Shown in pieces: positions 1-64,000 of a DNA stretch of 64,000 nucleotides. The stretch is from Verrucomicrobiota bacterium (GTDB lineage Bacteria > Verrucomicrobiota > Verrucomicrobiia > Limisphaerales > Palsa-1400), in assembly GCA_049510745.1 (NCBI GenBank), contig JBEKYR010000009.1, positions 83,487 through 147,486 of the forward strand, given 5' to 3'. Under the pieces are notes generated by a model. It saw nothing but the letters and a program-made list of their open reading frames with translations, was not told the origin of the DNA and made no database searches. The position numbers were made by a program, and so were the translations under genes. Positions within the stretch are counted from its first letter, which is position 1. Each line of letters starts with the position of its first letter.

Positions 1-6
1 TTATGC

Positions 7-228
7 ATGACCACCATGGTCGAAGCCATTTACGAAAATGGAGTGTTGAAGCTCCTCCGCCCGTTGCCTTTGAAGGAAAAGACTCAGGTCGTCATCATGA
101 TTCAGTCCAAAGGCGAACTTGGCGAGGCGAACGAACGAGAGGCGTGGCTGCGGTTATCCGAGGAGACTTTGACGAAAGCTTGGAGCAACCCGGCAGACGA
201 TGTCTTTAATGAGCTTCTCCATAGCTGA
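7..228 (+). CDS. Antitoxin, AF2212/DUF104-like N-terminus
   Basis: EAIYENGVLKLLRPLPLKE motif typical of the AF2212-like family; overlaps the downstream toxin gene. Confidence 0.75.
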   Translation: MTTMVEAIYENGVLKLLRPLPLKEKTQVVIMIQSKGELGEANEREAWLRLSEETLTKAWSNPADDVFNELLHS

Positions 229-526
229 GGTCATTCTTCTGCCGATTCCGTTCACTGATTTGACCAGCCGCAAGGTGCGGCCGGCCGTCGTCGTCGGCCA
301 CAGCAGTTTTGCGGGCGACCTTTTCGTGGTTCCGATTTCCTCGCAGTTACAGAATGTGGATTTGGCTCTGTTGGATTGGCGCGCAGCCGGACTGAATGTT
401 CCTTGCGGACTTAAGCCTCAACTCGCAACCATCGAAACCAGGTTGGTGGTTAAAGCCATTGGGGTTCTCTCTCCCCGCGACCAGGTCGCATGCAAGAATC
501 GGCTCCGGGCTTGGCTTGAATTGTAA
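209..526 (+). CDS. PemK/MazF family toxin
   Basis: VILLPIPFTDLTSRKVRPAVVV matches the P-F-x-D...K-x-RPA-V motif; start at 209 preferred over 200. Confidence 0.85.
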   Translation: MSFSIAEVILLPIPFTDLTSRKVRPAVVVGHSSFAGDLFVVPISSQLQNVDLALLDWRAAGLNVPCGLKPQLATIETRLVVKAIGVLSPRDQVACKNRLRAWLEL

Positions 527-538
527 TCCGTTACATTC

Positions 539-1654
539 ATGAATGCGTGTCCTCGGAATGAAATGTTCGCCCGCCTTCCCCGGATGATGCCGGCCGCAAG
601 CAAGCCATTTTTATTGCCGGTTGCTCTGGGATTGTTAAGTCTGGCAACGGTCAGGCTGTCCGCCGCCCAACCGGGTTTGCTGAGGGCCGAGTTTGTTTTC
701 GACTCCGCGCCCTTTCCACAATGTCACGCCTCCACCATCGTCGAAACCAAAGGCGGTTTGGCCGCCGCGTGGTTTGGCGGCAGCCACGAAAAAAGCCCGG
801 ACGTGGGTATCTGGCTCTCCAGGCACATCGACGGCAAATGGACCGCGCCGGTGGAAGTCGCCAACGGAGCGCAAACTCCTGCCAAACGTTATCCTTGTTG
901 GAATCCGGTTCTTTTTCAGCCTCGCACCGGCCCGTTGCTGCTCTTTTACAAGGTTGGGCCCGACCCCAAAGGCTGGTGGGGCATGCTCATGACCAGCTCC
1001 GATTACGGCAAAAGTTGGTCCATTCCAAGCCGCCTGCCGGAGAACATCATTGGGCCTGTGAAGAATAAGCCCGTGCAACTGGCCAACGGCGATATTCTCT
1101 GCGGCTCGAGCACCGAGGAAGCGGGTTGGCAGGTTCGTTTCGAGCGGACGAGCGACCTTGGCAAAACCTGGGAGAGAACCGGGCCAATCAACCAGCCCAA
1201 TGAAATCGGGGCCATCCAACCCAGCCTTCTCTTTCACCCAGCCAATCGCTTGCAGGCCCTTGGACGCACCCGGCAGGGAAAAATCTTCGAAACCTGGTCG
1301 GAAGACAATGGCAAGACCTGGGGCAAACTGACTTTAACCGCGCTCCCCAATCCCGACTCCGGCATCGACGCCGTCACGCTTCGGGATGGCCGTCAACTCC
1401 TGGTCTATAATCACACCGCCAATGGCCGCAGTCCGCTCAACATCGCTCTCTCGGCCGACGGCAAGCATTGGCAGGCCGCGTTGACCTTGGAGGACGAGCC
1501 GGGCAAGGAATTCTCCTACCCGGCGGTCATTCAAACGAGGGACGGCCTGGTGCATATTGTTTATACCTGGAATCGGAAGCGCATCAAACACGTCGTCGTC
1601 GAACCGGGCAAGCTGGCGTTGAGGCCGATGGAAAATGGAAATTGGCCCCGGTGA
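539..1654 (+). CDS. Sialidase-like (BNR/Asp-box) secreted glycoside hydrolase
   Basis: Signal peptide; CHASTIVE and WNPVLF motifs; Asp-boxes SSDYGKSW, TSDLGKTW, SEDNGKTW, SADGKHW; SYPAVIQ. Confidence 0.85.
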   Translation: MNACPRNEMFARLPRMMPAASKPFLLPVALGLLSLATVRLSAAQPGLLRAEFVFDSAPFPQCHASTIVETKGGLAAAWFGGSHEKSPDVGIWLSRHIDGKWTAPVEVANGAQTPAKRYPCWNPVLFQPRTGPLLLFYKVGPDPKGWWGMLMTSSDYGKSWSIPSRLPENIIGPVKNKPVQLANGDILCGSSTEEAGWQVRFERTSDLGKTWERTGPINQPNEIGAIQPSLLFHPANRLQALGRTRQGKIFETWSEDNGKTWGKLTLTALPNPDSGIDAVTLRDGRQLLVYNHTANGRSPLNIALSADGKHWQAALTLEDEPGKEFSYPAVIQTRDGLVHIVYTWNRKRIKHVVVEPGKLALRPMENGNWPR

Positions 1655-1682
1655 GCACAACCAGGTTCTGTGGTTTAACGGC

Positions 1683-1710
1683 TTGACCGTTATGTGAAAC
1701 ATGTTATCCT
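1683..1710 (+). promoter_or_regulatory. Sigma70-type promoter of the TA operon (probably leaderless)
   Basis: TTGACC-N16-TATCCT with TG extension; ATG 6 nt after the -10. Confidence 0.55.
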
Positions 1711-1716
1711 GAAGGC

Positions 1717-1989
1717 ATGAAAACGATCAGCATTCGGGATTTGCGCCAGAAATGGCCGGAGGCCGAATCGCGGCTGCAAGTGGAAAAGGAAATCATCATC
1801 ACCCGCGACACCAAACCGGTGGCCAAGCTGGTGCGTTACGTGGAACCGGAGAAAGCGCGCCGGCGCTTCGATCCGGCGGCCCATGCCAAATGGCAGAAGA
1901 AATGGAACGGCGGAAGAATTGTCCGGTTAGTGGACAAATACTTGCCGGCCGCCCGCGAAGACCGCCCGCTCATCCGTAAAGGCCGATGA
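1717..1989 (+). CDS. Phd/YefM family antitoxin
   Basis: MKTISIRDLR...EIIITRDTKPVAKLV; ATGA overlap with the PIN toxin. Confidence 0.85.
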   Translation: MKTISIRDLRQKWPEAESRLQVEKEIIITRDTKPVAKLVRYVEPEKARRRFDPAAHAKWQKKWNGGRIVRLVDKYLPAAREDRPLIRKGR

Positions 1990-2414
1990 TTTATCTCGAT
2001 AGCAGTTCCCTGTTGAAGTTGTTCCATGACGAGCCTGAAAGCGCCGGCGTCCGCCACGCCGTGGCGGCGGAATCCGAGGTGATTGTGTCGGCGCTGGCCC
2101 GACTGGAATCACGCATCCAGCTCAAGTCCGCCTGGCTGGGAGGCGACTACGGGAAAGCCCGTTACCTGGCCTTTGTGAAGAGACTCGATGAGCTTGCGGA
2201 AACCGCCCCGTTCCGTTTTGTGGATTTGGCGGGAAGCGTTTTTTCGACGGCCCTCCGTCAGGATTGGGGAGCCGGATCGCTTCATGTGCGGCTGCTGGAC
2301 CGCCTGCATCTGGCGGCCATGGAGGAACTGGGGGCGCGCCGGTTGATGACCAACGACGCGCATCAGGCGGCGGCGGCAAAAGCCCTGGGATGGGAAGTGC
2401 TTGTGCCTGGGTGA
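1986..2414 (+). CDS. VapC family PIN toxin
   Basis: IYLDSSSLLK...E...LDRLHLAA...TND PIN motifs. Confidence 0.88.
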   Translation: MIYLDSSSLLKLFHDEPESAGVRHAVAAESEVIVSALARLESRIQLKSAWLGGDYGKARYLAFVKRLDELAETAPFRFVDLAGSVFSTALRQDWGAGSLHVRLLDRLHLAAMEELGARRLMTNDAHQAAAAKALGWEVLVPG

Positions 2415-2508
2415 TTAGCGGAATCACAAACACCGCCGCAGCGCGATCAAGGTTGAATTTGAGCTGTTTCATGGTTGCGACCGGGCCGGAGGTCGTTTAA
2501 GCTCAATT

Positions 2509-3885
2509 TTGCTTATGACGCTCACTGAGAAGATTTTAGCTCGCGCCGCGGGCAAGAGCCGGGTCGCGGCGGGCGATAATGTCTGGGTCAAGGCCGACCT
2601 CCTGATGACCCATGATGTCTGCGGGCCGGGCACCATCGGCGTCTTTAAACGCGAGTTCGGCCCCGCCGCCAAAGTCTGGGACCGCACCCGCGTGGTCATC
2701 ATCCCGGACCATTACATTTTTACGGCCGACTCCAAGTCCAATCGCAACGTCGATCTCCTGCGCGACTTCGTGCGGGAGCAGAATATCACTTATTTCTACG
2801 ACGTGATTGACGATCCCAATGGCACATGGAAGTTCGATCCCGGCAAAGGGCCGTTGCAGCGCCAATACGGCTCGCACTACGCCGGCGTCTGCCACACCGC
2901 CCTGCCGCAGAAGGGCCACACCCGGCCCGGCGAAATCCTTTTCGGGACCGATTCCCATACCTGCATGGCAGGCGCCTTCAACGAGTTCGCCACCGGCATC
3001 GGCAACACCGACGCCGGCTTCGTCATGGGCACCGGCAAATTGCTCCTGAAAGTTCCCGAATCCATGCATTTCCGCCTCGAAGGCAAATTGCAGCGGGGCG
3101 TCATGGCGAAGGACATCATTTTGCATTGCATCGGCGAAATTGGCTTCGACGGCGCCACTTATCGCGCCATGCAGTTTGACGGCGAAGGCGTCAAGCATTT
3201 GTCCATGGACGACCGGATGACCATCGCCAACATGGCGATCGAGGCCGGCGGCAAAAACGGGATTTTTGAATTTGACGAACAGACCAGGACGGCGGTGGAC
3301 TATCGCTGCAAGCTCAACGGCACCCGGGCCGCTTACGAACCGGTCGAGCGGGACGCCGGCGAGAAATTCGTCTATGAACTGGTGGTCGATCTCTCCAAAC
3401 TGGAGCCGACCGTCGCCTGCCATCCCGATCCGGGCCGGCGCAAATTGGCCAGGGAAATGACTTCCCTCAAGCTGGACCGCGCCTATGTCGGCTCCTGCAC
3501 CGGCGGCAAGACGAGTGACTTCCTGGAAGCCGCCCGCGTCTTGCGCGGACGCAAAGTGGTCATCGACACCTTTGGTGTCCCGGCCACGCCGGAAATCGTG
3601 CATGACTTGCAGACCGCCCGCTGGGGCGACAAGTCGGTCTGGCAAATCCTGGTGGACGCAGGGGTGCAAATGACGGAAAACGCCGGTTGCGCCGCCTGCC
3701 TGGGTGGGCCGGTCGATACCTTCGGGCGAATGAACGCCCCGCTCAAGTGCATCAGCGCCACCAACCGCAATTTCCCCGGCCGCATGGGCCACCGGGAGTC
3801 ACAGGTGTTTCTGGCCTCGCCCGCCACGGTGGCGGCCAGCGCGTTGACCGGACACATCACCGACCCTCGCGAGTATTTGAGCTGA
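2509..3885 (+). CDS. leuC: 3-isopropylmalate dehydratase/homoaconitase family large subunit
   Basis: PDH, GVCH, GTDSHTC, GSCTGG, CAACLG and TNRNFPGRMG aconitase-family motifs; start may be ATG 2515. Confidence 0.85.
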   Translation: MLMTLTEKILARAAGKSRVAAGDNVWVKADLLMTHDVCGPGTIGVFKREFGPAAKVWDRTRVVIIPDHYIFTADSKSNRNVDLLRDFVREQNITYFYDVIDDPNGTWKFDPGKGPLQRQYGSHYAGVCHTALPQKGHTRPGEILFGTDSHTCMAGAFNEFATGIGNTDAGFVMGTGKLLLKVPESMHFRLEGKLQRGVMAKDIILHCIGEIGFDGATYRAMQFDGEGVKHLSMDDRMTIANMAIEAGGKNGIFEFDEQTRTAVDYRCKLNGTRAAYEPVERDAGEKFVYELVVDLSKLEPTVACHPDPGRRKLAREMTSLKLDRAYVGSCTGGKTSDFLEAARVLRGRKVVIDTFGVPATPEIVHDLQTARWGDKSVWQILVDAGVQMTENAGCAACLGGPVDTFGRMNAPLKCISATNRNFPGRMGHRESQVFLASPATVAASALTGHITDPREYLS

Positions 3886-3903
3886 TTTTTCGGGATTGTC
3901 ATT

Positions 3904-5811
3904 GTGCAACAGGCGACTTTGGAGGCGCCTCCTCTGGGCGGCGCGCGCGAGCGGATTGACGCATGGTGTGAACGCGCCATTCTCGCCCTGGTGCTCTTTA
4001 TCCTTGTCTGGAGCCCCCTGGCCCTCGGTTCCACCCGTCCCCTGGAATTCCTGGTGATTCAAGGCCTGACGGTTGTGGCGGTGGCGCTCTGGGCGGTGCG
4101 GCTCTGGACTCAGCACCCCTTCCGGCTGCTATGGCCGCCGATGTGCTGGGCGGTGCTGGCCTTTGTCCTCTACGCCTTGGCCCGTTGTCCCTTGGTGCCG
4201 GTGGAATATGTCGGTCGGCAGCAGTTGACGCATGTCCTGGTTTACGCCGCGTGGTTTGTCGTTGTTCTCAACAACCTGACCCGCCGGGAATCGGCGATGA
4301 TCGTGAGCCTGACACTGATCGCCGTCGGGACGGCGCTTTCCTTCTTCGCCATGTTTCAATTTGCCACGCACTCCCCGAACATTTGGGGAGAACCCCGGCC
4401 GGAACAGTATCTCCCGCGGGGCAGCGGGACTTTTATCAACCCCAACAGCCTGGCCGGCTATCTGGGAATGCTCGTGCCGCTGGCGCTGGCCTATACGGTC
4501 ATGAGCCGGCTCTCGGCCACGATCAAGGTCTTGCTGGCTTACAGCGCCGTCGCCATGCTGGTGGGCATCGTCCTCACCGTCTCGCGCGGCGGCTTGGTCG
4601 CGGCAAGCGTCGCGCTGGTGCTCTTTTGCCTGGTTCTGGTCGTGCAGCGGGATTTTTGGCTGCCGGCGATTGTCACCGGCTGTTTGTTGTTGGCGGCGGG
4701 TTTTTGCTTCACCAACCAGGTCAGTTCCGTGCAGCGACGCTTCGCCCAGGCGTTCCGCAATGATACGGTCGAGGATGATCGGATGTTCTATTGGATGGGC
4801 GCCCGGCAATTGTTCGCCGGCAATAGGCTCTGGGGAGTGGGACCGGGCCACTTCGATGTCGAGTTCCCCAAGGTGCGCCCCACTTCCATTCAAAACCGTC
4901 CCGAGTACGCGCACAATGATTACCTCAATACGCTCTGCGAATGGGGCGTGGCGGGCATGGCCATTATTGCGGCGGCTTGCGCTTTGCTTTTCTTCGGCGC
5001 CTTCAAAGTCTGGCGCGCCGTGCGCAAAGACCATCATGACCTCGCCTCCAGGCCCAGCGACAGGGCCGCTTTTGTCGTGGGCGCTTCCGCCGGCCTGATC
5101 GGCGTCATGCTCCATTGCGCGGTGGAGTTCAACATGCAGATCCCCGCCACCGCCATCACGGCCGTCGCGCTCATGGCCCTGCTCACGGCCCAATGGCGCT
5201 TTGCCACCGAACACTTCTGGCGCAATCCCGGCCGCGTCGGAAAAATCCTCTTGACCGCCCTGGCCGCGGCCGCGGCGGGTTCTCTCGCTCTGAAGGGCCT
5301 CCAACGCGGCATCGAAGCCTGGTGGCTCTGGCGGGCGGATACCGAGACGGCCTCCTGGGAGCAAGTCCTGGCCGACCTGAAGAAGGCGCACCAGGCCGAT
5401 CCCACCAACGCCGAAACGGACATTGCGCTGGGCGAGAACTGCCGCCTGCTCAGTCTGGAGGCCAATCCGGGCTATGAAGACAAGGCCAGGGAAGCCATCC
5501 AGTGGTTCGACAAAGCCATGCAGTTGAACCCCTTCGACGCCCTGGCCCCATTGCGCCGCGGCATGTGCCTGGACTGGATTGGACAATCGCAGCAAGCCAG
5601 CCCGTTTTTCGATCTGGCGGCGCGGCGCGACCCCAACGACTCTTACATCGCCACCGAAGTGGGACGCCATTACGTTGCCCTGCGAGAGTACACGATGGCG
5701 TCATGGTGGTTCCAACGGTCCCTGAACCTCTCCTGGACCCTGTTCGCCTACGAAGAATGGCAACTGGTGGAGAGCCGGATGGGGAACCCCCTTGATAATG
5801 CGCCAAAATAG
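3904..5811 (+). CDS. O-antigen ligase (Wzy_C) family membrane protein with C-terminal TPR
   Basis: Many TM segments; GTFINPNSLAGYL, SRGG, GVGPGHF and AHNDYL motifs; TPR-like tail. Confidence 0.85.
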   Translation: MQQATLEAPPLGGARERIDAWCERAILALVLFILVWSPLALGSTRPLEFLVIQGLTVVAVALWAVRLWTQHPFRLLWPPMCWAVLAFVLYALARCPLVPVEYVGRQQLTHVLVYAAWFVVVLNNLTRRESAMIVSLTLIAVGTALSFFAMFQFATHSPNIWGEPRPEQYLPRGSGTFINPNSLAGYLGMLVPLALAYTVMSRLSATIKVLLAYSAVAMLVGIVLTVSRGGLVAASVALVLFCLVLVVQRDFWLPAIVTGCLLLAAGFCFTNQVSSVQRRFAQAFRNDTVEDDRMFYWMGARQLFAGNRLWGVGPGHFDVEFPKVRPTSIQNRPEYAHNDYLNTLCEWGVAGMAIIAAACALLFFGAFKVWRAVRKDHHDLASRPSDRAAFVVGASAGLIGVMLHCAVEFNMQIPATAITAVALMALLTAQWRFATEHFWRNPGRVGKILLTALAAAAAGSLALKGLQRGIEAWWLWRADTETASWEQVLADLKKAHQADPTNAETDIALGENCRLLSLEANPGYEDKAREAIQWFDKAMQLNPFDALAPLRRGMCLDWIGQSQQASPFFDLAARRDPNDSYIATEVGRHYVALREYTMASWWFQRSLNLSWTLFAYEEWQLVESRMGNPLDNAPK

Positions 5812-5926
5812 GGGATCGGACCACGATCAAGCGAAAATCATTTTGCCGCATCCGATACTTGCATTCTGCCCCAAGGCACTCCATGCTGGGGCCGGAAAAC
5901 AATTTATTGGTCGTTCTGCAGGTTAG

Positions 5927-7618
5927 ATGAACACATCGCCAGAATCTGAATTGGACCTCGAAAAGCTCTTTCTCCCGGCTTGGGCGCAAGACTCCTCCAA
6001 GGTCAACCGCTATGCCAACTTCGCGGGGGACGACCGGCGCGAACGCTCCTTCGACGACCGCAGAGGCGCCCGCCCGCCCCGCCGCGACAGGCCCGCAGGC
6101 CCGAGACCCAGAGGCCCCCGCCCCGAGGGCGCCGCCCAGGGAAGACGCCGCCCCGAAGCGGCCGGCCCGGCCGAACAGGCTCCCAGGCGCGAACCGCCGC
6201 CTCCGCCCCCCGATATCGCCGTCGTTCTCCTTCCGGACGACAAGGGCGTGGAATCGCTCGCCCGCCAGATTCGCGTGACGGGCCGCGCCTATCCTCTATT
6301 TGACATCGCCCAATTGATTTTGCAGAGACCGGAGCGCCAGCAGGTCCGCTTCGAGGTCAAGAAGAACGCGGAGGGCAAGCCCCTCCAGCCCCTCTTCCTT
6401 TGCGCCCTGGACGACACCCTCTGGCTCTCCGAGGACGAGGCCGTGGCTCATATCCTGGCCCGCCATTTCGACACCTTCTACCAGGCCGAACGGACGGCGA
6501 CCGAGCCGCCGCGGGGAACCTACACCTTCGTCGCCCAATGCGGCCTCAGCGGGGCGATCCTGGGTCCCCCCAACTACCACGATTACCAGAATCAATTGCG
6601 CAAACTCCACGCCGAACGATTCTCCCGCATGCCTTTCGAGGCCTTCAAGGCCCGCGTCAAGATCGTCAAGGACGAGGCCGTCGTCAAAAAATGGATCGAA
6701 GATCACAGCTTCAAGACCGAATACAACTGCCTCAACGTGCCCGAACCGCGCCGCCTGGCCAACCGCGAGGAGTTGGAACGCCATTTCCGCGAAGTCCACC
6801 TCCCCAACGTCGTCAAATCGGTCGATTCCCACACCCTCAGCGGCGCCGCCGCCCGCCAACTCCGCTCGCCCGGTTTGCAGCGCGCCTTGCGCCTCGTCTC
6901 CGAGGACCAGCGCCGCTTCCCCTTGCAGGTCGCCACCGTTTTGAGCCAGCAATTCGCCTCCTACGGTTTGCAGTTCTTCAAGGTCAACCGCACCGTCACC
7001 CATGTCTCGGTCGCCCGGCCCCGCTTTTTGGACCTCGACGCCACCCCGGCTTCCGAAGGTGTCAAGCGCATTGTTCAATTCATCAACGCCCACCCCAAAT
7101 GCACCCGCCGCATGTTGCTCGACACCCTGGCCCCTTCACCCGCCCCCGCCGCCGCGCCACCTGCCCCGGCCGGCGCCCCGGCCGGCGCTCCGGCTGACGC
7201 CCCAACTCCGCCGCCCGCCCCCGAAGCCGCGCCGGAACAAACCGCGCTGGCCAGCGATTTGCATTGGCTCGTTCACGAAGGTCACGTCATCGAGTTTGCC
7301 AACGGCACCCTGGAAACCGCCAAACGGCCCGTTCCCAGGCCGCCCAAGCCGGACAAGAAACCCGAAGCAGCCCCCGCCACGGACGCCGCTCCCGCCAGCG
7401 CCGAAGCGCCCGCGGAAACTCCGGCGGCCAGCGCCCTTGAAACCGCTCCGCCCGCTCCGCCCGCAACCGCCGCAGAAGCCGCTCCCGTCGGCGCCGAAGC
7501 TCCCGCGGAAGCTCCGGCGGCCAGCGCCCTTGAAAGCGCGCCGCCCGCTCCGCCCGCAACCGCCGCCGACTCCCCCGCGCCGCCGGCGCCCGGCCCCGCC
7601 CCGGAAACCGGCGCCTGA
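5927..7618 (+). CDS. Hypothetical protein with Arg-rich N-terminus and Pro/Ala-rich tail
   Basis: Long ORF with host-like GC3 bias; globular core flanked by low-complexity regions. Confidence 0.75.
   Translation: MNTSPESELDLEKLFLPAWAQDSSKVNRYANFAGDDRRERSFDDRRGARPPRRDRPAGPRPRGPRPEGAAQGRRRPEAAGPAEQAPRREPPPPPPDIAVVLLPDDKGVESLARQIRVTGRAYPLFDIAQLILQRPERQQVRFEVKKNAEGKPLQPLFLCALDDTLWLSEDEAVAHILARHFDTFYQAERTATEPPRGTYTFVAQCGLSGAILGPPNYHDYQNQLRKLHAERFSRMPFEAFKARVKIVKDEAVVKKWIEDHSFKTEYNCLNVPEPRRLANREELERHFREVHLPNVVKSVDSHTLSGAAARQLRSPGLQRALRLVSEDQRRFPLQVATVLSQQFASYGLQFFKVNRTVTHVSVARPRFLDLDATPASEGVKRIVQFINAHPKCTRRMLLDTLAPSPAPAAAPPAPAGAPAGAPADAPTPPPAPEAAPEQTALASDLHWLVHEGHVIEFANGTLETAKRPVPRPPKPDKKPEAAPATDAAPASAEAPAETPAASALETAPPAPPATAAEAAPVGAEAPAEAPAASALESAPPAPPATAADSPAPPAPGPAPETGA
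7385..7570 (+). repeat. Intragenic 93-bp tandem duplication (31-aa Pro/Ala repeat)
   Basis: APASAEAPAETPAASALETAPPAPPATAA followed by APVGAEAPAEAPAASALESAPPAPPATAA. Confidence 0.85.
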
Positions 7619-7666
7619 CCCTGTCAAACAGCTTGCCCAAACCGGGCAGCCAGACGATCTTACACC

Positions 7667-8899
7667 ATGCCTTTTACTAAATTCGGCCTCTCTCCGGCGA
7701 CTCTGCAAGGAGTCAAGGCGATGGGCTTCATCGAACCCACCCCCGTCCAACTGCGGGCCATTCCCTTGATCATGGCCGGCCACGATGTCATCGGCAGCGC
7801 CCAAACCGGCACCGGCAAGACCGCCGCCTTCGCCCTCCCCATCCTCTCCCTGCTCGGCGAGCACGAGCCAAAGACCCGCTGCCTGGTCCTGGAGCCAACC
7901 CGCGAATTGGCCGCCCAGGTCGAAACCGCCATCCACGATTTCGCCCGCTTCACCCGCCTCCGCACCGCCGTCGTTTACGGCGGCGTCGGTTACGGCAAGC
8001 AACTCGACGCCCTCCGCGCCGGCGCCGACGTCATTATCGCCACGCCCGGCCGTCTGCTCGACCACATGGAACGCGGCGCCTGCCGCCTCGATTCCGTCAA
8101 ATACCTCGTCCTTGATGAAGCCGACCGGATGCTCGACATGGGGTTCCTGCCCGATGTCAAGCGCATTGTCCAGAAATGTCCCCGCGAACGCCACACCTCC
8201 CTTTTCTCCGCCACCATTCCCCCGGAGATCGAGACCTTGATCCAGTGGGCCATGAAAAATCCGCAGACGGTGGAAATCGGCGCCCGCCGCACCCCCGCCG
8301 AAACGGTCGAGCACGTCATCTACCCCGTTGCCGAGACGCAGAAGCAGGCCCTGCTCCTCGAATTGCTCGAACGCGTCCAATACGAATCGGTCATCGTTTT
8401 TTGCCGCACCAAACATCGCGCCGACCAGATCGCCCACCTCCTCAAGAAAAACAACCACGCCGTCGCCGTCCTCCATTCCAACCGCACCCAGCGCGAACGC
8501 GAGGACGCCCTGCGCGGCTTCCGCCAGGGACACTACGAAGCCCTGGTCGCCACCGACATTGCCTCCCGCGGCCTGGACATCGCCGATGTCAGCCACGTTG
8601 TCAACTACGACGTGCCCCAGCATCCGGAAGATTACATCCATCGCATTGGCCGCACCGGCCGGGCCGAGCACTCGGGAGACGCCTTCACCCTGATGGTCGC
8701 GGCCGACGCCCCGCACGTTTATGCCATCGAGCGGTTCATAGGCAAAAAGATCGTCCGCCTCAAACTCGACAAGTTTGATTATCAGTACACCGCGCTCTTT
8801 GAAGAGGAGAAGCCGGGACAGAAAGGCTCTTTTCCCGGCAAAGTCCGTGGCGCCCGCATCCGTGGCGGCTATTTCTTCGGCCCGGCCCGAAGGCGCTAA
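7667..8899 (+). CDS. DEAD-box RNA helicase (RhlE-like)
   Basis: Q motif, AQTGTGKT, PTRELA, DEAD, SAT and HRIGRTGR motifs. Confidence 0.95.
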   Translation: MPFTKFGLSPATLQGVKAMGFIEPTPVQLRAIPLIMAGHDVIGSAQTGTGKTAAFALPILSLLGEHEPKTRCLVLEPTRELAAQVETAIHDFARFTRLRTAVVYGGVGYGKQLDALRAGADVIIATPGRLLDHMERGACRLDSVKYLVLDEADRMLDMGFLPDVKRIVQKCPRERHTSLFSATIPPEIETLIQWAMKNPQTVEIGARRTPAETVEHVIYPVAETQKQALLLELLERVQYESVIVFCRTKHRADQIAHLLKKNNHAVAVLHSNRTQREREDALRGFRQGHYEALVATDIASRGLDIADVSHVVNYDVPQHPEDYIHRIGRTGRAEHSGDAFTLMVAADAPHVYAIERFIGKKIVRLKLDKFDYQYTALFEEEKPGQKGSFPGKVRGARIRGGYFFGPARRR

Positions 8900-9042
8900 C
8901 CGCAATTCCCGGTTTTCTTCTAAGTAACTCATTCTGAAGATGCTGGTCAGCAACAACTTGCAAAACTTAGAAAAATGCGCTTTTGGCGGCGGAAATGGTC
9001 ACAGTTACCTTCCTCCGCCCGCCACTTGTGGTTGATTTGCTT

Positions 9043-9070
9043 AATCGTAATCGCAATCGTAATCGTAATC
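9043..9070. repeat. Hexamer tandem repeat (AATCGT)n
   Basis: aatcgtaatcgcaatcgtaatcgtaatc. Confidence 0.85.
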
Positions 9071-9404
9071 TAGCCTGCTCGAAATCTGTCTTCGATCGGC
9101 GGACCCCACATTCGGTAGGGACGCGGTGCCCCGCCGCTGACCTCTCCCCCGCCAGCGGAACCCCTTCGACAATGAAATTAGGAGCGCGACCGTTTTATCG
9201 CGCCGACTCGTCGCGCCAAAGCAAAGCGACGGCGGAACCCGAGCGCGCATCATAAGCGTCAGAGCGCATAATGCTTATGCAACTCTCATGGCAAAACCCA
9301 GAGGTGCCAGAGAGGACGCTTGTTTTTAATCCCTGCCTTGTGGCAGCGCTACTCGGTGAGCCGTCACTTTTTTGCCAAATCCGTGAGATGGCTGTGAATT
9401 TGGT

Positions 9405-11068
9405 TTACACGGCATGGGTACCATAGGTTGGCTCAATTGGGAAATCACGTTCTCCCATCTTCCATGCGCAAAACGCAAGAGACAAAAGAAAAAGCGATTT
9501 GAAGACAAACAACGGCCAAACGAAAAAGAAACATGCCAACCCGATGACGGCGAAACAAATGGCAGAGACTCCGCCCCTCCCTCGTACGCGAGCCAGTCGA
9601 ACTCCAAAAATTGTCTTGTCCCCACTGATCTTAAATAGCTTCAAGGCCCTCTTCACACTGAGATATGCAACCAAATCGATAAAGACCACTCCCGCAAATG
9701 CGATTTCAGTCTTCCACCACATGTTCCGGTCGATGCCGACATCATCCAGATAATACCGCCATGCGCAAAGCCCCAAGCAAAGAGCACACAACCAGATTCT
9801 GCGCTTGGCCCACAACCTCCTCTTGGGTTCAAGTTCGAGAGCCGCTTTAGCTGTGCGTAGCCAATACGCATGATACGTTCGGGCTTCTTTGGCGGGGTCC
9901 AGAGATTGCTGTTCAACAGCCAAAAGCCAAGTCATGGTCGCAACATATTGCTCAAAGCGCCTCGATTGTGGATGCTCTTGATCGCCGATGACGATGACCG
10001 AGCTATCCTTCCCAAAGAGAATAAAGCAGGCGTTCAGAACGGATTCCGGCATGTTCAAGGCGGTCAGCCTGCAAATCACCTCTTTGACTGCAGCGTAGGC
10101 CGTTTCTCTCTCCTTGACGCCGGTCTCCCCCGGCTTCCGCCAAGAGAACATCAAAATAATCCTATTCGGGGGAAGCGTCTTAAACGCTTGTTCGATCTCC
10201 CAAAGAAAGTTTTCAGCTACCGATGATACATTAAATACGGCGAATTGGGATCGCACAAGTCGCAAGGAGACTTCCGCCTGCCACTTCTCATTGGATACGT
10301 ATACCCGGGCCGCACCAAGCTCGGGCAACTCTTCATCCGGTCGTCCGATGGCAACGCAAGGCCCAAGGGTCCTCATACCGTTCACCATGGCCATCTCATA
10401 CGTCAAGAAACCCGGGCGCGTTCGTTCCACGGGTAGCTCCAATCCATCATTGATGAAACGTCTCAAGTAAAGGACTTGCGGACGGGGATCGGTCGAGACC
10501 GCCATGTCGGCGCTAGGGGCGGAGAGTTGCTTCCATTCCCGGAGAAATCCATTGCCCCAACGAAAACATTTTGGAAGGACTATCGTATAGATTATTCCCA
10601 ACAACATTGCCGAGCGCATGAAGTCGGGAAAATCCTCTGGTGCCTTTTCAATAAAGTAAAAAGGCAGTAGCACTAGAACACTCAAAGCAACTATCCACGC
10701 GGCTAACCAACTAAGGTAGGCTCGCCAAAACTGGGCACGTCGCTCCTCTTGAACAACGAGTGAAAGACCCGTTGCTAGAACCAGAAGCCGTCGCAGAGCG
10801 GAGAACGTCTTTATGTTGGTGATTAATGCCGGGAAAGGTTGTCGCCATAACCAGAAAGCGAGAGCGCCAATGCAGATTCCGACGACCCACCGATTCGCTT
10901 CGGCGATCCACGGATAGCGCGAGAATTGGGCTGCAGCACCAAGCAGGGCTCCAGCCAAAGCTGCAATCCAGAATGCTTTTATAGCGTTCAATCGATAGCG
11001 AAAATCAACATCATCCAAAATCCAATGACAGATGCCCGTCCTTTGGGACCGCCGACGCCGTTGACGGC
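9405..11068 (-). pseudogene. Membrane protein with a conserved cytoplasmic domain, probably 5'-truncated
   Basis: TM segments, then YLRRF..D...GPCVAIGRPDEELPELGAARVY...WQ..V...WE domain; atypical codon usage; no clear start after the junction near 11068. Confidence 0.55.
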
Positions 11069-11878
11069 AGTGTCTTCGGAGGCCTGCCGGTCTTCCTTGG
11101 TGCCCTGGCTGTAGAAGCTCCACGCATAGACGCGACGCGCGCGGAACCAGCCCTCGCGCTGGAGGCGCTGAAGCCAGTGTTGGACGAGCATGGTCTTGCC
11201 CACGCCGCCCCAAGCGACGAGGGAAACGATGGCGGTATGCGGTTGGGCATAGGCGAGGTCGAGAAGGGCAAGTTCCTGTTCGCGACCGATGAGTTCTTCC
11301 TCGCGCAGGCCGGTGCTGCGGGTGAGCGGGAATTTGTCGAGGAAGGTTTTGGCTTCGCCAAGTGCGGATTCCGGTGTGCGGAGTGCGGAATACTCTGCAA
11401 GGGCGGCATCGCCGAGTTCTACCGCAATTTCGGTCCCAAGCTGTCGGAGAACATGGTCGCGATTTGTTGGGGACAGCGACACGAGCGGAACCGGTGTGGC
11501 TTGTTCACGCGGCTTGATTTGCAGCGAAGCCAGCCAGGGATTTGCTTCCCAAGCGCATTTCTCGCACAGAATCGGCGCCAAAATCAGGCCCTCCTCTTTG
11601 TGACGGCGCTGCAATTCCGGCAGTTCATGCTGGAGAACGAATGGGGATTTCAGAAATTCATCGGTCAACAGCAGCACAGCGAGGCGGGCACTGCTCATCG
11701 CTTGGTTGATCCGGGCGTGCCAGTCGTCGCCGAGCTTCGTTTCGTCATCATGCCAAACGTCGAGCAGGTGATGTTTTTCGAAGACAGAGAGTTGCGCGAG
11801 GAGGCGGTCCTTCCAAGCCAAGCCATTTCCTCGATGGCTGTAGCTGATGAAGATGTTGGATGGCTTTGGCTGACTCAT
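10988..11878 (-). pseudogene. TIR domain plus P-loop NTPase (STAND-like), C-terminally truncated
   Basis: IFISYSH, WHDD, LLLTDEFLKS...E TIR motifs; IGREQEL and WGGVGKT Walker A; ends about 40 aa later with no Walker B. Confidence 0.75.
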
Positions 11879-11901
11879 AATCTAAGGCCACAGCCCGAAG
11901 A

Positions 11902-12100
11902 CTACTTGGCTGGCCAAGAATTGTCGAGCGCAATGGGTGGTTGGTTTTGCCATTCGGGGAAGCGGTCGAGGTCGGGCAGTTTGGAGCGGCCGTTGGTCGC
12001 GGCGACGAGGACGGTGAGAAATTCAGCGCGGTGTTCGCCGAGTTGGGGTTTCAAGAACTCGATGAAGTAAGCGATATCCCTGACAAGAATCTGGCGGGTC
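11902..12100 (-). pseudogene. C-terminal gene fragment cut off by the IS end
   Basis: Open frame YFIEFLKPQLGEHRAEFLTVLVAATNGRSKLPDLDRFPEWQNQPPIALDNSWPAK* with host-like codons and no start; stops 23 nt before the TIR ATG. Confidence 0.5.
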
Positions 12101-12105
12101 TCCCC

Positions 12106-12512
12106 TGTACTTTGTTAGCGTGAAACGCCGGTTGGCTTAGAATGCTAACGCACTCTTTGCCATCAGTTTCTCTGGTTTCACTGACAGTTATCAGAGGGCA
12201 CGACTTGGAGGACTCGGCCCCCCAACCTCCCTGCCGGCCTTCCAACCAGTCGTTGGGTGTCACGTATCCGAGAGCGCTGTGCAAGCGCACCAGGTTGTGG
12301 TGGTTCACGAACTCCTGTACCACCCGCCGCGCGTCGGCCAACGTCAGCAGAGTCTTAGGCCCGATGACCTGCTCCTTGAGCGTGCGATGAAAACGCTCCA
12401 GTTTGCGTTGGATTGTTGGATTGGGGATAATGGGGACTGGTGAGCACGTGGCTGGTTTGCCACAAGCGCAGGAACTCTTTGAAGTCCTTGGCCACGAACT
12501 GCGGGCCGTTGA
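12106..12512 (-). mobile_element. IS3-family transposase remnant (rve core) with right end
   Basis: NGPQFVAKDFKEF...SPHYPQSN / KLERFHRTLK...HNLVRLHSALGYVTP; frameshift at an 8-bp duplication (12407-12422); terminal TGTAC at 12106. Confidence 0.8.
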
Positions 12513-12800
12513 TGCCCCAAGCCTAGTGCAAAGCCCGCCGTCAAAGGCCGTCAACGAACACGGCGGCTTTGGAAAATGGACTTCGGAAATATGCTTTAAT
12601 CCGTCCGACCTGCCGACCGTGATTCACAATGCGGCAGCGCCCGTCTGACGAGAACGGGAGTCCTCAGATTCAAGTAATCGTGGCTCTTAGGGCCAACTCC
12701 CCCCCCTTCTGCGTCAATCCGCGTATTGCACACCGAAAGCTTTCGGGGCTGCGGGCAAACAACACATAAGCTCTTGTCTCTGTGATCCTTCCGCAACTTT

Positions 12801-12916
12801 CATCCGTGTCATCCGTGCCATCCGTGGTCGCATTTCCTTTGGTTGCGCCTCCCCGCGCTGCGCTCTCCCCGTCCTCCATAGCTTCAGCGAAGGAAGATGC
12901 GGCTAAATCCTCTTCT
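12801..12916. repeat. Cluster of short dispersed repeats: 9-bp triad, REP-like units and a nested hairpin
   Basis: catccgtgt catccgtgc catccgtgg; tttggttgcgcctccccgcgctg resembles 28665-28687 inverted; tgcggctaaatcctcttc resembles 29210-29227. Confidence 0.65.
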
Positions 12917-12929
12917 CCTGAAAAAGTTC

Positions 12930-12959
12930 TTGCCAACATCCATAATCATGTGGTATAAC
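12930..12959 (+). promoter_or_regulatory. Extended -10 sigma70-type promoter
   Basis: TTGCCA-N18-TATAAC preceded by TG-n. Confidence 0.45.
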
Positions 12960-13057
12960 ATCCATCGATGAAATGCTCATCACATCGGGCAAGACAGGCT
13001 TTCGCCCCCGGCGCTCCGCCGGCGCTCCATTTATTGGTCCTTCTGCGCCCTTCCAAG

Positions 13058-13390
13058 TTTCAGCCTTTAGCCCTCAGCCTTGTCCCTTCCCTTTGCCCTG
13101 TGTCCAATCAAGCCGGGTTAAGGTAATTTAAGCCAATTTAAGGTAAATCAACCCCCCTCCCCCCCCTCTTGAAATATGAACTCATTCAGCCTTTCACCCC
13201 TCAGCCCCACGCGCCAGCCCACGCGCCAGCGTCAGCCCGACAATTTGTTCACTTGTCAGCCCAACAATTTGCTTACTTGTCAGCCTTCTTTCTTGCGTTG
13301 CGGCCCAATTCGACTGAATTCGACCCAATTCGACCAAAATCAATATCGCTCCGCCACGCGATTTGCTGCTTTGAATTGCTGCTTTGAATT
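13058..13390. repeat. Intergenic mosaic of tandem repeats (7, 10, 12, 13 and 24 bp units)
   Basis: TYAAG with 10-bp period at 13108-13151; 24-bp unit twice at 13231-13285; AATTCGAC three times at 13307-13334; ttgctgctttgaa twice at 13363-13388. Confidence 0.8.
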
Positions 13391-13577
13391 GTATTGCCTT
13401 CTCCGCCGCCGATGGCAAAATGAGGCAAATTGGTCTGGATGCTGTTGAAATTCCCGCACCAATCATTTATGCACTGGCAAGGATCGGCGATAAAAAAGTA
13501 TGGCGGCTGGCAGCCCGTCCTTGCGCAGCGCGGCCCGACAACGCCGGTCTGAAAATTAACTCAAAATCTCAAACGCC

Positions 13578-14969
13578 ATGATCAGAATGCAACAAAAACC
13601 ACGATGTCTCCTCGCCACGGCGCTCCTTGGCTGCCTGGCGATTCATTCCACCCTCCTCTCAGTGGCAGCCCCGTCCACTCCGAGCACCCGCAAATCACCC
13701 GACTGGCTCCGCAGCGCGGTCGTGTATGAAATCTTTCCACGAAACTTCTCCAGGGAAGGGGATCTCAACGCGATTACCGCCCGGTTGGATGAATTGAAGG
13801 ACCTCGGTGTGGACGTTCTCTGGCTCATGCCGATCCATCCGCTCGGCGAAAAAATGAAGAAAGGCTCCTGCGGAAGTCCTTTCGCCGTGCGCGACTTTTA
13901 CGCCATCAACCCCGACTACGGCACCACCAACGACTTCAAGCGGCTGATCGATCAAGCCCACAAGCGCGGCATGAAGCTCATCATGAATATTGTGGCCGCT
14001 CAGACCGCTTGGGACAGCGTGCTCATGGATCATCCGGATTTTTACAAGAAGGATACCAATGGCGCCATCATCCCCCCCCTTCCGGCCTGGACGGATGTGG
14101 CCGGGTTGAATTATGCCAACCCGGACGTGCGCCGCTACATGACTGAAATGATGAAATACTGGCTCAGGGACTTCGGCGTGGACGGGTTTCGTTGCGACGT
14201 CGCTCCCACCGTGCCGGTTGAGTTTTGGGAAGCAGCCCGCGATGAACTCGAGAAGCTCAATCCCAACGTCGTCATTCTCGCCGACGCCGGCGCCAAGCCG
14301 GAACTGCTTGCCAAAGCCTTCGACGTGGATTCCTCCTGGGGCTTCTTTTACACGCTGGACTTGGTTATGAGCGGCACTGTGCCCTTCTCCTATCTGAAAG
14401 AATCGTGGGAACGCACCTCTCAGCAGTTCCCAAAGGGCGCCTTGCACCTGCGCATCTCGGACGACCACGAGCAAATTCGGGCGGTGGCCCGTCACGGCAT
14501 GGAGGGCGCGCTGGCCGCGCAGGTGTTGATGCTGACGCTCGACGGCGTGCCGCTCTTTTACAACGGCATGGAAGTGGGTGATGCCACCGAATCCGCCGAC
14601 CCGGCTTTGTTTGAAAAAATGCCGGTGTTTTGGAATCCCGGCGGACGCCCTCCTCTGCGCAACATTTACCGGGATTTGATCAAACTTCGCAAGCAATACG
14701 CCGCCTTGTATGGCGGGGATGTGGTCTGGCTCCAAAACTCGGCGGCGGGGGAAGTCGCCAGCTTCCTGAGAAAGGATGAGAAGGATGAGTTCCTTGTCCT
14801 GATCAATCTTTCAAGCCAGCGCGCGACCGGCTCGGTGGAACTGTCAAATGCGGAGGGCTTTGAACCGGTGAAAATCAGCGGCCGGAGCGTCCCGGTTGAC
14901 CCCCTCGCTTCCGGCTTCAGCCTCAACGGCTACGAGTGGTTCATTTTTCATCGAACCATTCGCAAATAA
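13578..14969 (+). CDS. GH13 alpha-amylase family protein with divergent active site
   Basis: Signal peptide; VVYEIFPRNF, LGVDVLWLMPI, DGFRCDVA and GVPLFYNGME motifs. Confidence 0.9.
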   Translation: MIRMQQKPRCLLATALLGCLAIHSTLLSVAAPSTPSTRKSPDWLRSAVVYEIFPRNFSREGDLNAITARLDELKDLGVDVLWLMPIHPLGEKMKKGSCGSPFAVRDFYAINPDYGTTNDFKRLIDQAHKRGMKLIMNIVAAQTAWDSVLMDHPDFYKKDTNGAIIPPLPAWTDVAGLNYANPDVRRYMTEMMKYWLRDFGVDGFRCDVAPTVPVEFWEAARDELEKLNPNVVILADAGAKPELLAKAFDVDSSWGFFYTLDLVMSGTVPFSYLKESWERTSQQFPKGALHLRISDDHEQIRAVARHGMEGALAAQVLMLTLDGVPLFYNGMEVGDATESADPALFEKMPVFWNPGGRPPLRNIYRDLIKLRKQYAALYGGDVVWLQNSAAGEVASFLRKDEKDEFLVLINLSSQRATGSVELSNAEGFEPVKISGRSVPVDPLASGFSLNGYEWFIFHRTIRK

Positions 14970-15143
14970 TGATCCGCGGAGTGTTTCCGACCCTTGCCAG
15001 CCGTTCACCCCGGCCGGACGGCAGCTCGCCAGTGTGCGAAACGCACCTTTCAACCGGCCGGCCTGAAAAATCCGCCTTGTCTTTGGCCGGCGCTTGCGGG
15101 ATGTTACCCAGGCTCTCCGAAACAGGGCCGGCGATTGTTGAAA

Positions 15144-15584
15144 ATGGATATGCCCCAAGCTTTGGTGTCATTTCTGAAACGCTGGATGATTACCACGGCG
15201 GCCGTCGTGCTGGCCGCCAGTATTGTCCCGGGCATTACGTACACACCGGGGGGCCTGATCCTGGCGACGCTCCTGCTCGGTTTGCTCAACGCCTTCGTCC
15301 GCCCGGTCATGCTGCTCCTGTCGCTCCCCCTGCTCATTTTCACTCTGGGACTCTTCATCCTGGTCATCAACGCCCTCCTGCTTTACTGGGTCGGCCACAT
15401 TCTCAGGAATTTTCAGGTCGAATCTTTTGGGGCGGCGTTTTGGGGGTCGCTCATTATCAGCATCGTTTCGATGATGCTCAACGCCCTGACCAAGGGCGGC
15501 GGAGGGCCGCGCGTCGAATTTCGCCGCGGCAATCCCCCGCGCCCGCCGTCCGGCGACGGCGGCGGCCCGGTCATTGATGTTTGA
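15144..15584 (+). CDS. Phage holin family (4-TM, YvlD/DUF360-like) membrane protein
   Basis: LGLLNAFVRPVMLLLSLPLLIFTLGLFILVINALL signature. Confidence 0.85.
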   Translation: MDMPQALVSFLKRWMITTAAVVLAASIVPGITYTPGGLILATLLLGLLNAFVRPVMLLLSLPLLIFTLGLFILVINALLLYWVGHILRNFQVESFGAAFWGSLIISIVSMMLNALTKGGGGPRVEFRRGNPPRPPSGDGGGPVIDV

Positions 15585-15588
15585 CCGG

Positions 15589-16206
15589 TCACGGCCCGGC
15601 CAATTGCCAGGCCAGGCGCAAGACGGGAACGCCTTGTTTGAGGAACCCCCGCTCGAAATCGGTCAACACCCCGGCCAACTCTTCCGGCGTCGGGATTTCC
15701 GCGAAGAACGGGCACGCGCCAAAGACCGCTTTCATCCGCGAAAAATAGTCCGCGTTGTCCGTCCGCAAATAAACCGCGCCGCCGTCGGCCAGCGCCTCCC
15801 TGGCCAGGGTGGGAAAACGCTCGTTGATCAGGCGGTGCTTGTGGTGTTTGCGCTTGGGCCACGGGTCCGGGAAGTAAATGTGCAGGGCTTGGGCTGATTT
15901 CGGCGGCAGCAGGCGCTCCAGGAAATAAGACGCCTCGATCCGCACCGCCCTCAGGTTGGCCAGGCCCAGCCGCTGGCCCTTCCGCTCCAGTTTCCGCAGC
16001 CGCCCCAGCAACCGCTCGACGCCGATGAAATCGCGCCCGGAATGGAGCGCGGCGTAGTGCGCCAGAAACGAGCCGTCGCCGCTGCCCAATTCGATTTCCA
16101 ACGGCTGCCGGCGGGGAAAAAGCTGCGCCAAGTCCAGCCGCTCGACAATCGAAGCCAGCGGATGGATGAGGCGGGCGGCGGCGGCCTGGCTGGTTTCAGG
16201 GTTCAA
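15589..16206 (-). CDS. trmB: tRNA (guanine-N7)-methyltransferase
   Basis: EIELGSGDG, FPDPWPKRKHHKHRL and TDFE motifs. Confidence 0.92.
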   Translation of the reverse strand: MNPETSQAAAARLIHPLASIVERLDLAQLFPRRQPLEIELGSGDGSFLAHYAALHSGRDFIGVERLLGRLRKLERKGQRLGLANLRAVRIEASYFLERLLPPKSAQALHIYFPDPWPKRKHHKHRLINERFPTLAREALADGGAVYLRTDNADYFSRMKAVFGACPFFAEIPTPEELAGVLTDFERGFLKQGVPVLRLAWQLAGP

Positions 16207-16942
16207 TCAGGCGCAACTGGAAGTTCTTCACTCCCGCCGCGGTGGTGTAGGTGGCGACGCCGAGCGGTTCGCAAAGATAGATGGAACCGGGCCGCAGCGA
16301 AACTTTGCGTCCGATTATGGAAACGTCGATGATCTTCCTCTCGTCCAGCCAGGCCTCGATCCTGGCGGGAGTCACGCGCAGGAGGACGTGATACCAATGG
16401 CCCGTGTCGAAAGACAGGCTCTTGGTCGTTTCGTTTTCCGATGCGTCCTGGTCGTCCAGGCTGGAGAGTCCGACCAGGCCGCCGCCCCACCCGCCGAGGA
16501 TGAGGCTGCACGAGGAATCCCCCACGGGAAAGGTCAGCCCGCAAAAAAAGTCGCTGCCGTCCAGCTTGATCGAGTCAAGAACGATTTCGTAATCGGTTTT
16601 GGGCAGCGTCCCGTTGGTCCAGGTGATGCCGCTCAATTCGGCGCCCATGCCGATCTTAATGTAGCCGGACTCAACCGTCACCTCGCCATGCCCGGCGAAA
16701 TCGGTCACGGCCCAATGGGTCAAAGTTTTCCCATCGAACAGGGACGTCCACTGTGTCGTCCAGTGATTGGCGCGCGGCGCGAAGGCGATGGCCACGGGCG
16801 GGGGCGCCGACGGCGCCGGTTTGGGTGGCGGGACCGCTGGTTTATGGCTGGCGCAACCGGCCAGCAGCAAAAGCGCAAGCCCCAAGCCGCGCCGGGCAAG
16901 CCGTTTTCTGCCGTCCGCCGAATGACTTGGTCCGCGTGTCAT
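16203..16942 (-). CDS. DUF1080 family lipoprotein
   Basis: Lipobox LLLAGC; SLFDGKTL..W, GSDFFCGLTFPV and GGWGG motifs; ORF stop lies at 16196, overlapping trmB. Confidence 0.75.
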
Positions 16943-17003
16943 GAATAGCGAGACTAAACTCAGCGGCGGCCCGTTCAAAGCTCAAAGTCCGAAATGCGCC
17001 CCT

Positions 17004-20000
17004 TTACGGAGAGGCCACGCGGTAGTAGCCCTGCAAGGAGGCGACGCCGTTGGTCACGACGCGGACCGAGCCGTCGCCGGTGAAGGATTGCAAGGGGGTC
17101 CACATGGCGTTAGTCAGGGCGTTGTTGTACTCGACAGTGTAGGTTTGGTTGCTGACGGTTTGAAACGAGAAAGTGAAATTGCCGCCGAGGAGCAGCGGGT
17201 TGGCGAGAGTGGGCGCCCACGGGCCGTTGCAGCAAACGTTGCTTCCGCCGTCGTTGACCGCGATGGTGTCCACCCACCAGCCGACCGAGCCATAGGCATT
17301 GCCGATGTCCGTGGCGCAGCGCCATTTCAACTGGATGTTTTGCCCGGCCGCCGCGGCGGGAAGGCTGGCCACCGTCGTGATGAAGCCGCCGGAATCGCCG
17401 CTCCACGCCGCCCGTCCGGCCAGGGGATTGCCGGTGTCCGAGGCGATGGTCTGAGCATAACCGTTGGTCAGAAAAACGCCGCCGGCCGCCAGGAGATCGC
17501 TGAAGGCGTTCGTGCCGATTTGAATTTCCAGCACGCCGCCGTCGAACGCTTCCGCCATGTCATAGGGATTGATTTCGAGATTGATGCTGTGGCGGAAAAC
17601 CACTTGCGCGGCCGCCGTGGCAATGGGAATGGAAGGCGAGAGCAACTCGGCGATGCCGGCGTTGGTGACGGCCGTCGCAAAGGCCGAGTTGGGTGGGGAA
17701 TCGGCGCTGTTGTTCGTCGTCACCCAGGGGATTTGGCCGCCTGTCACCGCCGTGGTCCAACCGGACGGCAGCGCCGGCGGGGTGACAGCATCAAAATTCT
17801 GTGTCAAATCTATTAAAGGAACGAATTGCCCCAGGGGAAAGGTGAAGTTCACCGAACCGAGGCTGGCAGGGCCGTCCTGCAACTGGAGCGTGGCCGTGAG
17901 CGTCCCCCCGCACTCGCCGCCGGCGGTGAAGGAGAACGCCGCCTCCACGGGAGCGCCGCCCGCCGGCAGCACGCCGCACGCCACCGGGCCGCCGGGAGAG
18001 AGGACGCCGCCGCCGGACAGGAGAGTGGCGGCCAAATTAGTCGTATTGACTGTGCCCAGGTTTTGGAGCGCGAAGCGGACCGTCACGGTTTCGCCGGGAT
18101 CGATCAGGCCGTTGGCGGGCAGGCAATTTTCCGCGGCGACGACGGCGCCGGCGGGAACAATGACGGGCGGGCCGGCGCCGGCCGCGTTGTCGATTACCAG
18201 GGCAAAGTCCTGCGCCAGACCGTTGCTGCCGTTGGGCACGCCGATGGAATTGAGGCTGGTGGCGGCGACGGTGACGGTGAAGTTCCCCGCCGCGCCCGGC
18301 GGGAGGAAAACGCTTTCGACGTTGTTGGCCGGATCGGGCGCGCCGCCCGCGGCCGACCAGGCGTTGCTGAACACGTTTCCCAAATAGGTCTGGCCCCCGA
18401 TGCTCACTGTCAAGTCGAGGTCGTTGTTGTAAGCCGCGCCAATCGTGCTGCCGGGGGCGTCGGTCCAGGCGACGGTGACGCGGAAGGGAAGGTTGGTGTC
18501 GGCGACCGAGCCGGAGAAGGCGCGCGTCTGGCCGCTTTCGGTGAAGGTATCGACGCCCAGTTGGTCGCGGACGATGCGCGGCACGCCGTCAAAGGCGGCG
18601 CCCAGGTCCAATTCGCCCATGCCCTGGGCGTCCGACCAAAGCGTGTCGTTTGCGGTGACGCCAGTCAGGTAGCGCGCGCTATTCATCAGCCAGGCCTTGG
18701 TCATGGCCGGCGACGGCGGGAGGAACGACTGATTGAGGAAGTACTGCCGGAGCAGGGCGCAGCCGCCCGCCACGCACGCGGTGGAATGGCTCGTCCCCGA
18801 AGAGGCCGTGTAGAATTGCTGGCCGGGCGGGTAGTAAGTGCTTCCAACCCCGCCGCACACGCTGTCGCCGTTGTAACAGGAATCGGCCGTGCCGAAAGAC
18901 CCCGGATCGCCGGCCTGAACGACGCCGCCGCTGACGTGGGTCGAAGGAGCGACCAGGTCCGGCTTGTGGCGGCCATCGGCGCAGGGGCCGCGCGAGGAAA
19001 TGTCAAGAATTTCGTTGGCGCTGCCCGCCTGATTGTCGCCGATGTTGCATTCGTCGTAGCCGCCGAAGGGTTGCACGTTGTCGGCGCCGCCGACGGCGAT
19101 GACATTCTTGGCTGTGGCCGGCTCGTCGGGGGTTTGCGCGCCCGGCCCCGAATTTCCCGCCGCGAAGACGATGACCATTTCCTGGTTGCCGGTCGCCGGA
19201 TAAGGGGAGCCGGCGGGCTGGGCGTCGCGGACCAGCGCGTCGAATTCCTGCGAAGCGATGCCATAATCGCCATTGGCATTGCCGTAGCCCCAACTGTTGT
19301 TGCTGACGCGAGCGCCATCCTGGTAGGCCTGGTCCTGCAATTGGCTGAAGCTCAGGTTGCCAGTCGGATAATCCGGGTCAAAAATGACGGACGACCCCAA
19401 CTGCACAAAAGGGCAGACTCCCAAGCCGTAGTGATACCCCGCGTTGTCCGCAAACGGATAGCCCGAGGCGTTGTCATACCCGCCGATGATATGCGCGTTG
19501 AGCGTGCCGTGGCCGTCGCACCCCTTCAACGTGCTGCCCGCATTGGGCGTCCCTTCCAGGCGCGAGTAAACGACCCGGCTGGCCGCGTTCGTTTCGCCCT
19601 CGCTGTAAAGACCAAAATGGTTCGGCGTGGTCGTGCCATCGTCAATCCCGCTGTCGGTCACGTCCACGACAAAGGCCGAGGCGGTGAATTGTTCCTGGGT
19701 GAAGCCTTTGCCGGCGAGCCAGGCGAGGTAGCCGGGGCCGCTGGGCACATTCCCGGAGAGATTTCCCGCAACGATCTGATCCTGCCGTTCGCAAAGTTTT
19801 TTCGGCGCAAGGAAAGGCCGAATCGAAATCACATCGGGCCGGGCGGCGAGAGCCTTCACGTCGGCCGGTTTCAAACGCGCGATCACATTGAGATACTGCA
19901 AGACGCGGCGCTGCTGAATCGGCGGTTCGAGCAACTTCAACGTCGCCGCGTTGGCCGTGGCGTCCGCCACAAGCTGGATGGCGTAGGGAGCCGCTTCCGC

Positions 20001-20507
20001 CGGGCGCGCGGCGAAGTTGCTCTTATAGTCGTCCAGGAAAGGGCCGTCCCACTGGATGGGCGCGACGGCGGCGGAAAGCGATTGGACTTGGGCGATGGCC
20101 CGGGCGTCGCCATAGACAAGATAGGCGTTGTGCGGAATGTAACTGACGATTTGCAGGCGCGCGTCGAGCAGGGCCTGGCGCCAGGCGGGCTGCACCGGCC
20201 CCGCGAAATGCACCAGGCGCAGGCGTTTGCCGGGGAACGAGCCGGCGGCCCGGCCGAGCGACTGGACTTGCGGCTGGGAAGTGTCGAGGCGCCCGGCATT
20301 GAGGAGGATGGAATTGTAAATGTCCCGCACCACAAGGCCGTTGGTTCGCGGTGTTTCAAAGAGTTGATAGCCCCCGTAGTCCGCAATCAATCGTCCGCCC
20401 TGCGCCGCGAGGGCGCGCGCCACAGCGGGATCGTTGACCTGGACTTTGTGAGCCAGAGCCGGCAAAGCCAGCAGAGCCAGAGCCAGGGAGAGGCGCGCTC
20501 GCTTCAT
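17004..20507 (-). CDS. Secreted S8 (subtilisin-like) serine peptidase, multidomain
   Basis: Signal peptide at 20507 (ATGA overlap with mutS); catalytic DSGID, HGT, AAGN and SGTS motifs; beta-rich C-terminal domains. Confidence 0.9.
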   Translation of the reverse strand: MKRARLSLALALLALPALAHKVQVNDPAVARALAAQGGRLIADYGGYQLFETPRTNGLVVRDIYNSILLNAGRLDTSQPQVQSLGRAAGSFPGKRLRLVHFAGPVQPAWRQALLDARLQIVSYIPHNAYLVYGDARAIAQVQSLSAAVAPIQWDGPFLDDYKSNFAARPAEAAPYAIQLVADATANAATLKLLEPPIQQRRVLQYLNVIARLKPADVKALAARPDVISIRPFLAPKKLCERQDQIVAGNLSGNVPSGPGYLAWLAGKGFTQEQFTASAFVVDVTDSGIDDGTTTPNHFGLYSEGETNAASRVVYSRLEGTPNAGSTLKGCDGHGTLNAHIIGGYDNASGYPFADNAGYHYGLGVCPFVQLGSSVIFDPDYPTGNLSFSQLQDQAYQDGARVSNNSWGYGNANGDYGIASQEFDALVRDAQPAGSPYPATGNQEMVIVFAAGNSGPGAQTPDEPATAKNVIAVGGADNVQPFGGYDECNIGDNQAGSANEILDISSRGPCADGRHKPDLVAPSTHVSGGVVQAGDPGSFGTADSCYNGDSVCGGVGSTYYPPGQQFYTASSGTSHSTACVAGGCALLRQYFLNQSFLPPSPAMTKAWLMNSARYLTGVTANDTLWSDAQGMGELDLGAAFDGVPRIVRDQLGVDTFTESGQTRAFSGSVADTNLPFRVTVAWTDAPGSTIGAAYNNDLDLTVSIGGQTYLGNVFSNAWSAAGGAPDPANNVESVFLPPGAAGNFTVTVAATSLNSIGVPNGSNGLAQDFALVIDNAAGAGPPVIVPAGAVVAAENCLPANGLIDPGETVTVRFALQNLGTVNTTNLAATLLSGGGVLSPGGPVACGVLPAGGAPVEAAFSFTAGGECGGTLTATLQLQDGPASLGSVNFTFPLGQFVPLIDLTQNFDAVTPPALPSGWTTAVTGGQIPWVTTNNSADSPPNSAFATAVTNAGIAELLSPSIPIATAAAQVVFRHSINLEINPYDMAEAFDGGVLEIQIGTNAFSDLLAAGGVFLTNGYAQTIASDTGNPLAGRAAWSGDSGGFITTVASLPAAAAGQNIQLKWRCATDIGNAYGSVGWWVDTIAVNDGGSNVCCNGPWAPTLANPLLLGGNFTFSFQTVSNQTYTVEYNNALTNAMWTPLQSFTGDGSVRVVTNGVASLQGYYRVASP

Positions 20508-23059
20508 GCGAACAAATCCATCTGCGGCGGCGGGCCGAGCTTTTTCAATTTTTCCGCTTCGGCGTGGCGGGGATGACGGCGCACCTTGCCTTCGGGCGTC
20601 AATTCGGATTCTTCCAGATTGGCCAGGATTTCCTTGGCGCGGTCGATGACGCCCTTGGGGACGCCGGCCAGGCGGGCGACCTGGATGCCGTAACTCTTGT
20701 CGGTCGCGCCCGCCGTGATTTTGCGCAGGAAGACGATCTGGTCGTTCCATTCGCGGACGGCGACGTTGAAGTTTTGCACCCGCGGGAGGCGGGCGGCCAG
20801 TTCGGTCAACTCGTGATAGTGGGTGGCGAAGAGGGTTTTGGCGCCGACGGCATTGTGCAAATGCTCGACAACGGACCAGGCCAGGCTCAACCCGTCGAAG
20901 GTGCTGGTGCCGCGCCCAATTTCGTCAAGAATAACAAGGCCGCGGGCGGTGGCGTTGTTGAGGATGTCGGCCGTTTCGCTCATTTCCACCATGAAGGTGG
21001 ATTGGCCGCGGGCCAGGTCGTCGCTCGCGCCGATGCGGGTGAAAATCCGGTCGATCAACCCGATCCGCGCCGCCGTGGCCGGCACGAAGCAACCGGCGTG
21101 GGCCAGCAAAACAATGAGCGCGACCTGCCGGATGTAGGTGCTTTTGCCCGCCATGTTCGGGCCGGTAATGAGCATCATTTGCTGCCGGGCGTGATCCAGA
21201 AAGGCGTCGTTGGGGACAAACCGTTCCCCGGCCAGGGTTTGCTCGAGCACCGGATGGCGTCCGTCGCGAATGTCGATCGTGCCGTCCGCCGCGATTTCCG
21301 GCTGGCAATAATTGTAGAGGCGCGCCGTCTCGGCGAACGCGGCCAGCACGTCCAGCGGCGCCAGCGCCGCGGCGCTTTGCTGCAAACGCGGCAACTGCTC
21401 CAGCACCTGTTCGCGCACCCGCTGGAACAACTCGTACTCCAGCCGCACGCTCCGCTCCTCCGCCCCGAGGATTTTCGCCTCCTTCTCCTTCAACTCCGGC
21501 GTGATGAACCGTTCGCCCCCGGCGATGGTCTGCTTGCGCACGTAATGGGCGGGGACCCTGTCGAGATTGGACTTCGTCACCTCGATGTAATAGCCGAAAA
21601 CGGAATTGAACCGCACTTTCAACGACGCGATGCCGGTGCGGGCGATCTCGTCGCGTTGCAGTTGGGCGATCCAATCTTTCCCGTCGCGCGTGGCGTGCCG
21701 CAATTCGTCCAGGCTGGGATCGAACCCGTCGCGAATCAGCCCGCCTTCCTTGACCGCCAGCGGCGGCTCCTCGACGATGGCGCGGGCGATCAATTCGACC
21801 AGGTCCGGGGCTTCGGCCAGTTGTCCGGCCAATTCGTCGATCAAATCGGGGCGGCGCGGCGCCTCCTCCTGGAGAGTGGGCAACTGCGGCGGGGACCCCG
21901 GCGGTTGCAGGCGGGCGAGAAGCTGCTTGAGGGCGGGAATTTTTTCCAAACCCCGCCGCAGCGCCAGCAGGTCGCGCCCATTGCCCGAACCGGCAGTCAG
22001 CCGGCCCAGGGTGCGTTCCAGGTCGCGCACCTCGGCCAGTTCGCGCCGGAACTCGTCCAGCAGCGCGGTGTTGTCCAGCCAGAGCCGGACGGCGTCGAGC
22101 CGGCGCAAAATGGGCGCGGCGGTGGCCAGGGGCTGGCTGAGCCAGTCGCGCAAGCGGCGCGCGCCCATGGGAGTGACGGTGCGGTTGAGCGCGCCGTAAA
22201 GGCAGGCCTGGCGCGGCGCGTCGGCGGGGCGCGGTTCGAGGATTTCGAGATTCCGCAGCGAGGTGGAATCCAGCGTCATGAAATCGGTGCATTGATGGAA
22301 GGAAAGGCGGGTCAGGGCCGAAACATCGCGCCGCAAATGTTGCGTCAAGTAATGAATCACCGCCCCCGTCGCGCCCACGGCCGCCGGGCGGTCCTTCAGC
22401 CCGAAACCGTCGAGCGAGGCGACCTTGAAATGCTCGCGCACGGTGAACTGGGCGGTTTCGGGCGCAAAGACCCAGTCCTCGTACGGGTTCAACACGGCGG
22501 AATGGCCGCGGGCGATGGCGGCGAGATTTTCGGCGGCGGCGGGAAAAATGATTTCCGCCGGGCGCAGCCGTTCCAATTCGGCGCGCAAGGCGGGTTCGCC
22601 TTCGACCTGGGTGGCGGTGAAATCGCCGGTGGTCAGGTCCGCGGCGGCCAGCCCGAAGACTTTGCCGCAGGCGCAGAGGGCGGCCAGGAAATTATTCCGT
22701 TCCGGGGCCAGGAGCCGCTCGTCGAAGTGCGCGCCCGGGCTGAGAATCTGGGTGACCTCGCGCTTGACCAATTGGCCGGGCCGCGCCTCCTCCAACTGGT
22801 CGCAAATGGCGACCTTGCGGCCCGCCTTCAGCAGCCGGGCGATGTAGCCGGGGGCGGCGTGAAAAGGGATGCCGCACATGGGAACGTCGCCGCGCCGGGT
22901 CAGGGCGACATTGAGCAAGGGCGCGCCGACCTTGGCGTCGTCGAAAAACATTTCATAAAAATCCCCCAGGCGGAACAGCAAGAGGGCTTCCCGCGGCAGT
23001 TCGCCCTTGATGCGGCGATACTGCGCCATCATCGGCGTCAACTGTGTATCCTGGCCCAA
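20504..23059 (-). CDS. mutS: DNA mismatch repair protein MutS
   Basis: TPMMAQY, GDFYEMF, GPNMAGKST, STFMVEM and DEIGRGTST motifs. Confidence 0.97.
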   Translation of the reverse strand: MGQDTQLTPMMAQYRRIKGELPREALLLFRLGDFYEMFFDDAKVGAPLLNVALTRRGDVPMCGIPFHAAPGYIARLLKAGRKVAICDQLEEARPGQLVKREVTQILSPGAHFDERLLAPERNNFLAALCACGKVFGLAAADLTTGDFTATQVEGEPALRAELERLRPAEIIFPAAAENLAAIARGHSAVLNPYEDWVFAPETAQFTVREHFKVASLDGFGLKDRPAAVGATGAVIHYLTQHLRRDVSALTRLSFHQCTDFMTLDSTSLRNLEILEPRPADAPRQACLYGALNRTVTPMGARRLRDWLSQPLATAAPILRRLDAVRLWLDNTALLDEFRRELAEVRDLERTLGRLTAGSGNGRDLLALRRGLEKIPALKQLLARLQPPGSPPQLPTLQEEAPRRPDLIDELAGQLAEAPDLVELIARAIVEEPPLAVKEGGLIRDGFDPSLDELRHATRDGKDWIAQLQRDEIARTGIASLKVRFNSVFGYYIEVTKSNLDRVPAHYVRKQTIAGGERFITPELKEKEAKILGAEERSVRLEYELFQRVREQVLEQLPRLQQSAAALAPLDVLAAFAETARLYNYCQPEIAADGTIDIRDGRHPVLEQTLAGERFVPNDAFLDHARQQMMLITGPNMAGKSTYIRQVALIVLLAHAGCFVPATAARIGLIDRIFTRIGASDDLARGQSTFMVEMSETADILNNATARGLVILDEIGRGTSTFDGLSLAWSVVEHLHNAVGAKTLFATHYHELTELAARLPRVQNFNVAVREWNDQIVFLRKITAGATDKSYGIQVARLAGVPKGVIDRAKEILANLEESELTPEGKVRRHPRHAEAEKLKKLGPPPQMDLFA

Positions 23060-23216
23060 GCGCGCCCAGTCTAAATATGCCCGGCGCGAGTGTCGAAAGA
23101 AAAGGGCGCGCGATTGAGGCGGTCGGTCAATCCCTCGGCAGGGTCTTTTCCTAATCGAATCGAATCCGACCGGGAGACCGGCCGTTGGCGCCCAAAATCG
23201 GTCAGCACTGGTACCG

Positions 23217-23969
23217 CTAACGGGGCGCTTGCAGTTCGTAATTGATGATTGACAGGGCGTAAACCGCCGCCGTTTCGCTGCGCAGGACCAGCGGGCCGAG
23301 TGTCATGGGCAACGCGCCGGCGTTTTTGATCGCGTCCATCTCCAAGGGCGCAAAATCGCCCTCCGGACCAATCCAAACGCAGACGCTGGCCGGGCGGCTT
23401 TGCCGCGCGCGCTCGAAAGCCGCGAAGTATTCGCGGGCGTGCCGGCGGTCTTCCTCCAGCGAACCGACCAGGGCCAAATCGAATCGTTCGCCGCGGGCCA
23501 GCCAGGCCGGCAACGTGACCGGCGCTTCGACCCGCGGCAGCCAGCGCTGGCCGCATTGTTTGATGGCTTCCACGGCGGTCTGCTGCCATTTCTCCCGCTT
23601 GTGTTCCGCCGCCTCGCCTTCCAAGCGGGTGGCGACCCGCTCGGACAGCAGCGGCACCACACGCCACACTCCCAGTTCGGTCGCCTTTTGCACGATGGCG
23701 TCGAAAATATGGCCCTTGGGGATGGCTTGCACCAGGGTGATGCGGCACGCCGGGGCGGGTTCGCGAACAAAATTTTCCACCTCGAGAGAAATTTTTTTCC
23801 GTTCGACGGCGCCAACCCGGCAGATGAATTCGCCGCCGACGCCGTCCAGCACCGTCACGCGTTCACCGGGTCTGAGCCGCAAGACATCCGCCGCGTGATG
23901 CGCTTCGCCGCCGGTCAAGGCCAGGCGGTCGGACTGGCATTGTTCCGGCGGCAGATGGAAACGGCGCAT
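23217..23969 (-). CDS. rsmE: 16S rRNA m3U1498 methyltransferase
   Basis: H..VLRL, KATELGV, EAIKQCG, IGPEGDF and LGPLVLRSETA motifs. Confidence 0.93.
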   Translation of the reverse strand: MRRFHLPPEQCQSDRLALTGGEAHHAADVLRLRPGERVTVLDGVGGEFICRVGAVERKKISLEVENFVREPAPACRITLVQAIPKGHIFDAIVQKATELGVWRVVPLLSERVATRLEGEAAEHKREKWQQTAVEAIKQCGQRWLPRVEAPVTLPAWLARGERFDLALVGSLEEDRRHAREYFAAFERARQSRPASVCVWIGPEGDFAPLEMDAIKNAGALPMTLGPLVLRSETAAVYALSIINYELQAPR

Positions 23970-23977
23970 GAGGCGAG

Positions 23978-25096
23978 TCAACTAAACAGGCTTTTGGCCC
24001 TTTCGATGAAACTCTGGCGCATGGGGTGGACGGTCTCGTCGCAGAGTTTGGCAAACTCATCCAGCTTGGCGCGCTGGGCGGCGTTCAAATGGGCCGGCAC
24101 CTCGATCTGCACCCGCGCCAGCAAATCCCCCGTGCCGTAGCCCTGGACATTCCTGATGCCTTTGCCTTTGAGCCGAAAGACGGTGCCGGGCTGGGTGCCG
24201 GGTGGCACCTTGATGTCCGCGCTGTCCCTCAAGGTCGGCACCGAGATGACCGCGCCCAAAGCCGCCTGGGCAAAACTGATCGGCACCTCGCACAGCAAAT
24301 CGTCGCCCTCGCGCTGGAAAATTTCATGACGCTTGACATGCAATACGACGTATAAATCGCCGGGCGGACCCCCGCGAACGCCCGCCTCCCCGTTTCCTGT
24401 CGAGCGCAGGCGCGAGCCGCCATCGACCCCGGCGGGGACCTTGATTTTGATTTTCGACGCCCGCTCGCGGCGTCCGGCTCCGCCGCAAGCCCGGCACGGT
24501 CTATCGACCACCCGCCCGCGTCCTTCGCAACGCGGGCAGGTCTGGGCAATGCTGAAGATGCCGCGCGAACTGATGACCTGGCCGCGTCCGCCGCAGGTGG
24601 AACAGACTTTGGTGATGGCGCCCGGCTCGGCCCCGCTGCCCCGGCAAGAGTCGCACTCGCCCAGTTTCGTCAGTGCGATTTCCTTTTCGCAGCCTTGCGC
24701 CGCTTCCAGGAACGTCAATTCCATGTCGTAGCGCAAGTCGTCCCCGCGCTCGGCGCCGCCCGGCCGCCGTTCCCCGCCGCCAAAGAGGTCGTCGAAGATG
24801 CTCGAATTGCCAAAGACTTCCCGGAAGATGTCCGCCGGATCGTGGAACCCGCCGCGGGCGCGGGCGCGCGAGTCAAAGGCGGCATGACCGTATTGATCGT
24901 AAGCGGCGCGGGTTTGGGGATCGCTTAGAATTTCGTAGGCGTGGCCCAACTCCTTGAATTTTTCCTCCGCCACCTTGTCGTTGGGGTTGCGGTCGGGATG
25001 ATACTTGAGCGCCAGTTTGCGATAGGCCTTCTTGATCTCCTCCACGTCCGCGCCGCGGTCCACCCCCAGGACTTCGTAACAATCTCGTTTTGACAT
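23978..25096 (-). CDS. dnaJ: Chaperone DnaJ
   Basis: J domain with HPD; four CxxCxGxG repeats. Confidence 0.97.
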
Positions 25097-25102
25097 ACGC
25101 GG

Positions 25103-25669
25103 TTAAGCGGCCGGCTTTTTGGCCACGATCACCCCCGCCGGACGGAGCAGCCGGTGGCGGAAACGGTATCCCTTGCGCACCTGCCGCACCACCTGCCCCT
25201 CGGGCGCCTCCCCGGTTTCGACTTGCGAGACCGCCTCATGCACGTTGGGATCAAACCGCTTGCCCGCCGCTTCGATTTCCTCCAGGCCCGCTTCGGCCAG
25301 GGCGGATTTGAGCTGCTGCGAAATCAGGGCAATGCCGGCCTGCAACGAGGCGGCCGCCGGCGGCTCCGTGGCGGCGGCGGCCAGGGCCATTTCAAAGGCG
25401 TCCAGCACCGGGAGCAGTTTAACCAGCAAATTCTCATTGGCGAAAGCGATCCCCTCCTGCCGCTCGCGCGCGGCGCGCTTTTTGTAATTCTCCAAATCGG
25501 CCGTCTGGCGCAACAGCCGGTCCCAATACTCATCGGCCTTCGCCGCCCGTTCCCTGAGTTGCTCGATCTGCCCCGGCGTCGGCGTCACCAGCGCCGGCAA
25601 TTGTTCCGCGGCCGCCGCCGCTCCGGCCTCGCCGGCGTCTTTTTCCTTCTTCTTTTCTTTATGATCCAT
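25103..25669 (-). CDS. grpE: Nucleotide exchange factor GrpE
   Basis: ADLENYKKR, LLPVLD, FDPNVHEAV and GY...RLLRPA.V motifs; start trimmed to ATG 25669. Confidence 0.93.
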   Translation of the reverse strand: MDHKEKKKEKDAGEAGAAAAAEQLPALVTPTPGQIEQLRERAAKADEYWDRLLRQTADLENYKKRAARERQEGIAFANENLLVKLLPVLDAFEMALAAAATEPPAAASLQAGIALISQQLKSALAEAGLEEIEAAGKRFDPNVHEAVSQVETGEAPEGQVVRQVRKGYRFRHRLLRPAGVIVAKKPAA

Positions 25670-25710
25670 CCTAGAGCAATAAAGCATCTCCGCCTTCGTT
25701 TCAACCCTCC

Positions 25711-26493
25711 TTACAGCGAGAAGGTGGGACAGGGCACATCCTGGAAGGTGGAAAAAATGCCCACGTGCGCTCCGCCGGCCCGCTCCAGGCGGCTCGCCAC
25801 GACTTGCCGGGCCAGTTCCGGGTTGTTGCAATCCCGGCTCAGGTGCCCCAGATAAAGCTGCCGCAAGCCGGGCGAAAGGATTTGCTCGGCCACGTCGGCC
25901 GCCCCGTCATTGGAGAGGTGCCCGTGGCGGCTCAAAATCCGCTGCTTGAGACTCCACGGACGCCGGGGGTCATCCTTCAACATTTTCAAATCGTGGTTAG
26001 CCTCCAGCAAAACCACGTTGGCGATCCGGAGCCGTTCCACCACCAGCTTGGTCACATGCCCAAGATCGGTCAGAAATCCGATGTTGCCCGCCGCTGTCCG
26101 CACCAGAAAACCGACCGGATCGCAGGCGTCGTGCGGCACCGGAAAAGTGTCCACGGTCACGTCGCCGATGGCAAAAGAGCCGCCGGTGCAGAAGAGGCGG
26201 GCGTCGATCCGGATTTGCAACTGCGCTTCGATGGCTTCCCTGGTCAGCCGGTTGCAATAGACGGGCAGCTCCAGCTTCGCGGCCAATCCGACCAACCCGG
26301 AGACATGGTCGGAGTGTTCGTGCGTGATGAGGATGCCCTGGAGGGTTTCCGGCGCCCGCCCGATCGTGGCCAGACGCTGCCGGATTTGCCGCCCGGTAAA
26401 ACCGGCATCAATCAAAAGGCGGGTTTCGCCCGTCTCCAAATACGCGCAATTGCCCCCCGACCCGCTCCCCAGAATGGTTAAATGCACTGGCAC
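25711..26493 (-). CDS. MBL-fold metallo-hydrolase (YycJ/WalJ-like)
   Basis: GSGSGGN, THEHSDH, HDA, TDLG, EANHD, GHLSN and HLS motifs. Confidence 0.88.
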   Translation of the reverse strand: MPVHLTILGSGSGGNCAYLETGETRLLIDAGFTGRQIRQRLATIGRAPETLQGILITHEHSDHVSGLVGLAAKLELPVYCNRLTREAIEAQLQIRIDARLFCTGGSFAIGDVTVDTFPVPHDACDPVGFLVRTAAGNIGFLTDLGHVTKLVVERLRIANVVLLEANHDLKMLKDDPRRPWSLKQRILSRHGHLSNDGAADVAEQILSPGLRQLYLGHLSRDCNNPELARQVVASRLERAGGAHVGIFSTFQDVPCPTFSL

Positions 26494-26555
26494 GGCTCGA
26501 CCTTAAGAGCGCGGTTTGCGGCCAGCAATCTTTTTCTGAAAATTCCACTTCGCGC

Positions 26556-26583
26556 TTGAGAAAAGTGGATTTCGCGCTAAAAT
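26556..26583 (+). promoter_or_regulatory. Sigma70-type promoter of rpoN
   Basis: TTGAGA-N16-TAAAAT; ATG 7 nt downstream at 26591. Confidence 0.5.
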
Positions 26584-26590
26584 GCCGCCG

Positions 26591-28096
26591 ATGTCACAGG
26601 GCTTGCATTTATCGCAAAAGATGTCGCTCTCGCAGGTGCTGGCGCCGCAATTGCAGCAGTCGCTGGCCCTGCTCCAAGCGCCCACTCTGGAGTTGAAGGC
26701 TCTGGTCGAACAGGAATTGCAGCAGAATCCTATTCTTGAGGAAGTCCCCGCCGCCGAAGTCGAACTCAACGAGCGCGTCAAGGAGGACGGCGTCCGTGAC
26801 AGCGCCGCCGACGCCGCCGACCTGGCCGAACCGCCGCCGGACGTGAAGTTCGATCCCGCGACCGAGAAACCGAGCAACGCCCCGGTGGACGATTTCCAGG
26901 CCGAGTTCGAGCGCCTGACCCAGGTGGACCAGGAATGGCGCGATCATTTCGCCCAAACCAACCTCCCCGTCCGCCAAAGCCAGGAAGCCGAGGAACGCCG
27001 CCAGTTCATGTTCGATTCCCTCGTCGCCGGCACTTCCCTGCAAGAGAGCCTCCTGGAACAAATGCGCTTCTCCGACCTCACCCCGGAGCAGAAGTCCATC
27101 GCCGAGATGATCATCGGCAACATCGACGACGTCGGCTACCTCAAGGCCAGCGTCGATGAACTCTCCTTTGCCACCGGCACCCCAACCGACAAAATCATCG
27201 CCGTCCTCAAGGTCATTCAAGGCTTTCATCCCCCGGGCGTCGCCGCCCGCGACCTGCGCGAATGCCTCCTGCTCCAATTGGAGCGCGCCGGACACGAAAA
27301 ATCCCTCGAATACCGCATCATCCGCGATTTCATGGACGCCTTGGGCAAACGCAAGCTCCCCGAAATCGCCCGCGGCCTGGCCGTTTCCGTCGAACAAGTC
27401 CAGGCCGCCTTCGAGCGCATCAAGTGCCTGGAGTTCCATCCCGGCCGCGAGTACCTGCCCGACAACGACCGCTACATATTGCCCGAGGTCTTCGTCCAGA
27501 AGGTCGGCGACGACTACGTCGTCACCACCAACAACGAACAAATTCCCCACCTGCGCATCAGCAACCAATACAAGGATTTGATGTCCCAGCCCGACGCCTC
27601 GGCCGAGGTGCGCGATTACATCCGCGACAAGATTCGCGCCGGGAAATTCCTCATCAAGAGCTTGCAACAGCGGCAGCAGACCATTTTGAACATTGGCAAC
27701 GAGATCGTCAAACGCCAGAAGGAGTTCATGCAGAAAGGCCGCGCCTTCCTCAAGCCCATGACCATGGTCCAGGTCGCCGAAGTGGTGGGCGTCCACGAAA
27801 CCACCGTCAGCCGCGCCGTCTCCAACAAATATATCGACACCCCCCAGGGCCTCTTCGAGATGAAATACTTTTTCACCTCCGGCATACAAACCGACGCCGG
27901 CAGCGACGTATCCAACACCAGCGTCAAGGACATGGTTTCGGAGATGTTCAAGGGCGAGAACCCGGCCAAGCCGCTATCCGACCAGGAAATCGTCAAAATG
28001 CTCAAGGAAAAAGGGATCGTCATCGCCCGCCGCACCGTGGCCAAGTATCGCGCCGAGTTGAACATCCTCCCCTCGAACCTGCGCAAGGTCTATTGA
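26591..28096 (+). CDS. rpoN: RNA polymerase sigma-54 factor
   Basis: Gln/Leu-rich region I, HETTVSRA and RpoN box ARRTVAKYR. Confidence 0.97.
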   Translation: MSQGLHLSQKMSLSQVLAPQLQQSLALLQAPTLELKALVEQELQQNPILEEVPAAEVELNERVKEDGVRDSAADAADLAEPPPDVKFDPATEKPSNAPVDDFQAEFERLTQVDQEWRDHFAQTNLPVRQSQEAEERRQFMFDSLVAGTSLQESLLEQMRFSDLTPEQKSIAEMIIGNIDDVGYLKASVDELSFATGTPTDKIIAVLKVIQGFHPPGVAARDLRECLLLQLERAGHEKSLEYRIIRDFMDALGKRKLPEIARGLAVSVEQVQAAFERIKCLEFHPGREYLPDNDRYILPEVFVQKVGDDYVVTTNNEQIPHLRISNQYKDLMSQPDASAEVRDYIRDKIRAGKFLIKSLQQRQQTILNIGNEIVKRQKEFMQKGRAFLKPMTMVQVAEVVGVHETTVSRAVSNKYIDTPQGLFEMKYFFTSGIQTDAGSDVSNTSVKDMVSEMFKGENPAKPLSDQEIVKMLKEKGIVIARRTVAKYRAELNILPSNLRKVY

Positions 28097-28219
28097 GCAA
28101 AACGCTTTCCGGCTTCGGCCATTGTGTTTTATCGTGCGATGCGAGACCCGAGTAAATCCCGTTTTCCGGGCTTGACCCTTTAGGAACCCCTTTACGCCGT
28201 CAAATCAATTGTTGAATGT

Positions 28220-28408
28220 ATGAAGTTGACCCCAATGCTCGCCCCAATGCTCGTGAAGGAGACAGGCCATCAGCACCCACACCTGCAAACCGCCATCAAT
28301 AACTACGGCGGCTTGCTTTTGGCGATGGGCAAAAGCCCGGTGGAGGTCCAGGCGCAACTCAACGCCATCGGAAAACCCTTCGGTATTCAGTTCGGCTCAA
28401 ACGCTTGA
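28220..28408 (+). pseudogene. Orphan C-terminal fragment resembling the tail of NTPase-TPR proteins
   Basis: TGHQHPHLQTAINNYGGLLLAMG motif; 12-bp tandem duplication ccccaatgctcg (28230-28253) at its 5' edge. Confidence 0.5.
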
Positions 28409-28696
28409 ATCATTGCCGTTGACAACCACCAATTTGACTTCTTGAAAGGGGTCAAGCCCGGAATTCGGAACGGCATTCATAATTGCGACATGGCGGCTCG
28501 GTCGTCCGCCCGCCCTATCTGCCTTTCAATCTCGCCAGACCAGGATCAGCGGCTGGTTTAACCCGCCGGATCGTCTGCAATATACGAAACCGGCTTCTTT
28601 TTTTTGCACTGCCATCCTGGAAAGTTTTGTTTTCCTGACAAGATTTTTTTGCCGCAAAAGAACACAGCGCGGCCAGCCGCAACCAAAAAAGGACGG

Positions 28697-28791
28697 ACAG
28701 CATTAACAGGATTAACAGGATTAACAGGATTAAGAATGGATTCAGAAAAAAGAATTCCCCCCTTCATCCTGTCCATCCTGTTCATCCTGTC
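28697..28791. repeat. Hairpin element built of inverted 9-bp tandem arrays
   Basis: ACAGGATTA-type unit four times (28697-28732) facing YCATCCTGT three times (28764-28791). Confidence 0.85.
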
Positions 28792-29130
28792 AAAACTCTT
28801 TTTCCGCGATCTTCTGATGGATTGCAGTCCAAAGGGCCGCCTTCTTGAGCTTTCGTGTTCCTTGTGCCCTTTTGTGGCAATCACTCCCGGTCCAAAAATT
28901 ATTAACAAAAACACTTGCAATCGCTCAAAACTGTGTCATATTTCCAGCCGTGCGGACACGCGCTGTTTGACATAACGCGGAGTCGCCGGGGAGTCGCCTG
29001 CCCGTCCGCCGCGGGACCAGACTCCGCGCGGCCTTAACCGGCCGCAGGCGCCCCAGCCAGTCAGGAACCTGCGTCACCCGCAGGCCAACGCGCCTTTGCG
29101 CGGCTATCCCGAAAGGGTTTGCCGCGTTGA

Positions 29131-29283
29131 GAGGATTTTTGCCGCAAACAAACATAAAGCGCACATAGTCAGTAATTTATATTCTTTTCTTTGTGATCTT
29201 TGTGTTCTCTGCGGTTAAATCCTCTTCGGTTTCGCTTGAAGCCAAAACGGAGCAAGACGGACTAAAACGGAGCAAAACGGAGT
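29131..29283. repeat. Imperfect inverted-repeat element followed by four 10-bp tandem units
   Basis: gaggatttttgccgca...cacatag pairs with ctttgtg...tgcggttaaatcctc; aaaacggagc aagacggact aaaacggagc aaaacggagt at 29244-29283. Confidence 0.7.
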
Positions 29284-29504
29284 ACTTTTTTATTTTGGGT
29301 GCGTCAAGTTTGTGGCGGGAGATTTCATGACAGATCCGCTGCCGCCTGGCGCGGACTTGGCGTGGGTCAGTGCGATTGTTCACCAGAATTCCCGGATTTA
29401 GGCGTTTCATTGTAAAGTGGGGTTGCATGACCGAAAGACCGTTTTGGAACGAACGGCTGGAGTTTGCGGCTCGCGCTGGGATGGTTCTCCATTAGAATCG
29501 TGGG

Positions 29505-31325
29505 ATGGCGCGCTATTCACGCAATGACCAGGCGGGTATCGAGCTGCCGAAGGCGGAGCTGAGTCGGGAGAATCTCAAGCAGGCGTTGGAGCTGTTCCGG
29601 TATCTGCGTCCTTACCGGGTCCGGTTCAGCGCCGCCTTGGCATCCTTGTTTGCCTCCAGCCTGTTGAGTCTGTCGTTCCCTTACCTGGCGGGGAGCATCA
29701 TCGACGCTGCCCTGCATCACGCCCAAGGCGGCGCCAGCATGGCCGGCGCGGATCGAACGGCGCTCCTGCTGATGGGCATCCTGGCGCTGCAAGCCGGCTT
29801 CTCCTTCTTCCAGTCCCTCTCGTTTGCCACCGCCGGCCAACGCAGCCTGGTCGATTTGCGCCGCGATACCTACGCGAGATTGATTTCGCTGCCCATGACG
29901 TTTTTCGCCCAACGCCGCGTGGGCGAGCTGGCCAGCCGTCTTTCCAGCGACCTGATTCAGATTGAAGACACCTTGATCGCCATCCTGCCCCAGTTTCTTC
30001 GCCAAACCACCATCCTGATCGGCGGCATCGCCCTGATCGCCGTCACTTCGCTGCAATTGACAGGCATCATGCTCGCCAGCCTTCCGGTAATAATCGTGGC
30101 GGCTGTGGTTTTCGGCCGCAAGACGCGCAAGATTTCCCGCGAAGCGCAGGATCGCCTGGCCGATACGGCCACGATCGTCGAGGAAACCCTGCAAGGCATC
30201 TTGAATGTGAAGGCCTTTTCCAACGAAGGTTACGAACTCAATCGCTACCACGATGGACTGGGATCATTTCTGGCCACCACCTTGCGCGGCGCCCGGCTGC
30301 GCGCGGCGTTCGTCGCCTTCATCGTCTTCGCCTTGTTCGGTTTCATCGTGCTGGTGCTCTGGTCGGGGGCGCGGCTTCTGCAACAGGGTGAAATCTCCTT
30401 CGGCCAACTCACCCGTTTCGGTCTCTACACGGCCTTTGTGGCTGGAGCGATGGGCCAATTTGCCGAGTTATACAGCCAGATCCAAAAGGCCATCGGAGCC
30501 ACCCAGCGAGTTCGGGAACTCCTCCGGGAAACGGGTGAAGTGGAGGTTCACTTGGGTCCCGCGCCGCCCTCCACCTTGCCGCGGCTGCGAGGCGATATCG
30601 TGTTTGAGAACGTCCATTTCAGCTACCCTTCGCGACAAGGGGTCGAAGTTCTTCACGCGATCAACCTCGCCGCAAGTTCCGGACAAAGGATCGCGCTCGT
30701 CGGCCCGAGCGGCGCCGGCAAATCCACCCTCATCTCGCTGTTGCTTCGTCTCTATGACCCGTCGAGCGGGCGCGTATTGATCGACGGTCGGGACGCGCGC
30801 GACTACCGGCTCGCCGAACTGCGCGGCCAAATGTCCATGGTGCCGCAGGAGGTGTTGCTCTTCGGCGGAAGCATCGCGGAAAACATCGCCTACGGAAAGC
30901 CGGGCGCCAGCGCGGAAGAAATCGAACAAGCCGCCCGGCAGGCCAACGCGCACGAGTTCATCCAGGCCTTTCCCGAACGTTACGCCACGCTGGTGGGCGA
31001 CCGCGGCATCAAACTCTCAGGCGGCCAGCGTCAACGCGTCGCCATTGCGCGCGCCATCCTGAAGAATCCAGCCGTCCTCATTCTGGATGAAGCCACCAGT
31101 TCCCTGGATTCGGAGAGCGAACGGCTGATTCAGGAAGCGCTGGAAACTCTGATGCGCGGGCGCACTTCGTTTATCATCGCTCACCGGCTCGCCACCGTGC
31201 GGCATGTGGATCGAATCATCGTCATCGACGGCGGACGTGTCGTGGAATCCGGCACACACGAGGAACTGCAAGCCGTTGCGGACGGCACTTACCGACGCCT
31301 CGCCGCCCTGCAATTCCGCCAGTGA
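29505..31325 (+). CDS. ABC exporter, fused permease/ATPase (MsbA-like)
   Basis: TM domain, GPSGAGKST, LSGGQRQR, DEATSSLD and AHRL motifs. Confidence 0.93.
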   Translation: MARYSRNDQAGIELPKAELSRENLKQALELFRYLRPYRVRFSAALASLFASSLLSLSFPYLAGSIIDAALHHAQGGASMAGADRTALLLMGILALQAGFSFFQSLSFATAGQRSLVDLRRDTYARLISLPMTFFAQRRVGELASRLSSDLIQIEDTLIAILPQFLRQTTILIGGIALIAVTSLQLTGIMLASLPVIIVAAVVFGRKTRKISREAQDRLADTATIVEETLQGILNVKAFSNEGYELNRYHDGLGSFLATTLRGARLRAAFVAFIVFALFGFIVLVLWSGARLLQQGEISFGQLTRFGLYTAFVAGAMGQFAELYSQIQKAIGATQRVRELLRETGEVEVHLGPAPPSTLPRLRGDIVFENVHFSYPSRQGVEVLHAINLAASSGQRIALVGPSGAGKSTLISLLLRLYDPSSGRVLIDGRDARDYRLAELRGQMSMVPQEVLLFGGSIAENIAYGKPGASAEEIEQAARQANAHEFIQAFPERYATLVGDRGIKLSGGQRQRVAIARAILKNPAVLILDEATSSLDSESERLIQEALETLMRGRTSFIIAHRLATVRHVDRIIVIDGGRVVESGTHEELQAVADGTYRRLAALQFRQ

Positions 31326-31393
31326 GGTTGAAAAGATGCCGGATTTGACTTCCGTTTTCCGGGGCTTTGCCGTAAAAACGGGATTGAGCAGTT

Positions 31394-32632
31394 ATGGCGG
31401 GCAACCCAAACATACCCGGCGGAACTCCGCCGGAACAACGCCCGGCGCGCGCTGGTGAAGCGAAGGCCGCCGCCACTATCGCCGAACCTCCCCTCCCCTC
31501 CAGCAAACCGCTGCAAATCTTTTTGCTCGTCGCTTTTGTCATCACCGGCGCGGCCTATGTGGTGGATCAATGGAATGAGTACCGAATCAGCCAGATGCAG
31601 GCCAGGCACCCGAGCAAACTCAGGCGCCTGGTGCAAGGTCAAAACGCCTTTCTGGCACACGTTCAAACCGGCGACAACGCCTTTGCCAAAAAACAGCTCG
31701 ACCAGGCGGTCTCCGAATATCGCCTCGCCTTGCAGGGTCAGAACCAGGCCGAGGGCCACCAGAAACTCGGCCAAGCCTTGCTCCAACAGGGCAACCCCGA
31801 GGCGGCTTTCGCGCAGTTCAAGGAAGCCCTCCGCCTTAATCCGCGCCTGACCGAGGTCTATTGCGTCTGGGGGCAGGCGCTGATCCCCCAGGGAAAGACC
31901 GACGAAGCCGTGCGCCTTTACCTGGACGCCCTCCAGCACAATCCCGATTCCGGCGTGCTCCATTACAATCTCGCCGTCGCCTTGCAGGACAAGCAACGGA
32001 ACGTCGAGGCCGCCCGTCGCGTGGCCGTCGCGTCGGGCAGAAGCGAGGAAGCCAATGCGGACGCCGGCGAGGCCCGCCGCCTGGCAACGGAAGCCCTGCA
32101 ACATTATTCCAAGGCCAGCCGCATGGGGATGAATTCGCCGGCCTTTTGGTGCGGCTTCGGGGAGCTGCTCAATCAACAAGGCAAATTTGCCGACGCGGAG
32201 ACCTCTCTCACCCGCGCCGTCGCGGCGGACTCCTCCCTGGCCCGCGCGCATACCGAACTGGCCCTGGCCCAACGGCGCCAGGGCAAATTTGCCGACGCCA
32301 TCGCCCATTACGAAAAAGCGCTCACGCTGACCCCTGACGACCCCGCCATCCTCGATAACCTGGCGCTGATCTACGCCACCGCAACCAACTCCGAAGTCTT
32401 CAGCCCAAAAATGGCCGTGCAACTGGCGACCCGCGCCTGCGACGCCACCACCAGCCAAAACGCCCGCTTCATGGACACTTTGGCCCGCAGTTACGCGGCC
32501 GACGGCGATTTCTTGCAGGCCATTTCATGGGAAGACAAGGCCCTCCACCGCGCCTGGCAGTTGGGCGATCATGACTTGGAACGCGAGTTGCAGACCCGCT
32601 ACAACCTCTTCCTCATGCACAAGACGGAATAG
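31394..32632 (+). CDS. Membrane-anchored tetratricopeptide repeat protein
   Basis: N-terminal TM helix, multiple TPR motifs, NLALIYAT...DTLA..YAA.G tail. Confidence 0.85.
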   Translation: MAGNPNIPGGTPPEQRPARAGEAKAAATIAEPPLPSSKPLQIFLLVAFVITGAAYVVDQWNEYRISQMQARHPSKLRRLVQGQNAFLAHVQTGDNAFAKKQLDQAVSEYRLALQGQNQAEGHQKLGQALLQQGNPEAAFAQFKEALRLNPRLTEVYCVWGQALIPQGKTDEAVRLYLDALQHNPDSGVLHYNLAVALQDKQRNVEAARRVAVASGRSEEANADAGEARRLATEALQHYSKASRMGMNSPAFWCGFGELLNQQGKFADAETSLTRAVAADSSLARAHTELALAQRRQGKFADAIAHYEKALTLTPDDPAILDNLALIYATATNSEVFSPKMAVQLATRACDATTSQNARFMDTLARSYAADGDFLQAISWEDKALHRAWQLGDHDLERELQTRYNLFLMHKTE

Positions 32633-32663
32633 CCGCGGCCCCGCCGGAAATCACCCCGCAACC

Positions 32664-32900
32664 TCACAGCCGGCTATGGCTGCCATCGCAGAAGGGTTTG
32701 TTATTGGAATGCTTGCAGCCGCACCAGGCAACGGTCTTGGCCGTGGCGATTTCCGCTTTGATGGGAGAGAATCCGGTGCCTTTATGTGATCCGTCGCAAA
32801 AGGGCTGCGACGCCGACTTTCCGCAGGCGCACCACCAATACGTGCCCGGTTCGGTCTTTTGCACAATGGGAGTTTTCTGGTAAATGACTGGATCGCTCAT
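32664..32900 (-). CDS. CDGSH iron-sulfur domain protein
   Basis: Two CxC...PFCDGSH motifs. Confidence 0.93.
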   Translation of the reverse strand: MSDPVIYQKTPIVQKTEPGTYWWCACGKSASQPFCDGSHKGTGFSPIKAEIATAKTVAWCGCKHSNNKPFCDGSHSRL

Positions 32901-32954
32901 GTCATCTCTTATAGCCGCAGCCGGCGGAGGCGGCAAACGAAAACTCGCCGCCGG

Positions 32955-34187
32955 TCATTTCCGGCGGGTCCCATGCACTTGCGCCGCCACCCTTAACCGC
33001 AGGCCGTTCAGGCGAATGAAGCCGGTGGCGTCGTCTTGGTTATAGGCCCGGGTCGGGTCGGCCTCCATCGTGGCGATGTGCGGGTTGTAGAGGCTGACGG
33101 GCGATTTGCGGCCGGCGTTGATGATGTTGCCTTTGTAGAGCTTGATCCGCACGGTGCCGGTGACGTTCTTCTGGCTCTCCTGCACCAGCGCCTGCAAGGC
33201 GTAACGCTCCGGTGAAAACCAATAGCCGTAATAGACCAATTCCCCATACTTGGGAATGAGCGAGTCGCGCAAGTGCATCACCTCGCGGTCCATCGTGATG
33301 CTTTCCATCTGGCGGTGCGCGAAGTGCAAAATGGCGCCGCCCGGCGTCTCGTAAACGCCGCGCGACTTCATCCCCACGTAACGGTTCTCCACCAGGTCCA
33401 CCCGGCCCACTCCGTGTTTGCCCCCCAGTTTGTTCAACGTTTTCATCACGCCCAACGGCGTCAGTTTCCTGCCGTTGACCGCCACGGCATTGCCTTGCTC
33501 GAAATCCAGCGTGACATATTCCGGCCGGCCGGGGGCGTCTTCGGGCGAAACGCTCAGTTTGTACATGCCCTTGTGTTCCGGGGCCGAGGCATCCAGCCAC
33601 GGGTCCTCCAAAATGCCCGCCTCGAACGAAATGTGGAGAAGGTTGCGGTCCATTGAATACGGCTTTTTGGCCGTGGCCTGAACGGGGATGCCTTTTTCCT
33701 CGCAGTAGCGGATCATCTCCGCCCGTCCGGGAAATTGCGCGCGAAAGGCCGCGTCCCGCCAGGGGGCGATGACCCGCAATTCCGGCGCCAGCGCCGCCGC
33801 CGTCAACTCGAACCGCACCTGGTCGTTGCCCTTGCCCGTCGCGCCGTGGGCGATGGCGTCGGCCTTTTCCCGGCGCGCGATTTCGATCATGCGCTTGGCG
33901 ATGAGGGGGCGGGCGATGCTGGTGCCCAGAAAATACTGGTTCTCATAAACGGCCCCCGCCTGCATCATGGGAAAAATGAAATCGCGCGCGAACTCCTCCT
34001 GGAGATCGTCGATATAAACTTTTGCCGCCCCGGTTTTGAGCGCCTTTTTTTCCAGGCCCTTGAGTTCCTCCTCCTGGCCGATGTCGGCGCAGAAGGCGAT
34101 CATTTGGGCGTCGTATTTTTCCTTGATCCAGGAAAGGAGGACCGACGTGTCCAATCCCCCCGAGTAAGCGAGCACAATTTTCATCAA
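32955..34187 (-). CDS. argG: Argininosuccinate synthase
   Basis: [23 protein letters not shown] and [10 protein letters not shown] motifs. Confidence 0.97.
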
Positions 34188-34248
34188 GCGCCATTAAACC
34201 GCTCTTGGGGGCGGGAATAAAGTCGAAAGTTTTTTGGTCCCGGGGGTG

Positions 34249-34989
34249 TCAGCGCCCTTCGACCTGCAGGAGTTTGGTGCGCTTTTTCAGGAATCGCAAG
34301 GTGGCGAAAACAACGAAACTTCCCAGGAACACGGCAAACCAGGCGGGGTCAAGCTTCAAACGTTTCTCCGCCACGGAATCGCCCAGCAAATCCAGGAGAA
34401 AAAAGACGGCCACAATCAGGAAGAAGGCGTTGTATTCCCGTTCCAGGACTGTGCGCCAACAAAACGGGAGCGGGGACGGTTTCCATCCCGTGAACCTGGG
34501 AATGAAGGCGGGAGTGGCCGCGGCCCATTGCTCGAAACGCGGTCCGAACTGCTCGCGCAAGAAAGCCTCCTCCGCCATCATGATGCGCTCGTAATAGAGG
34601 GCGTACACGCAGCTCACCAGGAGCACCAGCCACCAGACGTGGAAGAACAGGGTGAAGCCAAGCATGATGAGGTAATTGCCCAGGTAAAGAGGATGGCGGA
34701 CGATGGAATACATGCCGGTGGTGGACAGGCTGTAAGCGACCTGCTGGCGCGTATTGCGCCCGGAGGTGCCGGCCGGCGCCCGGCCCACGGTGATGATGCG
34801 CACGGCCAGGCCGGCCAACGACACCAGCAGGCAGACGATCTGCCACCATTCATTGATCTGGTGGCTTCCGCAGAGGTAGTGGTAAGTGATCAGGCTGGCG
34901 GCGAAAAGAGGCAGGCAGAGGAGAGGAAGAAAACTGCGGTGGCGAAAGAGCCACGAACCGGACTTTTCAAGCTCGTTGCGTAATGACAT
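34249..34989 (-). CDS. ICMT/PEMT family membrane methyltransferase (lipid A phosphate methyltransferase-like)
   Basis: GTSGRNT, TTGMYSIVRHPLYLGN and EEAFLREQFG motifs. Confidence 0.8.
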   Translation of the reverse strand: MSLRNELEKSGSWLFRHRSFLPLLCLPLFAASLITYHYLCGSHQINEWWQIVCLLVSLAGLAVRIITVGRAPAGTSGRNTRQQVAYSLSTTGMYSIVRHPLYLGNYLIMLGFTLFFHVWWLVLLVSCVYALYYERIMMAEEAFLREQFGPRFEQWAAATPAFIPRFTGWKPSPLPFCWRTVLEREYNAFFLIVAVFFLLDLLGDSVAEKRLKLDPAWFAVFLGSFVVFATLRFLKKRTKLLQVEGR

Positions 34990-35060
34990 GAATTTGACTC
35001 ACTCTGCCCGACGTTGGAGCCTGGGCGCGGCGGAGTCGAGGAAAAAGGCGCGGCGCCGGG

Positions 35061-36071
35061 TCATGCGGCGACGGGGGTTTTCAGGTCGGCAAAGACGATG
35101 ATGCCGGCGCCGGTTTGGAGGACGCTGAGGACTTTGACGCTGACTTGCTGGCCAATCATAGTTTGGGCGTTGTTGATGACCACCATCGTGCCGTCGTTGA
35201 GATAGGCAACGCCCTGGCCCCGGTCCTTGCCTTCGCGCACCACGCGCAAAGTGAACACTTCGCCGGGCAGGATGACCGGCTTCAAGGCGTTGGCCAGTTC
35301 GTTGAGGTTGACGCACGGGACGGATTGCAGCTCGGCCACTTTGGCCAGGTTGTAGTCGTTGGTGTAGAGCTTGGCCCCCAGGGCGCGGGCCAGGCGGACC
35401 AGTTTGGCATCCACTTCCGGTTCCTCCGGAAAATCGGCTTCGTGGATTTTCACTTCGTTGCGTTTGTTGTGCCGCAGGCGGGTGAGCATCTCCAGGCCGC
35501 GACGTCCGCGGGCGCGGATCACGGGGTCGTTGGAATCGGCGATCTTCTGCAATTCGTGCAGGACGAATTGCGGGACGACCAGCGTGCCCTCGATGAAATT
35601 GGCTTCGAGCAGGTCGGCGATGCGTCCGTCAATAATAACGCTGGTATCGAGCAGAAGGAGGTTTTCCGGCTTGGACTGGGAGGCAAAGCGGACGTAGGGG
35701 ATGACGAGGGAGAAATCCTCCTTGTTGCTGCGCATGGCCAGCACCATGCCCAGGTAGCCGAAACTCAGGAACAAGGCCAGCCGGATGACCCGGCGCTGGG
35801 GTTCGTCGCTGTCGGCAAAGAGGCCGGAGCGGTCAATCAGGCTGGCGACCACGGTGCCCAGGAAGAGGCCGAAAGTGACGGCGGAAAAGGCCCGCAGGGA
35901 AAAGCCCTTGAGCATCTCATCCAGGGCGACACACAAGGCGCCCATGCCAAAGCCGATGACGCAGCCGCGAAAGCCGCTGGTGATCCAGTCCGGCTGCACC
36001 TGGCTGACCTCGTAGCCGGCGACGACGCACAGCGTCAAGAACAGAACTCGGATGGACCAGAGGGATCGCAT
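35061..36071 (-). CDS. Membrane-anchored PIN/TRAM domain protein (YacL-like)
   Basis: LDTSVIIDGRI, RGRRGL, TNDYNL and GVAYLNDGTMVV motifs. Confidence 0.9.
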   Translation of the reverse strand: MRSLWSIRVLFLTLCVVAGYEVSQVQPDWITSGFRGCVIGFGMGALCVALDEMLKGFSLRAFSAVTFGLFLGTVVASLIDRSGLFADSDEPQRRVIRLALFLSFGYLGMVLAMRSNKEDFSLVIPYVRFASQSKPENLLLLDTSVIIDGRIADLLEANFIEGTLVVPQFVLHELQKIADSNDPVIRARGRRGLEMLTRLRHNKRNEVKIHEADFPEEPEVDAKLVRLARALGAKLYTNDYNLAKVAELQSVPCVNLNELANALKPVILPGEVFTLRVVREGKDRGQGVAYLNDGTMVVINNAQTMIGQQVSVKVLSVLQTGAGIIVFADLKTPVAA

Positions 36072-36096
36072 GGGGAAGGGTTGGAGGCCGGCGGTT

Positions 36097-37089
36097 TCAG
36101 CGGGCCGGCGCCGGGCTCCTTTCGGTCGGTTTTGGCGTCCATAACATCCGCCAGAGGCCGCGCTGGTTGAGATTGCTGCCAAAGGCGCTGAAGGCCGTGG
36201 CCGTGGCGCTGGCGTTGCTCAGAAGCGAGGTCAATTGGGCTTTCATCTCTTGATCTTTTAACAGGCCGCCGGCCAGTCCCTGGCCGGCTTGCAAACCGGA
36301 AGCAAGCTGCTTGAAGGAAGCCGAGGTGTCACGCAGATTCTTCACCGCGTCGGACACGTCGCCGCGGTTGGTCAGGATGACCTGGTCCAGTTCGTCGGCC
36401 ATGAGGTTGAGCTTTTCGGAAAGGACGCGGAGATTGGTGACGGCTTGGGCGACGGGGGGGGAGTTGGAATGGATCAAATCCTCCACCTCTTGCGCGACCT
36501 TGACGGCAATTTCCGTAACGGATTGGAAATTGCTCAAGGAGAGGGCGAAATTGGTCAGGGTCTGGTCGGAGAGGAGGGTGCGGTTGACGTTGGTAATGGC
36601 GAGATCGACGTCTTTCATCGTTTGCCTGGCTTGATCCAGGAGGCCGGCGGTCGAGCGCACCGCTTCCTGCATGTTGAAGGGCGCCTCGCCCATGACGATG
36701 TCGCCCTCCCGCAGAATGTCGGCGGCGGGCGCGGCCGTTGGCGGCGGGGGGGACACTTCGATGTATTGGTCGCCCAGGAAGCCAAGGGCGTCGATGTGGA
36801 AGACGGCGTTTTTGCGGATTTTGTATTTGGAGAGGAGGCGCACGGTGACCTGAACGGACTTGCCTTCGGGACCCAATTCCACGGCGGAGACCTTGCCGAT
36901 GGGCACGCCGGCCATCATGACATCGGCGGCCGGCTTGAGGCCGGCGGTGGTCGGCATGGTGACGCGCAGGTGGTAAGTGGAACTGAACAGGGTGATGCCG
37001 CGGCTGAAGTTGAGGATGAGCAAGGCAACCAGAGCCAGGCCAACGGCGACGAACACGCCAACTTTGTATTCAATATGTGAATCGTTCAT
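36097..37089 (-). CDS. mlaD: MCE/MlaD family protein
   Basis: KVGVFV TM anchor; GL...ADV.MAGV.IGKV and GFLGDQYIEV motifs. Confidence 0.85.
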   Translation of the reverse strand: MNDSHIEYKVGVFVAVGLALVALLILNFSRGITLFSSTYHLRVTMPTTAGLKPAADVMMAGVPIGKVSAVELGPEGKSVQVTVRLLSKYKIRKNAVFHIDALGFLGDQYIEVSPPPPTAAPAADILREGDIVMGEAPFNMQEAVRSTAGLLDQARQTMKDVDLAITNVNRTLLSDQTLTNFALSLSNFQSVTEIAVKVAQEVEDLIHSNSPPVAQAVTNLRVLSEKLNLMADELDQVILTNRGDVSDAVKNLRDTSASFKQLASGLQAGQGLAGGLLKDQEMKAQLTSLLSNASATATAFSAFGSNLNQRGLWRMLWTPKPTERSPAPAR

Positions 37090-37838
37090 AGGACAAAAGG
37101 TTCCCGCGGGTCGTAAATCCCGTTGACAAACCGGTAAATCACCGGGTCGGTCGATTTGAAAAGATCGTCGGGCGATTGATCGGCATAAATGCGGCCCTGA
37201 TGCAGCAGCAGGATGCGGCGGCCGATGCGCCGGGCGCTGCGCATGTCGTGGGTGACGGCGATGGAGGTGACTTTGAATGTCTCCACCACGCGCATGATCA
37301 ATTGGTCGATGGCGTCGGCGGCGATCGGGTCCAAGCCGGTGGTCGGCTCGTCATAGAGGAGAATCTCCGGGCGGTAAATGATGGCGCGGGCCAGGCCGAC
37401 CCGTTTGCGCATGCCGCCGGAGAGTTCGCCCGGCCATTTTTTTTCGGTGCCGGCCAGCCCGACCAAATCGAGGACCTCGGCCACGCGCCCGGAGATTTCC
37501 GAGGGGGAATGGTTCCGTTCGCGGTTGAGAATGAAGGCGATGTTCTGCTCGACGGTCAAGGAGTCGAAGAGGGCGGCGCCCTGGAAAAGCATGCCGAACT
37601 TGCGGCGGACCTGGAGCAACTGCCGCTCGTCCAGGCCGGCGATGCTGCGGCCCTCGATGGACACGTCCCCCGCGTCGGGCCTGAGCAGGCCGATGAGGTG
37701 CTTGAGCAGGATGCTTTTGCCGCCGCCGCTGGCGCCGATGATGGCCAGGGCCTCGCCTTTGCGGACGGAGAAGCTCACGCCCTGAAGCACGCGCAACGGG
37801 CCAAAGCTCTTTTTCAAATCGCGCACCTCGATCATCAT
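37086..37838 (-). CDS. mlaF: MlaF family ABC ATP-binding protein
   Basis: GASGGGKS, FQGAALFDSL, LSGGMRKRV and YDEPTTGLDP motifs. Confidence 0.88.
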   Translation of the reverse strand: MMIEVRDLKKSFGPLRVLQGVSFSVRKGEALAIIGASGGGKSILLKHLIGLLRPDAGDVSIEGRSIAGLDERQLLQVRRKFGMLFQGAALFDSLTVEQNIAFILNRERNHSPSEISGRVAEVLDLVGLAGTEKKWPGELSGGMRKRVGLARAIIYRPEILLYDEPTTGLDPIAADAIDQLIMRVVETFKVTSIAVTHDMRSARRIGRRILLLHQGRIYADQSPDDLFKSTDPVIYRFVNGIYDPREPFVL

Positions 37839-38611
37839 GCGGCCAGCAAATGGTTGAGCAGCATTGTCAAAAAGAAATTAGTGACGAGAATGGAGATCGA
37901 CGAATAGACCACCGCCTCCGTCGTGGCGCGGCCCACCCCTTCGGCGCCCTGGGAGCAGTTCAACCCCTTGGAGCAGGCGACGACGGCGATGATGGCGCCG
38001 AAAACGAACGTTTTGATCATGCCGGTCATTATGTCCGCCATGTCCGTGTGGTGGAGCATGTTGTACCAGAGGCCGGCGGAATTGATGCCGAAGAGGAACA
38101 CGCCGACGATGTAGGCGGCCAGGATGCCCACGCAAACCGAACCGGCCGAGAGCAAGGGCATGACACCCATCATGGCCAGGAAACGCGGCACGACGAGATA
38201 ATCGACCGGGTGCGCGGCCAGGGTGCGGAGGGCGTCAATTTGCTCGGTCACGCGCATCGTGCCCAGTTCCGCGGCGATGGCCGCGCCGACGCGCCCGGCG
38301 ACCATCAGGCCGGTCAGCACGGGGCCCAGCTCGCTGCCCATGCCGACGCTGACGACGGCGAGGCTGGCGGTGTCCATCTTGACCTTGTGGAACTGGATAT
38401 AGGCCTGGAGGCAGAGGACCATGCCGGTAAAGGCGCCGGTGATGGCGACGACGGACTGGGATTTGACGCCGATGAAATACATTTCGTCCAGAACGTCGTG
38501 CCAGACGGGCTTGACCTTGCAGAGGGAGGAGAAGATGTCGCGGCAAAGAATCGCGCCGCGCCCGAGGCCGCAGACCCATTCGCGGACAAATTGTCTGGCC
38601 AAACTTGTCAT
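37835..38611 (-). CDS. mlaE: MlaE family ABC permease
   Basis: ELGPVLTGLMVAGRVG, AELGTMRVTEQIDAL and GAEGVGRATT motifs. Confidence 0.9.
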   Translation of the reverse strand: MTSLARQFVREWVCGLGRGAILCRDIFSSLCKVKPVWHDVLDEMYFIGVKSQSVVAITGAFTGMVLCLQAYIQFHKVKMDTASLAVVSVGMGSELGPVLTGLMVAGRVGAAIAAELGTMRVTEQIDALRTLAAHPVDYLVVPRFLAMMGVMPLLSAGSVCVGILAAYIVGVFLFGINSAGLWYNMLHHTDMADIMTGMIKTFVFGAIIAVVACSKGLNCSQGAEGVGRATTEAVVYSSISILVTNFFLTMLLNHLLAA

Positions 38612-38695
38612 AACACGGGGACCACAGTAAGCCCTGCCCGGTGAATTTACCAGCGTCGGATTGAGCCGCCGGCGGGAGGGCGCCGGCCAGAGATT

Positions 38696-41203
38696 CTAAC
38701 TGGAGAGAGCCTTGGGGGCGGCGGAGACGTTTTGTTTGAACACCAGTTTGCCCTCCTCGACCGTGACCGACACCGGCTCGTTGGGGTGAAGATTGCCTTT
38801 GAGAATCTCCTCGGCCAACGGGTCTTCCAAAAAGCGCTCGACCGACCGGCGCATGGGGCGGGCGCCGTAAGTGGGGTCGTACCCTTTGTCAACCAGAAAA
38901 TCCTTGGCCGTCTGGTCCAGCAGCAACTCCAGTTGCCTGGCTTTGAGACGCCCGATCACCTTCGAGATTTCCAGGTCCAGAATCTCCAGCAAATCGGCCT
39001 TGGTCAGCGACCGGAAGACGATGGCGTCGTCCAGCCGGTTGAGGAATTCCGGGCGAAACACCTTCTTGGCTTCGTCCATGATTTTCTCCTTCATCTTGTC
39101 GTAGCTGTGCTCGTCGCTGATGGGGGAGAAACCGAGGGTCGATTGCTTGCGGATGATGTCGGCCCCGACGTTGGAAGTCAGCAGGATGATGGTATTGCGG
39201 AAGTTGATGACGCGGCCGACGTTGTCCGTCAGTTTGCCTTCCTCCAAAATCTGCAAGAGCATGTTCATGACGTCGGGATGGGCCTTTTCAATCTCGTCGA
39301 ACAGCACGACCGAGTAAGGGCGGCGGCGGACTTGCTCGGTCAATTGGCCGCCCTCTTCGTAGCCGACGTATCCGGGCGGGGAGCCGACCATGCGGGAGGC
39401 GTTGTGGCGCTCCATGTATTCGCTCATGTCCAACTGGATCAGCGCCTTGGAGTCGCCAAAGAGCGTCTCGGCCAGCGATTTGGCCAGCAGCGTCTTGCCC
39501 ACGCCCGTCGGGCCGAGCAAGGCGAAGGTGCCGATGGGACGGCGCGGGTCTTTCAAATCGGCGCGGGAGCGGCGCAGGGCCTTGCACAAGGCGCCGACGG
39601 CTTCCTTTTGGCCGATGATCATGCGGGACATCTCCTCCTCCAGCGCCAGCAGGCGTTGGGCTTCGCCTTCCTCCATGCGCTTGAGCGGGATGCCGGTCCA
39701 TTTGGCGACGACCTGCAAAATATCTTCCTCGTCCACCGTGACGCGTTTTTCTTCGCGGCTGGCGCGCCAGGCGGCCAGGACGGCGTCCAACTTTTCCTTG
39801 GCTTGCTTTTCCTTGTCGCGCATGGAGGCGGCGCCTTCGAAGTCCTGGTCTTTGATCGCCCGCTCCTTCTGGCCCTTGATCTTTTCGATCTCGGCCTCCA
39901 GCACCTTGACTTCGGGCGGGCGGGTCATGGTGCCGATGCGGGCGCGCGAGCCGGCTTCATCCATCACGTCAATGGCTTTGTCGGGCAAATAACGGTCGGT
40001 GATATAACGGTCGGACATGCGCACGGCCGAGACGATGGCCTGGTCGGTGATTTCGGCCTTGTGATGCTCCTCGTATTTGGGGCGGAGGCCCTTGAGGATG
40101 AGGACGGCCTCATCGACGGAGGGGGCCTCGACTTTGACGGTCTGGAAGCGGCGTTCGAGGGCGGCGTCTTTCTCGATGTACTTGCGGTATTCGTTGAGGG
40201 TGGTGGCGCCGATGCACTGCATCTCGCCGCGGCTCAAGGCGGGCTTGATGATATTGGAGGCGTCCATGGTGCCCTCGGCCGAGCCGGCGCCGACAATGGT
40301 GTGCAATTCGTCAATAAAAAGAATGATGTTTTTCGCCCGGCGGATTTCGTCCATGACGGCTTTGATGCGTTCCTCAAATTGGCCGCGGTACTTGGTGCCG
40401 GCGACCATCAAGGCCAGGTCCAGGGTGATGACGCGCTTGTCGCGCAGCAGTTCGGGAACGTTGCCGCGGGCGATCTCCTGGGCCAATCCTTCGGCAATGG
40501 CGGTTTTTCCGACGCCGGCCTCGCCCAGCAGCACGGGGTTGTTCTTGGTGCGGCGGCAGAGAATCTGGATGACACGCTCGATTTCACTTTGGCGGCCAAT
40601 GACCGGGTCCATTTCGCCTTTGCGGGCGATTTCCGTCAGGTCCCGTCCGAAGGCCTTGAGGGCGGGAGTTTTGACTTCGCCCTTTTTCTCCGGGGCCTTT
40701 TCCGGGCCGGGATCGGAGGGAGCGCCGCCCGGGCCTTCTTCAGCGGTGAAATGCGGGTCCAATTCCTTCAAGATTTCCTGGCGCGTCTGTTCGATATCGA
40801 CATCGAGGTTCTTGAGGACCCGGGCGGCGACGCCGTCGCCTTCGCGCAACAGGCCCAGAAGGATGTGTTCGGTGCCGACGTAGGTGTGATTGAGGTTCTT
40901 GGCCTCTTTGGCGGCGAGCGCCAGGACTTTCTTGACGCGGGGCGTGTAGGGAAGGCTGCCGATCATTTTTGAATCGGGGCCGGTGCCGACCTGCTTTTCG
41001 ACTTCGAGACGGACGGTGTCGAGGTCCAAGCCGAGTTTTTGCAGGACGTTGACGGCGACGCCCTGGCCCAATTTGATCAGGCCGAGGAGGAGGTGCTCGG
41101 TGCCGACGAAATTGTGATTAAACCGGTCCGCCTCCTTGCGCGCCAGCGCCAGAACCTGCTGGGCGCGGGGCGTAAAGTTGTTCATGGCTGATTCTTCACT
41201 CAT
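38696..41203 (-). CDS. clpC: ATP-dependent Clp protease ATPase ClpC
   Basis: Clp-N repeats, two AAA+ modules ([16 protein letters not shown]) and UVR domain; lies downstream of mcsAB. Confidence 0.95.
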
Positions 41204-41221
41204 GGCTACAGCTTGCGTCCG

Positions 41222-42331
41222 TTAATTGCGTTTGTCCAGTGCCGGGCCGCTGTTTCCGCCCGTTTTTGGATTGGGCCGGCCCACCTGGCGCAAGCGCTCG
41301 CGCAACATGTCGGCGCGAAGGAGGTCGCGTTCCTCGGCCGGGAGTTTTTCGGTAAACTGTCTTTGCAAATGGGCCGGCTGGGTGATGACAAACAATTCAT
41401 CGATCAACGCCCGGTCGGCGCCGGCGAACTCGCCCAAATCAACCCCCAGGCGCATCATGGAAAGCAGGTTCATGGTTTCCTTCGAGGTGATGCTGTGGGC
41501 GTTGGCCAGGATGCCATAGGCGCGGCCGGTTTGATTGTAAACGAACTTCGGCTTCTTTTCCAGGAGGGTGGCGCGGGCGTTTTCCTCGTGTTCGATTATC
41601 TGGAGGAGGACTTTGTTTAATCGTTCCACGATGTCCGTCTCGACTTCGCCGAGGGTCATCTGGTTGGAGACCTGGAAAACATTGCCGAGGGCTTCGGTGC
41701 CCTCGCCGTAAAGACCGCGCACGGCCAGCCCCAGTTTGTTGACGGAGGCGATGATCTGGTTGATCTGCTCGGCCAGGACCAGGCCGGGCAGGTGGAGCAT
41801 GGCGCTGACGCGGATGCCGGTGCCCAGATTGGTCGGGCAGGCGGTCAAGTAGCCCAACTCCGGGCCAAAGGCGTAATCGAGTTTGCGTTCCAATTCGGTA
41901 TCGACCTGGTCGATGGCCATCCAGGCCTGGCGCAGTTGGAGGCCGGGGCGGAGGGCCTGCATGCGCAAATGGTCCTCCTCGTTGATCATGACGCAGAGGG
42001 ATTCCTCCTTGTTGAGAATCACGCCGCTGCCGGCGCTCTTGGCCATGTGTTCGCGGCTGATCAGATGCCGCTCGACCAGGATTTGTTTGTCCAAAGGCCC
42101 CAGGTTGTCCATCGTTTCGGAAAAAGCTCCGCTTAACTGCGGCAAACTTTCCACCGCCGGACGGATGATCTCCAAGGCGCGCACCCGTTCGGGCTTCTTG
42201 GCCCATCCGGGAAAAGCCAAGCCCCGCAAATTACGCGCCAGCCGGACGCGGCTGGACATGACAATGCGGTCATGGGGGCCGGAGCGCCGGGCCGTCTCGG
42301 CGGGAGGACTGAGAAATTCGTGAATGGTCAT
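41222..42331 (-). CDS. mcsB: Protein arginine kinase McsB
   Basis: SSRVRLARN, NEEDHLR, CPTNLGTG and RGLYGEG motifs. Confidence 0.95.
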   Translation of the reverse strand: MTIHEFLSPPAETARRSGPHDRIVMSSRVRLARNLRGLAFPGWAKKPERVRALEIIRPAVESLPQLSGAFSETMDNLGPLDKQILVERHLISREHMAKSAGSGVILNKEESLCVMINEEDHLRMQALRPGLQLRQAWMAIDQVDTELERKLDYAFGPELGYLTACPTNLGTGIRVSAMLHLPGLVLAEQINQIIASVNKLGLAVRGLYGEGTEALGNVFQVSNQMTLGEVETDIVERLNKVLLQIIEHEENARATLLEKKPKFVYNQTGRAYGILANAHSITSKETMNLLSMMRLGVDLGEFAGADRALIDELFVITQPAHLQRQFTEKLPAEERDLLRADMLRERLRQVGRPNPKTGGNSGPALDKRN

Positions 42332-42339
42332 GGCGTCGA

Positions 42340-42846
42340 TCAGGGGGCAAGGTGTTCGATTTGGTCCTTGGCGATTTTGATTTCATCGCGCAGGCTGGCC
42401 GCCTGTTCGAAGTCCTCGGCGGTGACGGCCTTCTCCAGTTTCTTCTGCAGATGTTTCAGGCGCTCGTTCAAATCGCGGGATTGGCGCAGGGCCGTGGGCA
42501 CCTTGCCGACGTGTTTGGTGCCCTTGTGCATGGTTTTGAGCAGGCTTTCCAGGCTCTCGGCAAAAGTCACGTAGCATTGCGAGCAGCCCAGGCGGCCGGC
42601 CTTCTTGAAATCGGCCCCCGTAAAGCCGCAGTTGGGACACTTAATGTCCTCGCTGCCCGCGGACTGGGCAATCTCCTGGGAAGCCCCCAGGCCGAGCAAC
42701 AGATCGGCCAGCGAAAAGCCGGCCGGATCGTTGACGCCTTTTTTCTTGGCGCACTCCTCGCACAAGTCCACCTTTTGCATTTTGTCCTCGACAATCTGCG
42801 TCAGGTGAACCTTCGCCGGGTTCTGCTTGCAAATCATGCACAACAT
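42340..42846 (-). CDS. mcsA: McsA activator (CxxC motifs plus UVR domain)
   Basis: Four CxxC motifs, GRLGC, H.G..H.GK.P and EDFEQAA.LRD. Confidence 0.93.
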   Translation of the reverse strand: MLCMICKQNPAKVHLTQIVEDKMQKVDLCEECAKKKGVNDPAGFSLADLLLGLGASQEIAQSAGSEDIKCPNCGFTGADFKKAGRLGCSQCYVTFAESLESLLKTMHKGTKHVGKVPTALRQSRDLNERLKHLQKKLEKAVTAEDFEQAASLRDEIKIAKDQIEHLAP

Positions 42847-42919
42847 ATAAAATCAATTTACCACACCACCGCGAAAATGAGAATGAAATTCGGCTCTCAT
42901 TCCATTTGATCCGCCGCCC

Positions 42920-43786
42920 TTATATCGGCTCGCCGGATGCCTGGGTTAACTCCCGGTATTCGGCCACCAGCTTGCGCGTCACCGCTCCGGGCTTGCCGCT
43001 GCCGATGACGCGGCCGTCAATCTTGACCACCGGGATGATTTCCGCGCCGGTCCCCGTCAAAAAGCACTCGTCGGCGTTGAAAAGGTCGTGCCGGGTCAGG
43101 TTCGGTTCTCCCACCTGCAACCCGTCCGCCTGGGCCAACGCCAGGACCACGCCGCGGGTGATGCCGTAGAGCGCGCCGGCCGAGAGCGGCGGCGTCAACA
43201 GGTGGCCGGCCTTGACGATGAAGAGGTTGTCCCCGGTGCATTCGGCGACAAACCCCTCGGCGTTGAGCATGATCGCCTCCTCGCAACCGCCGTTGAGCGC
43301 CTCGATTTTGGCCAGGATGTTGTTGAGGTAATTGAGCGATTTGATGGCCGGGTTCAAGGCGCTGTGCAGGTTGCGCGTCGTCGCCACCGTGATGATGTCC
43401 AGCCCCCGTTCGTACAACTGCGGGGGATAAAGCTGGATTTTGTCGGCGATAATAATGACCGAGGGCCGCCGGCATTTGAAGGGGTTCAGTCCCAGCGTGC
43501 CGGCGCCGCGGGTGACGACCAGCCGGATATAGCCGTCGCGCAGCTTGTTTTTGCGGCAGGTCTGGACGACGGCCCGGGTCAAATCGGCCGGCGACATCGG
43601 GATTTTCAGGAGGATGGACTTGGCGGAACAAAACAGGCGCTCGATATGTTCCGCCAGCTTGAAGACCCGGCCATGGTAGGCCCGGATGCCTTCAAACACG
43701 CCGTCGCCATAAAGCAGGCCGTGGTCGAAGACCGAAACCTTGGCCTTGGTCTCGTCATAGTACTTGCCGTCGATATAGATTTTCAT
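42920..43786 (-). CDS. ilvE: Branched-chain amino acid aminotransferase
   Basis: DHGLLYGDGVFEGIR, KSLNY, GITR and TGTGAE motifs. Confidence 0.93.
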   Translation of the reverse strand: MKIYIDGKYYDETKAKVSVFDHGLLYGDGVFEGIRAYHGRVFKLAEHIERLFCSAKSILLKIPMSPADLTRAVVQTCRKNKLRDGYIRLVVTRGAGTLGLNPFKCRRPSVIIIADKIQLYPPQLYERGLDIITVATTRNLHSALNPAIKSLNYLNNILAKIEALNGGCEEAIMLNAEGFVAECTGDNLFIVKAGHLLTPPLSAGALYGITRGVVLALAQADGLQVGEPNLTRHDLFNADECFLTGTGAEIIPVVKIDGRVIGSGKPGAVTRKLVAEYRELTQASGEPI

Positions 43787-43816
43787 CGCTGTAATCCGAC
43801 GGAACCTACGGTTTCA

Positions 43817-43978
43817 GGGGCCAAGGGGCAAGGATGAAGTCAGAAGGAAGAAGGAGGAAGTTCCGGGCTTGACCAGCCTTGACTGGGCTTGACCAAAGGA
43901 GATCTCTGAAAGGCCATTGAAAATTGGGAATTGAAAATCGAAAATTGGCGATTGAAGAGTTCTTGACTGGGGGAGGGG
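43817..43978. repeat. Intergenic short-period repeat mosaic
   Basis: CTTGAC three times with 10-bp period (43868-43893); six TTGRRAA-type heptamers (43917-43958); G-tract gggggagggg. Confidence 0.75.
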
Positions 43979-43984
43979 CGACGG

Positions 43985-44458
43985 TCACGGCAGGCTCCTT
44001 TCGTGGAGAAAGCAGATCAGGCTTTCCCGCGAGATTTCATACGATCTGCGGCCGACGTCGGCCAGGACCCGCCAGCGGATGAGGTTGTAGATGTGGTCGT
44101 AATCACACTGCATCATCCAGGCGACTTCCGCCGGCTCATAGGCGGGCTTGTCGGCGGGAAAGGTGGCGTCGAGAAACTCCGGCAGTCCGGGGAAGGGCGG
44201 AGCGCCGGAGCGGAAACCCAGGACGGAGGCGGTGGACAAACGGACGCAGGCGCGGCGGACGCCGGGGCGGGCGATGTTGAAGGCGAAGGGCAGGCTGCCG
44301 TCCTGGATGCGGGCGGCGATGCGCTGCTCGCTGCAGTTGAGCAGGGAAGCGGCGACCCAGACGGAAACGAAGGGCCGTTTGATCCTGACCTGGGCGCGGC
44401 CCGCCAGCCAGGGGCGCCTGTCCCGTTCCACCAACCGATCACTGGCGAGCAGTGTCAT
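43985..44458 (-). CDS. Tandem excisionase-like HTH protein
   Basis: VSVWVAASLLNCSEQRIAARIQDGSL and AEVAWMMQCDYDHIYNLIR...YEISRESL..FL; purine-rich RBS-like agaggg before ATG 44458. Confidence 0.55.
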   Translation of the reverse strand: MTLLASDRLVERDRRPWLAGRAQVRIKRPFVSVWVAASLLNCSEQRIAARIQDGSLPFAFNIARPGVRRACVRLSTASVLGFRSGAPPFPGLPEFLDATFPADKPAYEPAEVAWMMQCDYDHIYNLIRWRVLADVGRRSYEISRESLICFLHERSLP

Positions 44459-44539
44459 CCCTCTATGTACTCCCACATACATGTGTCCTTTGCAAGATTT
44501 ATTTTGCACTTTCCTGTGGGATGGCTATTCTGCCCGCCT

Positions 44540-45385
44540 ATGCCAAACAAAAGTGGAAGAGTCACGGCACGCGAACGAGACATCGGCGAAAGAGCCAGGC
44601 GCTTTCGCGAGAGCATCAACTGGCCGCAGTCGGCCATGGCCCCGGAGGTGGACCTGACGCGCGACCGGCTGGCCAGCGTCGAATACGGCCGCACGCCCTT
44701 GCGCTACCCCGCCGGTTACCGCCTGTGTTTCATCTTTGACGTCAATCCCCACTGGCTGGCCGACGGCGAAGGGGAGATGAAGGCGGCGGCAGGGGCGCTG
44801 GAATTGCCCACGCCCGAAAGCCAGCCGCGCCGGGCGCTGTTCAGCGAAATCTGGGACAAGGTGCGGCAAAAGCAACTGCCGTCGCGGGCGGAACCGCGGG
44901 GCCGCCGCAAGAAAGCTCCAGCCGGGGAGTTGATCCCGAAATTCGACGCGACCGGGCACGTGGTCGGTTTTTTGGCCGATTTGTTTGCCAGGGAGAAATT
45001 CCGCTCGCCGCTCGAGCGGCAGGAGTTCGCCCTGGAAATCACGGCTTACGCCCACAACCTGGCGTTGCGTCTGCGCCGGGCTTCGACCCAGGAACTGCAC
45101 GTGGCGTCGTCGCGCGGCCGCAGCGCGGCCACCCCGGCCCGGAGTGACCGGATGACGCCGGTGTTGCGCGAGGTCGTGCAACGGCTGCAGCAGGAGTTGG
45201 CCAAGCTCAACCGCGCCATCGAGACGCTCAACCCCGTGGCCGTCAACCCGGCCTTTCTGCCCCGCCCGGCGGCGGCGGAGGTCGCCCGGCTGCAGGAGGC
45301 GATCGAGAAGATTGCCGCGCAGATCGAAGACGCCGAGGGGAGAATCAAAATGCTGGTGACGGGAAAAACCGTGGCCGGACCGTAG
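44540..45385 (+). CDS. XRE-family HTH regulator with coiled-coil C-terminus
   Basis: IGERARRFRESINWPQSAMA...LTRDRLASVEYGRTP...FDVNPHWLADGEGEM repressor-like N-terminus; start trimmed to 44540. Confidence 0.75.
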   Translation: MPNKSGRVTARERDIGERARRFRESINWPQSAMAPEVDLTRDRLASVEYGRTPLRYPAGYRLCFIFDVNPHWLADGEGEMKAAAGALELPTPESQPRRALFSEIWDKVRQKQLPSRAEPRGRRKKAPAGELIPKFDATGHVVGFLADLFAREKFRSPLERQEFALEITAYAHNLALRLRRASTQELHVASSRGRSAATPARSDRMTPVLREVVQRLQQELAKLNRAIETLNPVAVNPAFLPRPAAAEVARLQEAIEKIAAQIEDAEGRIKMLVTGKTVAGP

Positions 45386-45406
45386 CGCGTCGGCCGCCCC
45401 TCGCGG

Positions 45407-48400
45407 TCATTCCAGCGAAAAGTTGGCGCGCGCTTCGCCTTTGACGGATCGATTGATCGGTTTCGGAGCAACGATGGCGACGCGGTCCGCCGGGATTTTG
45501 CCCGACTCCAGCAAGAGCGTCTGCACGGCGCGGGCGCGCGCCTGCATGAGTTCGCGCAAATCGTCGTCGCTCACGCGGATGTCCGCGAGCAACCGCTCTT
45601 CCATGCGCCCCACCTCAGCCGCCTCCGCCGTGGACGGCCCCGGGCCGGGCGCAGCGGAAGCGGGCGTGGCGGCGGAGGCGATGGACTTGGCCTCCCGAAA
45701 CGCCGCCGAAGCCCGCCGCATCAGCAACTCGCCCCCCTTTACGAAATCGTGATGCACCAGGACCGGAATGGAGACCAATTGCGGCCGCGGACCCGCGGGC
45801 ACGATGGTGGCCCGTTTGGGCGGCACTGCGGCAACGCTTGCAGGCGCAGGCGCGAGGTCATTGGTGCCGAAGGTTTGCACGTAAAGCGCCTGGAGCAGAC
45901 GCGGGTAGTCCGCCGGTTCGACGTGAATGGCCTCGACGGCCGGGACCGCGTTGGTGGCGGCCGCCAATTCCCTGGCGCGCAAATCCTGGACGCGCCGCTG
46001 CAACTGGAGGCGCGCCAATGCCGCGGTGTCGGCGGACGGGTCGGCCGCGCCGGCGATTTCGAGGTTGACGGTGGGCCGCTCGTAGAGGGCGGCTTCCAAT
46101 TTGCGGATTTTTGCCTGCTCGTCCGGGGTGAGAACGGAGCTGCCGGGCGCAAAATCCACGTAACTCAGTTCCTCGCCTTTGCCGCCAACAATCGCCCCCA
46201 GCAAGGAGAATGGAGACGTCGCCGCCTTGACCAGATTATTGAGGATGACCTGCCAGACAATGGGCGCGACCCGGAAATTCGGGTCGTCCAGGCTGCCCGA
46301 GATCGGCACGTCAAGTATAATGTTTCCGTTGCGGTCTTTCAGCAGGGCCACACCCAGCTTCACCGGCAGATGGGTGGCGTCGGGGCTGTTGTTTTTCGGA
46401 CCCAGGGTCAAATCGGCCACAACGATCTTGTTGGTGGCGCTCAACGCGCGCCGGGCGACGCCGTAATGCAGGTCGAGCAGCAGCTTTCCCTTTTTGAGCG
46501 GGTGGCCGCCGTATTTCTCCATGTAGGCGGTGAACGCGGCCAGGTCGATGTTTTTGCACGACACTGCCAAGTCGAGAGAAATATCCCTGGACAGCGGATC
46601 CACCGTGCCGGTGACGGAAAACGGGGAGAATTGGCCCAACCGCCCGTGCAGGTCCACCGTGGCCGGCCCTTTCGGCTGGGACGAGATGTCTTGCACGGAG
46701 CCGCTGACCTCCTGCGCGTCGAGGGCGAGGTTCGGCTCGATGGAGCGATCCAAAACATGCAAGGCCGCCCGGTCCAGCGCCAGCGTGCCCAGCGCGATGG
46801 GAAAGGCGCCGAGGGCGTTGGAGGAGGCGGCCGCCGCGCCCGCCGGCTTTGGCGGAAGGAGAGTCAGAACATTGATCTGGCGGTTGGTCCCAGCCAGCAG
46901 AATCAGCACCGTGGCGTCGAGACCTGTCAACCGAATTTCCCGGACTTGAATTTTGTCCGGCTGCAAGGCGAAGTCGATGCCCTTGACGGCCAGCGCGTCG
47001 ATTTTGACGAAGTCGATGCCGTTGACCGGGTCGGTCGTGGCCAGATTGGTCACGGAAACATCCCCGGTAAAGGTGGCCATAGGCGCGGCGGGGCCGGCGG
47101 CGTAATGGGCCTTGCCGCGCGCCTGGAGTTGGCCGCCCGTGATCCCGACGTTGGCCTGCTCCGCCAGATAGGGCTGGAAGGGCGCCAAGTCCAGGCGCGC
47201 CAGGTCCAGGGTGATGTCCGCGGAGAGCGGCGCCAGCGTGGCCGTTCCAGTAATTGACAGTGTTCCCTCTCCGTTCAAGCGCATTTTCGAGGTCAGGGCA
47301 ATGGGCGCGGTCAGGGCGGAATTGAAGCCGGTGATGGTAAAAGACAGGTCGCGGGCGTCGATCTTGGCCGGGCGGGCGGGCTTCCGGTCCTCGATTTGCG
47401 CGGCGTAACTGTCGAAGGCGATCTCATCGACCTGCGCCGTCCAGGGCGCGGCGTTGGTCGGCGGCGGTTTGGCGGGAGCGGGCTGTTCCTTAAGCAAGGC
47501 CAGGAGATTGATCGTGCCGTCGTGATTCTGCCTCACGACGAGCGAGCCGCCGGAGGATTTGACGGAACGGACGCGCGCCGACTTCTTGGCGAGGCTGGCT
47601 TCCGCCTGATCGACAGTCAGCTTGGGGATGGAAACGACGGTCTCGGGGGAATCCGGCGCTCGGAGTTGGAACCCGGCCAATTGCGCGACGCCGTTAGTCA
47701 CGGCGGCATCCAGACCCTTGGCTCCGAGGGCGAACTGATAATCCGCGCCGGCGTCGAGCTTGCCGTCGAGAATCTCGGCCGTGGTGAAATCGGCCAGGTA
47801 AGGCGCGTATCTCTTCAAGGCCAGGCCGGTGAGTTGGACCCGGCCGGAAGATTGCGGCGGCTGCACGGCGATCCGGCCCGAAGCGGTGATGCTCTCGCCC
47901 GCGTCGGTCAGGGCGGAAAAGGTGAAAGGGGCGCTGGCGTTGGAGCGGGTGGAGAATTGTGTCACCTGCAAATTGATCGGCGCCAGCTTGTCGTGGAACG
48001 GGGCCGCGACCGCCAAATCGTCCAGCGTCACAGCCGCGCCGTCAACCCGCAAGGTTTCCACCACGACCGCCGGCAAGGGCGGGGAGGGAGCGTTGGCGGG
48101 GGCGTTGGAGGGGCTATTCTGGAGCAGATTGTCGAAATTGAACGAGCCGTCCTTGCGCCGCGTGATCTGCGCGACAGGATGCGTCACGGTGACATCCTTG
48201 AAAACCCAGGCGCGGGCGAAGAGAGACGAAAGGGCCTGGAATTGGACGTGCAACTGATCGAAACCGGCGAAGACCGCGCCGTTGGTTTCCACCAGGGAAA
48301 GTCCGCCGACGGTGAGCGCGAAGGTGAAGGGATTGACCGCGACCTCGCGCACCGCGGCTTGGCGCTGGGTGAGGGGCGGCAGGCGCTTGACCATTTGCGA

Positions 48401-48520
48401 TTTGATAATGGCGGGCACGACGAAAAAGCCCGTCAACGTGTAGGCCAGCGCGGCGGAAGCGGACCAAATTAAAATTTTGACCGAGCGTGGAAGCCCTGGT
48501 CGTTTCGGGGTGTCGCTCAT
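45407..48520 (-). CDS. DUF748 domain (AsmA-like) envelope protein
   Basis: N-terminal anchor and NPF motif, repeated beta-rich domains, LPVKLGVALLKDRNGNIILDVPISGSLDDP. Confidence 0.85.
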   Translation of the reverse strand: MSDTPKRPGLPRSVKILIWSASAALAYTLTGFFVVPAIIKSQMVKRLPPLTQRQAAVREVAVNPFTFALTVGGLSLVETNGAVFAGFDQLHVQFQALSSLFARAWVFKDVTVTHPVAQITRRKDGSFNFDNLLQNSPSNAPANAPSPPLPAVVVETLRVDGAAVTLDDLAVAAPFHDKLAPINLQVTQFSTRSNASAPFTFSALTDAGESITASGRIAVQPPQSSGRVQLTGLALKRYAPYLADFTTAEILDGKLDAGADYQFALGAKGLDAAVTNGVAQLAGFQLRAPDSPETVVSIPKLTVDQAEASLAKKSARVRSVKSSGGSLVVRQNHDGTINLLALLKEQPAPAKPPPTNAAPWTAQVDEIAFDSYAAQIEDRKPARPAKIDARDLSFTITGFNSALTAPIALTSKMRLNGEGTLSITGTATLAPLSADITLDLARLDLAPFQPYLAEQANVGITGGQLQARGKAHYAAGPAAPMATFTGDVSVTNLATTDPVNGIDFVKIDALAVKGIDFALQPDKIQVREIRLTGLDATVLILLAGTNRQINVLTLLPPKPAGAAAASSNALGAFPIALGTLALDRAALHVLDRSIEPNLALDAQEVSGSVQDISSQPKGPATVDLHGRLGQFSPFSVTGTVDPLSRDISLDLAVSCKNIDLAAFTAYMEKYGGHPLKKGKLLLDLHYGVARRALSATNKIVVADLTLGPKNNSPDATHLPVKLGVALLKDRNGNIILDVPISGSLDDPNFRVAPIVWQVILNNLVKAATSPFSLLGAIVGGKGEELSYVDFAPGSSVLTPDEQAKIRKLEAALYERPTVNLEIAGAADPSADTAALARLQLQRRVQDLRARELAAATNAVPAVEAIHVEPADYPRLLQALYVQTFGTNDLAPAPASVAAVPPKRATIVPAGPRPQLVSIPVLVHHDFVKGGELLMRRASAAFREAKSIASAATPASAAPGPGPSTAEAAEVGRMEERLLADIRVSDDDLRELMQARARAVQTLLLESGKIPADRVAIVAPKPINRSVKGEARANFSLE

Positions 48521-48650
48521 AATGACCGAATGAGGATCGTTTGCACGTTGTGACCGGGCATTACTCTGCGGCTTGCGGCGCGGCGCGCAAGCCTAAAAAT
48601 TGCGGCCAAATCACCGGCCCGAATCCTGCGCGCCGGCTTGATTTGAAGAC

Positions 48651-48678
48651 TTGCCACCGAAAGCGAAGATGGTAAAGT
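48651..48678 (+). promoter_or_regulatory. tRNA promoter
   Basis: TTGCCA-N16-TAAAGT ending 12 nt before the tRNA. Confidence 0.55.
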
Positions 48679-48690
48679 GGGCAACGGAAC

Positions 48691-48764
48691 GCGGGTGTGG
48701 TTCAATGGTAGAATGCGGGCTTCCCAAGCCTGAGACGAGGGTTCGATTCCCTTCACCCGCTCCA
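48691..48764 (+). tRNA. tRNA-Gly (CCC)
   Basis: Acceptor stem GCGGGTG/CACCCGC, anticodon loop TT-CCC-AA, T-loop GTTCGATTC, discriminator T and encoded CCA. Confidence 0.97.
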
Positions 48765-48829
48765 ACAGCCACAAGGACTTACGCATATTCCTTCGCTTTT
48801 AGTGCCGGTTTAGTGCCAAACTTTCAATT

Positions 48830-50203
48830 ATGGCGGCAATCAGACAACAGCCGAAGGGAACCCGTCGCAAACCGGCGAGGCGCCCTTCATTCGATGTAAA
48901 ACGCGATTCCGTGCGGGTGCATGTGCGCTTCAGCCCGCAGAAGATCGGTCGTTACTGGTACGAATCTTGGATAGTCGAATATTCCTTCCGCGGCCAGCGA
49001 ATTCGTGAACGGTGCAGCACCGAGCGAAAGGCCAAGACGTGCGCCGATGTCGCAGCCACCAAATTGGCTCACGGCCAGATGGAGGCTCTCGAGCTCCGAG
49101 GTTCTGACCGCCGCATTTATTTGGCGGCTACGGCGCACTTGAGGCCCCTGAAAATTCGCCTTGACGTTGCCGCGCGCGAATATGCGGACGCCAAAAAAAT
49201 AGTCAAGAACGCTGACCTTCGGACGGTGGCTCATTTTTATCAAAAGTTCGGACGCACACAACTCAAGCCCATCACAGTTCCCGAATTGGTTGAAGAAATG
49301 GCAACGGCGCTCGAGCTGGACAAGCGCGGGGATTACCACGTGCGCGATCTGCGGACTCGATTGGGACGATTTGCCAAGGATTTCCCAGGTCAGATCGCGG
49401 AGATCGTGACCGAAGAAATTGAAACGTGGTTACGGCAATTGACATCGTTGGCGAAAGGAACTCGCTGCGGTGGAAAGCCCAAAGGCCGAACAAGGAACAA
49501 CTACCGCAATGCGATTGTCGAGTTGTTTCATTATGCGCGTAAGCACGGTTATTTGCCCAGGGATTTGGCGACAGAGGCCGACGCCGTCAATCGCGTGTCC
49601 GAGGCCGATAAGGCGGAAAATCAGATCTTCGAGCCGGATCAGATGGATGATCTGCTCTCAGAATCACCGGTACATTTGGTGCCTTCAATGGCGATCAAAG
49701 CGTTTAGCGGTGTGCGCACAGAGGAAATCTTCTTAATGGAATGGGAACACGTTCATTTCCGTCGCGGAAAAGGCTACATCATTCTCCCGCGTCCCGTAAC
49801 GAAGAAGAAGCGCCGGCGCATCCTGCCGATTCTGCCCAATCTTCGAAAGTGGATTGCACCGTTTGAAGGGATGAAAGGACGCATTTGCCAGCAGTGGTCA
49901 ACGCCTCAGGGAGTATTCCAAGCATGGGACCGGTTTGCCGCGAAACGGAGTATCAAGGCGGGGGCAAACCGATTTCGCAACAGCTACATTTCGTACAGGG
50001 TCGCTCAAACATCAGATCCCAAGAAGACCGCATTGGAAACGGGCAATTCGGCTGAAGTGATTATGGAGGACTACCTGGAACTGACCACTCCCGAGGACGC
50101 GGCGCGATGGTTCAAGATCACTCCCTCTGCCAATCGTCTTGAGGCTCTCGCGAAACACGCCAACAAACTAAAGCGTGCTCAAGCAGGCACACGCATTGAT
50201 TAA
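48830..50203 (+). CDS. Tyrosine recombinase/integrase
   Basis: FSGVRTEEI (R296), TKKKRRR, NRFRNSYISY (R383) and GNSAEVIMEDY (Y415). Confidence 0.9.
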   Translation: MAAIRQQPKGTRRKPARRPSFDVKRDSVRVHVRFSPQKIGRYWYESWIVEYSFRGQRIRERCSTERKAKTCADVAATKLAHGQMEALELRGSDRRIYLAATAHLRPLKIRLDVAAREYADAKKIVKNADLRTVAHFYQKFGRTQLKPITVPELVEEMATALELDKRGDYHVRDLRTRLGRFAKDFPGQIAEIVTEEIETWLRQLTSLAKGTRCGGKPKGRTRNNYRNAIVELFHYARKHGYLPRDLATEADAVNRVSEADKAENQIFEPDQMDDLLSESPVHLVPSMAIKAFSGVRTEEIFLMEWEHVHFRRGKGYIILPRPVTKKKRRRILPILPNLRKWIAPFEGMKGRICQQWSTPQGVFQAWDRFAAKRSIKAGANRFRNSYISYRVAQTSDPKKTALETGNSAEVIMEDYLELTTPEDAARWFKITPSANRLEALAKHANKLKRAQAGTRID

Positions 50204-50468
50204 ACAACAGGAAGCTGAAGCAACCGATGAGAATGTCCGGCTGGGAGTGACGATCGAAGGCATGCAAATTTCGCCTCTCGATTTCTCATCACTCTGGCCG
50301 GTACCCTCCAATGGAAGTTGCGCACCACCCTGACAACATTTGCGCCGCGATGCAGGTCAGGATCAGCTCTTCCGCTGACATATAATGAATCCTGGCGACG
50401 CGATCGATCCAGGAGGGGTGCCCAGCACACCTTCGCCATCCGGGGGGACAGGTTAGGTTAACCCTTTT

Positions 50469-50558
50469 TTGAACAAAGCCCCTGCGCGGGGACGCAACCC
50501 GCGCAGCCGTTCAAGGGTGGCTGCGCGGGTTGCGTCCCCGCGCAGGGGCTTTGTTCAA
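50469..50558. repeat. Perfect inverted repeat, 40-bp arms, 10-nt spacer
   Basis: TTGAACAAAGCCCCTGCGCGGGGACGCAACCCGCGCAGCC-gttcaagggt-exact reverse complement. Confidence 0.95.
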
Positions 50559-50892
50559 CGAAAGTGGGCGCTAGGATCCCCTGTCCGCCAGTGGAAAGCG
50601 TTAGTGGCGTCGTCCAACCGCGCGGCCCATCGCCAACGTGAACAAATCGAGCGTCGGCGAATTCCCAAAGCAGGCCGGCGGCAACAGCGCAGATCTTCCT
50701 CTTTAACGGCGATGAGCGAATTCGAGATAATCGGTCCTCGCGAGACAATCGAGGCCGTTCGAGCGGCCCACGATCGCAACACAGGTTCCCGCACCGCAGA
50801 AGCTACCGTCGTTTGAGCTTATTTCCCGCTCGAGCTTGGACGGCGGGGCATTCACGTGATGGGAATTGTGAAGCCAGATAAGTCAAGTAGAA

Positions 50893-51594
50893 ATGATAGC
50901 CAAACATTTGTGCATGCTAAACAACGCATGCAATCAATACGGGCCTCACCTGGCGGGCGGTTTGCTTCCCCATGCCCCGGGTCTGGTGAGCGCGTTAACG
51001 GAAGCGCAACATCAACAACTGCACCGCCATGCGGCCACACGGCTGAAGCGGGCCGCCATGAAACCCGGCATGGAGCGGGTGCTGGCCGGCCGCACTCCCG
51101 GCGACCTGGTCAACGATGCTCTGGAAGCCATCCTGGCTGGCGAGGACTCTTCGGGCAAAGGCCGGAAGCTGCCAGCCAAGGCGCGCCGCAGCGTGGAGGG
51201 GTTTGTCTATCACGTCATCAGTGTGATCGACTCGCAGTTGTCCAACCTCTCGACCTCCGCGGAGGCCAAGAGCGTCCATGCCCCTGCAGGCGGCGAGGAG
51301 GCCGGCCCCGGTTTCGTAAAACTGCCCGACCCCATCGATCCGTCAACGATGCTGGAACAACGCGACACGCTGCGCGCAGTGTCGGAGGGCCTGGAGGAAG
51401 TCTTAAAAACGGAAAAGGTCTTGGCGCCCGTCATTCGCTACTGGCAGTTGAATAGCGAGTTCGGAGGAGCAGAGTTTGATTCCAACCAGGTCTTCAGGGT
51501 GCGGCAGCACATCCGCCGCATTCTGCGCCGCCTGGCCATGGAAGTCTGCCCGCCGTCGCAAGAGCGGATCACGGGAATGGAAATGCTGCGGTAA
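50893..51594 (+). CDS. Hypothetical protein, divergent ECF/sigma70-like
   Basis: QLHRHAATRL...TPGDLVNDALEAIL...FVYHVISVIDSQLSN resembles sigma region 2; basic C-terminal helix. Confidence 0.5.
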   Translation: MIAKHLCMLNNACNQYGPHLAGGLLPHAPGLVSALTEAQHQQLHRHAATRLKRAAMKPGMERVLAGRTPGDLVNDALEAILAGEDSSGKGRKLPAKARRSVEGFVYHVISVIDSQLSNLSTSAEAKSVHAPAGGEEAGPGFVKLPDPIDPSTMLEQRDTLRAVSEGLEEVLKTEKVLAPVIRYWQLNSEFGGAEFDSNQVFRVRQHIRRILRRLAMEVCPPSQERITGMEMLR

Positions 51595-51665
51595 CGCCGA
51601 TTCCGTAAAAAAAACCGGCTGTTTTCCAGCATATATATAATGGAAGGGGTTTTAATCCCCCTCCA

Positions 51666-53144
51666 ATGATGAACGAGTTAAACACACCCATCGACCATCT
51701 CTACGAACAGGCCAAGAAAATCCTGGCCGCCAGTCCCGGCATCGGGAAAAAACGCCTCGGGCAGATGCTGGGAATTAAGACGCCTAGTTCTCGGCTGCGC
51801 ATCTTTCGCTATCACGGTGAAACCCAAGGCCATGGCACCGAGCCTGATTACATTCGGGTTCGGCAGTTGAAGGAGGCCAACCTAGACTGGAGCGCCGCGC
51901 GCATCGCCACCGAATTGGGCCTGACGATCGATCACGCCCGCCTGCACCTAGCGCGCTGGCTGGGAGCTCAGAGCTTTCAAGGCCGCAGTGCCGCTGTCCC
52001 CCCGGTGCCTGCAGCAGAGCCAGAGGCTCCTGCCCACGGGGCAGAATTGCGGGTTTGCGGCCAAGGCGACAACCAGGCTCTGAGCTACCGGGGTTCGCGC
52101 ATCCGCACGGTGGAGGAACTGCTGGCGTACACCCAAACCGACACCGCGGTGTGGGAAATTGAGCGGCAGGAGATCAACAAATGGGAAGTCGGAATGAAAG
52201 ATCCGATGGCGGGGGGAATTTTGACGGAGCCGCTGTTTCAAATCAAACTCTGGCTGCGGCGCAAGGCGGCTGAACAGGCGCTGCAAAAGTTCATGAACGG
52301 AATGCTCGAAAAATTTCAGCAAGCGGCTCCGATCCGCCCCAGCATTCCCCGCCGTTCGGGAAACAAAGGTCTCTTGGAAATTTCGATCATGGATCATCAC
52401 TTCGGCAAGTACTGCTGCGCCATGGAGAGCGGGCGGGCCTATGACGCTGACATTGCGGAGCGCATGTTCATCACCGCGCTGGAGGATCTGCTCCAAAAAT
52501 CGGCGGCGTTGCCGACGGAAAAAATCCTGATGGTATGTGGCAACGACTTTTTTAACACGGACCAGCTGGGCCGGACGACGACTGCGGGTACTCCGCAGGA
52601 CGAGGCGCTGCGTTATCAGGAGTCCTTTTTGCGCGGCCGCCAGCTGTTGGTCCGGGCGGTGGACCGTTTGTGCGAAGTCGCGCCCGTCCATGTGGTGATG
52701 GTGACCGGCAATCATGACACCCAACGTTTATACTACCTGGGCGATGTTTTGGCGGCCTGGTTCCGGAACAACTCCGATGTCCAAATCGACAACAGCCCCC
52801 AACAGCGAAAATATTATCTACACTATCGCAATCTCATTGGGTTCACGCACGGCCATAACGAAAAGCATTTTGACCTGCCGTTGTTGCTGGCCACGGAAAA
52901 TCCCGAAGGCTGGGCGGCGAGCCGCCACCGGGAATTTCACTTGGGCCACTTCCATTCGCGCAAATATAAAATGTTTGTTCCCTCCTTTGATAGAGCAGGA
53001 GTGCTCGTCCGCATTTTGCCTTCGCTGTGTCCGCCCGATGCCTGGCACGCCGCCATGGGCTATCGCTCCCGGCTGTCGGCGGAGGCGCTCTATTTCGATC
53101 CTGAGGAGGGATGCATTGCCAATTTCATCCACAGCCCAAGCTGA
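51666..53144 (+). CDS. HTH-fused calcineurin-like metallophosphoesterase
   Basis: All five motifs: DHH, GNDFFNTD, GNHD, THGH, GHFH; N-terminal WSAARIATELGLT HTH. Confidence 0.85.
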   Translation: MMNELNTPIDHLYEQAKKILAASPGIGKKRLGQMLGIKTPSSRLRIFRYHGETQGHGTEPDYIRVRQLKEANLDWSAARIATELGLTIDHARLHLARWLGAQSFQGRSAAVPPVPAAEPEAPAHGAELRVCGQGDNQALSYRGSRIRTVEELLAYTQTDTAVWEIERQEINKWEVGMKDPMAGGILTEPLFQIKLWLRRKAAEQALQKFMNGMLEKFQQAAPIRPSIPRRSGNKGLLEISIMDHHFGKYCCAMESGRAYDADIAERMFITALEDLLQKSAALPTEKILMVCGNDFFNTDQLGRTTTAGTPQDEALRYQESFLRGRQLLVRAVDRLCEVAPVHVVMVTGNHDTQRLYYLGDVLAAWFRNNSDVQIDNSPQQRKYYLHYRNLIGFTHGHNEKHFDLPLLLATENPEGWAASRHREFHLGHFHSRKYKMFVPSFDRAGVLVRILPSLCPPDAWHAAMGYRSRLSAEALYFDPEEGCIANFIHSPS

Positions 53145-53147
53145 AAA

Positions 53148-54968
53148 ATGCCTATGTTTGACTCAATTGGTAGACCACTTGTTGTGTGGCCCTGTTATGA
53201 ACCCGCTGGAGAGCAGGTTGCGCTCACGGAGAACGAGCTGGTGCGGCATGTCTTGCTGCTGGGTTCCACCGGCTGCGGCAAGTCCACTCTGCTCGCTGCA
53301 GCCATGGGCCAGATCCTGGTCCGTTGCGAGGAGAAGGTGGGCCTTTTGGTGTTGGACGCGAAAGCAGACGGCTTGGCGGATCAAGTCCGGGATGCCGCCT
53401 GGCAGGCTGGCCGGAGCAAGGATGTGATGATCTTTGGTCCGGAGGGAGACCATACCCTGGACCTGTTCGAGCCTTTGGGTTCGCTGCAGGGCGTGGAGGC
53501 CATCACTCGGCGCATCATGCTCGCCGCCGATCCCATGAGCGGCGACAATGCCTACTGGCAGACGACGACGGCCAGCATGTACAGCGCCGCTTTCAGCCTG
53601 TATGCCGCCGCGGGCAAGCCGGTCCATTTCAGCGCCGTGATGGAATTCCTGCGGCGCTGGTTCATGTCGCCCACGACGACGCCGGAAATCCAGGTGCTGA
53701 TTGATCAACTGGAGCGGGATAAGAAGCCGCCGCATCCTTTGGTGACGGGTGCCATCGATCAAGCAAAGTTGTGGCAGGACTTGGATCTGCGCACGCGCAG
53801 CGTTGTGCAGAGTTGTTTGCTCAATGTGCTGCGGCCGTTGCAAAGCGCGGCGGCCGCCAGCACGTTCGCGGCGGCTTCGCGGCGTGGTGGCAACCCAGCC
53901 CAGGCCGCGACCGTGGGAGCCATCTGCGTCGCGTCCGTCAATGCCTTGGCGCATCCGGAGCTGGCACGCTTTCTTTTTCGGCTGGCCAAGCAAGTGTTTT
54001 TTGAAGCCGTCCAGCAGCGGTCGGGTGGCATGCAGCGCCTTTGCGGAATCGTCGCAGATGAGCTGCCCTTGGTAGTCACGCGCGAGGACGCTAGCCAGCT
54101 TGCCACCCTGAGGAGCAAACGTTGTTTTTTCTTGGGGGCCAGCCAGGGCCTTCATGCCCTCGCGGAGCGGATCGGCACGAGTCCTATGCATGCCCTTTTG
54201 ACCAACTTCAACACGACTGTGTTTATGCGCTCGACCGAGGCCGAAACAGCGATTCATGCACAATTGACTTTGGGCACGCGCACCGATGCCGTCAAACGCA
54301 GGCCGGAGAGCGAGGGAGGCGGCCTGGGCTTGCTTCCGCCCTGCTCCAGAGAGCCCATCGAAACCGAGGTGTCCGTCTGCCCAATAGGCGCGCTGGCCAA
54401 ACTGGATACCCATCAGGGATACGTGGCGCGTGCGGATGGCTCTCGCACCTTGCAGCCCGTGTGGTTCGTTCCGTGGTTCGAACAGCCTCTAACAACGTCG
54501 GCCGAAAAGTTCACCTCCGAGCACGTTAAGTCCCTGATGGAACGCGCAGGATTCAAGCTGCGATGCTCGCCCTGCGCCGTGGCCTCAGCGGCCGCCAACA
54601 TGGAGCGGACGGACAACAGAGCACTGCAGGCGGCTGTCGTTTTTTTTCGGGCGAAGGCATGCATGCTTCCACGCGGCCTCGACACATTGCCAACTTGCTG
54701 GCTGCGGGCCATTCCGGGGATTCTGTGGCACATGCGCAAGCCGCACTGGCAGCAACTGCCGTTCTTCATTGATCGGTTGAAGATAATCGATGGCCTGCTC
54801 GTGGTGGGCTTTGCACAAGAGGAGCCGCAATCCTGCTCACGTTTGACTCTCTGGGATCGGATCCGAATTGGCTTGAACGCGAGCCTCTATCCGAGTCCCT
54901 GGCGGGCCATCAAACGGCATCACGCTCTGGCCCTTCAGCGCAACGGCCAAAATCTTGAAATTGGATGA
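53148..54968 (+). CDS. VirD4/TraD/TraG-like P-loop ATPase without TM anchor
   Basis: RHVLLLGSTGCGKST, LVLDAK, IVADE, LRSK...ASQ and NFNTTVFMR motifs. Confidence 0.8.
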   Translation: MPMFDSIGRPLVVWPCYEPAGEQVALTENELVRHVLLLGSTGCGKSTLLAAAMGQILVRCEEKVGLLVLDAKADGLADQVRDAAWQAGRSKDVMIFGPEGDHTLDLFEPLGSLQGVEAITRRIMLAADPMSGDNAYWQTTTASMYSAAFSLYAAAGKPVHFSAVMEFLRRWFMSPTTTPEIQVLIDQLERDKKPPHPLVTGAIDQAKLWQDLDLRTRSVVQSCLLNVLRPLQSAAAASTFAAASRRGGNPAQAATVGAICVASVNALAHPELARFLFRLAKQVFFEAVQQRSGGMQRLCGIVADELPLVVTREDASQLATLRSKRCFFLGASQGLHALAERIGTSPMHALLTNFNTTVFMRSTEAETAIHAQLTLGTRTDAVKRRPESEGGGLGLLPPCSREPIETEVSVCPIGALAKLDTHQGYVARADGSRTLQPVWFVPWFEQPLTTSAEKFTSEHVKSLMERAGFKLRCSPCAVASAAANMERTDNRALQAAVVFFRAKACMLPRGLDTLPTCWLRAIPGILWHMRKPHWQQLPFFIDRLKIIDGLLVVGFAQEEPQSCSRLTLWDRIRIGLNASLYPSPWRAIKRHHALALQRNGQNLEIG

Positions 54969-55745
54969 GCGCTTAACCGCGTTTGAACGGGTTTGAACGT
55001 CGCCACCGCGCCGCTCCGCCTCTCGATTCTCATCGCTGCCTGTTTCAGTCACCCATCTGGTTCTAGGCGCGCCGCACCCTTTCGCCCGCCACGCGCCCTT
55101 CCCGCTTTGGCGGGACCAGAGAATCGTTTGTACCACGCCGCCGCCCATTCAGTCACGGATGGTTATCCAGGTCGGTGTCGCGCACCACCCGGATCCCAGA
55201 CCCTTGCGAGCTGACGACGGGAGCAGACCATCTCGGGCTTGACGCCCAAATCTTAATCCCCCAACAACTAGCCTTTCTTTTTGCCAAGCTTTTTCTTTGG
55301 GCAATGCCAAAGAAAAAGCGGCCTCGCCTACGCTAAGGCAGTGGCTGCCGCTGCCAACCAGTCCTGCGCTTATACCAGACCCTTTCCAGGCTCGCGGCAG
55401 CCTCCGCCAATTATCCAAAGAGCATCGTCTCATCAAATTCCTTGCCCCGCATCACGTGCCAAGCGGCCTTGGCCAATTGAGCGCGGCCCCGTTGAAGCAA
55501 CGCTAATCCTTCCGAGCGGCAACCAAGTACCATTCTCCTGCCCCTGAAATTACAAGGCCGAGCTAATAGATTGCAGGTAAGCCGTCGTTTAACGTTCCAA
55601 CGTTCGGTTCGAGGTGAACCGTAAAATGTAAAACGTATGAACGGAACTAAAATGGATGAACTCACGCGAGAGACGACTAAGGCCGTTATCCCGTTTGCAA
55701 CAACAGCCTGAAGACAGCACCACTCACTGGAAGGAGGTGAGAAAA

Positions 55746-55838
55746 ATGCGCACAAAAGATGACCTGGACAACTATGCGAATCAGTTGAATCCAAACAACG
55801 ACGAGTATTGGCATAGCCGCGGCGAGGAAAAGCCGTAA
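55746..55838 (+). CDS. 30-aa micro-protein with NQLNPNN motif
   Basis: Strong SD AAGGAGGTGA 5 nt upstream; MRTKDDLDNYANQLNPNNDEYWHSRGEEKP; hairpin downstream. Confidence 0.7.
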   Translation: MRTKDDLDNYANQLNPNNDEYWHSRGEEKP

Positions 55839-55845
55839 ACTGAAA

Positions 55846-56997
55846 TCAAGGCTGGCGGGAGAAGAACCCGCCAGCCCCTTCCTTCTTGCGGGCTTTCCGG
55901 GCGATTTTTAGGTGGAGGAAAAAACGTCGGTAGTACCGTTGGATTCGCGCGGTATCGTTGTTGAATCCAGCAGCGATCTGCTTGAAGTGATTTTCCAACC
56001 AAAAGGTAATCATCCACGACAAGAGGCAAAAATCCCCTGTCTCCTCGCGTTGATCCAAGGGCAGCTCGCTGCGCTTTGAAATGATTTGCCATGAGCGCCG
56101 GACATTCTTGACGGATGGCCGTTTCTTTCCACTTGTCCAGCAGCTGACCTCCACTGCCTTCGCGTTAATCTCTGACAGAGCAGGGCCATCGCCGTCCAGT
56201 AGCAGCCTGGCCCATTTGCGGCGGGAGCTTTTGCCTGTCCGTTTAATCGCTCCTGCTGATTGCATGGCGTGTTCGAGCCAGACCTTTCGAAATGTTAGTG
56301 GTTCCGGATTTATGACAATCGCGGTGATGTGCTTCTCGATCGACAACCAGAATGGGGCGTGGTGCGATGAAGCGGCACATTCTTCCAGGACTGCCAGTGC
56401 CATCAACGGGCGGTCAAACAGTTGACGGATTAAATGGATCATCTGAATTTTATCCATGGTCGGCCTTCTCGATCTAAGAAAGCGCAGGCGTTGAGGTTCG
56501 GCGAACCGATACGGACTACCAGGAGCGAGCAACGCGTTCCTCCACGCCGTCAGAAGCTCTTCCTGACCGACGAGCACACCACCGTGACGTGGCCATATTG
56601 CTTCCTCTTGAATCAAAAAATCAGCTGCCGGCTTGAGTTCGTGAAGTGGCGGCTGAAGACGTGGATAGTTTGCGCAAATTTGAAAGAACCGCTTCCATGA
56701 GCGGTCCGTGCGGTAACTTCGCCCTTCGGCGATTGTGCCCTTGATCCTTGCCTTCCACGCGTCGAGTTCCTTTTTGGAGCTGGGGTGTGGTTGGTACAGT
56801 AATTCGTTCTCCGGGATACTTGTGCTCCAATTCCGCCCGCGACATTCCTTCCTTGTCGGAAAATAGACTGGCCAATGTTCTTCGATGGATTGCGCGATGC
56901 GCTTCGAGAGCGGGCAACGAAGGTGCTTCGGATAGAACAGATCCCGAAAAGAAGGGTCGTTCTTTTCGAGTATGGCAATAAGTTGCCAGGGATTCAT
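55846..56997 (-). CDS. Hypothetical protein, possible XRE-like HTH near the C-terminus
   Basis: 383-aa ORF; EVSCWTSGKKRPS resembles an XRE recognition helix. Confidence 0.6.
   Translation of the reverse strand: MNPWQLIAILEKNDPSFRDLFYPKHLRCPLSKRIAQSIEEHWPVYFPTRKECRGRNWSTSIPENELLYQPHPSSKKELDAWKARIKGTIAEGRSYRTDRSWKRFFQICANYPRLQPPLHELKPAADFLIQEEAIWPRHGGVLVGQEELLTAWRNALLAPGSPYRFAEPQRLRFLRSRRPTMDKIQMIHLIRQLFDRPLMALAVLEECAASSHHAPFWLSIEKHITAIVINPEPLTFRKVWLEHAMQSAGAIKRTGKSSRRKWARLLLDGDGPALSEINAKAVEVSCWTSGKKRPSVKNVRRSWQIISKRSELPLDQREETGDFCLLSWMITFWLENHFKQIAAGFNNDTARIQRYYRRFFLHLKIARKARKKEGAGGFFSRQP
55850..55876. terminator. Hairpin between convergent genes, possible terminator
   Basis: GGCTGGCGGG-agaagaa-CCCGCCAGCC, 10-bp stem. 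Confidence 0.5.
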
Positions 56998-57092
56998 GGC
57001 GAGGTGGTTCCTTTGCGATCATCGCACAAATTGTGCCGCCGTGTCCATCGACGAACGGCACCGCAATGTCAACGGAACTATGTGAATGGCGA

Positions 57093-57809
57093 TCAATTGA
57101 GTATTTTCCAGACCGGATTGGTTACCTGGGTCTTTGCAGCTTTTCGGAACTCCTTCCTTTTGGTGTAACGGCGTGGCCGAATCGAGCGTTCTTTTTTCCA
57201 CTCCGCCAAGCGCGTGTACACCGTGCGCAACGGCATCTTGATGCGGAATTCTGATTTCAGTGCTTTCTGTGCTTCCGCTGCTGACGGAGGTTTCCCAGTG
57301 AGTTCGTGTTCCTGGTTACACCACTTGAAAAAGGAGGGCTTCAATCGGCGCAGTTCTAAAATGCTGCCCTTTCGCGTATGCGAGAGAGTTCGCTTGAGTT
57401 TTCCTTGGCTCAGATATTCCGCGTCCAACCTTAAGCGGCCGTAAGGCACGCCGCAATCGGTGGAGACGGTGCTCATGGTCACCACCTCAGTTCCTATTTT
57501 TTTCAGGGCCGTGGTCCTTCTGGGGCCAAGTTGGCGTGCGCAAGCCTCAATTTCCGCAATTTGCGCCTTTGTCCACCGGTATCTTCGGTGATTCCCTTTT
57601 GCCCGTTTATCACGCAACGGCAGCCAATACCCCAGCCTCTTGCAACAGCGTCTTGCGGTGCGATTGGAGATTGGGCCTCCTACTCTCCCTGGGGCAGCAA
57701 ACCACCGGATGACCCCTTCAATCGACCTCACCAATCGCGCATCCAGCTGAAGTTTTAGTTGGTCCAGCCGCTCTTCCGTTATTTCCCTCGGTCTTCCGCG
57801 AATGGTCAT
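57093..57809 (-). CDS. Basic multi-HTH protein with IS630-like HTH motifs and no DDE domain
   Basis: GRPREITEERLDQL...ISNRTARRCCKRLGY and EAQKALKSEFRIKMPLRTVYTRL; start trimmed to ATG 57809. Confidence 0.55.
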   Translation of the reverse strand: MTIRGRPREITEERLDQLKLQLDARLVRSIEGVIRWFAAPGRVGGPISNRTARRCCKRLGYWLPLRDKRAKGNHRRYRWTKAQIAEIEACARQLGPRRTTALKKIGTEVVTMSTVSTDCGVPYGRLRLDAEYLSQGKLKRTLSHTRKGSILELRRLKPSFFKWCNQEHELTGKPPSAAEAQKALKSEFRIKMPLRTVYTRLAEWKKERSIRPRRYTKRKEFRKAAKTQVTNPVWKILN

Positions 57810-57957
57810 ACCGGGCTTCTGCCTTCGTAAGTTGTTCGTTATCAATATCACACCGCTCTTGGGTGAAGCGGAGCGGCTCCAGCCAAAATATACGCCAAAG
57901 CGCGATTTAAGTCCAATATTAATAGCGAGGAAAATTGTGCCCACGGGAAAATGAGGT

Positions 57958-58251
57958 GTGAAAAAGCTTCGCCAGGTGGGTGCAAGGGGGAGTCGGGGTC
58001 AGCGACGGTGGCAAAGATCTGCCATCGAAACTGAGGGGCAAAAGTGGCTGACCCGCGAGCAGATGTCCGTTCGATTGGGTGTCTGTATCCGTACGATAGA
58101 CCACTGGGTGGAAGAAGGGACTTTACCCTGCTTCAAGCACGGGGGCGTCGTGAGGTTTGACCCCGATGACTGTGACGCAGCTCTGCGAAAGTTCTATCGC
58201 CGGTCGCGCTGGCAATCGGAGGACGAAAACCAGGAGGAGACCTCGTTATGA
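57958..58251 (+). CDS. Excisionase-like HTH_17 protein
   Basis: WLTREQMSVRLGVCIRTIDHWVEEGTLPCFKHGGVVRFD. Confidence 0.85.
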   Translation: MKKLRQVGARGSRGQRRWQRSAIETEGQKWLTREQMSVRLGVCIRTIDHWVEEGTLPCFKHGGVVRFDPDDCDAALRKFYRRSRWQSEDENQEETSL

Positions 58252-58462
58252 CACCGTTCCTCGCAATGCCGTTTCCTTGCCTGGCTCCCGCGTTGCGGTT
58301 GGCCCGGCTGGGCTCATGCGACGGCCATGTTCTTAGCGCAGAGGGGATGCCGCCGGACAGGATTTCCCCGCTGGCCGTCATTTCCCCGGGCGTCGCTTCT
58401 GTCAAGTGTAAAACAACTACGCCGAACAAGAATCAAGTATCGATAGCAAAATGAATTGACCC

Positions 58463-61400
58463 ATGGAGCCGACCCCACAACCTCAGCCGAGTCCGGGCCA
58501 GAACGGCGATGGCCAAGGTCAGAATTCAAAGGCCGGCGGCATAGTCTATAAGGGGAGGTTCCTGCAGATTTACCATTCGATTGAACCGGAAGGCGCGGAC
58601 AGTTATGCCCTATGGGGCCAGTTGCCGGTTTTCAACGGAGTGCCGCCCAAGGATCTTGAAGCGCTGCTGGTGCCGGGCAAGACGCCGGATGTTTGGGGAC
58701 AGGTCTTTAAAACTCTGGAGGAGGCGAAGTACAAGCTCGAAAGAATTGAGGCCAATTACCCCAGCCCTGCCCTGGGACGGACGACTCTAACAATCATGAC
58801 CGAAGCGGAGCAGCGCGGCGCCGAAGACTTGGTGCTTAACCTGAGAAAGCTGGCGCCTGATCATCCCGACTATATCGGCGAAGCGAAGGACCTTTTCCTG
58901 AAGATTCATGCAAACCAATTGGATCCCATGTGGTGCCAGGAATTCATTGGTATCATGATCAAGGACCTAGGGCCAACCGTACGCGAAGGTCGCCCCACCA
59001 AGTGGCGGTGGGCAATCAACGTCGTTTGCGGCGAATACGGTATACCCACCGGCGACTTTGACCGCAACGGGGAGCCTGTCAAAGATATGCCTTTGGGGGC
59101 CATAACCACGCCAAATCTGCTGGTCCTTAAGGAAAAGTTGCCTCGGAATGCGGCGCGTGCATTATTCCCGATTCTGCGGTTCGAGTTGGACTACGCTGTC
59201 AATAAAAAGTATCTTCGCGAGAACCCAGCCAAGGACATCGCGATACCGGAGCTGCGCGCGGAAAAGGACGCGATGGCGGACAAGGAGGTTGTGGTGGACT
59301 TTCCCGCCCAGGTCCAGATCGCCTTTAACTTGGCGGCCCAGCACCGCAACGGTTATTTCCTGCCGCACGTCACTTTCATGTATCAGCCCCACGTGCGGCC
59401 CGACGGCGAACTTCACCGTTTAAACCCGAGCCGGATTTACCTTGACGAACGCTTGGCGAAAATTCACTCCAGCAAGACCGATCATCGGCGGCTGATTCAT
59501 TTGAGCGTGCCCACGTGCCTGATTCTGCAAAAACGTTGGGATGGAAAATCGCTCAAATTCGATGGTTTCAGAACGTTCTTGGCCATGATGCGGGCGGCGC
59601 AGGGATATGAGGTCGGCGAAGTACCAAAATGGTTTGCGCAGCAATTGCCTCCAACGTGGTCGTTTGCGTTGTGGCAAATAATCGATCTGCGCGCCTTTGC
59701 CAGAAAGTTGCAAACCGGAGCAAATCCTGTTTATGCCTGGCTGCGAGACCAAATGGGCGAGGAAATCAAACAACCTTTAGAACGGAATGGTCAAGACCAA
59801 GTGAATGCGCGCGAGTTGCAAACCATGCTCATTGGGAAGCTTAATAAGATCGTCGAGGGACCTTCGCTGATCGATCTGCCGGTTTTCGAGGACACCGAAC
59901 TGACGGCAGAAATCATTGACCTGCAGAAAAAGAATCCCACAGGGGATGAACTGCGGCGGCTCAACCGGATGGTGTTGCCCGAAGCCTGCTGCGAATTGGC
60001 GAGGATACCACGCATGGTTCAGGATATTCCGCGGCATACGGGTCGTTCCGCTTACGCCAAGTTCGAGGAATGGGTTGATGATACTTACGACAGGGAAAAA
60101 ACCCGGCGCGTGTTCAAGGTCTCCTACGACGCCGTGCTTACCCCTAGGCAAACGGCCGCGCTTTATCCAATTCTTCCGGAAGGATTTCCCGTGACCGACG
60201 AAGAGCGGCAAGCCATGTTGGAAGAATTAGCGCGCTTTAATCTATTAAAAGATGCAACCCTCCCGGAGCCTCCTATTGTGCCCACGTATGTCGCCAATAA
60301 ACCGTCAAAAGAGCATCAGATTCCAAAGATTGCCGACGAACTGCTTGAGCGAATGATGTTCAAACAGGGAATGAAAGCCACAGCCAAAGAGCTCGTAATT
60401 TCCGAATTCTGGTTGCGCGCCATCTGCAAAGCGAAGGCTCTTCGCACGCCCCCAGGCGGACGATTCTCCGGGCTCAATCCCGATGACTTCCCGAAACGGC
60501 CGCCCCTGGTAACCCTTTCCAATGCAGATCTTGAAAAATCGATCAAAGACCACCATGGCGTTGCCATGACCGCTCGCGCGCTTGAAATCAATGCCGAAGC
60601 GCTGTTGGCATATTGCATCCTGAACAACATTCGCCTGCCGAGCCGCCGTGAGATTGCGGCATGGACGAATACGTTGCCCAGGGTAACGGAATCGCCCCGG
60701 CAAATCAGGGCGTTGTTGGCCCGGGAACCCGTCGCGGAAGTTGCTAAAAAAGCCGGCCGCAACGTAACGGAGGAACATTTGCGAAAATATTGCCGCCGCC
60801 ACGGCATCGAAATCCCGGAACAACCCTCGGCCGGGCCGGGCGTCGCGGATATCGACGCTGTCAAAACAGCATTTGTCCGGACATTGGCTAGCCGCAACGT
60901 CAGGGATCTCGAGACAGTTGAAATAATCGAACTGTTGCTCAGGCACGCTCCGCACGGCTTAACGGATATGGAGATTATCGAAATCCTGGGGACGCACCAG
61001 GTTCAGATGACACGGCCGATGGTTCAGCACGCCGTCGTTGTGACGAGCCGGGGGCGCCTTCAGCGCTATAACGGCCGGGTGCATCTTCTGGTTCAAGAGG
61101 CAATCCTCGATTTGGACAAGCTAAAGCAAAGCGTCCAGCAGGAACTGCAAAGCCAGAAGCAATGGAATAAGCTGCAGGCCATTCTCTTTGTGCTCAAAGA
61201 GGCGAAGACCGGAATTTCACTTGCGCAGCTGGTGGTCGTGCTTTCCTGGTTTGGGATCGAAATGGCAGTCGAACCGCTTAAAAACGCGCTCCGCCAGTAC
61301 CAGAAACGCGCACTGGTAGAGTTCTACAAGGGGATGGTCACCTTGCCAGAGAACATTCGACCTTGCGCGATCCGGCCGGACGAGACCGAAGCAACTCCAA

Positions 61401-61972
61401 ACCTTGGTGAAATCACCGCCAAGGTCCAGATGGATTACGCGGCGCTGGCAAACAAGCAGTTCACCAACGTCGAAATGATGGACTTTGTTCTGAGCCGGGC
61501 CCCGCAAGGCCTCTGGGTCGACGAATTCCTTGCCATTACTAAATCGTTCGGTGTCGATTTTAAGCGGCATTGCATCCACTCCGTAGTAACCCACGAGGCT
61601 CCAGAAAGATTCAAACGCCAATCCGGCCGTTTGGTACGCGAAAAGGCCGCCCCCACACTCCTCCCCAGGGTAGCGATCCAGACTCTTCAGGCTGTGGTTG
61701 ATCAAGTCCAAGTCTCCCCGGTCGATGAGAATGGCGAGGTGGCCTTGCAGATTCTGATTGACTTTCCCCAGGGGCTTCATCTTAGGGAACTCCATGTGGC
61801 CATAGGATTGGCCGGCCGGCACCCCAATTACGATTCATTTCGCAGAAACTTGCATGTCTACGCCAAACGCAATCGCTGCCTCATAACGGACGCCCGGGTC
61901 ACTTTTGTTGTGTCCAGTCAAACCCAAAACCCGTTGCCGACACAACCATCGCAAGAGGCCATAGCCGCATGA
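58463..61972 (+). CDS. Giant tyrosine recombinase-like protein with inserted domain and tandem HTH/wHTH repeats
   Basis: YLRENPA core-binding motif, VRPDGELHRL (R312), SKT (K338), DIPRHT (R524) and VFKVSY (Y555); about 600-aa repetitive C-terminus. Confidence 0.75.
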   Translation: MEPTPQPQPSPGQNGDGQGQNSKAGGIVYKGRFLQIYHSIEPEGADSYALWGQLPVFNGVPPKDLEALLVPGKTPDVWGQVFKTLEEAKYKLERIEANYPSPALGRTTLTIMTEAEQRGAEDLVLNLRKLAPDHPDYIGEAKDLFLKIHANQLDPMWCQEFIGIMIKDLGPTVREGRPTKWRWAINVVCGEYGIPTGDFDRNGEPVKDMPLGAITTPNLLVLKEKLPRNAARALFPILRFELDYAVNKKYLRENPAKDIAIPELRAEKDAMADKEVVVDFPAQVQIAFNLAAQHRNGYFLPHVTFMYQPHVRPDGELHRLNPSRIYLDERLAKIHSSKTDHRRLIHLSVPTCLILQKRWDGKSLKFDGFRTFLAMMRAAQGYEVGEVPKWFAQQLPPTWSFALWQIIDLRAFARKLQTGANPVYAWLRDQMGEEIKQPLERNGQDQVNARELQTMLIGKLNKIVEGPSLIDLPVFEDTELTAEIIDLQKKNPTGDELRRLNRMVLPEACCELARIPRMVQDIPRHTGRSAYAKFEEWVDDTYDREKTRRVFKVSYDAVLTPRQTAALYPILPEGFPVTDEERQAMLEELARFNLLKDATLPEPPIVPTYVANKPSKEHQIPKIADELLERMMFKQGMKATAKELVISEFWLRAICKAKALRTPPGGRFSGLNPDDFPKRPPLVTLSNADLEKSIKDHHGVAMTARALEINAEALLAYCILNNIRLPSRREIAAWTNTLPRVTESPRQIRALLAREPVAEVAKKAGRNVTEEHLRKYCRRHGIEIPEQPSAGPGVADIDAVKTAFVRTLASRNVRDLETVEIIELLLRHAPHGLTDMEIIEILGTHQVQMTRPMVQHAVVVTSRGRLQRYNGRVHLLVQEAILDLDKLKQSVQQELQSQKQWNKLQAILFVLKEAKTGISLAQLVVVLSWFGIEMAVEPLKNALRQYQKRALVEFYKGMVTLPENIRPCAIRPDETEATPNLGEITAKVQMDYAALANKQFTNVEMMDFVLSRAPQGLWVDEFLAITKSFGVDFKRHCIHSVVTHEAPERFKRQSGRLVREKAAPTLLPRVAIQTLQAVVDQVQVSPVDENGEVALQILIDFPQGLHLRELHVAIGLAGRHPNYDSFRRNLHVYAKRNRCLITDARVTFVVSSQTQNPLPTQPSQEAIAA

Positions 61973-62053
61973 AAGCCGCATGAGGTTGGGCATCTCCGGC
62001 CTCTTCGAGCCTTGAGAACACCAAGCTCTGGATTCCCGGTTGCTGGATCAAAC

Positions 62054-62170
62054 GATGCCGCCTCTGTCCGTTAGTTCACCATTTTCGCCTTCGAACCAAG
62101 GGACATGGACGGTTAAAGGCAGGCCGTGCATGTTCTCTGAGATGGTGAAATAACGGATAGATGCGGCGTT
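62054..62170 (+). ncRNA. Candidate structured RNA or ssDNA hairpin
   Basis: 29-bp outer and 18-bp inner stems; 7 of 11 non-Watson-Crick positions are G.U on the + strand. Confidence 0.45.
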
Positions 62171-62579
62171 TTCGCCGTTGGTGCCATCCTGGCGGGTTGG
62201 CCCCCCTCCAATTAGCCGGCGCCGCGCTGGCGTTGTACTCCTACCTAACCATCGAAGATGTTGGCCATTGCGGCGGGATGTATTAACCTAAGAACGGCAG
62301 TTGAAGTGTAAACCTCTTGGGTTTCCGGATTCATTGATGCCCGGCGCGGCGACGTTTTTCGTGGATTTGGACCGTGGCTAACCTGGCACCCACGCCTGTT
62401 GCCCAAACCAGGCCCGGCAAGCGGCCTCCCGCTTCCGGAAAGGCGTCAAAATCCGCTCCCGAATCCGCTCCCTGCACTGCTGGCTGCTCAACTGCTCCGC
62501 AGCATTCCTGAGTCCGGAAAACCTCGATCCGCCGGCGGCGGCGATCCGACCAGCAGCGGCCGGGCCATCCCGCGCATCG

Positions 62580-62815
62580 AACCGGATCACGCCGACCCGA
62601 TTTACCTTGCCAAACACGGCGCCTTCATCGCCGCGCTGGGAAAGCGTTATGACGGCACTCCGGGCGTGGAATTCCTCGACATCGGTTCCTACGGCATCTG
62701 GGGCGCGTGGCATTCGACCCATCCGGCGCCCGTCGCCGTGCGCAAGCAGACCGTGGACATGTACTTGCAGGCCTTCCCGAAGACTCCCCTCCGGCGGCGG
62801 CGGCGGGCGGTTTAA
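62580..62815 (+). pseudogene. Internal fragment of a DUF4832/GH-A clan glycoside hydrolase
   Basis: DPIYLAKHGAFIAALGKRYDG...DIGSYGIWGAWH...YLQAFPKTPL; both ends missing, expected WGEWH reads WGAWH. Confidence 0.6.
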
Positions 62816-62995
62816 CACCCCCTGCCAGCGTTCGTTGAAGGCCATGGACCCGAATCCGGCTACGCAGCCCTGCCGTTTGGATCCGGTGGAGGTTTCGGAA
62901 TGGATTTACGCTCACCCCTCCTTTTGGATGCGGGATGTTCATGAGTGCCATCCGAAGGAAGACCCCCCGACAGGAGCACCGGGCATTTTGAGGGT

Positions 62996-63037
62996 GTGCA
63001 ATTCTGCGCTTGCACAATTCCTCAAATTAGTTGAGGA
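62996..63037 (+). promoter_or_regulatory. Two inverted repeats upstream of the AbiEi-like gene (putative autoregulatory operator)
   Basis: GTGCAA-N8-TTGCAC and TCCTCAA-N5-TTGAGGA. Confidence 0.45.
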
Positions 63038-63044
63038 TATGTGC

Positions 63045-63641
63045 ATGAATAAAAACGATTCTTTTGCGGCTCTGATGACGGTGGCGCAAGACCAGCAAGG
63101 TTACTTTACCACCAAGCAGGCGATTGAGGCCGGTTACGCGGACAACACGCACCCGTATCACGTCCATGCGGGGAATTGGGAGCGAGTGTACCGGGGTATT
63201 TATCGGATAGCGCATTTTCCGCCGCCAGAGGACGGGGAGATGATGGCCTGGCTGCTTTGGTCACGGGGGCGCGACGAAAAGCCGGTGGCCGCGATGTCGC
63301 ACCAAACCGCCCTCAGCCTGTTCGAGTTGGGAGATTTCAACACGGCCAAAGTCCACATGAGCGTGCCAAAAACATTCCGGCGAAACAGCCCGACTCCCAA
63401 AGCGGTCGTGCTCCACCGCACAACACTGGCACCCGCTGAGGTCACGCAACTGCGCGGCCTGACGGTATGCCGCCCGCTACGGGCGCTGTGCGACCTGGCC
63501 AACGCAAACCCGGATGCCGCCGCCGATCTCCGCCCCATCGCGGTCGAGGCGCGGCGGCGCGGTCTTATCACCGAGCGCGAACTTTCAGGCATGAAAGAGC
63601 GGAAGGATGCGCGGAAAATCGTCGCCACCCTGTTGCCATGA
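63045..63641 (+). CDS. Type IV TA AbiEi family antitoxin
   Basis: AQDQQGYFTTKQA, WERVYRGIYR, SHQTAL..F.L and GLTVCRPLRALCDL motifs; start trimmed. Confidence 0.85.
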   Translation: MNKNDSFAALMTVAQDQQGYFTTKQAIEAGYADNTHPYHVHAGNWERVYRGIYRIAHFPPPEDGEMMAWLLWSRGRDEKPVAAMSHQTALSLFELGDFNTAKVHMSVPKTFRRNSPTPKAVVLHRTTLAPAEVTQLRGLTVCRPLRALCDLANANPDAAADLRPIAVEARRRGLITERELSGMKERKDARKIVATLLP

Positions 63642-63829
63642 GTCGTTACCAAACGCCCCAAAGCACTGCCCGATTCGCCTACGAATATGGTTACAATCAG
63701 GTGTTTGCGGAAGATGCCATGGCGGCCTTGTCGGCGGAAGAGCACATGCTCACCGTTGCCAAGATATTTCCTCGGATTGGCTTGGTGAGAAAAACCGGGG
63801 AAATATTGGCCGATCTGTCGCACGATTGA
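63638..63829 (+). pseudogene. Chimeric remnant: probable AbiEii toxin start fused to an isochorismatase-family C-terminus
   Basis: ATGA overlap with AbiEi; MSRYQTPQ then STARFAYEYGYNQVFAEDAM...IFPRIG. Confidence 0.65.
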
Positions 63830-63967
63830 TTCATTATGGGTTTTCGCTTCAGCCGGCGCGTGAGCATTCTGCCGGGGCTTAACCTAAGTTCCTTTTGATT
63901 TTGCGTAAGTGCTTGCAAATCAAAGCAACGGCCAGAAAATGTAGCAAGTAATAATTGATTAAATCTC

Positions 63968-63996
63968 TTGACATACCTATGGTCCCGCTTTATTCT
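63968..63996 (+). promoter_or_regulatory. Sigma70-type promoter for a gene beyond the window
   Basis: TTGACA-N17-TATTCT. Confidence 0.45.
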
Positions 63997-64000
63997 GTAG

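Follow-up and report, generated by a model that had tools for sequence, protein, structure and literature searches.

A probable mosaic island at a tRNA-Gly gene of a Limisphaerales genome carries a second, large recombinase-like protein in an exchangeable block

Is an island that carries an integrase at a tRNA-Gly gene and a second, giant recombinase further along a new kind of integrative element, two elements side by side, or an ordinary mobile island with one odd feature? The question is raised by a 64,000-nucleotide stretch of DNA (the window) from a member of the Limisphaerales (Verrucomicrobiota), whose genome was assembled from a peat metagenome. The original prediction for this locus listed a tRNA, an integrase, a palindrome, a cargo operon, a micro-ORF, two leftward genes, a divergent xis, a giant recombinase and a hairpin, all of which are present, and proposed an undescribed class of integrative element or two tandem islands. 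Our analysis indicates a mobile island of a known type, inserted at a tRNA gene, and no new class; its odd feature is a recurring second recombinase. We consider, with moderate confidence, that the window holds the leftmost 15 kb of an island of mosaic make-up, most likely inserted by the integrase int1 in the 3' end of tRNA-Gly(CCC).

Integration took place at the tRNA-Gly(CCC) gene (48691-48764, + strand), recognized by ARAGORN and by the Rfam tRNA model (69.2 bits). Junction alignments show that all island junctions share the final 30 nt of the gene (48735-48764) as their repeat, here on the attL side, and metagenome contigs coming from the chromosome side end at 48735. The adjoining left end of the island (48765-48829, + strand) is kept in sister islands, as seen in the C9, C10 and C17 junctions (mean column identity of 83% when the aligned junction region is taken as a whole), and loci L017 to L019 show the same left end; within it, GGACTTACGCATA is a candidate integrase-binding motif. 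The genome holds nine displaced tRNA-Gly 3' fragments, all on other contigs, and no link of any of them to the window island was established. On C17, two displaced fragments lie 4.2 kb apart, the pair beginning with the same left end. The tRNA-Gly gene is an integration hot spot in this genome.

The integrase gene int1 (48830-50203, + strand) starts 66 nt downstream of the tRNA gene and encodes a protein of 457 aa, assigned as a divergent tyrosine integrase. It matches the integrase family phrog_1 of PHROGs (E = 7e-15) and reaches 17.7 bits against Pfam Phage_integrase, under the cut-off of 27.1; similarity to the recombinase P0020 is seen in its C-terminal half (E = 1e-6), and its catalytic set has Asn in place of the first His. 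A profile of the int1 family matched no solved structure in the PDB. The AF2 model is of low confidence (pLDDT 53.9), and its top Foldseek matches, which include lambda Int, XerA and Tn1549 Int, are tyrosine recombinases throughout. At all eight loci compared (seven public ones and C10), the int1-family gene immediately follows a tRNA-Gly 3' end, which belongs to a full tRNA at two loci and to a displaced fragment at six. This placement bears out the original prediction of an integrative island at tRNA-Gly and argues that int1 is specific for the 3' end of this tRNA.

Between int1 and the cargo operon lies a perfect palindrome (arms 50469-50508 and 50519-50558, 40 nt each, with a 10-nt loop), present as a single copy in the genome, which looks like a two-way terminator. 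Of five sister regions checked, none has an inverted repeat of this kind; a single palindrome of 14 nt was seen, in L021. Metagenome contigs break at the palindrome, and one variant is devoid of its centre.

The cargo operon (50893-54968) consists of three genes on the + strand. The first, o233 (50893-51594; 233 aa), matched no family in Pfam, PADLOC, NCBIfam or PHROGs. The second, o492 (51666-53144), encodes an Mre11/SbcD-like metallophosphoesterase nuclease that matches phrog_704, 'DNA repair exonuclease', over its full length (9e-72), Pfam Metallophos being just under cut-off. The third, o606 (53148-54968), encodes a soluble P-loop ATPase of the HerA/FtsK/TraD type, with Pfam matches to TrwB_AAD_bind (3e-7) and TraG-D_C (2e-5), a match to DUF87 (8.8e-5) whose 23.1 bits are just below the 23.2-bit cut-off, and 32 bits against NCBIfam conjugation models (TraD/VirD4) with cut-offs of 250-366. 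Since its Walker A motif falls at about residue 30, as reasoned from match coordinates, no room is left for a membrane anchor. Homologues of o606 and o492 are adjacent in five of five loci, and an o233 homologue is near the pair in four of the five other loci; o606 is rare in the order (9 of 401 genomes). The trio is a conserved system, predicted to act in DNA processing or, probably, in defence. It resembles SIR2-HerA, HerA-DUF4297 and archaeal HerA-Mre11 in that a HerA/FtsK-type ATPase is locked to a nuclease-type partner and occurs sporadically on islands. Unlike in HerA-effector pairs, the partner is an Mre11/SbcD-like phosphoesterase together with a 233-aa protein, and PADLOC gave no match for o233 or o492 and only weak P-loop matches, HerA models included, for o606, so that a defence role finds no backing in PADLOC. 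The available portions of the literature surveyed on such systems report no experiment on this trio.

What lies to the right of the cargo differs between related islands. The metagenome contig L060 is 98.8% identical to the window up to position 54975, 7 nt past the o606 stop, and continues with unrelated sequence: different leftward genes, an xis 46% identical and a giant recombinase 41% identical to those of the window. In run X9, from one peat sample, coverage is about 10x over 49.0-54.9 kb, 0.5-2.8x over 55.0-62.2 kb and 0-1.3x over the chromosomal flank; int1 and the cargo occur there at 98-99% identity without the block and without the flank of this chromosome. The right-hand block is exchangeable, and the island is a mosaic. 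In this strain it is nevertheless one physical unit: in the independent sample X3, a contig of 12,006 nt spans 50529-62534 with no differences, at a depth of 26.1 vs 25.7 for the flank.

The block opens with a non-coding gap (54976-55745) that contains a degenerate single CRISPR repeat (55474-55503, - strand). A micro-ORF follows (55746-55838, + strand), for which a frame of 30 aa, from an ATG behind GGAGGTG, is more likely than one of 60 aa (55656-55838), and after it a two-way terminator (55848-55878). The two leftward genes come next. For o383 (55846-56997, - strand) no family was found in Pfam, PADLOC, NCBIfam or PHROGs, and L060 has a non-homologous 303-aa gene at its position. Divergent from xis, o283 (57093-57944, - strand) had no match in Pfam or PHROGs; relatives of its C-terminal part are encoded immediately behind int in L020 (41% over 142 aa) and in L023, and protein-atlas features match HTH_23/28/32 clusters (0.85-0.88), a lead only, by which it is possibly an HTH regulator. 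The small xis product (57958-58251, + strand), an AlpA-like protein of the HTH_17/MerR type, matches the excisionase family phrog_66 (1.1e-9) and, more weakly than this, the small terminase family phrog_57 (1.1e-5). A 68-aa ORF (58248-58454) that is not xis-like precedes the giant recombinase gene.

This gene (58463-61972, + strand) encodes P0001, a protein of 1169 aa that matched no Pfam, PHROG or NCBIfam family. It is homologous in sequence to P0020, which itself passes the Pfam Phage_integrase threshold (PF00589). Its N-terminal part is assigned a tyrosine-recombinase fold split by an inserted domain of about 105 aa, and its C-terminal part an array of seven units, three small HTH and four winged-helix. 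Residues R312, K338, R524 and Y555 are invariant in four sequences; relative to the canonical set (R-K-H-R-H/W-Y), Asp521 takes the place of the first His, and no last His/Trp was identified. The AF2 model has an overall pLDDT of 76.5, falling below 50 at 520-558, exactly where R524 and Y555 lie. Foldseek matched it to XerD and lambda Int with a probability of about 1.0 (0.85-1.0 when Brujita Int and XerA are included) and to the SelB winged-helix array with a probability of 0.97, at TM-scores that are low, 0.2-0.3, on a query of 1169 aa. Homology and model together support a core-binding and a catalytic domain of the tyrosine-recombinase fold. The sequence scores behind both recombinase assignments, int1 and P0001, are weak. 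The two proteins are unrelated by BLASTP (E = 0.37), and their genes lie 8 kb apart. Downstream of P0001, a long imperfect hairpin (about 62055-62170; z = -6.1 vs shuffles) holds in its right arm a 40-nt patch (62120-62159) that matches L060 (8078-8117) at 82.5%; the hairpin itself is absent from L060 and L058.

A small HTH gene followed by a large recombinase is a recurring arrangement. Homologues of xis are found upstream of a large recombinase in C10 (48%), L060 (46%) and L061 (31%); the pair is conserved in these three. The sister island on C10 combines an int (81%) with an Mrr nuclease and an HTH regulator, after which come xis, a 127-aa ORF and a large serine recombinase; L018 likewise has a large serine recombinase, downstream of an int at 92%, so that in these two islands a recombinase of another type fills the slot of P0001. 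The layout of int, cargo, leftward regulator(s), divergent xis and large recombinase thus recurs in C10 and, for its right-hand part, in L060. Other islands of the int1 family are devoid of the cassette: L017 (int 94%) has RHS cargo, with no xis homologue within 10 kb after int and no recombinase by Pfam among the larger ORFs of those 10 kb, and in G016 a repeat-bounded stretch of 61.6 kb, with metabolic genes, showed no counterpart by homology to either the xis or the recombinase of the window. The cassette is therefore no fixed part of int1 islands.

Could the block be an island within the island, that is, a separate integrative element from 54976 to about 62.3 kb with P0001 as its integrase and xis as its excisionase, L060-type relatives having entered the same spot? 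We regard this as rather unlikely, even though several observations fit it. There is a single left breakpoint, beyond which two versions are 41-46% alike, and X9 provides int1 and cargo free of the block. The xis gene is paired with the recombinase even in the distant L061 and has diverged along with it (46-48%), whereas int1 is still at 81%, and a conserved non-coding patch and a hairpin stand just after the recombinase gene. Against it, the left junction and the sequence behind P0001 share no direct repeat of at least 9 nt in the window, and none that is meaningful in L060. Beyond the 40-nt patch, L060 and the window have nothing in common, and no right breakpoint could be mapped, and no contig joining 54975 to about 62.3 kb, as expected of a block-free site, was seen in the contig-joint table. 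Moreover, serine recombinases in the slot of P0001 fit module shuffling equally well. The separability of the two halves, in X9 and L060, comes close to the idea of two tandem islands, but no att repeat was found between the cargo part and the xis-recombinase block.

Where the island ends is a separate matter. The region as originally predicted stops at 62200; no boundary exists there, as low-GC foreign DNA runs on to 64000. Read depth climbs from about 62230 in all four runs. The foreign DNA includes an AbiEi antitoxin-like gene (62607-63641, + strand; PADLOC AbiEi, 2.8e-62), part of a multi-copy module with copies on C50 (93%) and C25. No AbiEii partner follows it, and tblastn with the AbiEii of C50 finds C50 alone. 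After a 91-aa ORF with no Pfam match (63607-63882), the left end of a multi-copy IS-like element (63881-64000, + strand) terminates the contig. The same ~117 nt close six contigs (C9, C30, C33, C40, C59 and C66), in each case directly behind TAA, TAG or TTA; this repeated element causes the contig break, and the right end of the island lies past it. As originally noted, no duplicate of the tRNA 3' end was found: the window gave no further match, with up to three mismatches or with a 16-mer core. Since the window ends with the contig, the missing repeat is no proof of an absent attR. The term island is consequently based on the left junction, composition and comparison.

In a non-mobile reading, the region would be conserved chromosomal backbone or a long-dead remnant with decaying recombinase genes. 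The window shows no attR, and the assembled contigs, which would not reveal rare forms, show for this strain neither a circular excision product nor an unoccupied site; an IS has landed in the island, the CRISPR array is down to one degenerate repeat, and AbiEi is alone. We nevertheless find this reading very unlikely. The large ORFs of the island are all intact, its GC content (0.52-0.62) departs from that of the flank (0.63-0.69), and its genes are rare in the order, full-length P0001 being found in 1 of 401 genomes (this one) and o606 in few others. Int1 and the cargo, as described above, are nearly identical in another population that is devoid of this flank. Comparison with relatives, a check proposed at the outset, gave a partial answer: the same-genus genome G001, compared on the side of the DUF748 gene, is devoid of the island, but has a tRNA-Asp beside that gene and no tRNA-Gly.

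In the favoured account of one mosaic island, int1 would recombine the tRNA gene with an attP that bears its 3' end; the gene would thereby be restored, and a displaced piece of tRNA would come to lie at the other end of the island. With no gene for transfer or replication recognized in it, the island would move passively or via a helper. Three modules can be proposed. The first would be the nuclease/ATPase system, with its predicted defence or DNA-processing role. The second, swapped as a unit, would comprise the two variable leftward genes, the AlpA-like xis and the large site-specific recombinase, and we read it as a further cassette for recombination that brings its own directionality factor or activator; related islands would trade it by recombination just after the ATPase gene, and the probable targets of P0001 are sites to which its C-terminal DNA-binding array binds, such as the conserved patch and hairpin downstream. 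The third would be the AbiEi module and the IS.

A helper is also central to the idea of a satellite-like or mobilisable element, in which the divergent layout would function as it does in PICIs or IMEs, P0001 would be an atypical relaxase or initiator acting at the hairpin, and o606 a coupling-like protein passing DNA to the helper. The gene order does resemble int, regulators, alpA-xis and a large DNA-processing protein, o606 matches TraD/VirD4-type models, a stable hairpin with a conserved arm adjoins P0001, and the available part of a paper on SEs (strand-biased circularising elements) raises the possibility of a large tyrosine recombinase as relaxase, citing a Clostridium plasmid (PMC9345347). 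The idea is highly improbable, as no significant primase, helicase, Rep, MOB relaxase, terminase, capsid or other structural family was found in Pfam, PADLOC, NCBIfam or PHROGs, in line with the original prediction, as o606 is far under the family cut-offs for a coupling protein, has no room for an anchor and is tied to an Mre11-like nuclease, as neither 72,556 plasmid records nor the viral contig collection yielded a relative of P0001, as the hairpin is not kept in relatives, and as the depth of the island equals that of the chromosomal flank.

The likeness to PICI or IME organization that had been pointed out holds for layout: as in PICI/P4-type satellites, the integrase is at one end, leftward regulator(s) diverge from an AlpA/xis-like gene, the first of a rightward operon that also encodes a large DNA-binding enzyme, and the regulatory block varies in the manner of a specificity region. 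Unlike in these satellites, there is no primase-replicase (by family in Pfam, PHROGs, NCBIfam and PADLOC), no iteron array in the island and no packaging or capsid-redirecting gene (terS, cpm, ppi and the like; Pfam, PHROGs), so that the resemblance is one of gene order only; the large protein has a recombinase fold and no relatives in the viral collection.

The closest parallels are integrase-only islands in tRNA genes. Such islands with no known transfer genes are, in the available parts of two studies, a large and already described kind (PMC4383910; bioRxiv 10.64898/2026.01.13.699239), and the proposal of an undescribed class does not hold. As in Islander/TIGER-type and P4-like islands, the integrase gene is directly beside the tRNA 3' end, which is the junction repeat, several islands and displaced tRNA fragments are stacked at one tRNA, and the cargo is variable and defence-like. 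Unlike in these, int1 has diverged out of the reach of Pfam, no far end could be recovered, and a second large recombinase stands behind an AlpA-like gene in several family members. With the iOriT islands, as far as the accessible text of Ares-Arroyo et al. (2026) describes them, the island shares the lack of relaxase, mating-pore, replication and capsid genes and a cargo of defence genes, which in the window are probable ones; it differs in its verrucomicrobial host, for which no helper is known, and in that the hairpin on the P0001 side is not conserved.

Elements with more than one recombinase provide the last comparison. According to the available portions of their descriptions, SEs carry IntA and a large IntB (PMC9345347) and GInts are multi-recombinase elements (PMC5385486); like the window island, they have two tyrosine recombinases per element, one of which is unusually long. 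The recombinase genes of SEs and GInts are, in the same sources, clustered core genes at one end, whereas those of the window are distant and unrelated, and the extension of IntB is N-terminal, whereas P0001 is enlarged by an insertion within the protein and by a winged-helix array at its C-terminus.

All the elements listed in the original prediction (tRNA, integrase, palindrome, cargo genes, micro-ORF, leftward genes, xis, giant recombinase and hairpin) are present in the sequence, and searches with four libraries (Pfam, PADLOC, NCBIfam and PHROGs) revealed, in agreement with it, no primase, helicase, relaxase or structural gene. The window is the final 64 kb of contig C9, in a genome of 5.6 Mb assembled as 85 contigs, and many peat metagenomes contain its DNA. 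The island begins at a tRNA-Gly(CCC) gene (48691-48764), and a 457-aa ORF, the tyrosine integrase gene int1, starts 66 nt past it. Int1 scores only 17.7 bits against Pfam and 7e-15 against PHROG family 1 (integrase), its C-terminal half resembles P0020, a recombinase also related to the giant one (E = 1e-6), and its profile found no match in the PDB. For a low-confidence model (pLDDT 53.9), the top-ranked structures are lambda Int, XerA and Tn1549 Int, a ranking that lends weak support to the integrase identity. The position of the gene is strong evidence that int1 is a tRNA-Gly integrase: in eight of eight loci of its family (seven public ones with 69-94% identity, and an 81% paralogue on contig C10), the integrase gene lies directly 3' of a tRNA-Gly 3' end, the left end is conserved, and the final 30 nt of the tRNA serve as the common junction repeat.

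At two of these eight loci the tRNA gene is complete (one CCC, one TCC); the other six have displaced fragments, meaning that islands are stacked there. The host genome holds nine displaced tRNA-Gly fragments and three full tRNA-Gly genes with the same 3' end, and partial tRNA-Gly end copies are common in 30 relatives too; tRNA-Gly is a heavily reused landing site in these genomes. Close relatives of int1 come from metagenome-assembled genomes labelled Limisphaerales or Verrucomicrobiota. The island documents a tRNA-Gly-specific integrase family of peat Verrucomicrobia that standard profiles miss, and shows how strongly tRNA-Gly genes serve as stacking sites in these genomes. On contig C17 (34495-38761; L003 4496-8762), a 4.2-kb unit has tRNA-Gly(TCC) at one border and a displaced copy of 30 nt at the other; its left end is of the int1 type as far as the start codon, but it lacks the integrase and contains only an Eco57I/MmeI-like methylase-nuclease gene (1051 aa) and a 225-aa ORF.

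The island is foreign DNA. Its GC content is 0.52-0.62, versus 0.63-0.69 in the upstream DUF748 gene, and the comparison with relatives that had been proposed as a check showed that in a genome of the same genus (G001) the DUF748 gene is followed by tRNA-Asp, without this tRNA-Gly and island. Position 62200, where the island had been predicted to end, is not a boundary, as an AbiEi gene (PADLOC 2.8e-62) and low GC run on to the contig end. The predicted lack of a duplicated tRNA 3' end was borne out, the window containing no second copy, and none of the nine displaced fragments in the genome can be joined to C9. This contig stops within one end of an IS-like element present in several copies (63881-64000, base 64000 being the contig end), the body of which is absent from the assembly. 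The last ~117 nt of C9 also close five other contigs (C30, C33, C40, C59 and C66), with a diverged copy at the end of C26. In at least six places the element immediately follows TAA, TAG or TTA; a promoter close to the consensus reads inward from its end, and its missing body causes the contig breaks. Relatives did not lead to the far flank, since gene order breaks down among them, G001 and G006 (another related genome) pointing to two different parts of C26; the AbiEii protein of contig C50, used as a probe for the continuation of the window AbiE module, matched C50 only. The boundary of the sister island on C10 could not be set because the DNA ahead of its junction repeat is itself repeated.

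Whether the int1 side and the right-hand part belong together is addressed by sample X3, in which one 12,006-nt contig spans 50529-62534 with zero differences and a depth equal to that of the chromosomal flank. Moreover, neither an internal tRNA fragment nor any other direct repeat separates the two parts in the window. On the evidence of this contig and of the missing internal repeats, they form one physical unit in this strain. The suggestion of two tandem islands is not supported by any internal repeat but comes close to what is seen, the right-hand block being separable. This block comprises two leftward genes (383 and 283 aa), xis (57958-58251, rightward; 97 aa, HTH_17-type) and the gene of the giant recombinase P0001. 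A metagenome contig, L060, is 98.8% identical to the window at the end of the last cargo gene (o606) up to position 54975, 7 nt past the stop codon; beyond this point come two unrelated leftward genes, a xis with 46% identity and P0005, with 41% identity to P0001, in the same order. In another peat sample, X9, a 98-99% variant covers 49.0-54.9 kb at about 10x, while depth falls to 0.5-2.8x over 55.0-62.2 kb and is 0-1.3x in the DUF748 flank. The uncovered parts of X9 prove nothing alone, and our reading relies on the contrast between 49-55 and 55-62 kb within this run, which implies that int1 and the cargo live in another background without the block.

The association of xis with a P0001-type recombinase persists even in the distant locus L061 (31% and 25% identity, respectively). 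The C10 sister island has an HTH regulator, a xis (48%), a 127-aa ORF and a large serine recombinase; L018 (integrase 92% identical) likewise encodes a large recombinase of the serine type. L017 (integrase 94% identical) carries RHS cargo; the 10 kb after its integrase hold no homologue of the window xis, and the larger ORFs there include no recombinase according to Pfam. We read these comparisons as a mosaic island, in which the right-hand block of regulators, xis and large recombinase is probably an optional cassette swapped as a unit. Behind an int1-family gene in another genome (G016, C5 901835-963509; L025-L028), two tRNA-Gly end copies bound a 61.6-kb stretch with peptidoglycan-recycling and sugar-transport genes, two IS copies, and no homologue of the window xis or recombinase; this is a large metabolic island, or else backbone that happens to lie between two repeats.

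P0001 (1169 aa), whose gene follows xis, is recognised by none of the family libraries (Pfam, PADLOC, NCBIfam, PHROGs). Searched exhaustively, 1.84 billion representatives yielded 243 matches at E values up to 1e-3, only 12 of them below 1e-30; full-length relatives are P0005 and P0008 (47-48%). P0020 (686 aa), which passes Pfam Phage_integrase, aligns to residues 14-410 and 515-669, and a four-sequence alignment shows R312, K338, R524 (in RHTG) and Y555 to be invariant, the first His being replaced by Asp. A model (pLDDT 76.5) contains three small HTH units and four winged helices past residue 620, and is poor in the segment with R524 and Y555. Foldseek matches include XerD and lambda Int, at a probability of ~1.0, and the SelB tail with its four winged helices (0.97), with low TM-scores; the P0001 sequence itself had no match in the PDB. 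From these alignments and the model, 'giant tyrosine recombinase' is a fair name, catalytic competence being putative. No relation is detectable between int1 and P0001, and no relatives of the latter were found in plasmid and viral collections. Among genomes of the order, the full protein occurs only in this one; G386 has a C-terminal relative, located among IS copies and uninformative in its context. A keyword search of the literature, which is no proof of absence, returned nothing like P0001 among large tyrosine recombinases with winged-helix arrays.

Residues ~410-515 of P0001 are an insertion absent from P0020. The inserted domain of ~105-125 aa (window 59640-60010, residues about 395-515), which lies within the recombinase catalytic region and matches no Pfam family, is shared by more than 200 proteins that are otherwise unrelated, among them Ser/Thr kinase-FGE, TssG, LptE-like, CHASE2-TIR and polysaccharide export proteins and giants of up to 4181 aa; of the 22 genomes with a match in the order, it explains 20. 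In a protein-atlas feature search with this domain and the 283-aa leftward protein, every score was below 0.9, and the results are leads only. Very rare, and built with both an inserted domain and an array of winged helices, the 1169-aa recombinase recurs alongside an AlpA-like gene as an exchangeable block.

The block may move by homologous exchange between islands. A nested element moving by its own recombinase, to which the recurrent pairing of xis with that gene might point, seems rather unlikely; a search around the block, from 54976 to about 62.6 kb, found no flanking direct repeats. At 62120-62159, a patch of 40 nt shares 82.5% identity with one located 220 nt after P0005 in L060, although the two proteins are only 41% alike, and we infer a candidate site of binding or crossover. 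In the window this patch makes up the right arm of the long hairpin (~62055-62170, z = -6.1 versus shuffles); the counterparts in L060 and L058 have no such hairpin (z about 0.5-0.65), and a conserved 22-nt motif occurs only once in the window. It would be a long shot to suppose that the AlpA-like gene and the large recombinase (tyrosine here, serine in sisters) are a self-contained swappable mobility cassette, the giant recombinase gripping the hairpin or patch beside its gene with seven DNA-binding units and moving the cassette from island to island or nicking the island for helper transfer; if true, the cassette would be a recombinase-driven hitch-hiker inside integrase-only islands.

A mosaic island with an optional right-hand block does not call for a new class of integrative element, as had been envisaged. 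As far as the cited descriptions go, it fits the tDNA islands (Islander, PMC4383910) and integrase-only islands without transfer genes (Ares-Arroyo et al. 2026), and the SEs (PMC9345347) and GInts (PMC5385486), which also have two tyrosine recombinases, are organised differently. The likeness to PICIs is limited to gene order, the island failing the defining features of PICI-type satellites, IMEs and ICEs. The island belongs to a known kind, and our findings leave the understanding of genomic islands unchanged; the points worth following are the recurring second recombinase and the unnamed cargo.

This cargo consists of three co-directional genes (50893-54968) of 233, 492 and 606 aa. Along its full length the second product matches PHROG 704 'DNA repair exonuclease' (9e-72), and it is, by homology, a predicted Mre11/SbcD-type phosphoesterase; the third is a predicted soluble P-loop ATPase of the HerA/FtsK/TraD kind, with scores far under the cut-offs of conjugation models. 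This ATPase is present in nine of 401 genomes of the order, and none of its 78 relatives in a large protein set has an informative name. In the five loci fetched (L063-L067), nuclease and ATPase genes are always adjacent, and a homologue of the 233-aa gene is nearby in four. The neighbourhood is kept in other Verrucomicrobia and, by protein matches, in other phyla; neither PADLOC nor NCBIfam names the trio. Its three genes form a conserved system, distributed as patchily as defence genes typically are, and are a candidate defence system; the HerA defence pairs in the papers retrieved have other partners. An unnamed nuclease/ATPase trio that travels on islands deserves to be followed.

The 770-nt gap after the cargo genes contains a micro-ORF (55746-55838) that encodes MRTKDDLDNYANQLNPNNDEYWHSRGEEKP behind a strong ribosome-binding site; a strong two-way terminator marks its end. 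The same gap holds one degenerate CRISPR repeat (55474-55503, minus strand). L060 has a true array at 8824-9566, with at least 11 repeats of 36 nt, about 1 kb past its giant recombinase gene, and contig C69 of the host genome opens with an array built of a related repeat (positions 1-220), a displaced tRNA-Gly fragment following only 230 nt further on. A search of this genome (assembly 94% complete) for Cas1 found none; CRISPR arrays in these islands seem to come without cas genes. The perfect palindrome at 50469-50558, whose arms are 40 nt long, is unique in the genome; an Rfam scan returned the tRNA only, with microRNA-like matches on the palindrome below threshold. In the X9 variant the central 56 nt of this 90-nt palindrome are missing, and small insertions lie close by; a short terminator hairpin may recently have expanded into the long form, or the X9 contig may have collapsed it.

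Follow-up and report, generated by a model that had tools for sequence, protein, structure and literature searches.

A 64,000-nucleotide stretch of DNA from a peat bacterium (termed here the window) contains a tRNA-Gly mobile island, inside which lies the gene of a large tyrosine recombinase (YR), P0001. The features of the locus are collected in Table 1. Several other contigs of the genome carry 3' fragments of tRNA-Gly(CCC), the tRNA gene that forms the island's left attachment site; because the contig ends 360 nt past the AbiEi-type gene, the island's right end lies beyond it. The xis-like gene stands upstream of the large open reading frame (ORF), from which it is separated by 211 nt. This ORF is uninterrupted, and contigs from two public runs (one of which may be the source sample) span it with zero differences. 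A single RNA run covers the gene in short scattered pieces only. The reads of 4 of 22 runs, taken over all contigs, contain no joint near the gene and give a flat depth, a result as compatible with excision or replication as with their absence.

Table 1. Coordinates (in the window) of the island features and of the domains encoded by the large ORF
Feature	Position	Strand	Basis or remark
tRNA-Gly(CCC), island's left attachment site	48691..48764	+	ARAGORN
Island's own 457-aa tyrosine integrase	48830..50203	+	81% identity to sister-island (C10) integrase
Perfect inverted repeat, 40-nt arms, 10-nt spacer	50469..50558	.	
Three-gene module: 233-aa protein of unknown function, metallophosphoesterase, TrwB/TraD-like P-loop ATPase	50893..54968	+	conserved
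xis-like HTH_17 gene	57958..58251	+	Pfam HTH_17 E 5e-8
P0001, 1169-aa YR with 3 HTH and 4 winged-helix repeats	58463..61972	+	
Arm-binding-type domain, aa ~26-97	58538..58753	+	three strands and a helix, looped insertion (AF2)
Core-binding domain, aa ~153-265	58919..59257	+	VIA match to integrase core-binding domains
Catalytic domain, part one (R312, E316, K338)	59273..59647	+	
Helical insert of ~117 aa, aa ~398-514, splitting the catalytic domain	59654..60004	+	pLDDT mostly 88-98
Catalytic domain, part two (D521, R524, H525, K546 at H/W, Y555)	60005..60187	+	
Three tandem ~46-aa three-helix HTH repeats	60320-60460, 60506-60646, 60680-60823	+	AF2
Four ~64-aa winged-helix repeats	60896-61096, 61151-61351, 61454-61642, 61718-61909	+	extra helix before each
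Non-coding ~145-bp stretch, candidate target site	62120..62263	.	79% identical downstream of P0002-type gene
AbiEi-type antitoxin gene	62607..63641	+	true start probably ~63030

Architecture of the large recombinase

P0001 is a tyrosine recombinase, in which arm-binding, core-binding and catalytic domains are followed by three helix-turn-helix (HTH) and four winged-helix repeats. A first, sequence-only reading had recognised the N-terminal half as an integrase, which holds, but had missed both the arm-binding-type domain and the domain inserted at residues ~398-514. The arm-binding-type domain aligns from residue 25 with that of lambda Int (1z1b) and also with those of ordinary integrases; residues 153-269 match the core-binding domains of several integrases by VIA (Z 9-10.4). 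The model aligns with lambda Int over residues 25-556 (Z 10.6, rmsd 15.3, 261 residues aligned) and with 1p7d (Z 10.1, rmsd 3.6, 204 aligned). The YR fold expected between residues 230 and 580 is borne out by Foldseek, where the catalytic fold finds XerD first (E 1.5e-4) and all five rows below 1e-3 are YRs. Residues 518-558 have a pLDDT below 50, because the input alignment set the C-terminal motif of the relatives on the insert, so that the model does not display the active site in assembled form.

By sequence, P0001 itself gives nothing significant, and no YR profile match, in Pfam, NCBIfam or PHROGs, and a single ArsR match (E 0.89) in the PDB; its relatives do match YR profiles (P0017 to PF00589, E 1.6e-6; P0006 to phrog_1, E 2e-14). 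Kinship to the island's own integrase, proposed by eye in the sequence-only reading, shows through profiles only, the best BLASTP value being a non-significant E 0.37, and that integrase is not the nearest relative. The ordinary integrases of the order (L053-L080, ~400-450 aa) are homologous over residues 25-575 and share the same D-x-x-R-H motif, but stop soon after the tyrosine; a tRNA gene lies beside them in 5 of the 28 loci scanned.

The insert is missing from six of nine aligned family members. Domains of its type, which are unannotated, occur in many unrelated proteins of one bacterial group, among them kinases, transporters, envelope proteins and recombinases. A relationship to phosphomannose isomerase, the best structural row, was rejected as too weak (Z 5.0), and an origin from a palindromic element is not supported, the DNA being unstructured (z 0.19). 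First matches in the ESM Atlas (0.77 for the insert, 0.85 for the tail) serve as leads only.

Within the tail, the three short repeats (residues 620-666, 682-728 and 740-787) are mutually homologous at an hhalign probability of 98%, and the four long ones (812-878, 897-963, 998-1060 and 1086-1149) at 80-99%, within-class scores that none of 20 column shuffles reached. The earlier proposal that these are HTH and winged-helix modules likewise stands. The long repeats are modelled as three helices with a beta-hairpin wing (pLDDT 80-95); W1, W2 and W4 align with winged-HTH (wHTH) chains over ~60 residues (Z 7-8.7, rmsd 1.4-3.5), values that are common in such comparisons, yet the rows are nearly all wHTH, and W3 is assigned to the fold through its homology to W1 (99%). 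Pfam matches to the HTH repeats (RWP-RK, E 5e-4; HTH_17 in a relative, E 1e-4) fall below the cut-off. Foldseek with the tail against the PDB returned nothing below E 1e-3; its top rows, the SelB C-terminus (E 1.3e-3) and TFIIIC tauB (E 7.5e-3), have a similar tandem winged-helix architecture but are not significant and give no sign of common descent, and two unnamed viral rows have a TM of ~0.1. Searches found no relative of the tail in 400 other genomes of the class and no stand-alone array in a limited candidate set.

Relatives, catalytic residues and selection

Six long-form proteins, 28-48% identical, have a common layout. They form one clade (SH-aLRT 100) whose sister group consists of three HTH-only integrases and which is set among ordinary integrases of ~420 aa; both trees are quick trees. 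A 724-aa YR with HTH repeats (on C58) stands apart in one tree and with the clade in the other (support 63). In P0006 the recognisable arm-binding domain is lost, and the seven repeats and full active site are kept. An unrelated YR lineage of the same order (L101, L102, L142) bears arrays of Cro/C1-type HTH domains. The family profile matches 202 of 401 genomes of the order; relatives were found in none of 63 pattern matches in viral contigs and in no phage or plasmid record, and a literature search found no published description of the long-form family.

Between close pairs, dN/dS for the P0007-type gene is 0.28-0.41 over the whole gene and 0.30-0.53 over the arrays, and it lies below 1 everywhere except in two sparse domain comparisons; enzyme and array are both under purifying selection. 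That P0001 is a decayed or chance fusion, as the broken copies P0010 (N-terminus cut by an insertion sequence) and L042 (a fragment only) might suggest, is thus hardly credible and already largely refuted, given five full-length types with identical domain order and dN/dS values mostly below 1. The absence of a YR fold, the absence of HTH or wHTH folds, and a one-off fusion of decayed ORFs had been set beforehand as refuting the sequence-only reading; none of the three was found.

R312, K338, R524 and Y555, the residues originally picked out in the 1169-aa ORF, fall in the catalytic positions when 30 ordinary integrases are aligned with it and are invariant in all nine family members; together with E316 they are invariant in all six long-form proteins. 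Since 31 of 256 shared columns are invariant overall, and 14 of 127 polar ones, four named polar sites would all be invariant by chance with a probability of about 1e-4. The first-histidine position of the H-x-x-R motif is occupied by D521, which is normal for the lineage because all 30 ordinary relatives have D (27) or N (3) there. GNS had correctly been read as replaced, and the nucleophile Y555 as retained. At the H/W (or H/N) position P0001 has K546 and three long-form relatives have His; the three insert-bearing proteins, P0001 included, have K, K and D, and the 30 ordinary relatives N (25), H (1), Q (1) or a gap (3). K546 weakens the case for full activity but not that for descent, and on the favoured reading P0001 is probably still cleavage-competent. 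The invariant Arg and Lys could, however, be kept for DNA binding alone.

An unlikely alternative is that P0001 is a recombinase-derived DNA-binding regulator or scaffold that controls excision or expression, its array and YR clamp holding island promoters or att arms, and that the branch with the insert cleaves DNA poorly or no longer at all. It is solely in the branch of P0001 that the H/W residue is lost and the catalytic domain split; there are seven DNA-binding folds, and in several loci the xis-like operon with the large YR faces a divergent gene. A precedent is MrpR, the SPbeta repressor, a YR fold turned repressor that keeps the Lys and Tyr found in P0001 (PMC10516654, in the portion available) and that is among the structural matches to the model (8a0a, Z 7.0). 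But MrpR, according to Table 3 of the same account, retains neither of the two Arg nor either of the two His, and it is without an array of HTH domains, whereas both Arg, the Lys and the Tyr have persisted through the divergence of the six long-form proteins.

Neighbouring genes and candidate target sites

The three-gene ATPase module occurs both with and without the large YR. Its ATPase is found in 9 of 30 genomes, which include all three of the other family genomes that carry the long YR (hypergeometric 0.02, the kin not being independent), and in G397 it shares a contig with the long YR. These associations, together with the finding of no known relaxase family among the island ORFs scanned, would suit a YR-type relaxase or nickase (MOB_M) that nicks oriT for mobilisation, with the ATPase as coupling protein. 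Like P0001, the MOB_M proteins MpsA, TcpM and MobK are each a second YR-like gene in an integrase-bearing element (PMC6414798, PMC8152469 and bioRxiv 10.64898/2026.01.13.699239, each as far as its accessible text goes), and the last of these finds an integrase in the vicinity of 96% of MOB_M genes. Nevertheless this reading is improbable. The MOB_M relaxases are ~250-330 aa long (Tyr 319 in MpsA, Tyr 179 in MobK) and, in the accessible text of PMC8152469, MobK, TcpM and MpsA are without the arm- and core-binding domains, both of which P0001 has, so that the relaxase option of the sequence-only reading is weakened. Moreover, the ATPase has a metallophosphoesterase as its partner and falls well short of the cut-offs for coupling proteins, and most carriers of the module are without a long YR, such as G006 and G022, whose module DNA is 76-79% identical to that of the module adjoining the P0002-type gene. 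The island being incomplete, a true relaxase may lie past the contig end.

Relatives have AbiEi/AbiEii pairs, an SNF2 helicase and an Eco57I-type methylase as neighbours, and the large-YR gene shifts between contexts within such islands. Both points would fit a defence enzyme in which the array detects DNA of foreign or phage origin and the YR domain breaks that DNA or traps covalent adducts; this is improbable, however, as it amounts to guilt by neighbourhood, and the xis linkage and kept arm-binding domain suit recombination better. The P0002-type relative is also preceded by a xis-like gene (46-47% identical), and in the sister island the slot after xis is occupied by a serine-recombinase-like gene, which tells against the earlier suggestion, made from position, that a replicase lies there.

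The palindrome at 50469 noticed in the sequence-only reading is real (z -15.7 against shuffles); the hairpin at 62054 proved no better than shuffles (z -1.0). That P0001 acts on this perfect palindrome inside the island, whether as a hairpin telomere resolvase or as a replication initiator, is very improbable, and the earlier note's option of a hairpin resolvase is not supported. TelK and ResT do combine YR-like catalysis with an HTH-like DNA-binding domain at the C-terminus that resolution requires (PMC11317167, in the part available), but each has one such domain against the seven of P0001, and their targets are hairpin telomeres, whereas P0001 has no linked palindrome. The palindrome lies 8 kb from the gene, has a non-symmetric centre and is not co-conserved with it: there is no match in G003 and G004, nor in G021 (beyond 20 nt outside the arms), all of which have the gene, and related arms are present in G025, where the large-YR gene was not found. 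The nearest relatives are integrases, and no telomere resolvase was among the 50 structure-search rows listed, which integrases fill, though such a list does not exclude them.

The ~145-bp stretch was found after two of the six protein types only, and its folding is not above that of shuffles. No tRNA gene or fragment longer than 19 nt was found in nine loci of long-form relatives, no att-like repeat of the P0006 upstream region was found, and Rfam gave no match in six loci. Near-identical copies differ in their breakpoints downstream of the gene.

A possible accessory recombinase

P0001 is quite possibly an accessory recombinase, in which the array replaces or extends arm-site binding. This reading is favoured because R-K-R-Y is invariant, because the clade lies inside the integrases, because a serine-recombinase-like gene follows xis in the sister island, because P0006 keeps the array without the arm-binding domain, and because a parallel lineage has Cro/C1 arrays. 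Counted against it are that no att site has been identified, that the island already owns an integrase, that the insert-bearing proteins have K, K and D at the H/W position, and that 117 residues split the catalytic domain. A long-site recombinase is thus the best supported of the three options in the sequence-only reading, at the level of interpretation.

The accessory recombinase would have arisen from an ordinary integrase of the arm-binding type by stepwise gains: first came the three HTH repeats, next the four winged helices and last the insert, in a loop of the catalytic domain that tolerates one. Y555 would cut DNA at a core site, and the seven-domain tail would bind flanking DNA, doing in cis the work of arm sites and helper proteins; together with the xis-like protein, the enzyme might excise, resolve or reshuffle a sub-module within the island. 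Just downstream of the gene, the conserved 145 bp would be the first candidate site by xis-int-att order, an order seen in lambda and Tn916.

With the arm-binding-domain integrases (lambda Int, IntTn916, IntBPP-1, IntSXT) P0001 shares the order of arm-binding, core-binding and catalytic domains, the R-K-R-Y residues, a three-strand, one-helix arm-binding domain, a xis-like neighbour and a location in an island; it differs from them in its 570-aa tail, the catalytic-domain insert, Lys at H/W and the lack of an adjoining tRNA. A C-terminal array is not listed for these integrases in the available part of Smyshlyaev et al. (PMC8138268), on which the shared points also draw.

A broader and rather unlikely proposition is that these islands encode a class of recombinases that are self-sufficient because their DNA-reading tail is modular and exchangeable, such tails having arisen on two independent occasions within a single order. 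If so, the tail would read ~100 bp, replacing arm-binding and host factors, a tail swap would retarget the enzyme, and the two origins would use different HTH families (three HTH and four winged helices versus Cro/C1). Such enzymes would be a natural counterpart of engineered fusions between recombinases and DNA-binding domains.

More generally, the directionality and long-range specificity of tyrosine recombinases are thought to come from an N-terminal arm-binding domain and helper proteins. Here up to seven C-terminal DNA-binding domains have been gained in steps readable from the tree, in parallel with a second HTH-array lineage, and, P0001 being unmatched in Pfam, NCBIfam and PHROGs, such island recombinases are being missed. 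The tail may allow long-site recognition without helper proteins, and with this family one could test directly if specificity is movable into a modular tail, a question that bears on recombinase engineering.

The P0001 family of long recombinases

The sequence-only reading had described P0001 as a protein of 1169 aa, and its open reading frame is indeed stop-free and encodes that length. The same DNA recurs with zero differing letters in contigs from two public sequencing runs, one a contig of 12,006 nt spanning 50529-62534 of the window, the other spanning 57429-62554 (one of these runs may be the source sample); the runs containing DNA of this stretch are mostly peat metagenomes. P0001 has no significant match in Pfam, NCBIfam or PHROGs. 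Querying 1.84 billion representatives yielded 243 matches at E 1e-3 (150 listed). A one-off fusion, one of the outcomes that would have told against the sequence-only reading, is not what was found: among the matches listed, together with another search, are at least five further long forms (recombinase followed by HTH and winged-helix repeats) at 28-48% identity, namely P0002 (41%), P0005 (48%), P0006 (39%), P0007 (33%) and P0010 (28%). The matches listed also include P0014, P0016 and P0017, which are shorter relatives with recombinase and HTH repeats only, and several fragments.

Pattern scans traced the family to 18 metagenome loci (29 of 189 pattern matches) and to four loci of the genome collection (5 of 50 matches); viral contigs gave none. 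Of the four, three are filed as Verrucomicrobiota and one, L047, as Candidatus Saccharimonadales; copies at other loci share 90-98% DNA identity with the L047 gene, and a mislabel or mis-binning is possible. By its relatives the host is probably a peat verrucomicrobium, of the order Limisphaerales/Pedosphaerales. The long form is present in 4 of the 31 genomes of the host's family and in 2 of the 401 genomes sampled from its order; the tail was sought in a further 400 genomes from the class and not found. Some copies are damaged: P0010 is interrupted by an insertion sequence, and one other copy is a fragment.

Nei-Gojobori dN/dS between P0007-type pairs (n = 4, not independent) is 0.28-0.41 overall, and by part 0.17-0.41 for the catalytic domain, 0.40-0.53 for the HTH repeats and 0.30-0.41 for the winged-helix repeats, with one sparse domain value exceeding 1. 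For the P0001 type, partial near-identical pairs alone give 0.47 (15 changes) and 0.30 (6 changes); between P0001 and P0005, dS is saturated.

Recombinase half, repeat tail and inserted domain

A profile from six insert-free members (first 436 positions) matches ordinary integrases of ~400-450 aa in 202 of the 401 order genomes (best E 1e-54), and two of three such integrases tested pass the PF00589 cut-off. When P0001 is aligned with 30 of them, R312, E316, K338, D521, R524, H525, K546 and Y555 fall into place, which bears out the earlier assignment of R312, K338, R524 and the nucleophile Y555. That assignment had come from a by-eye alignment with the separate island integrase; BLASTP gives no significant link between those two proteins (best E 0.37). 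The first-His position holds D in 27 and N in 3 of the 30, and D521 is therefore the norm of the lineage; the H/W position holds N in 25 of the 30, H in P0006, P0007 and P0010, and K, K and D in P0001, P0002 and P0005, respectively. Of the 256 columns shared by the six long forms just 31 do not vary, and of the 127 polar ones 14; R, E, K, R and Y are all among them; the chance of four named polar sites all being invariant is about 1e-4. These arginines bear on the main rival reading, that P0001 is a regulator: MrpR (PMC10516654, Table 3) is a precedent for a tyrosine recombinase fold without activity, but it has lost both arginines, whereas the long forms keep both (R312 and R524 in P0001), and we regard this role as rather unlikely.

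The fold proposed for the N-terminal half was recovered by modelling: the AlphaFold model of residues 1-612 (mean pLDDT 81) comprises a three-strand, one-helix N-terminal domain followed by core-binding and catalytic domains, Foldseek matches it to XerD (E 1.5e-4), and the match to lambda Int covers residues 25-556 (Z 10.6, rmsd 15.3, 261 aligned). Residues 518-558 are unresolved in the model; the input alignment matched the C-terminal motif of the relatives to the insert and had three rows at these residues, so that this gap carries no weight for or against an intact active site.

The reading of the seven repeats as HTH and winged-helix modules is likewise supported: they form two homology classes, and the modelled folds agree. 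In profile-profile comparison H1-H3 match one another at 98% probability and W1-W4 at 80-99%, within-class scores are matched by 0 of 20 shuffles, and cross-class scores are low save for H3-W3 (68%). The model of residues 600-1169 (pLDDT 81, pTM 0.39) shows three three-helix units and then four units in which an additional helix accompanies three helices and a beta-hairpin. Structural comparison of W1, W2 and W4 gives matches to winged-helix chains (Z 7-8.7); values of this size are common, yet nearly every chain listed is a winged helix. From these folds, and from five of the seven repeats being basic, we infer that the tail would bind DNA.

Residues ~398-514 of P0001 are an inserted segment, missing from six of nine members aligned, at a loop of 0-20 aa in ordinary integrases. 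The majority of matches in the relatives search came through this segment, whose profile marks 134 of 153 proteins (42 of them with 2-6 copies), a count that is circular although the first matches are independent. It matches no family in Pfam or PHROG, no structure was found in its DNA, and it is modelled as a confidently folded helical domain. Matches occur in 22 of the 31 family genomes (1-6 copies per protein) and in five open reading frames of the own genome; hosts among 20 carriers scanned include a kinase, an SLBB export protein, LptE, TssG, CHASE2/TIR, P-II and a HAD-like protein. The insert is an unannotated helical domain of ~115 aa that lies within, or is joined to, many proteins of this bacterial group that are otherwise unrelated.

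Two quick maximum-likelihood trees (42 and 26 rows) were built from the recombinase domain with the insert removed. In these the six long forms make one clade (SH-aLRT 100), containing a subclade of three insert-bearing proteins (97-98); the clade joins three HTH-only proteins (99-100) and lies among ordinary integrases, away from the island integrase. Stepwise gain of domains would be the simplest reading of these trees, which are midpoint-rooted only. Three further long tyrosine recombinases of the order (L101, 1073 aa; L102, 867 aa; L142, 1070 aa), and a partial fourth, bear arrays of Cro/C1-type HTH repeats, and two also bear the insert domain, at the N-terminus. These proteins are a second, unrelated lineage; the two placed in the tree have long branches far from the P0001 clade. 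At tRNA-Pro, an integrase-like gene precedes L101 by 1.3 kb, and L142 stops 245 nt short of a 46-nt tRNA-Arg 3' fragment. Contig C58 of the own genome encodes a 724-aa tyrosine recombinase whose catalytic motif is complete and which carries two HTH repeats; its gene follows that of a 578-aa integrase.

Genomic surroundings

The island runs from tRNA-Gly(CCC) through its own integrase, a 233-aa gene, a metallophosphoesterase, a TrwB/TraD-like ATPase, two unknown genes and an xis-like gene to P0001; its right end is missing because the window stops at the end of contig C9. The P0002-type gene also has an xis-like gene ahead of it and shares the ATPase module; the P0005 and P0007 types adjoin DNA common to other carriers of that module, with AbiEi/AbiEii, helicase and methylase genes as neighbours. 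The module was detected in 10 of the 31 family genomes and in at least 13 of the 401 from the order, in most of them with no long recombinase. It consists of three conserved genes (an unknown gene, the metallophosphoesterase and a TrwB/HerA-like ATPase), and may represent a nuclease-ATPase pair instead of a coupling protein. P0001 could be read as a MOB_M relaxase, and its position as second tyrosine recombinase fits (bioRxiv 10.64898/2026.01.13.699239 and PMC6414798), but MOB_M proteins are without arm-binding and core-binding domains (PMC8152469), both of which the P0001 model has; we consider this improbable.

A sister island on contig C10 has an integrase 81% identical to that of the window, situated after a tRNA-Gly 3' fragment (which suggests tandem islands), and an ATPase gene remnant; there the gene after the xis-like one encodes a protein of 673 aa that has Recombinase and Zn-ribbon domains and, judged by eye against the motif, presumably an N-terminal resolvase domain. 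In the nine scanned loci of long-form relatives, neither tRNA genes nor long tRNA fragments lie nearby. Contigs C73, C74 and C75 of the own genome are small and carry arrays of 11, 8 and 4 tRNA genes, one called tRNA-Stop(tta).

A perfect 40-nt inverted repeat follows the integrase and precedes the three-gene module, and related arms occur on three contigs of one comparison genome (G025). The sequence-only reading had named hairpin resolvase among the possible roles of P0001, and this palindrome among the DNAs on which to assay it. Such a role would have a parallel in the TelK stirrup and the ResT C-terminal domain (PMC11317167); the palindrome is not co-conserved with the gene, however, which tells against that proposal and leaves it very improbable.

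Downstream of P0001, a non-coding stretch of 145 bp has a 79% identical counterpart downstream of the P0002-type gene and a lengthy match in no other of the 31 family genomes; near-identical copies part at differing points in and after it. From ~62250 to 62528 the DNA varies among such copies (40, 280 or 1305 nt), and the next ~270 nt (to 62805) resemble a host-type gene fragment (40% to an open reading frame on C7) with a 12-nt direct repeat on either side. A solitary partial CRISPR repeat in the window agrees at 24 of 25 nt with the repeat unit of an array that lies downstream of the P0002-type gene. It may be a relic or encode a solitary-repeat anti-CRISPR RNA, and we take its type to be I-G-like. 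Contig C69 opens with a related 3-repeat array adjoining a tRNA-Gly 3' fragment.

Coordinates of the features discussed
Location	Strand	Feature
Window 50469-50558		inverted repeat
Window 50893-54968		three-gene module
Window 55474-55498	-	solitary CRISPR repeat
Window 58463-61972	+	P0001
Window 59654-60004		insert of P0001
Window 62120-62263		145-bp stretch
L033:8825-9515		CRISPR array
L048:5380-7401 (C10)		sister-island large serine-recombinase-like gene, after xis
C2:33898-36897		further insert-domain ORF
C25:44379-45860		further insert-domain ORF
C20:68565-72467		further insert-domain ORF
C1:62523-66416		further insert-domain ORF
L101:6136-9354		Cro/C1-array recombinase
L102:2819-5419		Cro/C1-array recombinase
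L142:10399-13608		Cro/C1-array recombinase
L103:2496-4667 (C58)		724-aa recombinase

Predicted role and place among tyrosine recombinases

P0001, whose domain anatomy, conservation, selection and context are matters of observation, is tentatively regarded as an accessory site-specific recombinase, a reading to which we give somewhat less than an even chance: it would cleave DNA through its tyrosine, its seven-repeat array would bind flanking DNA, and the xis-like protein would be its partner. The classification in PMC8138268 names, in the sections concerned, arm-binding, core-binding and catalytic domains, DUF3701, doubled core-binding domains and small insertions, and no C-terminal array; neither the architecture nor the insert was found described in the full-text literature searched, from which most subscription journals are absent. 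The long-form architecture is real, conserved and apparently new among tyrosine recombinases, and its activity is predicted.

Follow-up and report, generated by a model that had tools for sequence, protein, structure and literature searches.

The question raised by this locus is what a 117-nt hairpin does beside a giant recombinase-like gene, and whether it would act as duplex DNA, as a folded DNA strand or as RNA. The locus lies in a 64,000-nt stretch of a verrucomicrobial contig (hereafter the window). The hairpin (62054..62170, + strand) starts after an 81-nt gap from the recombinase stop codon; that codon ends at 61972, in agreement with the distance given in the sequence-only reading, which regarded the element as a nucleic acid folded in a single strand and as part of a recombinase-plus-structure module. 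We propose a joint model, to which we give somewhat less than an even chance: the hairpin would overlap the crossover (att) site of the recombinase and would also form a sense-strand stem-loop in the 3' UTR.

We folded the element with RNAfold, and both the stem pairing and the small side hairpin that had been proposed were recovered. The outer stem (62054-62082/62142-62170) contains 24 Watson-Crick pairs, 3 G.U pairs and 2 mismatches (C.U at 62062/62162 and G.A at 62074/62150), and the inner stem (62097-62114/62122-62139) contains 12 Watson-Crick pairs, 4 G.U pairs and 2 mismatches (A.C at 62099/62137 and G.G at 62108/62128) around a 7-nt loop. Together with the side hairpin at ~62085-62094 they give the overall shape of a three-way hairpin. 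The total is 48 pairs, 40 Watson-Crick and 8 G.U, the latter being the seven counted before plus 62083.62141. The single A.C mismatch is the only one that would turn into G.U on the - strand, so that an excess first put at 7 versus 1 now stands at 8 versus 1. The minimum free energy of the + strand was -63.1 kcal/mol, as compared with a mean of -33.0 for 200 dinucleotide shuffles (z -8.62; 0 of 200 as good), whereas the - strand reached -46.2 kcal/mol (z -5.00), and mirroring the + structure onto it broke eight pairs. With DNA parameters the strands were close (-34.0 for + versus -30.1 kcal/mol for -). In a 120-nt scan of 54000-64000 (659 windows), the hairpin gave the lowest energy (-61.0, followed by -59.6; median -37.9), and the 64 kb contain 18 local inverted repeats at least 18 nt long, of which its arms form one.

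We also compared 17 loci from metagenome and genome scans, in three groups: a window class, comprising L034 and L038, which are identical to the window, and the 97-98% variants L035, L036 and L037; a 41% class (L039, L047, L032 and G023); and a class at 31-34%, here called the 33% class (L033, L040-L046 and L048). According to alignment and folds, the three variants keep the hairpin core (62063..62161, + strand) and lose the 8-bp basal helix (62054-62061/62163-62170), because their sequence beyond 62159 differs. In L035 and L037 the kept stem contains four substitutions, all in the 3' arm; three of them turn a Watson-Crick pair into G.U (62125 C>T, 62135 C>T and 62152 A>G), and the fourth (62134 T>G) disrupts a G.U. 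The 5' arm is identical across the window-class variants. Given the 8 G.U pairs against one A.C, and given that three of the four substitutions retain pairing as G.U, the + (sense) strand looks as if it has been selected for folding, which is what had been claimed for one strand. The 8:1 ratio corresponds to a one-sided p of ~0.02 with a grouping chosen post hoc, and pooling it with the three variant substitutions gives 11:1 and ~p 0.003, which is modest and subject to the same post hoc grouping.

Next, we consider whether the hairpin belongs to a known family of elements. In its own 5.6-Mb assembly it has one full-length copy, and the 15 other matches are all 24 nt or shorter (E >=0.38); this rules out a MITE or other dispersed repeat, an alternative that the sequence-only reading had itself named. 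No match was found in plasmid and phage collections, and an Rfam cmscan of 55000-64000 at E up to 1 returned three weak matches, none of them at the hairpin, so that the Rfam comparison suggested earlier assigned it to no family. It might also have no function at all, having arisen by a recent inverted duplication or by decay of a repeat element. The confinement of the long stem to one lineage, described below, is what such an origin would lead one to expect; however, the element is single-copy with a z of -8.6, its 5' arm is identical in the window-class variants, and the substitutions that do occur keep pairing, and we consider this origin very improbable. The stem foot of an integron attC site carries the boxes RYYYAAC ... 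GTTRRRY. The 5' foot of the hairpin, ATCAAAC, agrees with this consensus at 6 of 7 positions, while the 3' foot, GTTTTCG, neither fits GTTRRRY nor complements the 5' foot. Nor is there a cassette array or an IntI-type integrase, the element being single-copy and its 1169-aa neighbour giving no Phage_integrase match in Pfam.

That neighbour, encoded at 58463..61972 (+ strand), was examined by ORF analysis, Foldseek and conserved residues, and is tyrosine-recombinase-like, as had been read from the letters, with helix-turn-helix and winged-helix repeats at its C terminus. Searches against Pfam, NCBIfam, PHROG and PADLOC placed it in no family at threshold, and the family profile gave weak matches to an integrase core-binding domain (E 0.038) and to XerA (E 0.17). 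An AlphaFold model obtained from 11 family members (mean pLDDT 73) matched XerD, lambda Int, XerA and Tn1549 Int with a Foldseek probability of 1.00, the range over XerD, lambda Int, XerA, Brujita Int and Tn1549 Int being 0.90-1.00, and its tail matched the tandem winged helices of SelB (Foldseek ranks 4, 34 and 48). The residues R312, E316, K338, R524, H525 and Y555 are near-invariant among the 11 members, and the usual His before R524 is replaced by Asp in the three sequences of A1. The predicted structure combines the catalytic fold with the R..K..(H)xxR..Y signature (R312, K338, R524 and Y555), and by its modelled fold and the catalytic-type residues kept, the protein is a divergent tyrosine recombinase. 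The recombinase reading frame stays open for 33 codons beyond its TGA (61973-62074), until a TAG within the 5' arm of the hairpin, which is probably chance.

The recombinase family is rare, with members of 1000-1300 aa, and was seen here solely in one verrucomicrobial family from peat. A word-indexed protein search returned a single full-length relative, and 12 representatives were found at E <=1e-30 among 1.84 billion proteins. Three of 60 related genomes contain the recombinase beyond a common insert domain, its C-terminal 650 aa occur in 0 of 400 other genomes of the phylum, and no homologue was found in viral contigs or in plasmids and phages. The insert domain just mentioned lies in the catalytic region (59648-60004, residues ~396-514) and is a ~115-aa domain with no Pfam family, shared by many proteins of related genomes that have no other relationship; it accounts for almost every match in 28 of 61 genomes and for the majority of the 243 hits from the 1.84-billion-protein search. 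It is missing in the 33% class, which is also without the conserved non-coding block described below. A protein-atlas search for the insert domain gave scores of 0.77 or lower and no lead.

Is the long hairpin conserved along with the recombinase? In the 41% class, the equivalent stretch folds weakly in L047 (z -1.9) and not at all in L039 (z +1.25), a second folding of the stretch gave z-scores of -1.1 and +0.3, and many outer-stem pairs are broken in the alignment. The apical hairpin (62097..62139, + strand) is the only part with compensatory changes in this class, namely A-U to G-C in two sequences at columns 76/94 and C-G to A-U in one sequence at columns 77/93. In the 33% class no such hairpin is present, the fold at its junction having a z of ~-0.5. 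The proposal of a conserved module of recombinase and structured nucleic acid is therefore not supported, as the stem is weak or absent in one class and absent in the other. The sequence-only reading had stated that a lack of equivalent structures beside homologues would speak against it, and this is in part what we observed. Any RNA role would thus be lineage-specific, if it is real, because the other classes have not kept the long stem. Strong folds at L039 8950-9095 and L047 1085-1230 were also tried as equivalents and were rejected as unrelated REP-like or GC-rich repeats. At L039 8950-9095, a ~37-nt unit that contains a palindrome around CCCTCAATTGAGGG occurs twice in direct orientation and gives a very stable fold, and the window contains a 30-nt relative of this unit at 55474-55503 (93% identical); together they are probably a REP-like dispersed element of these bacteria.

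What is kept across classes is primary sequence. A non-coding block running from the 3' half of the hairpin to ~100 nt downstream of it (62120..62263) shows 79% DNA identity to the flank of L047 and G023, although the proteins are just 41% identical and the recombinase genes of the window and the 41% class can hardly be aligned at the DNA level. Of 31 genomes of the family, two contain the block, each time beside the giant gene, and neither an nhmmer profile nor blastn found it in the 33% class. Beyond the hairpin, in 62171-62263, alifold found no compensatory pair among 23. A small ORF of 41 codons (62161-62286) was considered and rejected as coding, its upstream frame being broken by indels between variants. 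Similar peptides can be read in L035 and L047, and a hand count of codon changes between the window and L035 gave 3 synonymous and 8 non-synonymous, which looks neutral. In sum, the sequence of the 3' arm is conserved and the long stem is not.

The 3' arm is also where related sequences part. In comparisons within all three classes, identity ends after a GGAT(A) motif, and in the window this is GGATA followed by a divergence point between 62159 and 62160 (62155..62160, no strand assigned), which we regard as a candidate crossover. Counted per 40 nt, the window and L035 show 0-3 differences as far as 62119, then 4 in 62120-62159, 12 in 62160-62199, 11 in 62200-62239 and 2 in 62240-62279, and 7 of the 11 bases from 62160 onward differ. 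The comparison with L037 diverges at the same point, inside the 3' arm of the hairpin. L047 and L039, both of the 41% class, match at 98.7% across 768 nt and are unrelated after ...CGGAT, and the nhmmer profile of the block matches L039 at positions 1-42 only. L045 and L043, which represent the 33% class here, have 4.9 kb in common at 87-89% identity and are unrelated after ...GGTGGATA, ~1450 nt past the stop. The junctions of the first two classes are homologous positions of one block and not fully independent, and the 33%-class junction has just GGATA in common with the other two. Divergence rises from ~40 nt ahead of GGATA, so that the boundaries are not razor-sharp; L037 is a mosaic in the alignment, and mosaics formed by homologous exchange of old alleles are a serious alternative source of these boundaries.

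In two genomes, the 41% module (L039 1949-8116) is bordered by different sequences at either end and, judged from these flanks, behaves in the way expected of a mobile unit; one side of L039 leads into the ATPase gene that the window also has, at 98.8% identity. No convincing counterpart of the core emerged at the modules' left ends, and a query for an empty target site with the right flank of L039 returned partial unrelated matches in 2 of 31 genomes. Neither an empty site nor a circular junction turned up among the loci compared. The sequences that follow the junctions in L045 (between 10561 and 10562) and L039 (between 8116 and 8117) are alike, TCGTCCAGCGG and TCCAGCGAG respectively, and this may be a shared target half-site or chance.

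A second inverted repeat, which we call IR-B (62142..62178, no strand assigned), is centred on this junction and is a candidate core-type recombination site. Its arms are ATGGTGAAAT (62142-62151, within the 3' arm of the hairpin) and, facing it, TTTTCGCCGT (62169-62178), and its dyad at ~62160 is the junction position in the window. The corresponding pair in L047 (752-761/777-786) has its dyad at 769, with the junction between 768 and 769, and that in L035 (1429-1438/1456-1465) has its dyad at 1447, on the junction. IR-B is one of just two convergent pairs of the motif in 64 kb, and copies of the motif cluster at 62073, 62082, 62142 and 62169. Read by hand, the 15-nt arms in L047 agree at 12 of 15 positions and enclose a centre of 5-7 nt. 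On the right side of L039 no good half-site was found, and its junction reads as the palindrome GGATATCC. The 15-17 nt between the 10-nt half-sites exceed the canonical 6-8-bp overlap unless the half-sites extend inward. In its layout, IR-B looks like a core-type tyrosine recombinase site. The sequence conservation of the 3' arm and its position on a putative recombination junction point to a DNA site for the enzyme, and for the same reasons the exclusion of a protein-bound duplex repeat in the sequence-only reading was unjustified.

A purely double-stranded reading also has to be weighed. The arms would then be inverted recombinase-binding sites, a core half-site and an accessory copy ~60 bp away, bound as duplex by the multi-HTH recombinase; no strand would fold, and the G.U bias would be chance. 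The conservation of the 3' arm in sequence and not in pairing, the coincidence of the junction with the IR-B dyad, the clustering of the four motif copies and the many predicted DNA-binding domains of the recombinase all fit this picture. On the other hand, eight G.U pairs against one A.C, together with three of four substitutions that maintain + strand pairs, are unexpected for duplex sites, and the interior between the arms is itself a 16-pair hairpin with two compensatory pairs in the 41% class. We consider this reading unlikely.

The DNA-level evidence pointing to a crossover site and the strand bias pointing to sense-strand folding are compatible with each other, and the joint model that we prefer combines them. 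The 3' arm would be the conserved recombinase-side half-site ending in GGATA, after which the neighbours switch (between 62159 and 62160), and the 5' arm would be an inverted copy that spans the left half-site and the centre and takes in 8 nt from the start of the window-type right half. The recombinase may bind ATGGTGAAAT ... TTTTCGCCGT as inverted half-sites and exchange strands in the ~7-nt centre. The site region would be transcribed as the 3' UTR of the recombinase, and the inverted copies would fold in the mRNA; we suggest that they are read there as a stem-loop because pairing is kept only on the sense strand. This stem-loop may serve as a protector of the 3' end or as an RNase III target. 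Since the 8-bp GC-rich base and the U4 would be present only with a window-type right half joined, recombination would change the 3' end of the mRNA, following the logic of lambda sib/tI.

The hairpin may alternatively be a plain 3'-UTR stem-loop with no recombination role, acting as a stabiliser, a weak terminator or a read-through insulator for the downstream defence genes, in which case the junctions would be ordinary mosaic boundaries of a variable defence island. A sense-strand stem 81 nt past the stop with a + bias suits this explanation, as do the strain-variable downstream cargo (AbiGi-like and AbiEi-like genes) and the mosaic L037. So do contigs from two RNA libraries that contain the 3' end of the recombinase (DNA carry-over being possible), one of which is exactly 61781-62039, ending 67 nt beyond the stop, and which also count for the joint model; at a depth of ~3 the contigs, which lack 62040-62500, are uninformative on transcript ends. 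However, a 79% block beside a 41% homologue and breaks after GGAT(A) in three classes would be left unexplained. As an intrinsic terminator, defined as a GC-rich stem followed immediately by a U-rich tail with at least 5 U in 8, the element was rejected: its tail is UUUUCGCC, the U-tract has just 4 U, and the hairpin is absent from the 10 sites listed by a terminator scan of 57800-64000. A plain stem-loop is in our view decidedly unlikely.

The remaining readings make the folded + strand itself, as single-stranded DNA or as RNA, the substrate or partner of the new giant recombinase family, a proposal that we regard as improbable. In it, the SelB-like winged-helix tail would hold a stem containing the post-GGATA crossover point, and the foot of this stem would read the sequence across the junction. 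In the DNA version, the + hairpin would form in replication or transfer and be recombined as a stem, in the style of attC or CTX attP(+). The strand bias, a putative crossover point within the stem, two inverted site copies ~60 nt apart as in the CTX-type layout and an enzyme of the tyrosine recombinase class speak for it. But G.T adds little in DNA, as the DNA energies of -34.0 versus -30.1 kcal/mol indicate; the stem rebuilds just the left half-site and 8 bp of the right; the 41% and 33% classes show no long hairpin; the site is single-copy with no cassette array; and the island has no recognised relaxase or ssDNA-phage genes, only a weak VirD4/HerA-like ATPase. We find single-stranded DNA quite doubtful as the substrate. 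In the RNA version, a free-standing small RNA would serve as scaffold or guide and be held by the winged-helix tail. This would agree with the + strand bias, with the variable nucleotides directly after the end of the conserved scaffold, and with a tail resembling SelB winged-helix domains that bind an RNA hairpin. Against it, a scan found no promoter-like site upstream of the hairpin, Rfam contains no such family, the structure is not conserved in the homologues, and the SelB likeness is generic for tandem winged helices; an RNA partner thus appears extremely improbable.

Comparison with known systems helps to place the element. In phage lambda, sib/tI is a sense-strand hairpin downstream of int and by the crossover site, and recombination alters the 3' end of the int transcript. 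The window hairpin fits in position and strand, being a sense-strand hairpin downstream of a recombinase gene and adjoining a candidate crossover, and its basal helix spans the putative junction and is lost in L035 and L037. Unlike in lambda, where the crossover point lies between int and the hairpin, the one in the window would be inside the stem, and the window recombinase, at 1169 aa, differs from lambda Int in that no arm-binding N-domain was recognised. The core-type att sites of lambda (COC') and of the ends of Tn1549/Tn916 have inverted half-sites around a short centre in which the strands cross, a layout proposed here for IR-B, and as with those the candidate site in the window is near the recombinase gene at what would be an element end, with an excisionase-type HTH gene nearby. 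It differs from them in its longer spacing (15-17 nt between the 10-mers), in the extra inverted copy that produces the 117-nt hairpin, and in having no identified arm-type repeats or matching left end.

Integron attC sites (PMC2727003) are imperfect hairpins with strand-specific folding that are recombined by the tyrosine recombinase IntI, and the window hairpin resembles them in its imperfection and its strand-specific folding. Unlike attC, it is single-copy and without foot boxes, cassette array or IntI-type integrase, and its strand asymmetry as DNA is small. In the forked hairpin of CTX-phage attP(+), inverted site copies anneal in one strand, and the product is used by XerCD. The window likewise has two inverted site copies tens of nt apart that are able to anneal in one strand; by contrast, it has no dif-like sequences or ssDNA-phage genes, and its stem rebuilds no complete core of two half-sites. 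With intrinsic terminators and REP-type 3' stabilisers the hairpin shares a stable sense-strand stem in a 3' UTR, and it differs from them in its length of 117 nt, its U4, its lack of dispersal and the conservation of its 3' arm in sequence across diverged elements. We suggest classifying the feature as an att site that comes with an att-coupled 3'-UTR hairpin and adjoins a member of a new recombinase family.

If the joint model is true, it provides, for the first time, a concrete way into a rare family of giant tyrosine recombinases, in the form of a candidate crossover site whose centre is defined. The arrangement could couple the fate of the recombinase mRNA to the recombination state, which is so far mainly known from phage lambda, and the question of duplex versus folded strand would become directly testable on a 150-bp fragment. 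If instead the folded strand were the substrate or partner, this would be a third independent case of structure-specific tyrosine recombination after attC and CTX attP(+), or the first RNA-assisted one.

Upstream in the window, a tRNA-Gly gene (48691-48764) is followed by an integrase gene (48830-50203; phrog_1, E 7e-15), and G+C falls there from ~0.65 to ~0.55; because of these three features, the region is, on sequence grounds, an integrated island that extends to the contig end, which is also the window end. It carries an exonuclease-like gene (PHROG match), a HerA/VirD4-like ATPase gene (53148-54968, a weak match) and unknown genes, and Pfam and PHROG profile searches recognised no relaxase or ssDNA-phage gene in it. 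Just upstream of the recombinase lies a small gene of the HTH_17 (AlpA/excisionase) type (57958..58251, + strand; PF12728, E 5.1e-08). The 41% homologue also has an upstream HTH_17 ORF, with E 5.8e-4 and 20.5 bits, which is under the Pfam cut-off of 27 bits. Both ORFs count in favour of the joint model. Downstream, an AbiEi-like ORF (62607..63641, + strand) matches AbiEi_4 in Pfam (E 6.5e-09) and AbiEi in PADLOC (E 2.8e-62). Between the recombinase module and this gene lies a strain-variable segment of 240 nt (62288..62527), which in L035 and L036 is replaced by 1305 nt (L035 1576-2880) with an AbiGi-like ORF; the AbiEi-like ORF has 449 aa in these two loci, compared with 344 aa in the window. 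L037 has 39 nt in place of window positions 62249-62530.

Further repeats were observed in the window. A perfect 40-nt palindrome with a 10-nt loop (50469-50558) follows the tRNA-adjacent integrase gene (48830-50203) at a distance of ~265 nt. It occurs once in the genome, has no strand bias and is a second large hairpin after a recombinase gene in the island. At 28685-28802, a cluster of AACAGGATT-type repeats forms inverted repeats of 26-40 nt. Finally, a GC-rich unit of 93 nt occurs in two tandem copies that are 90% identical (7374-7559), and this is probably a coding repeat.
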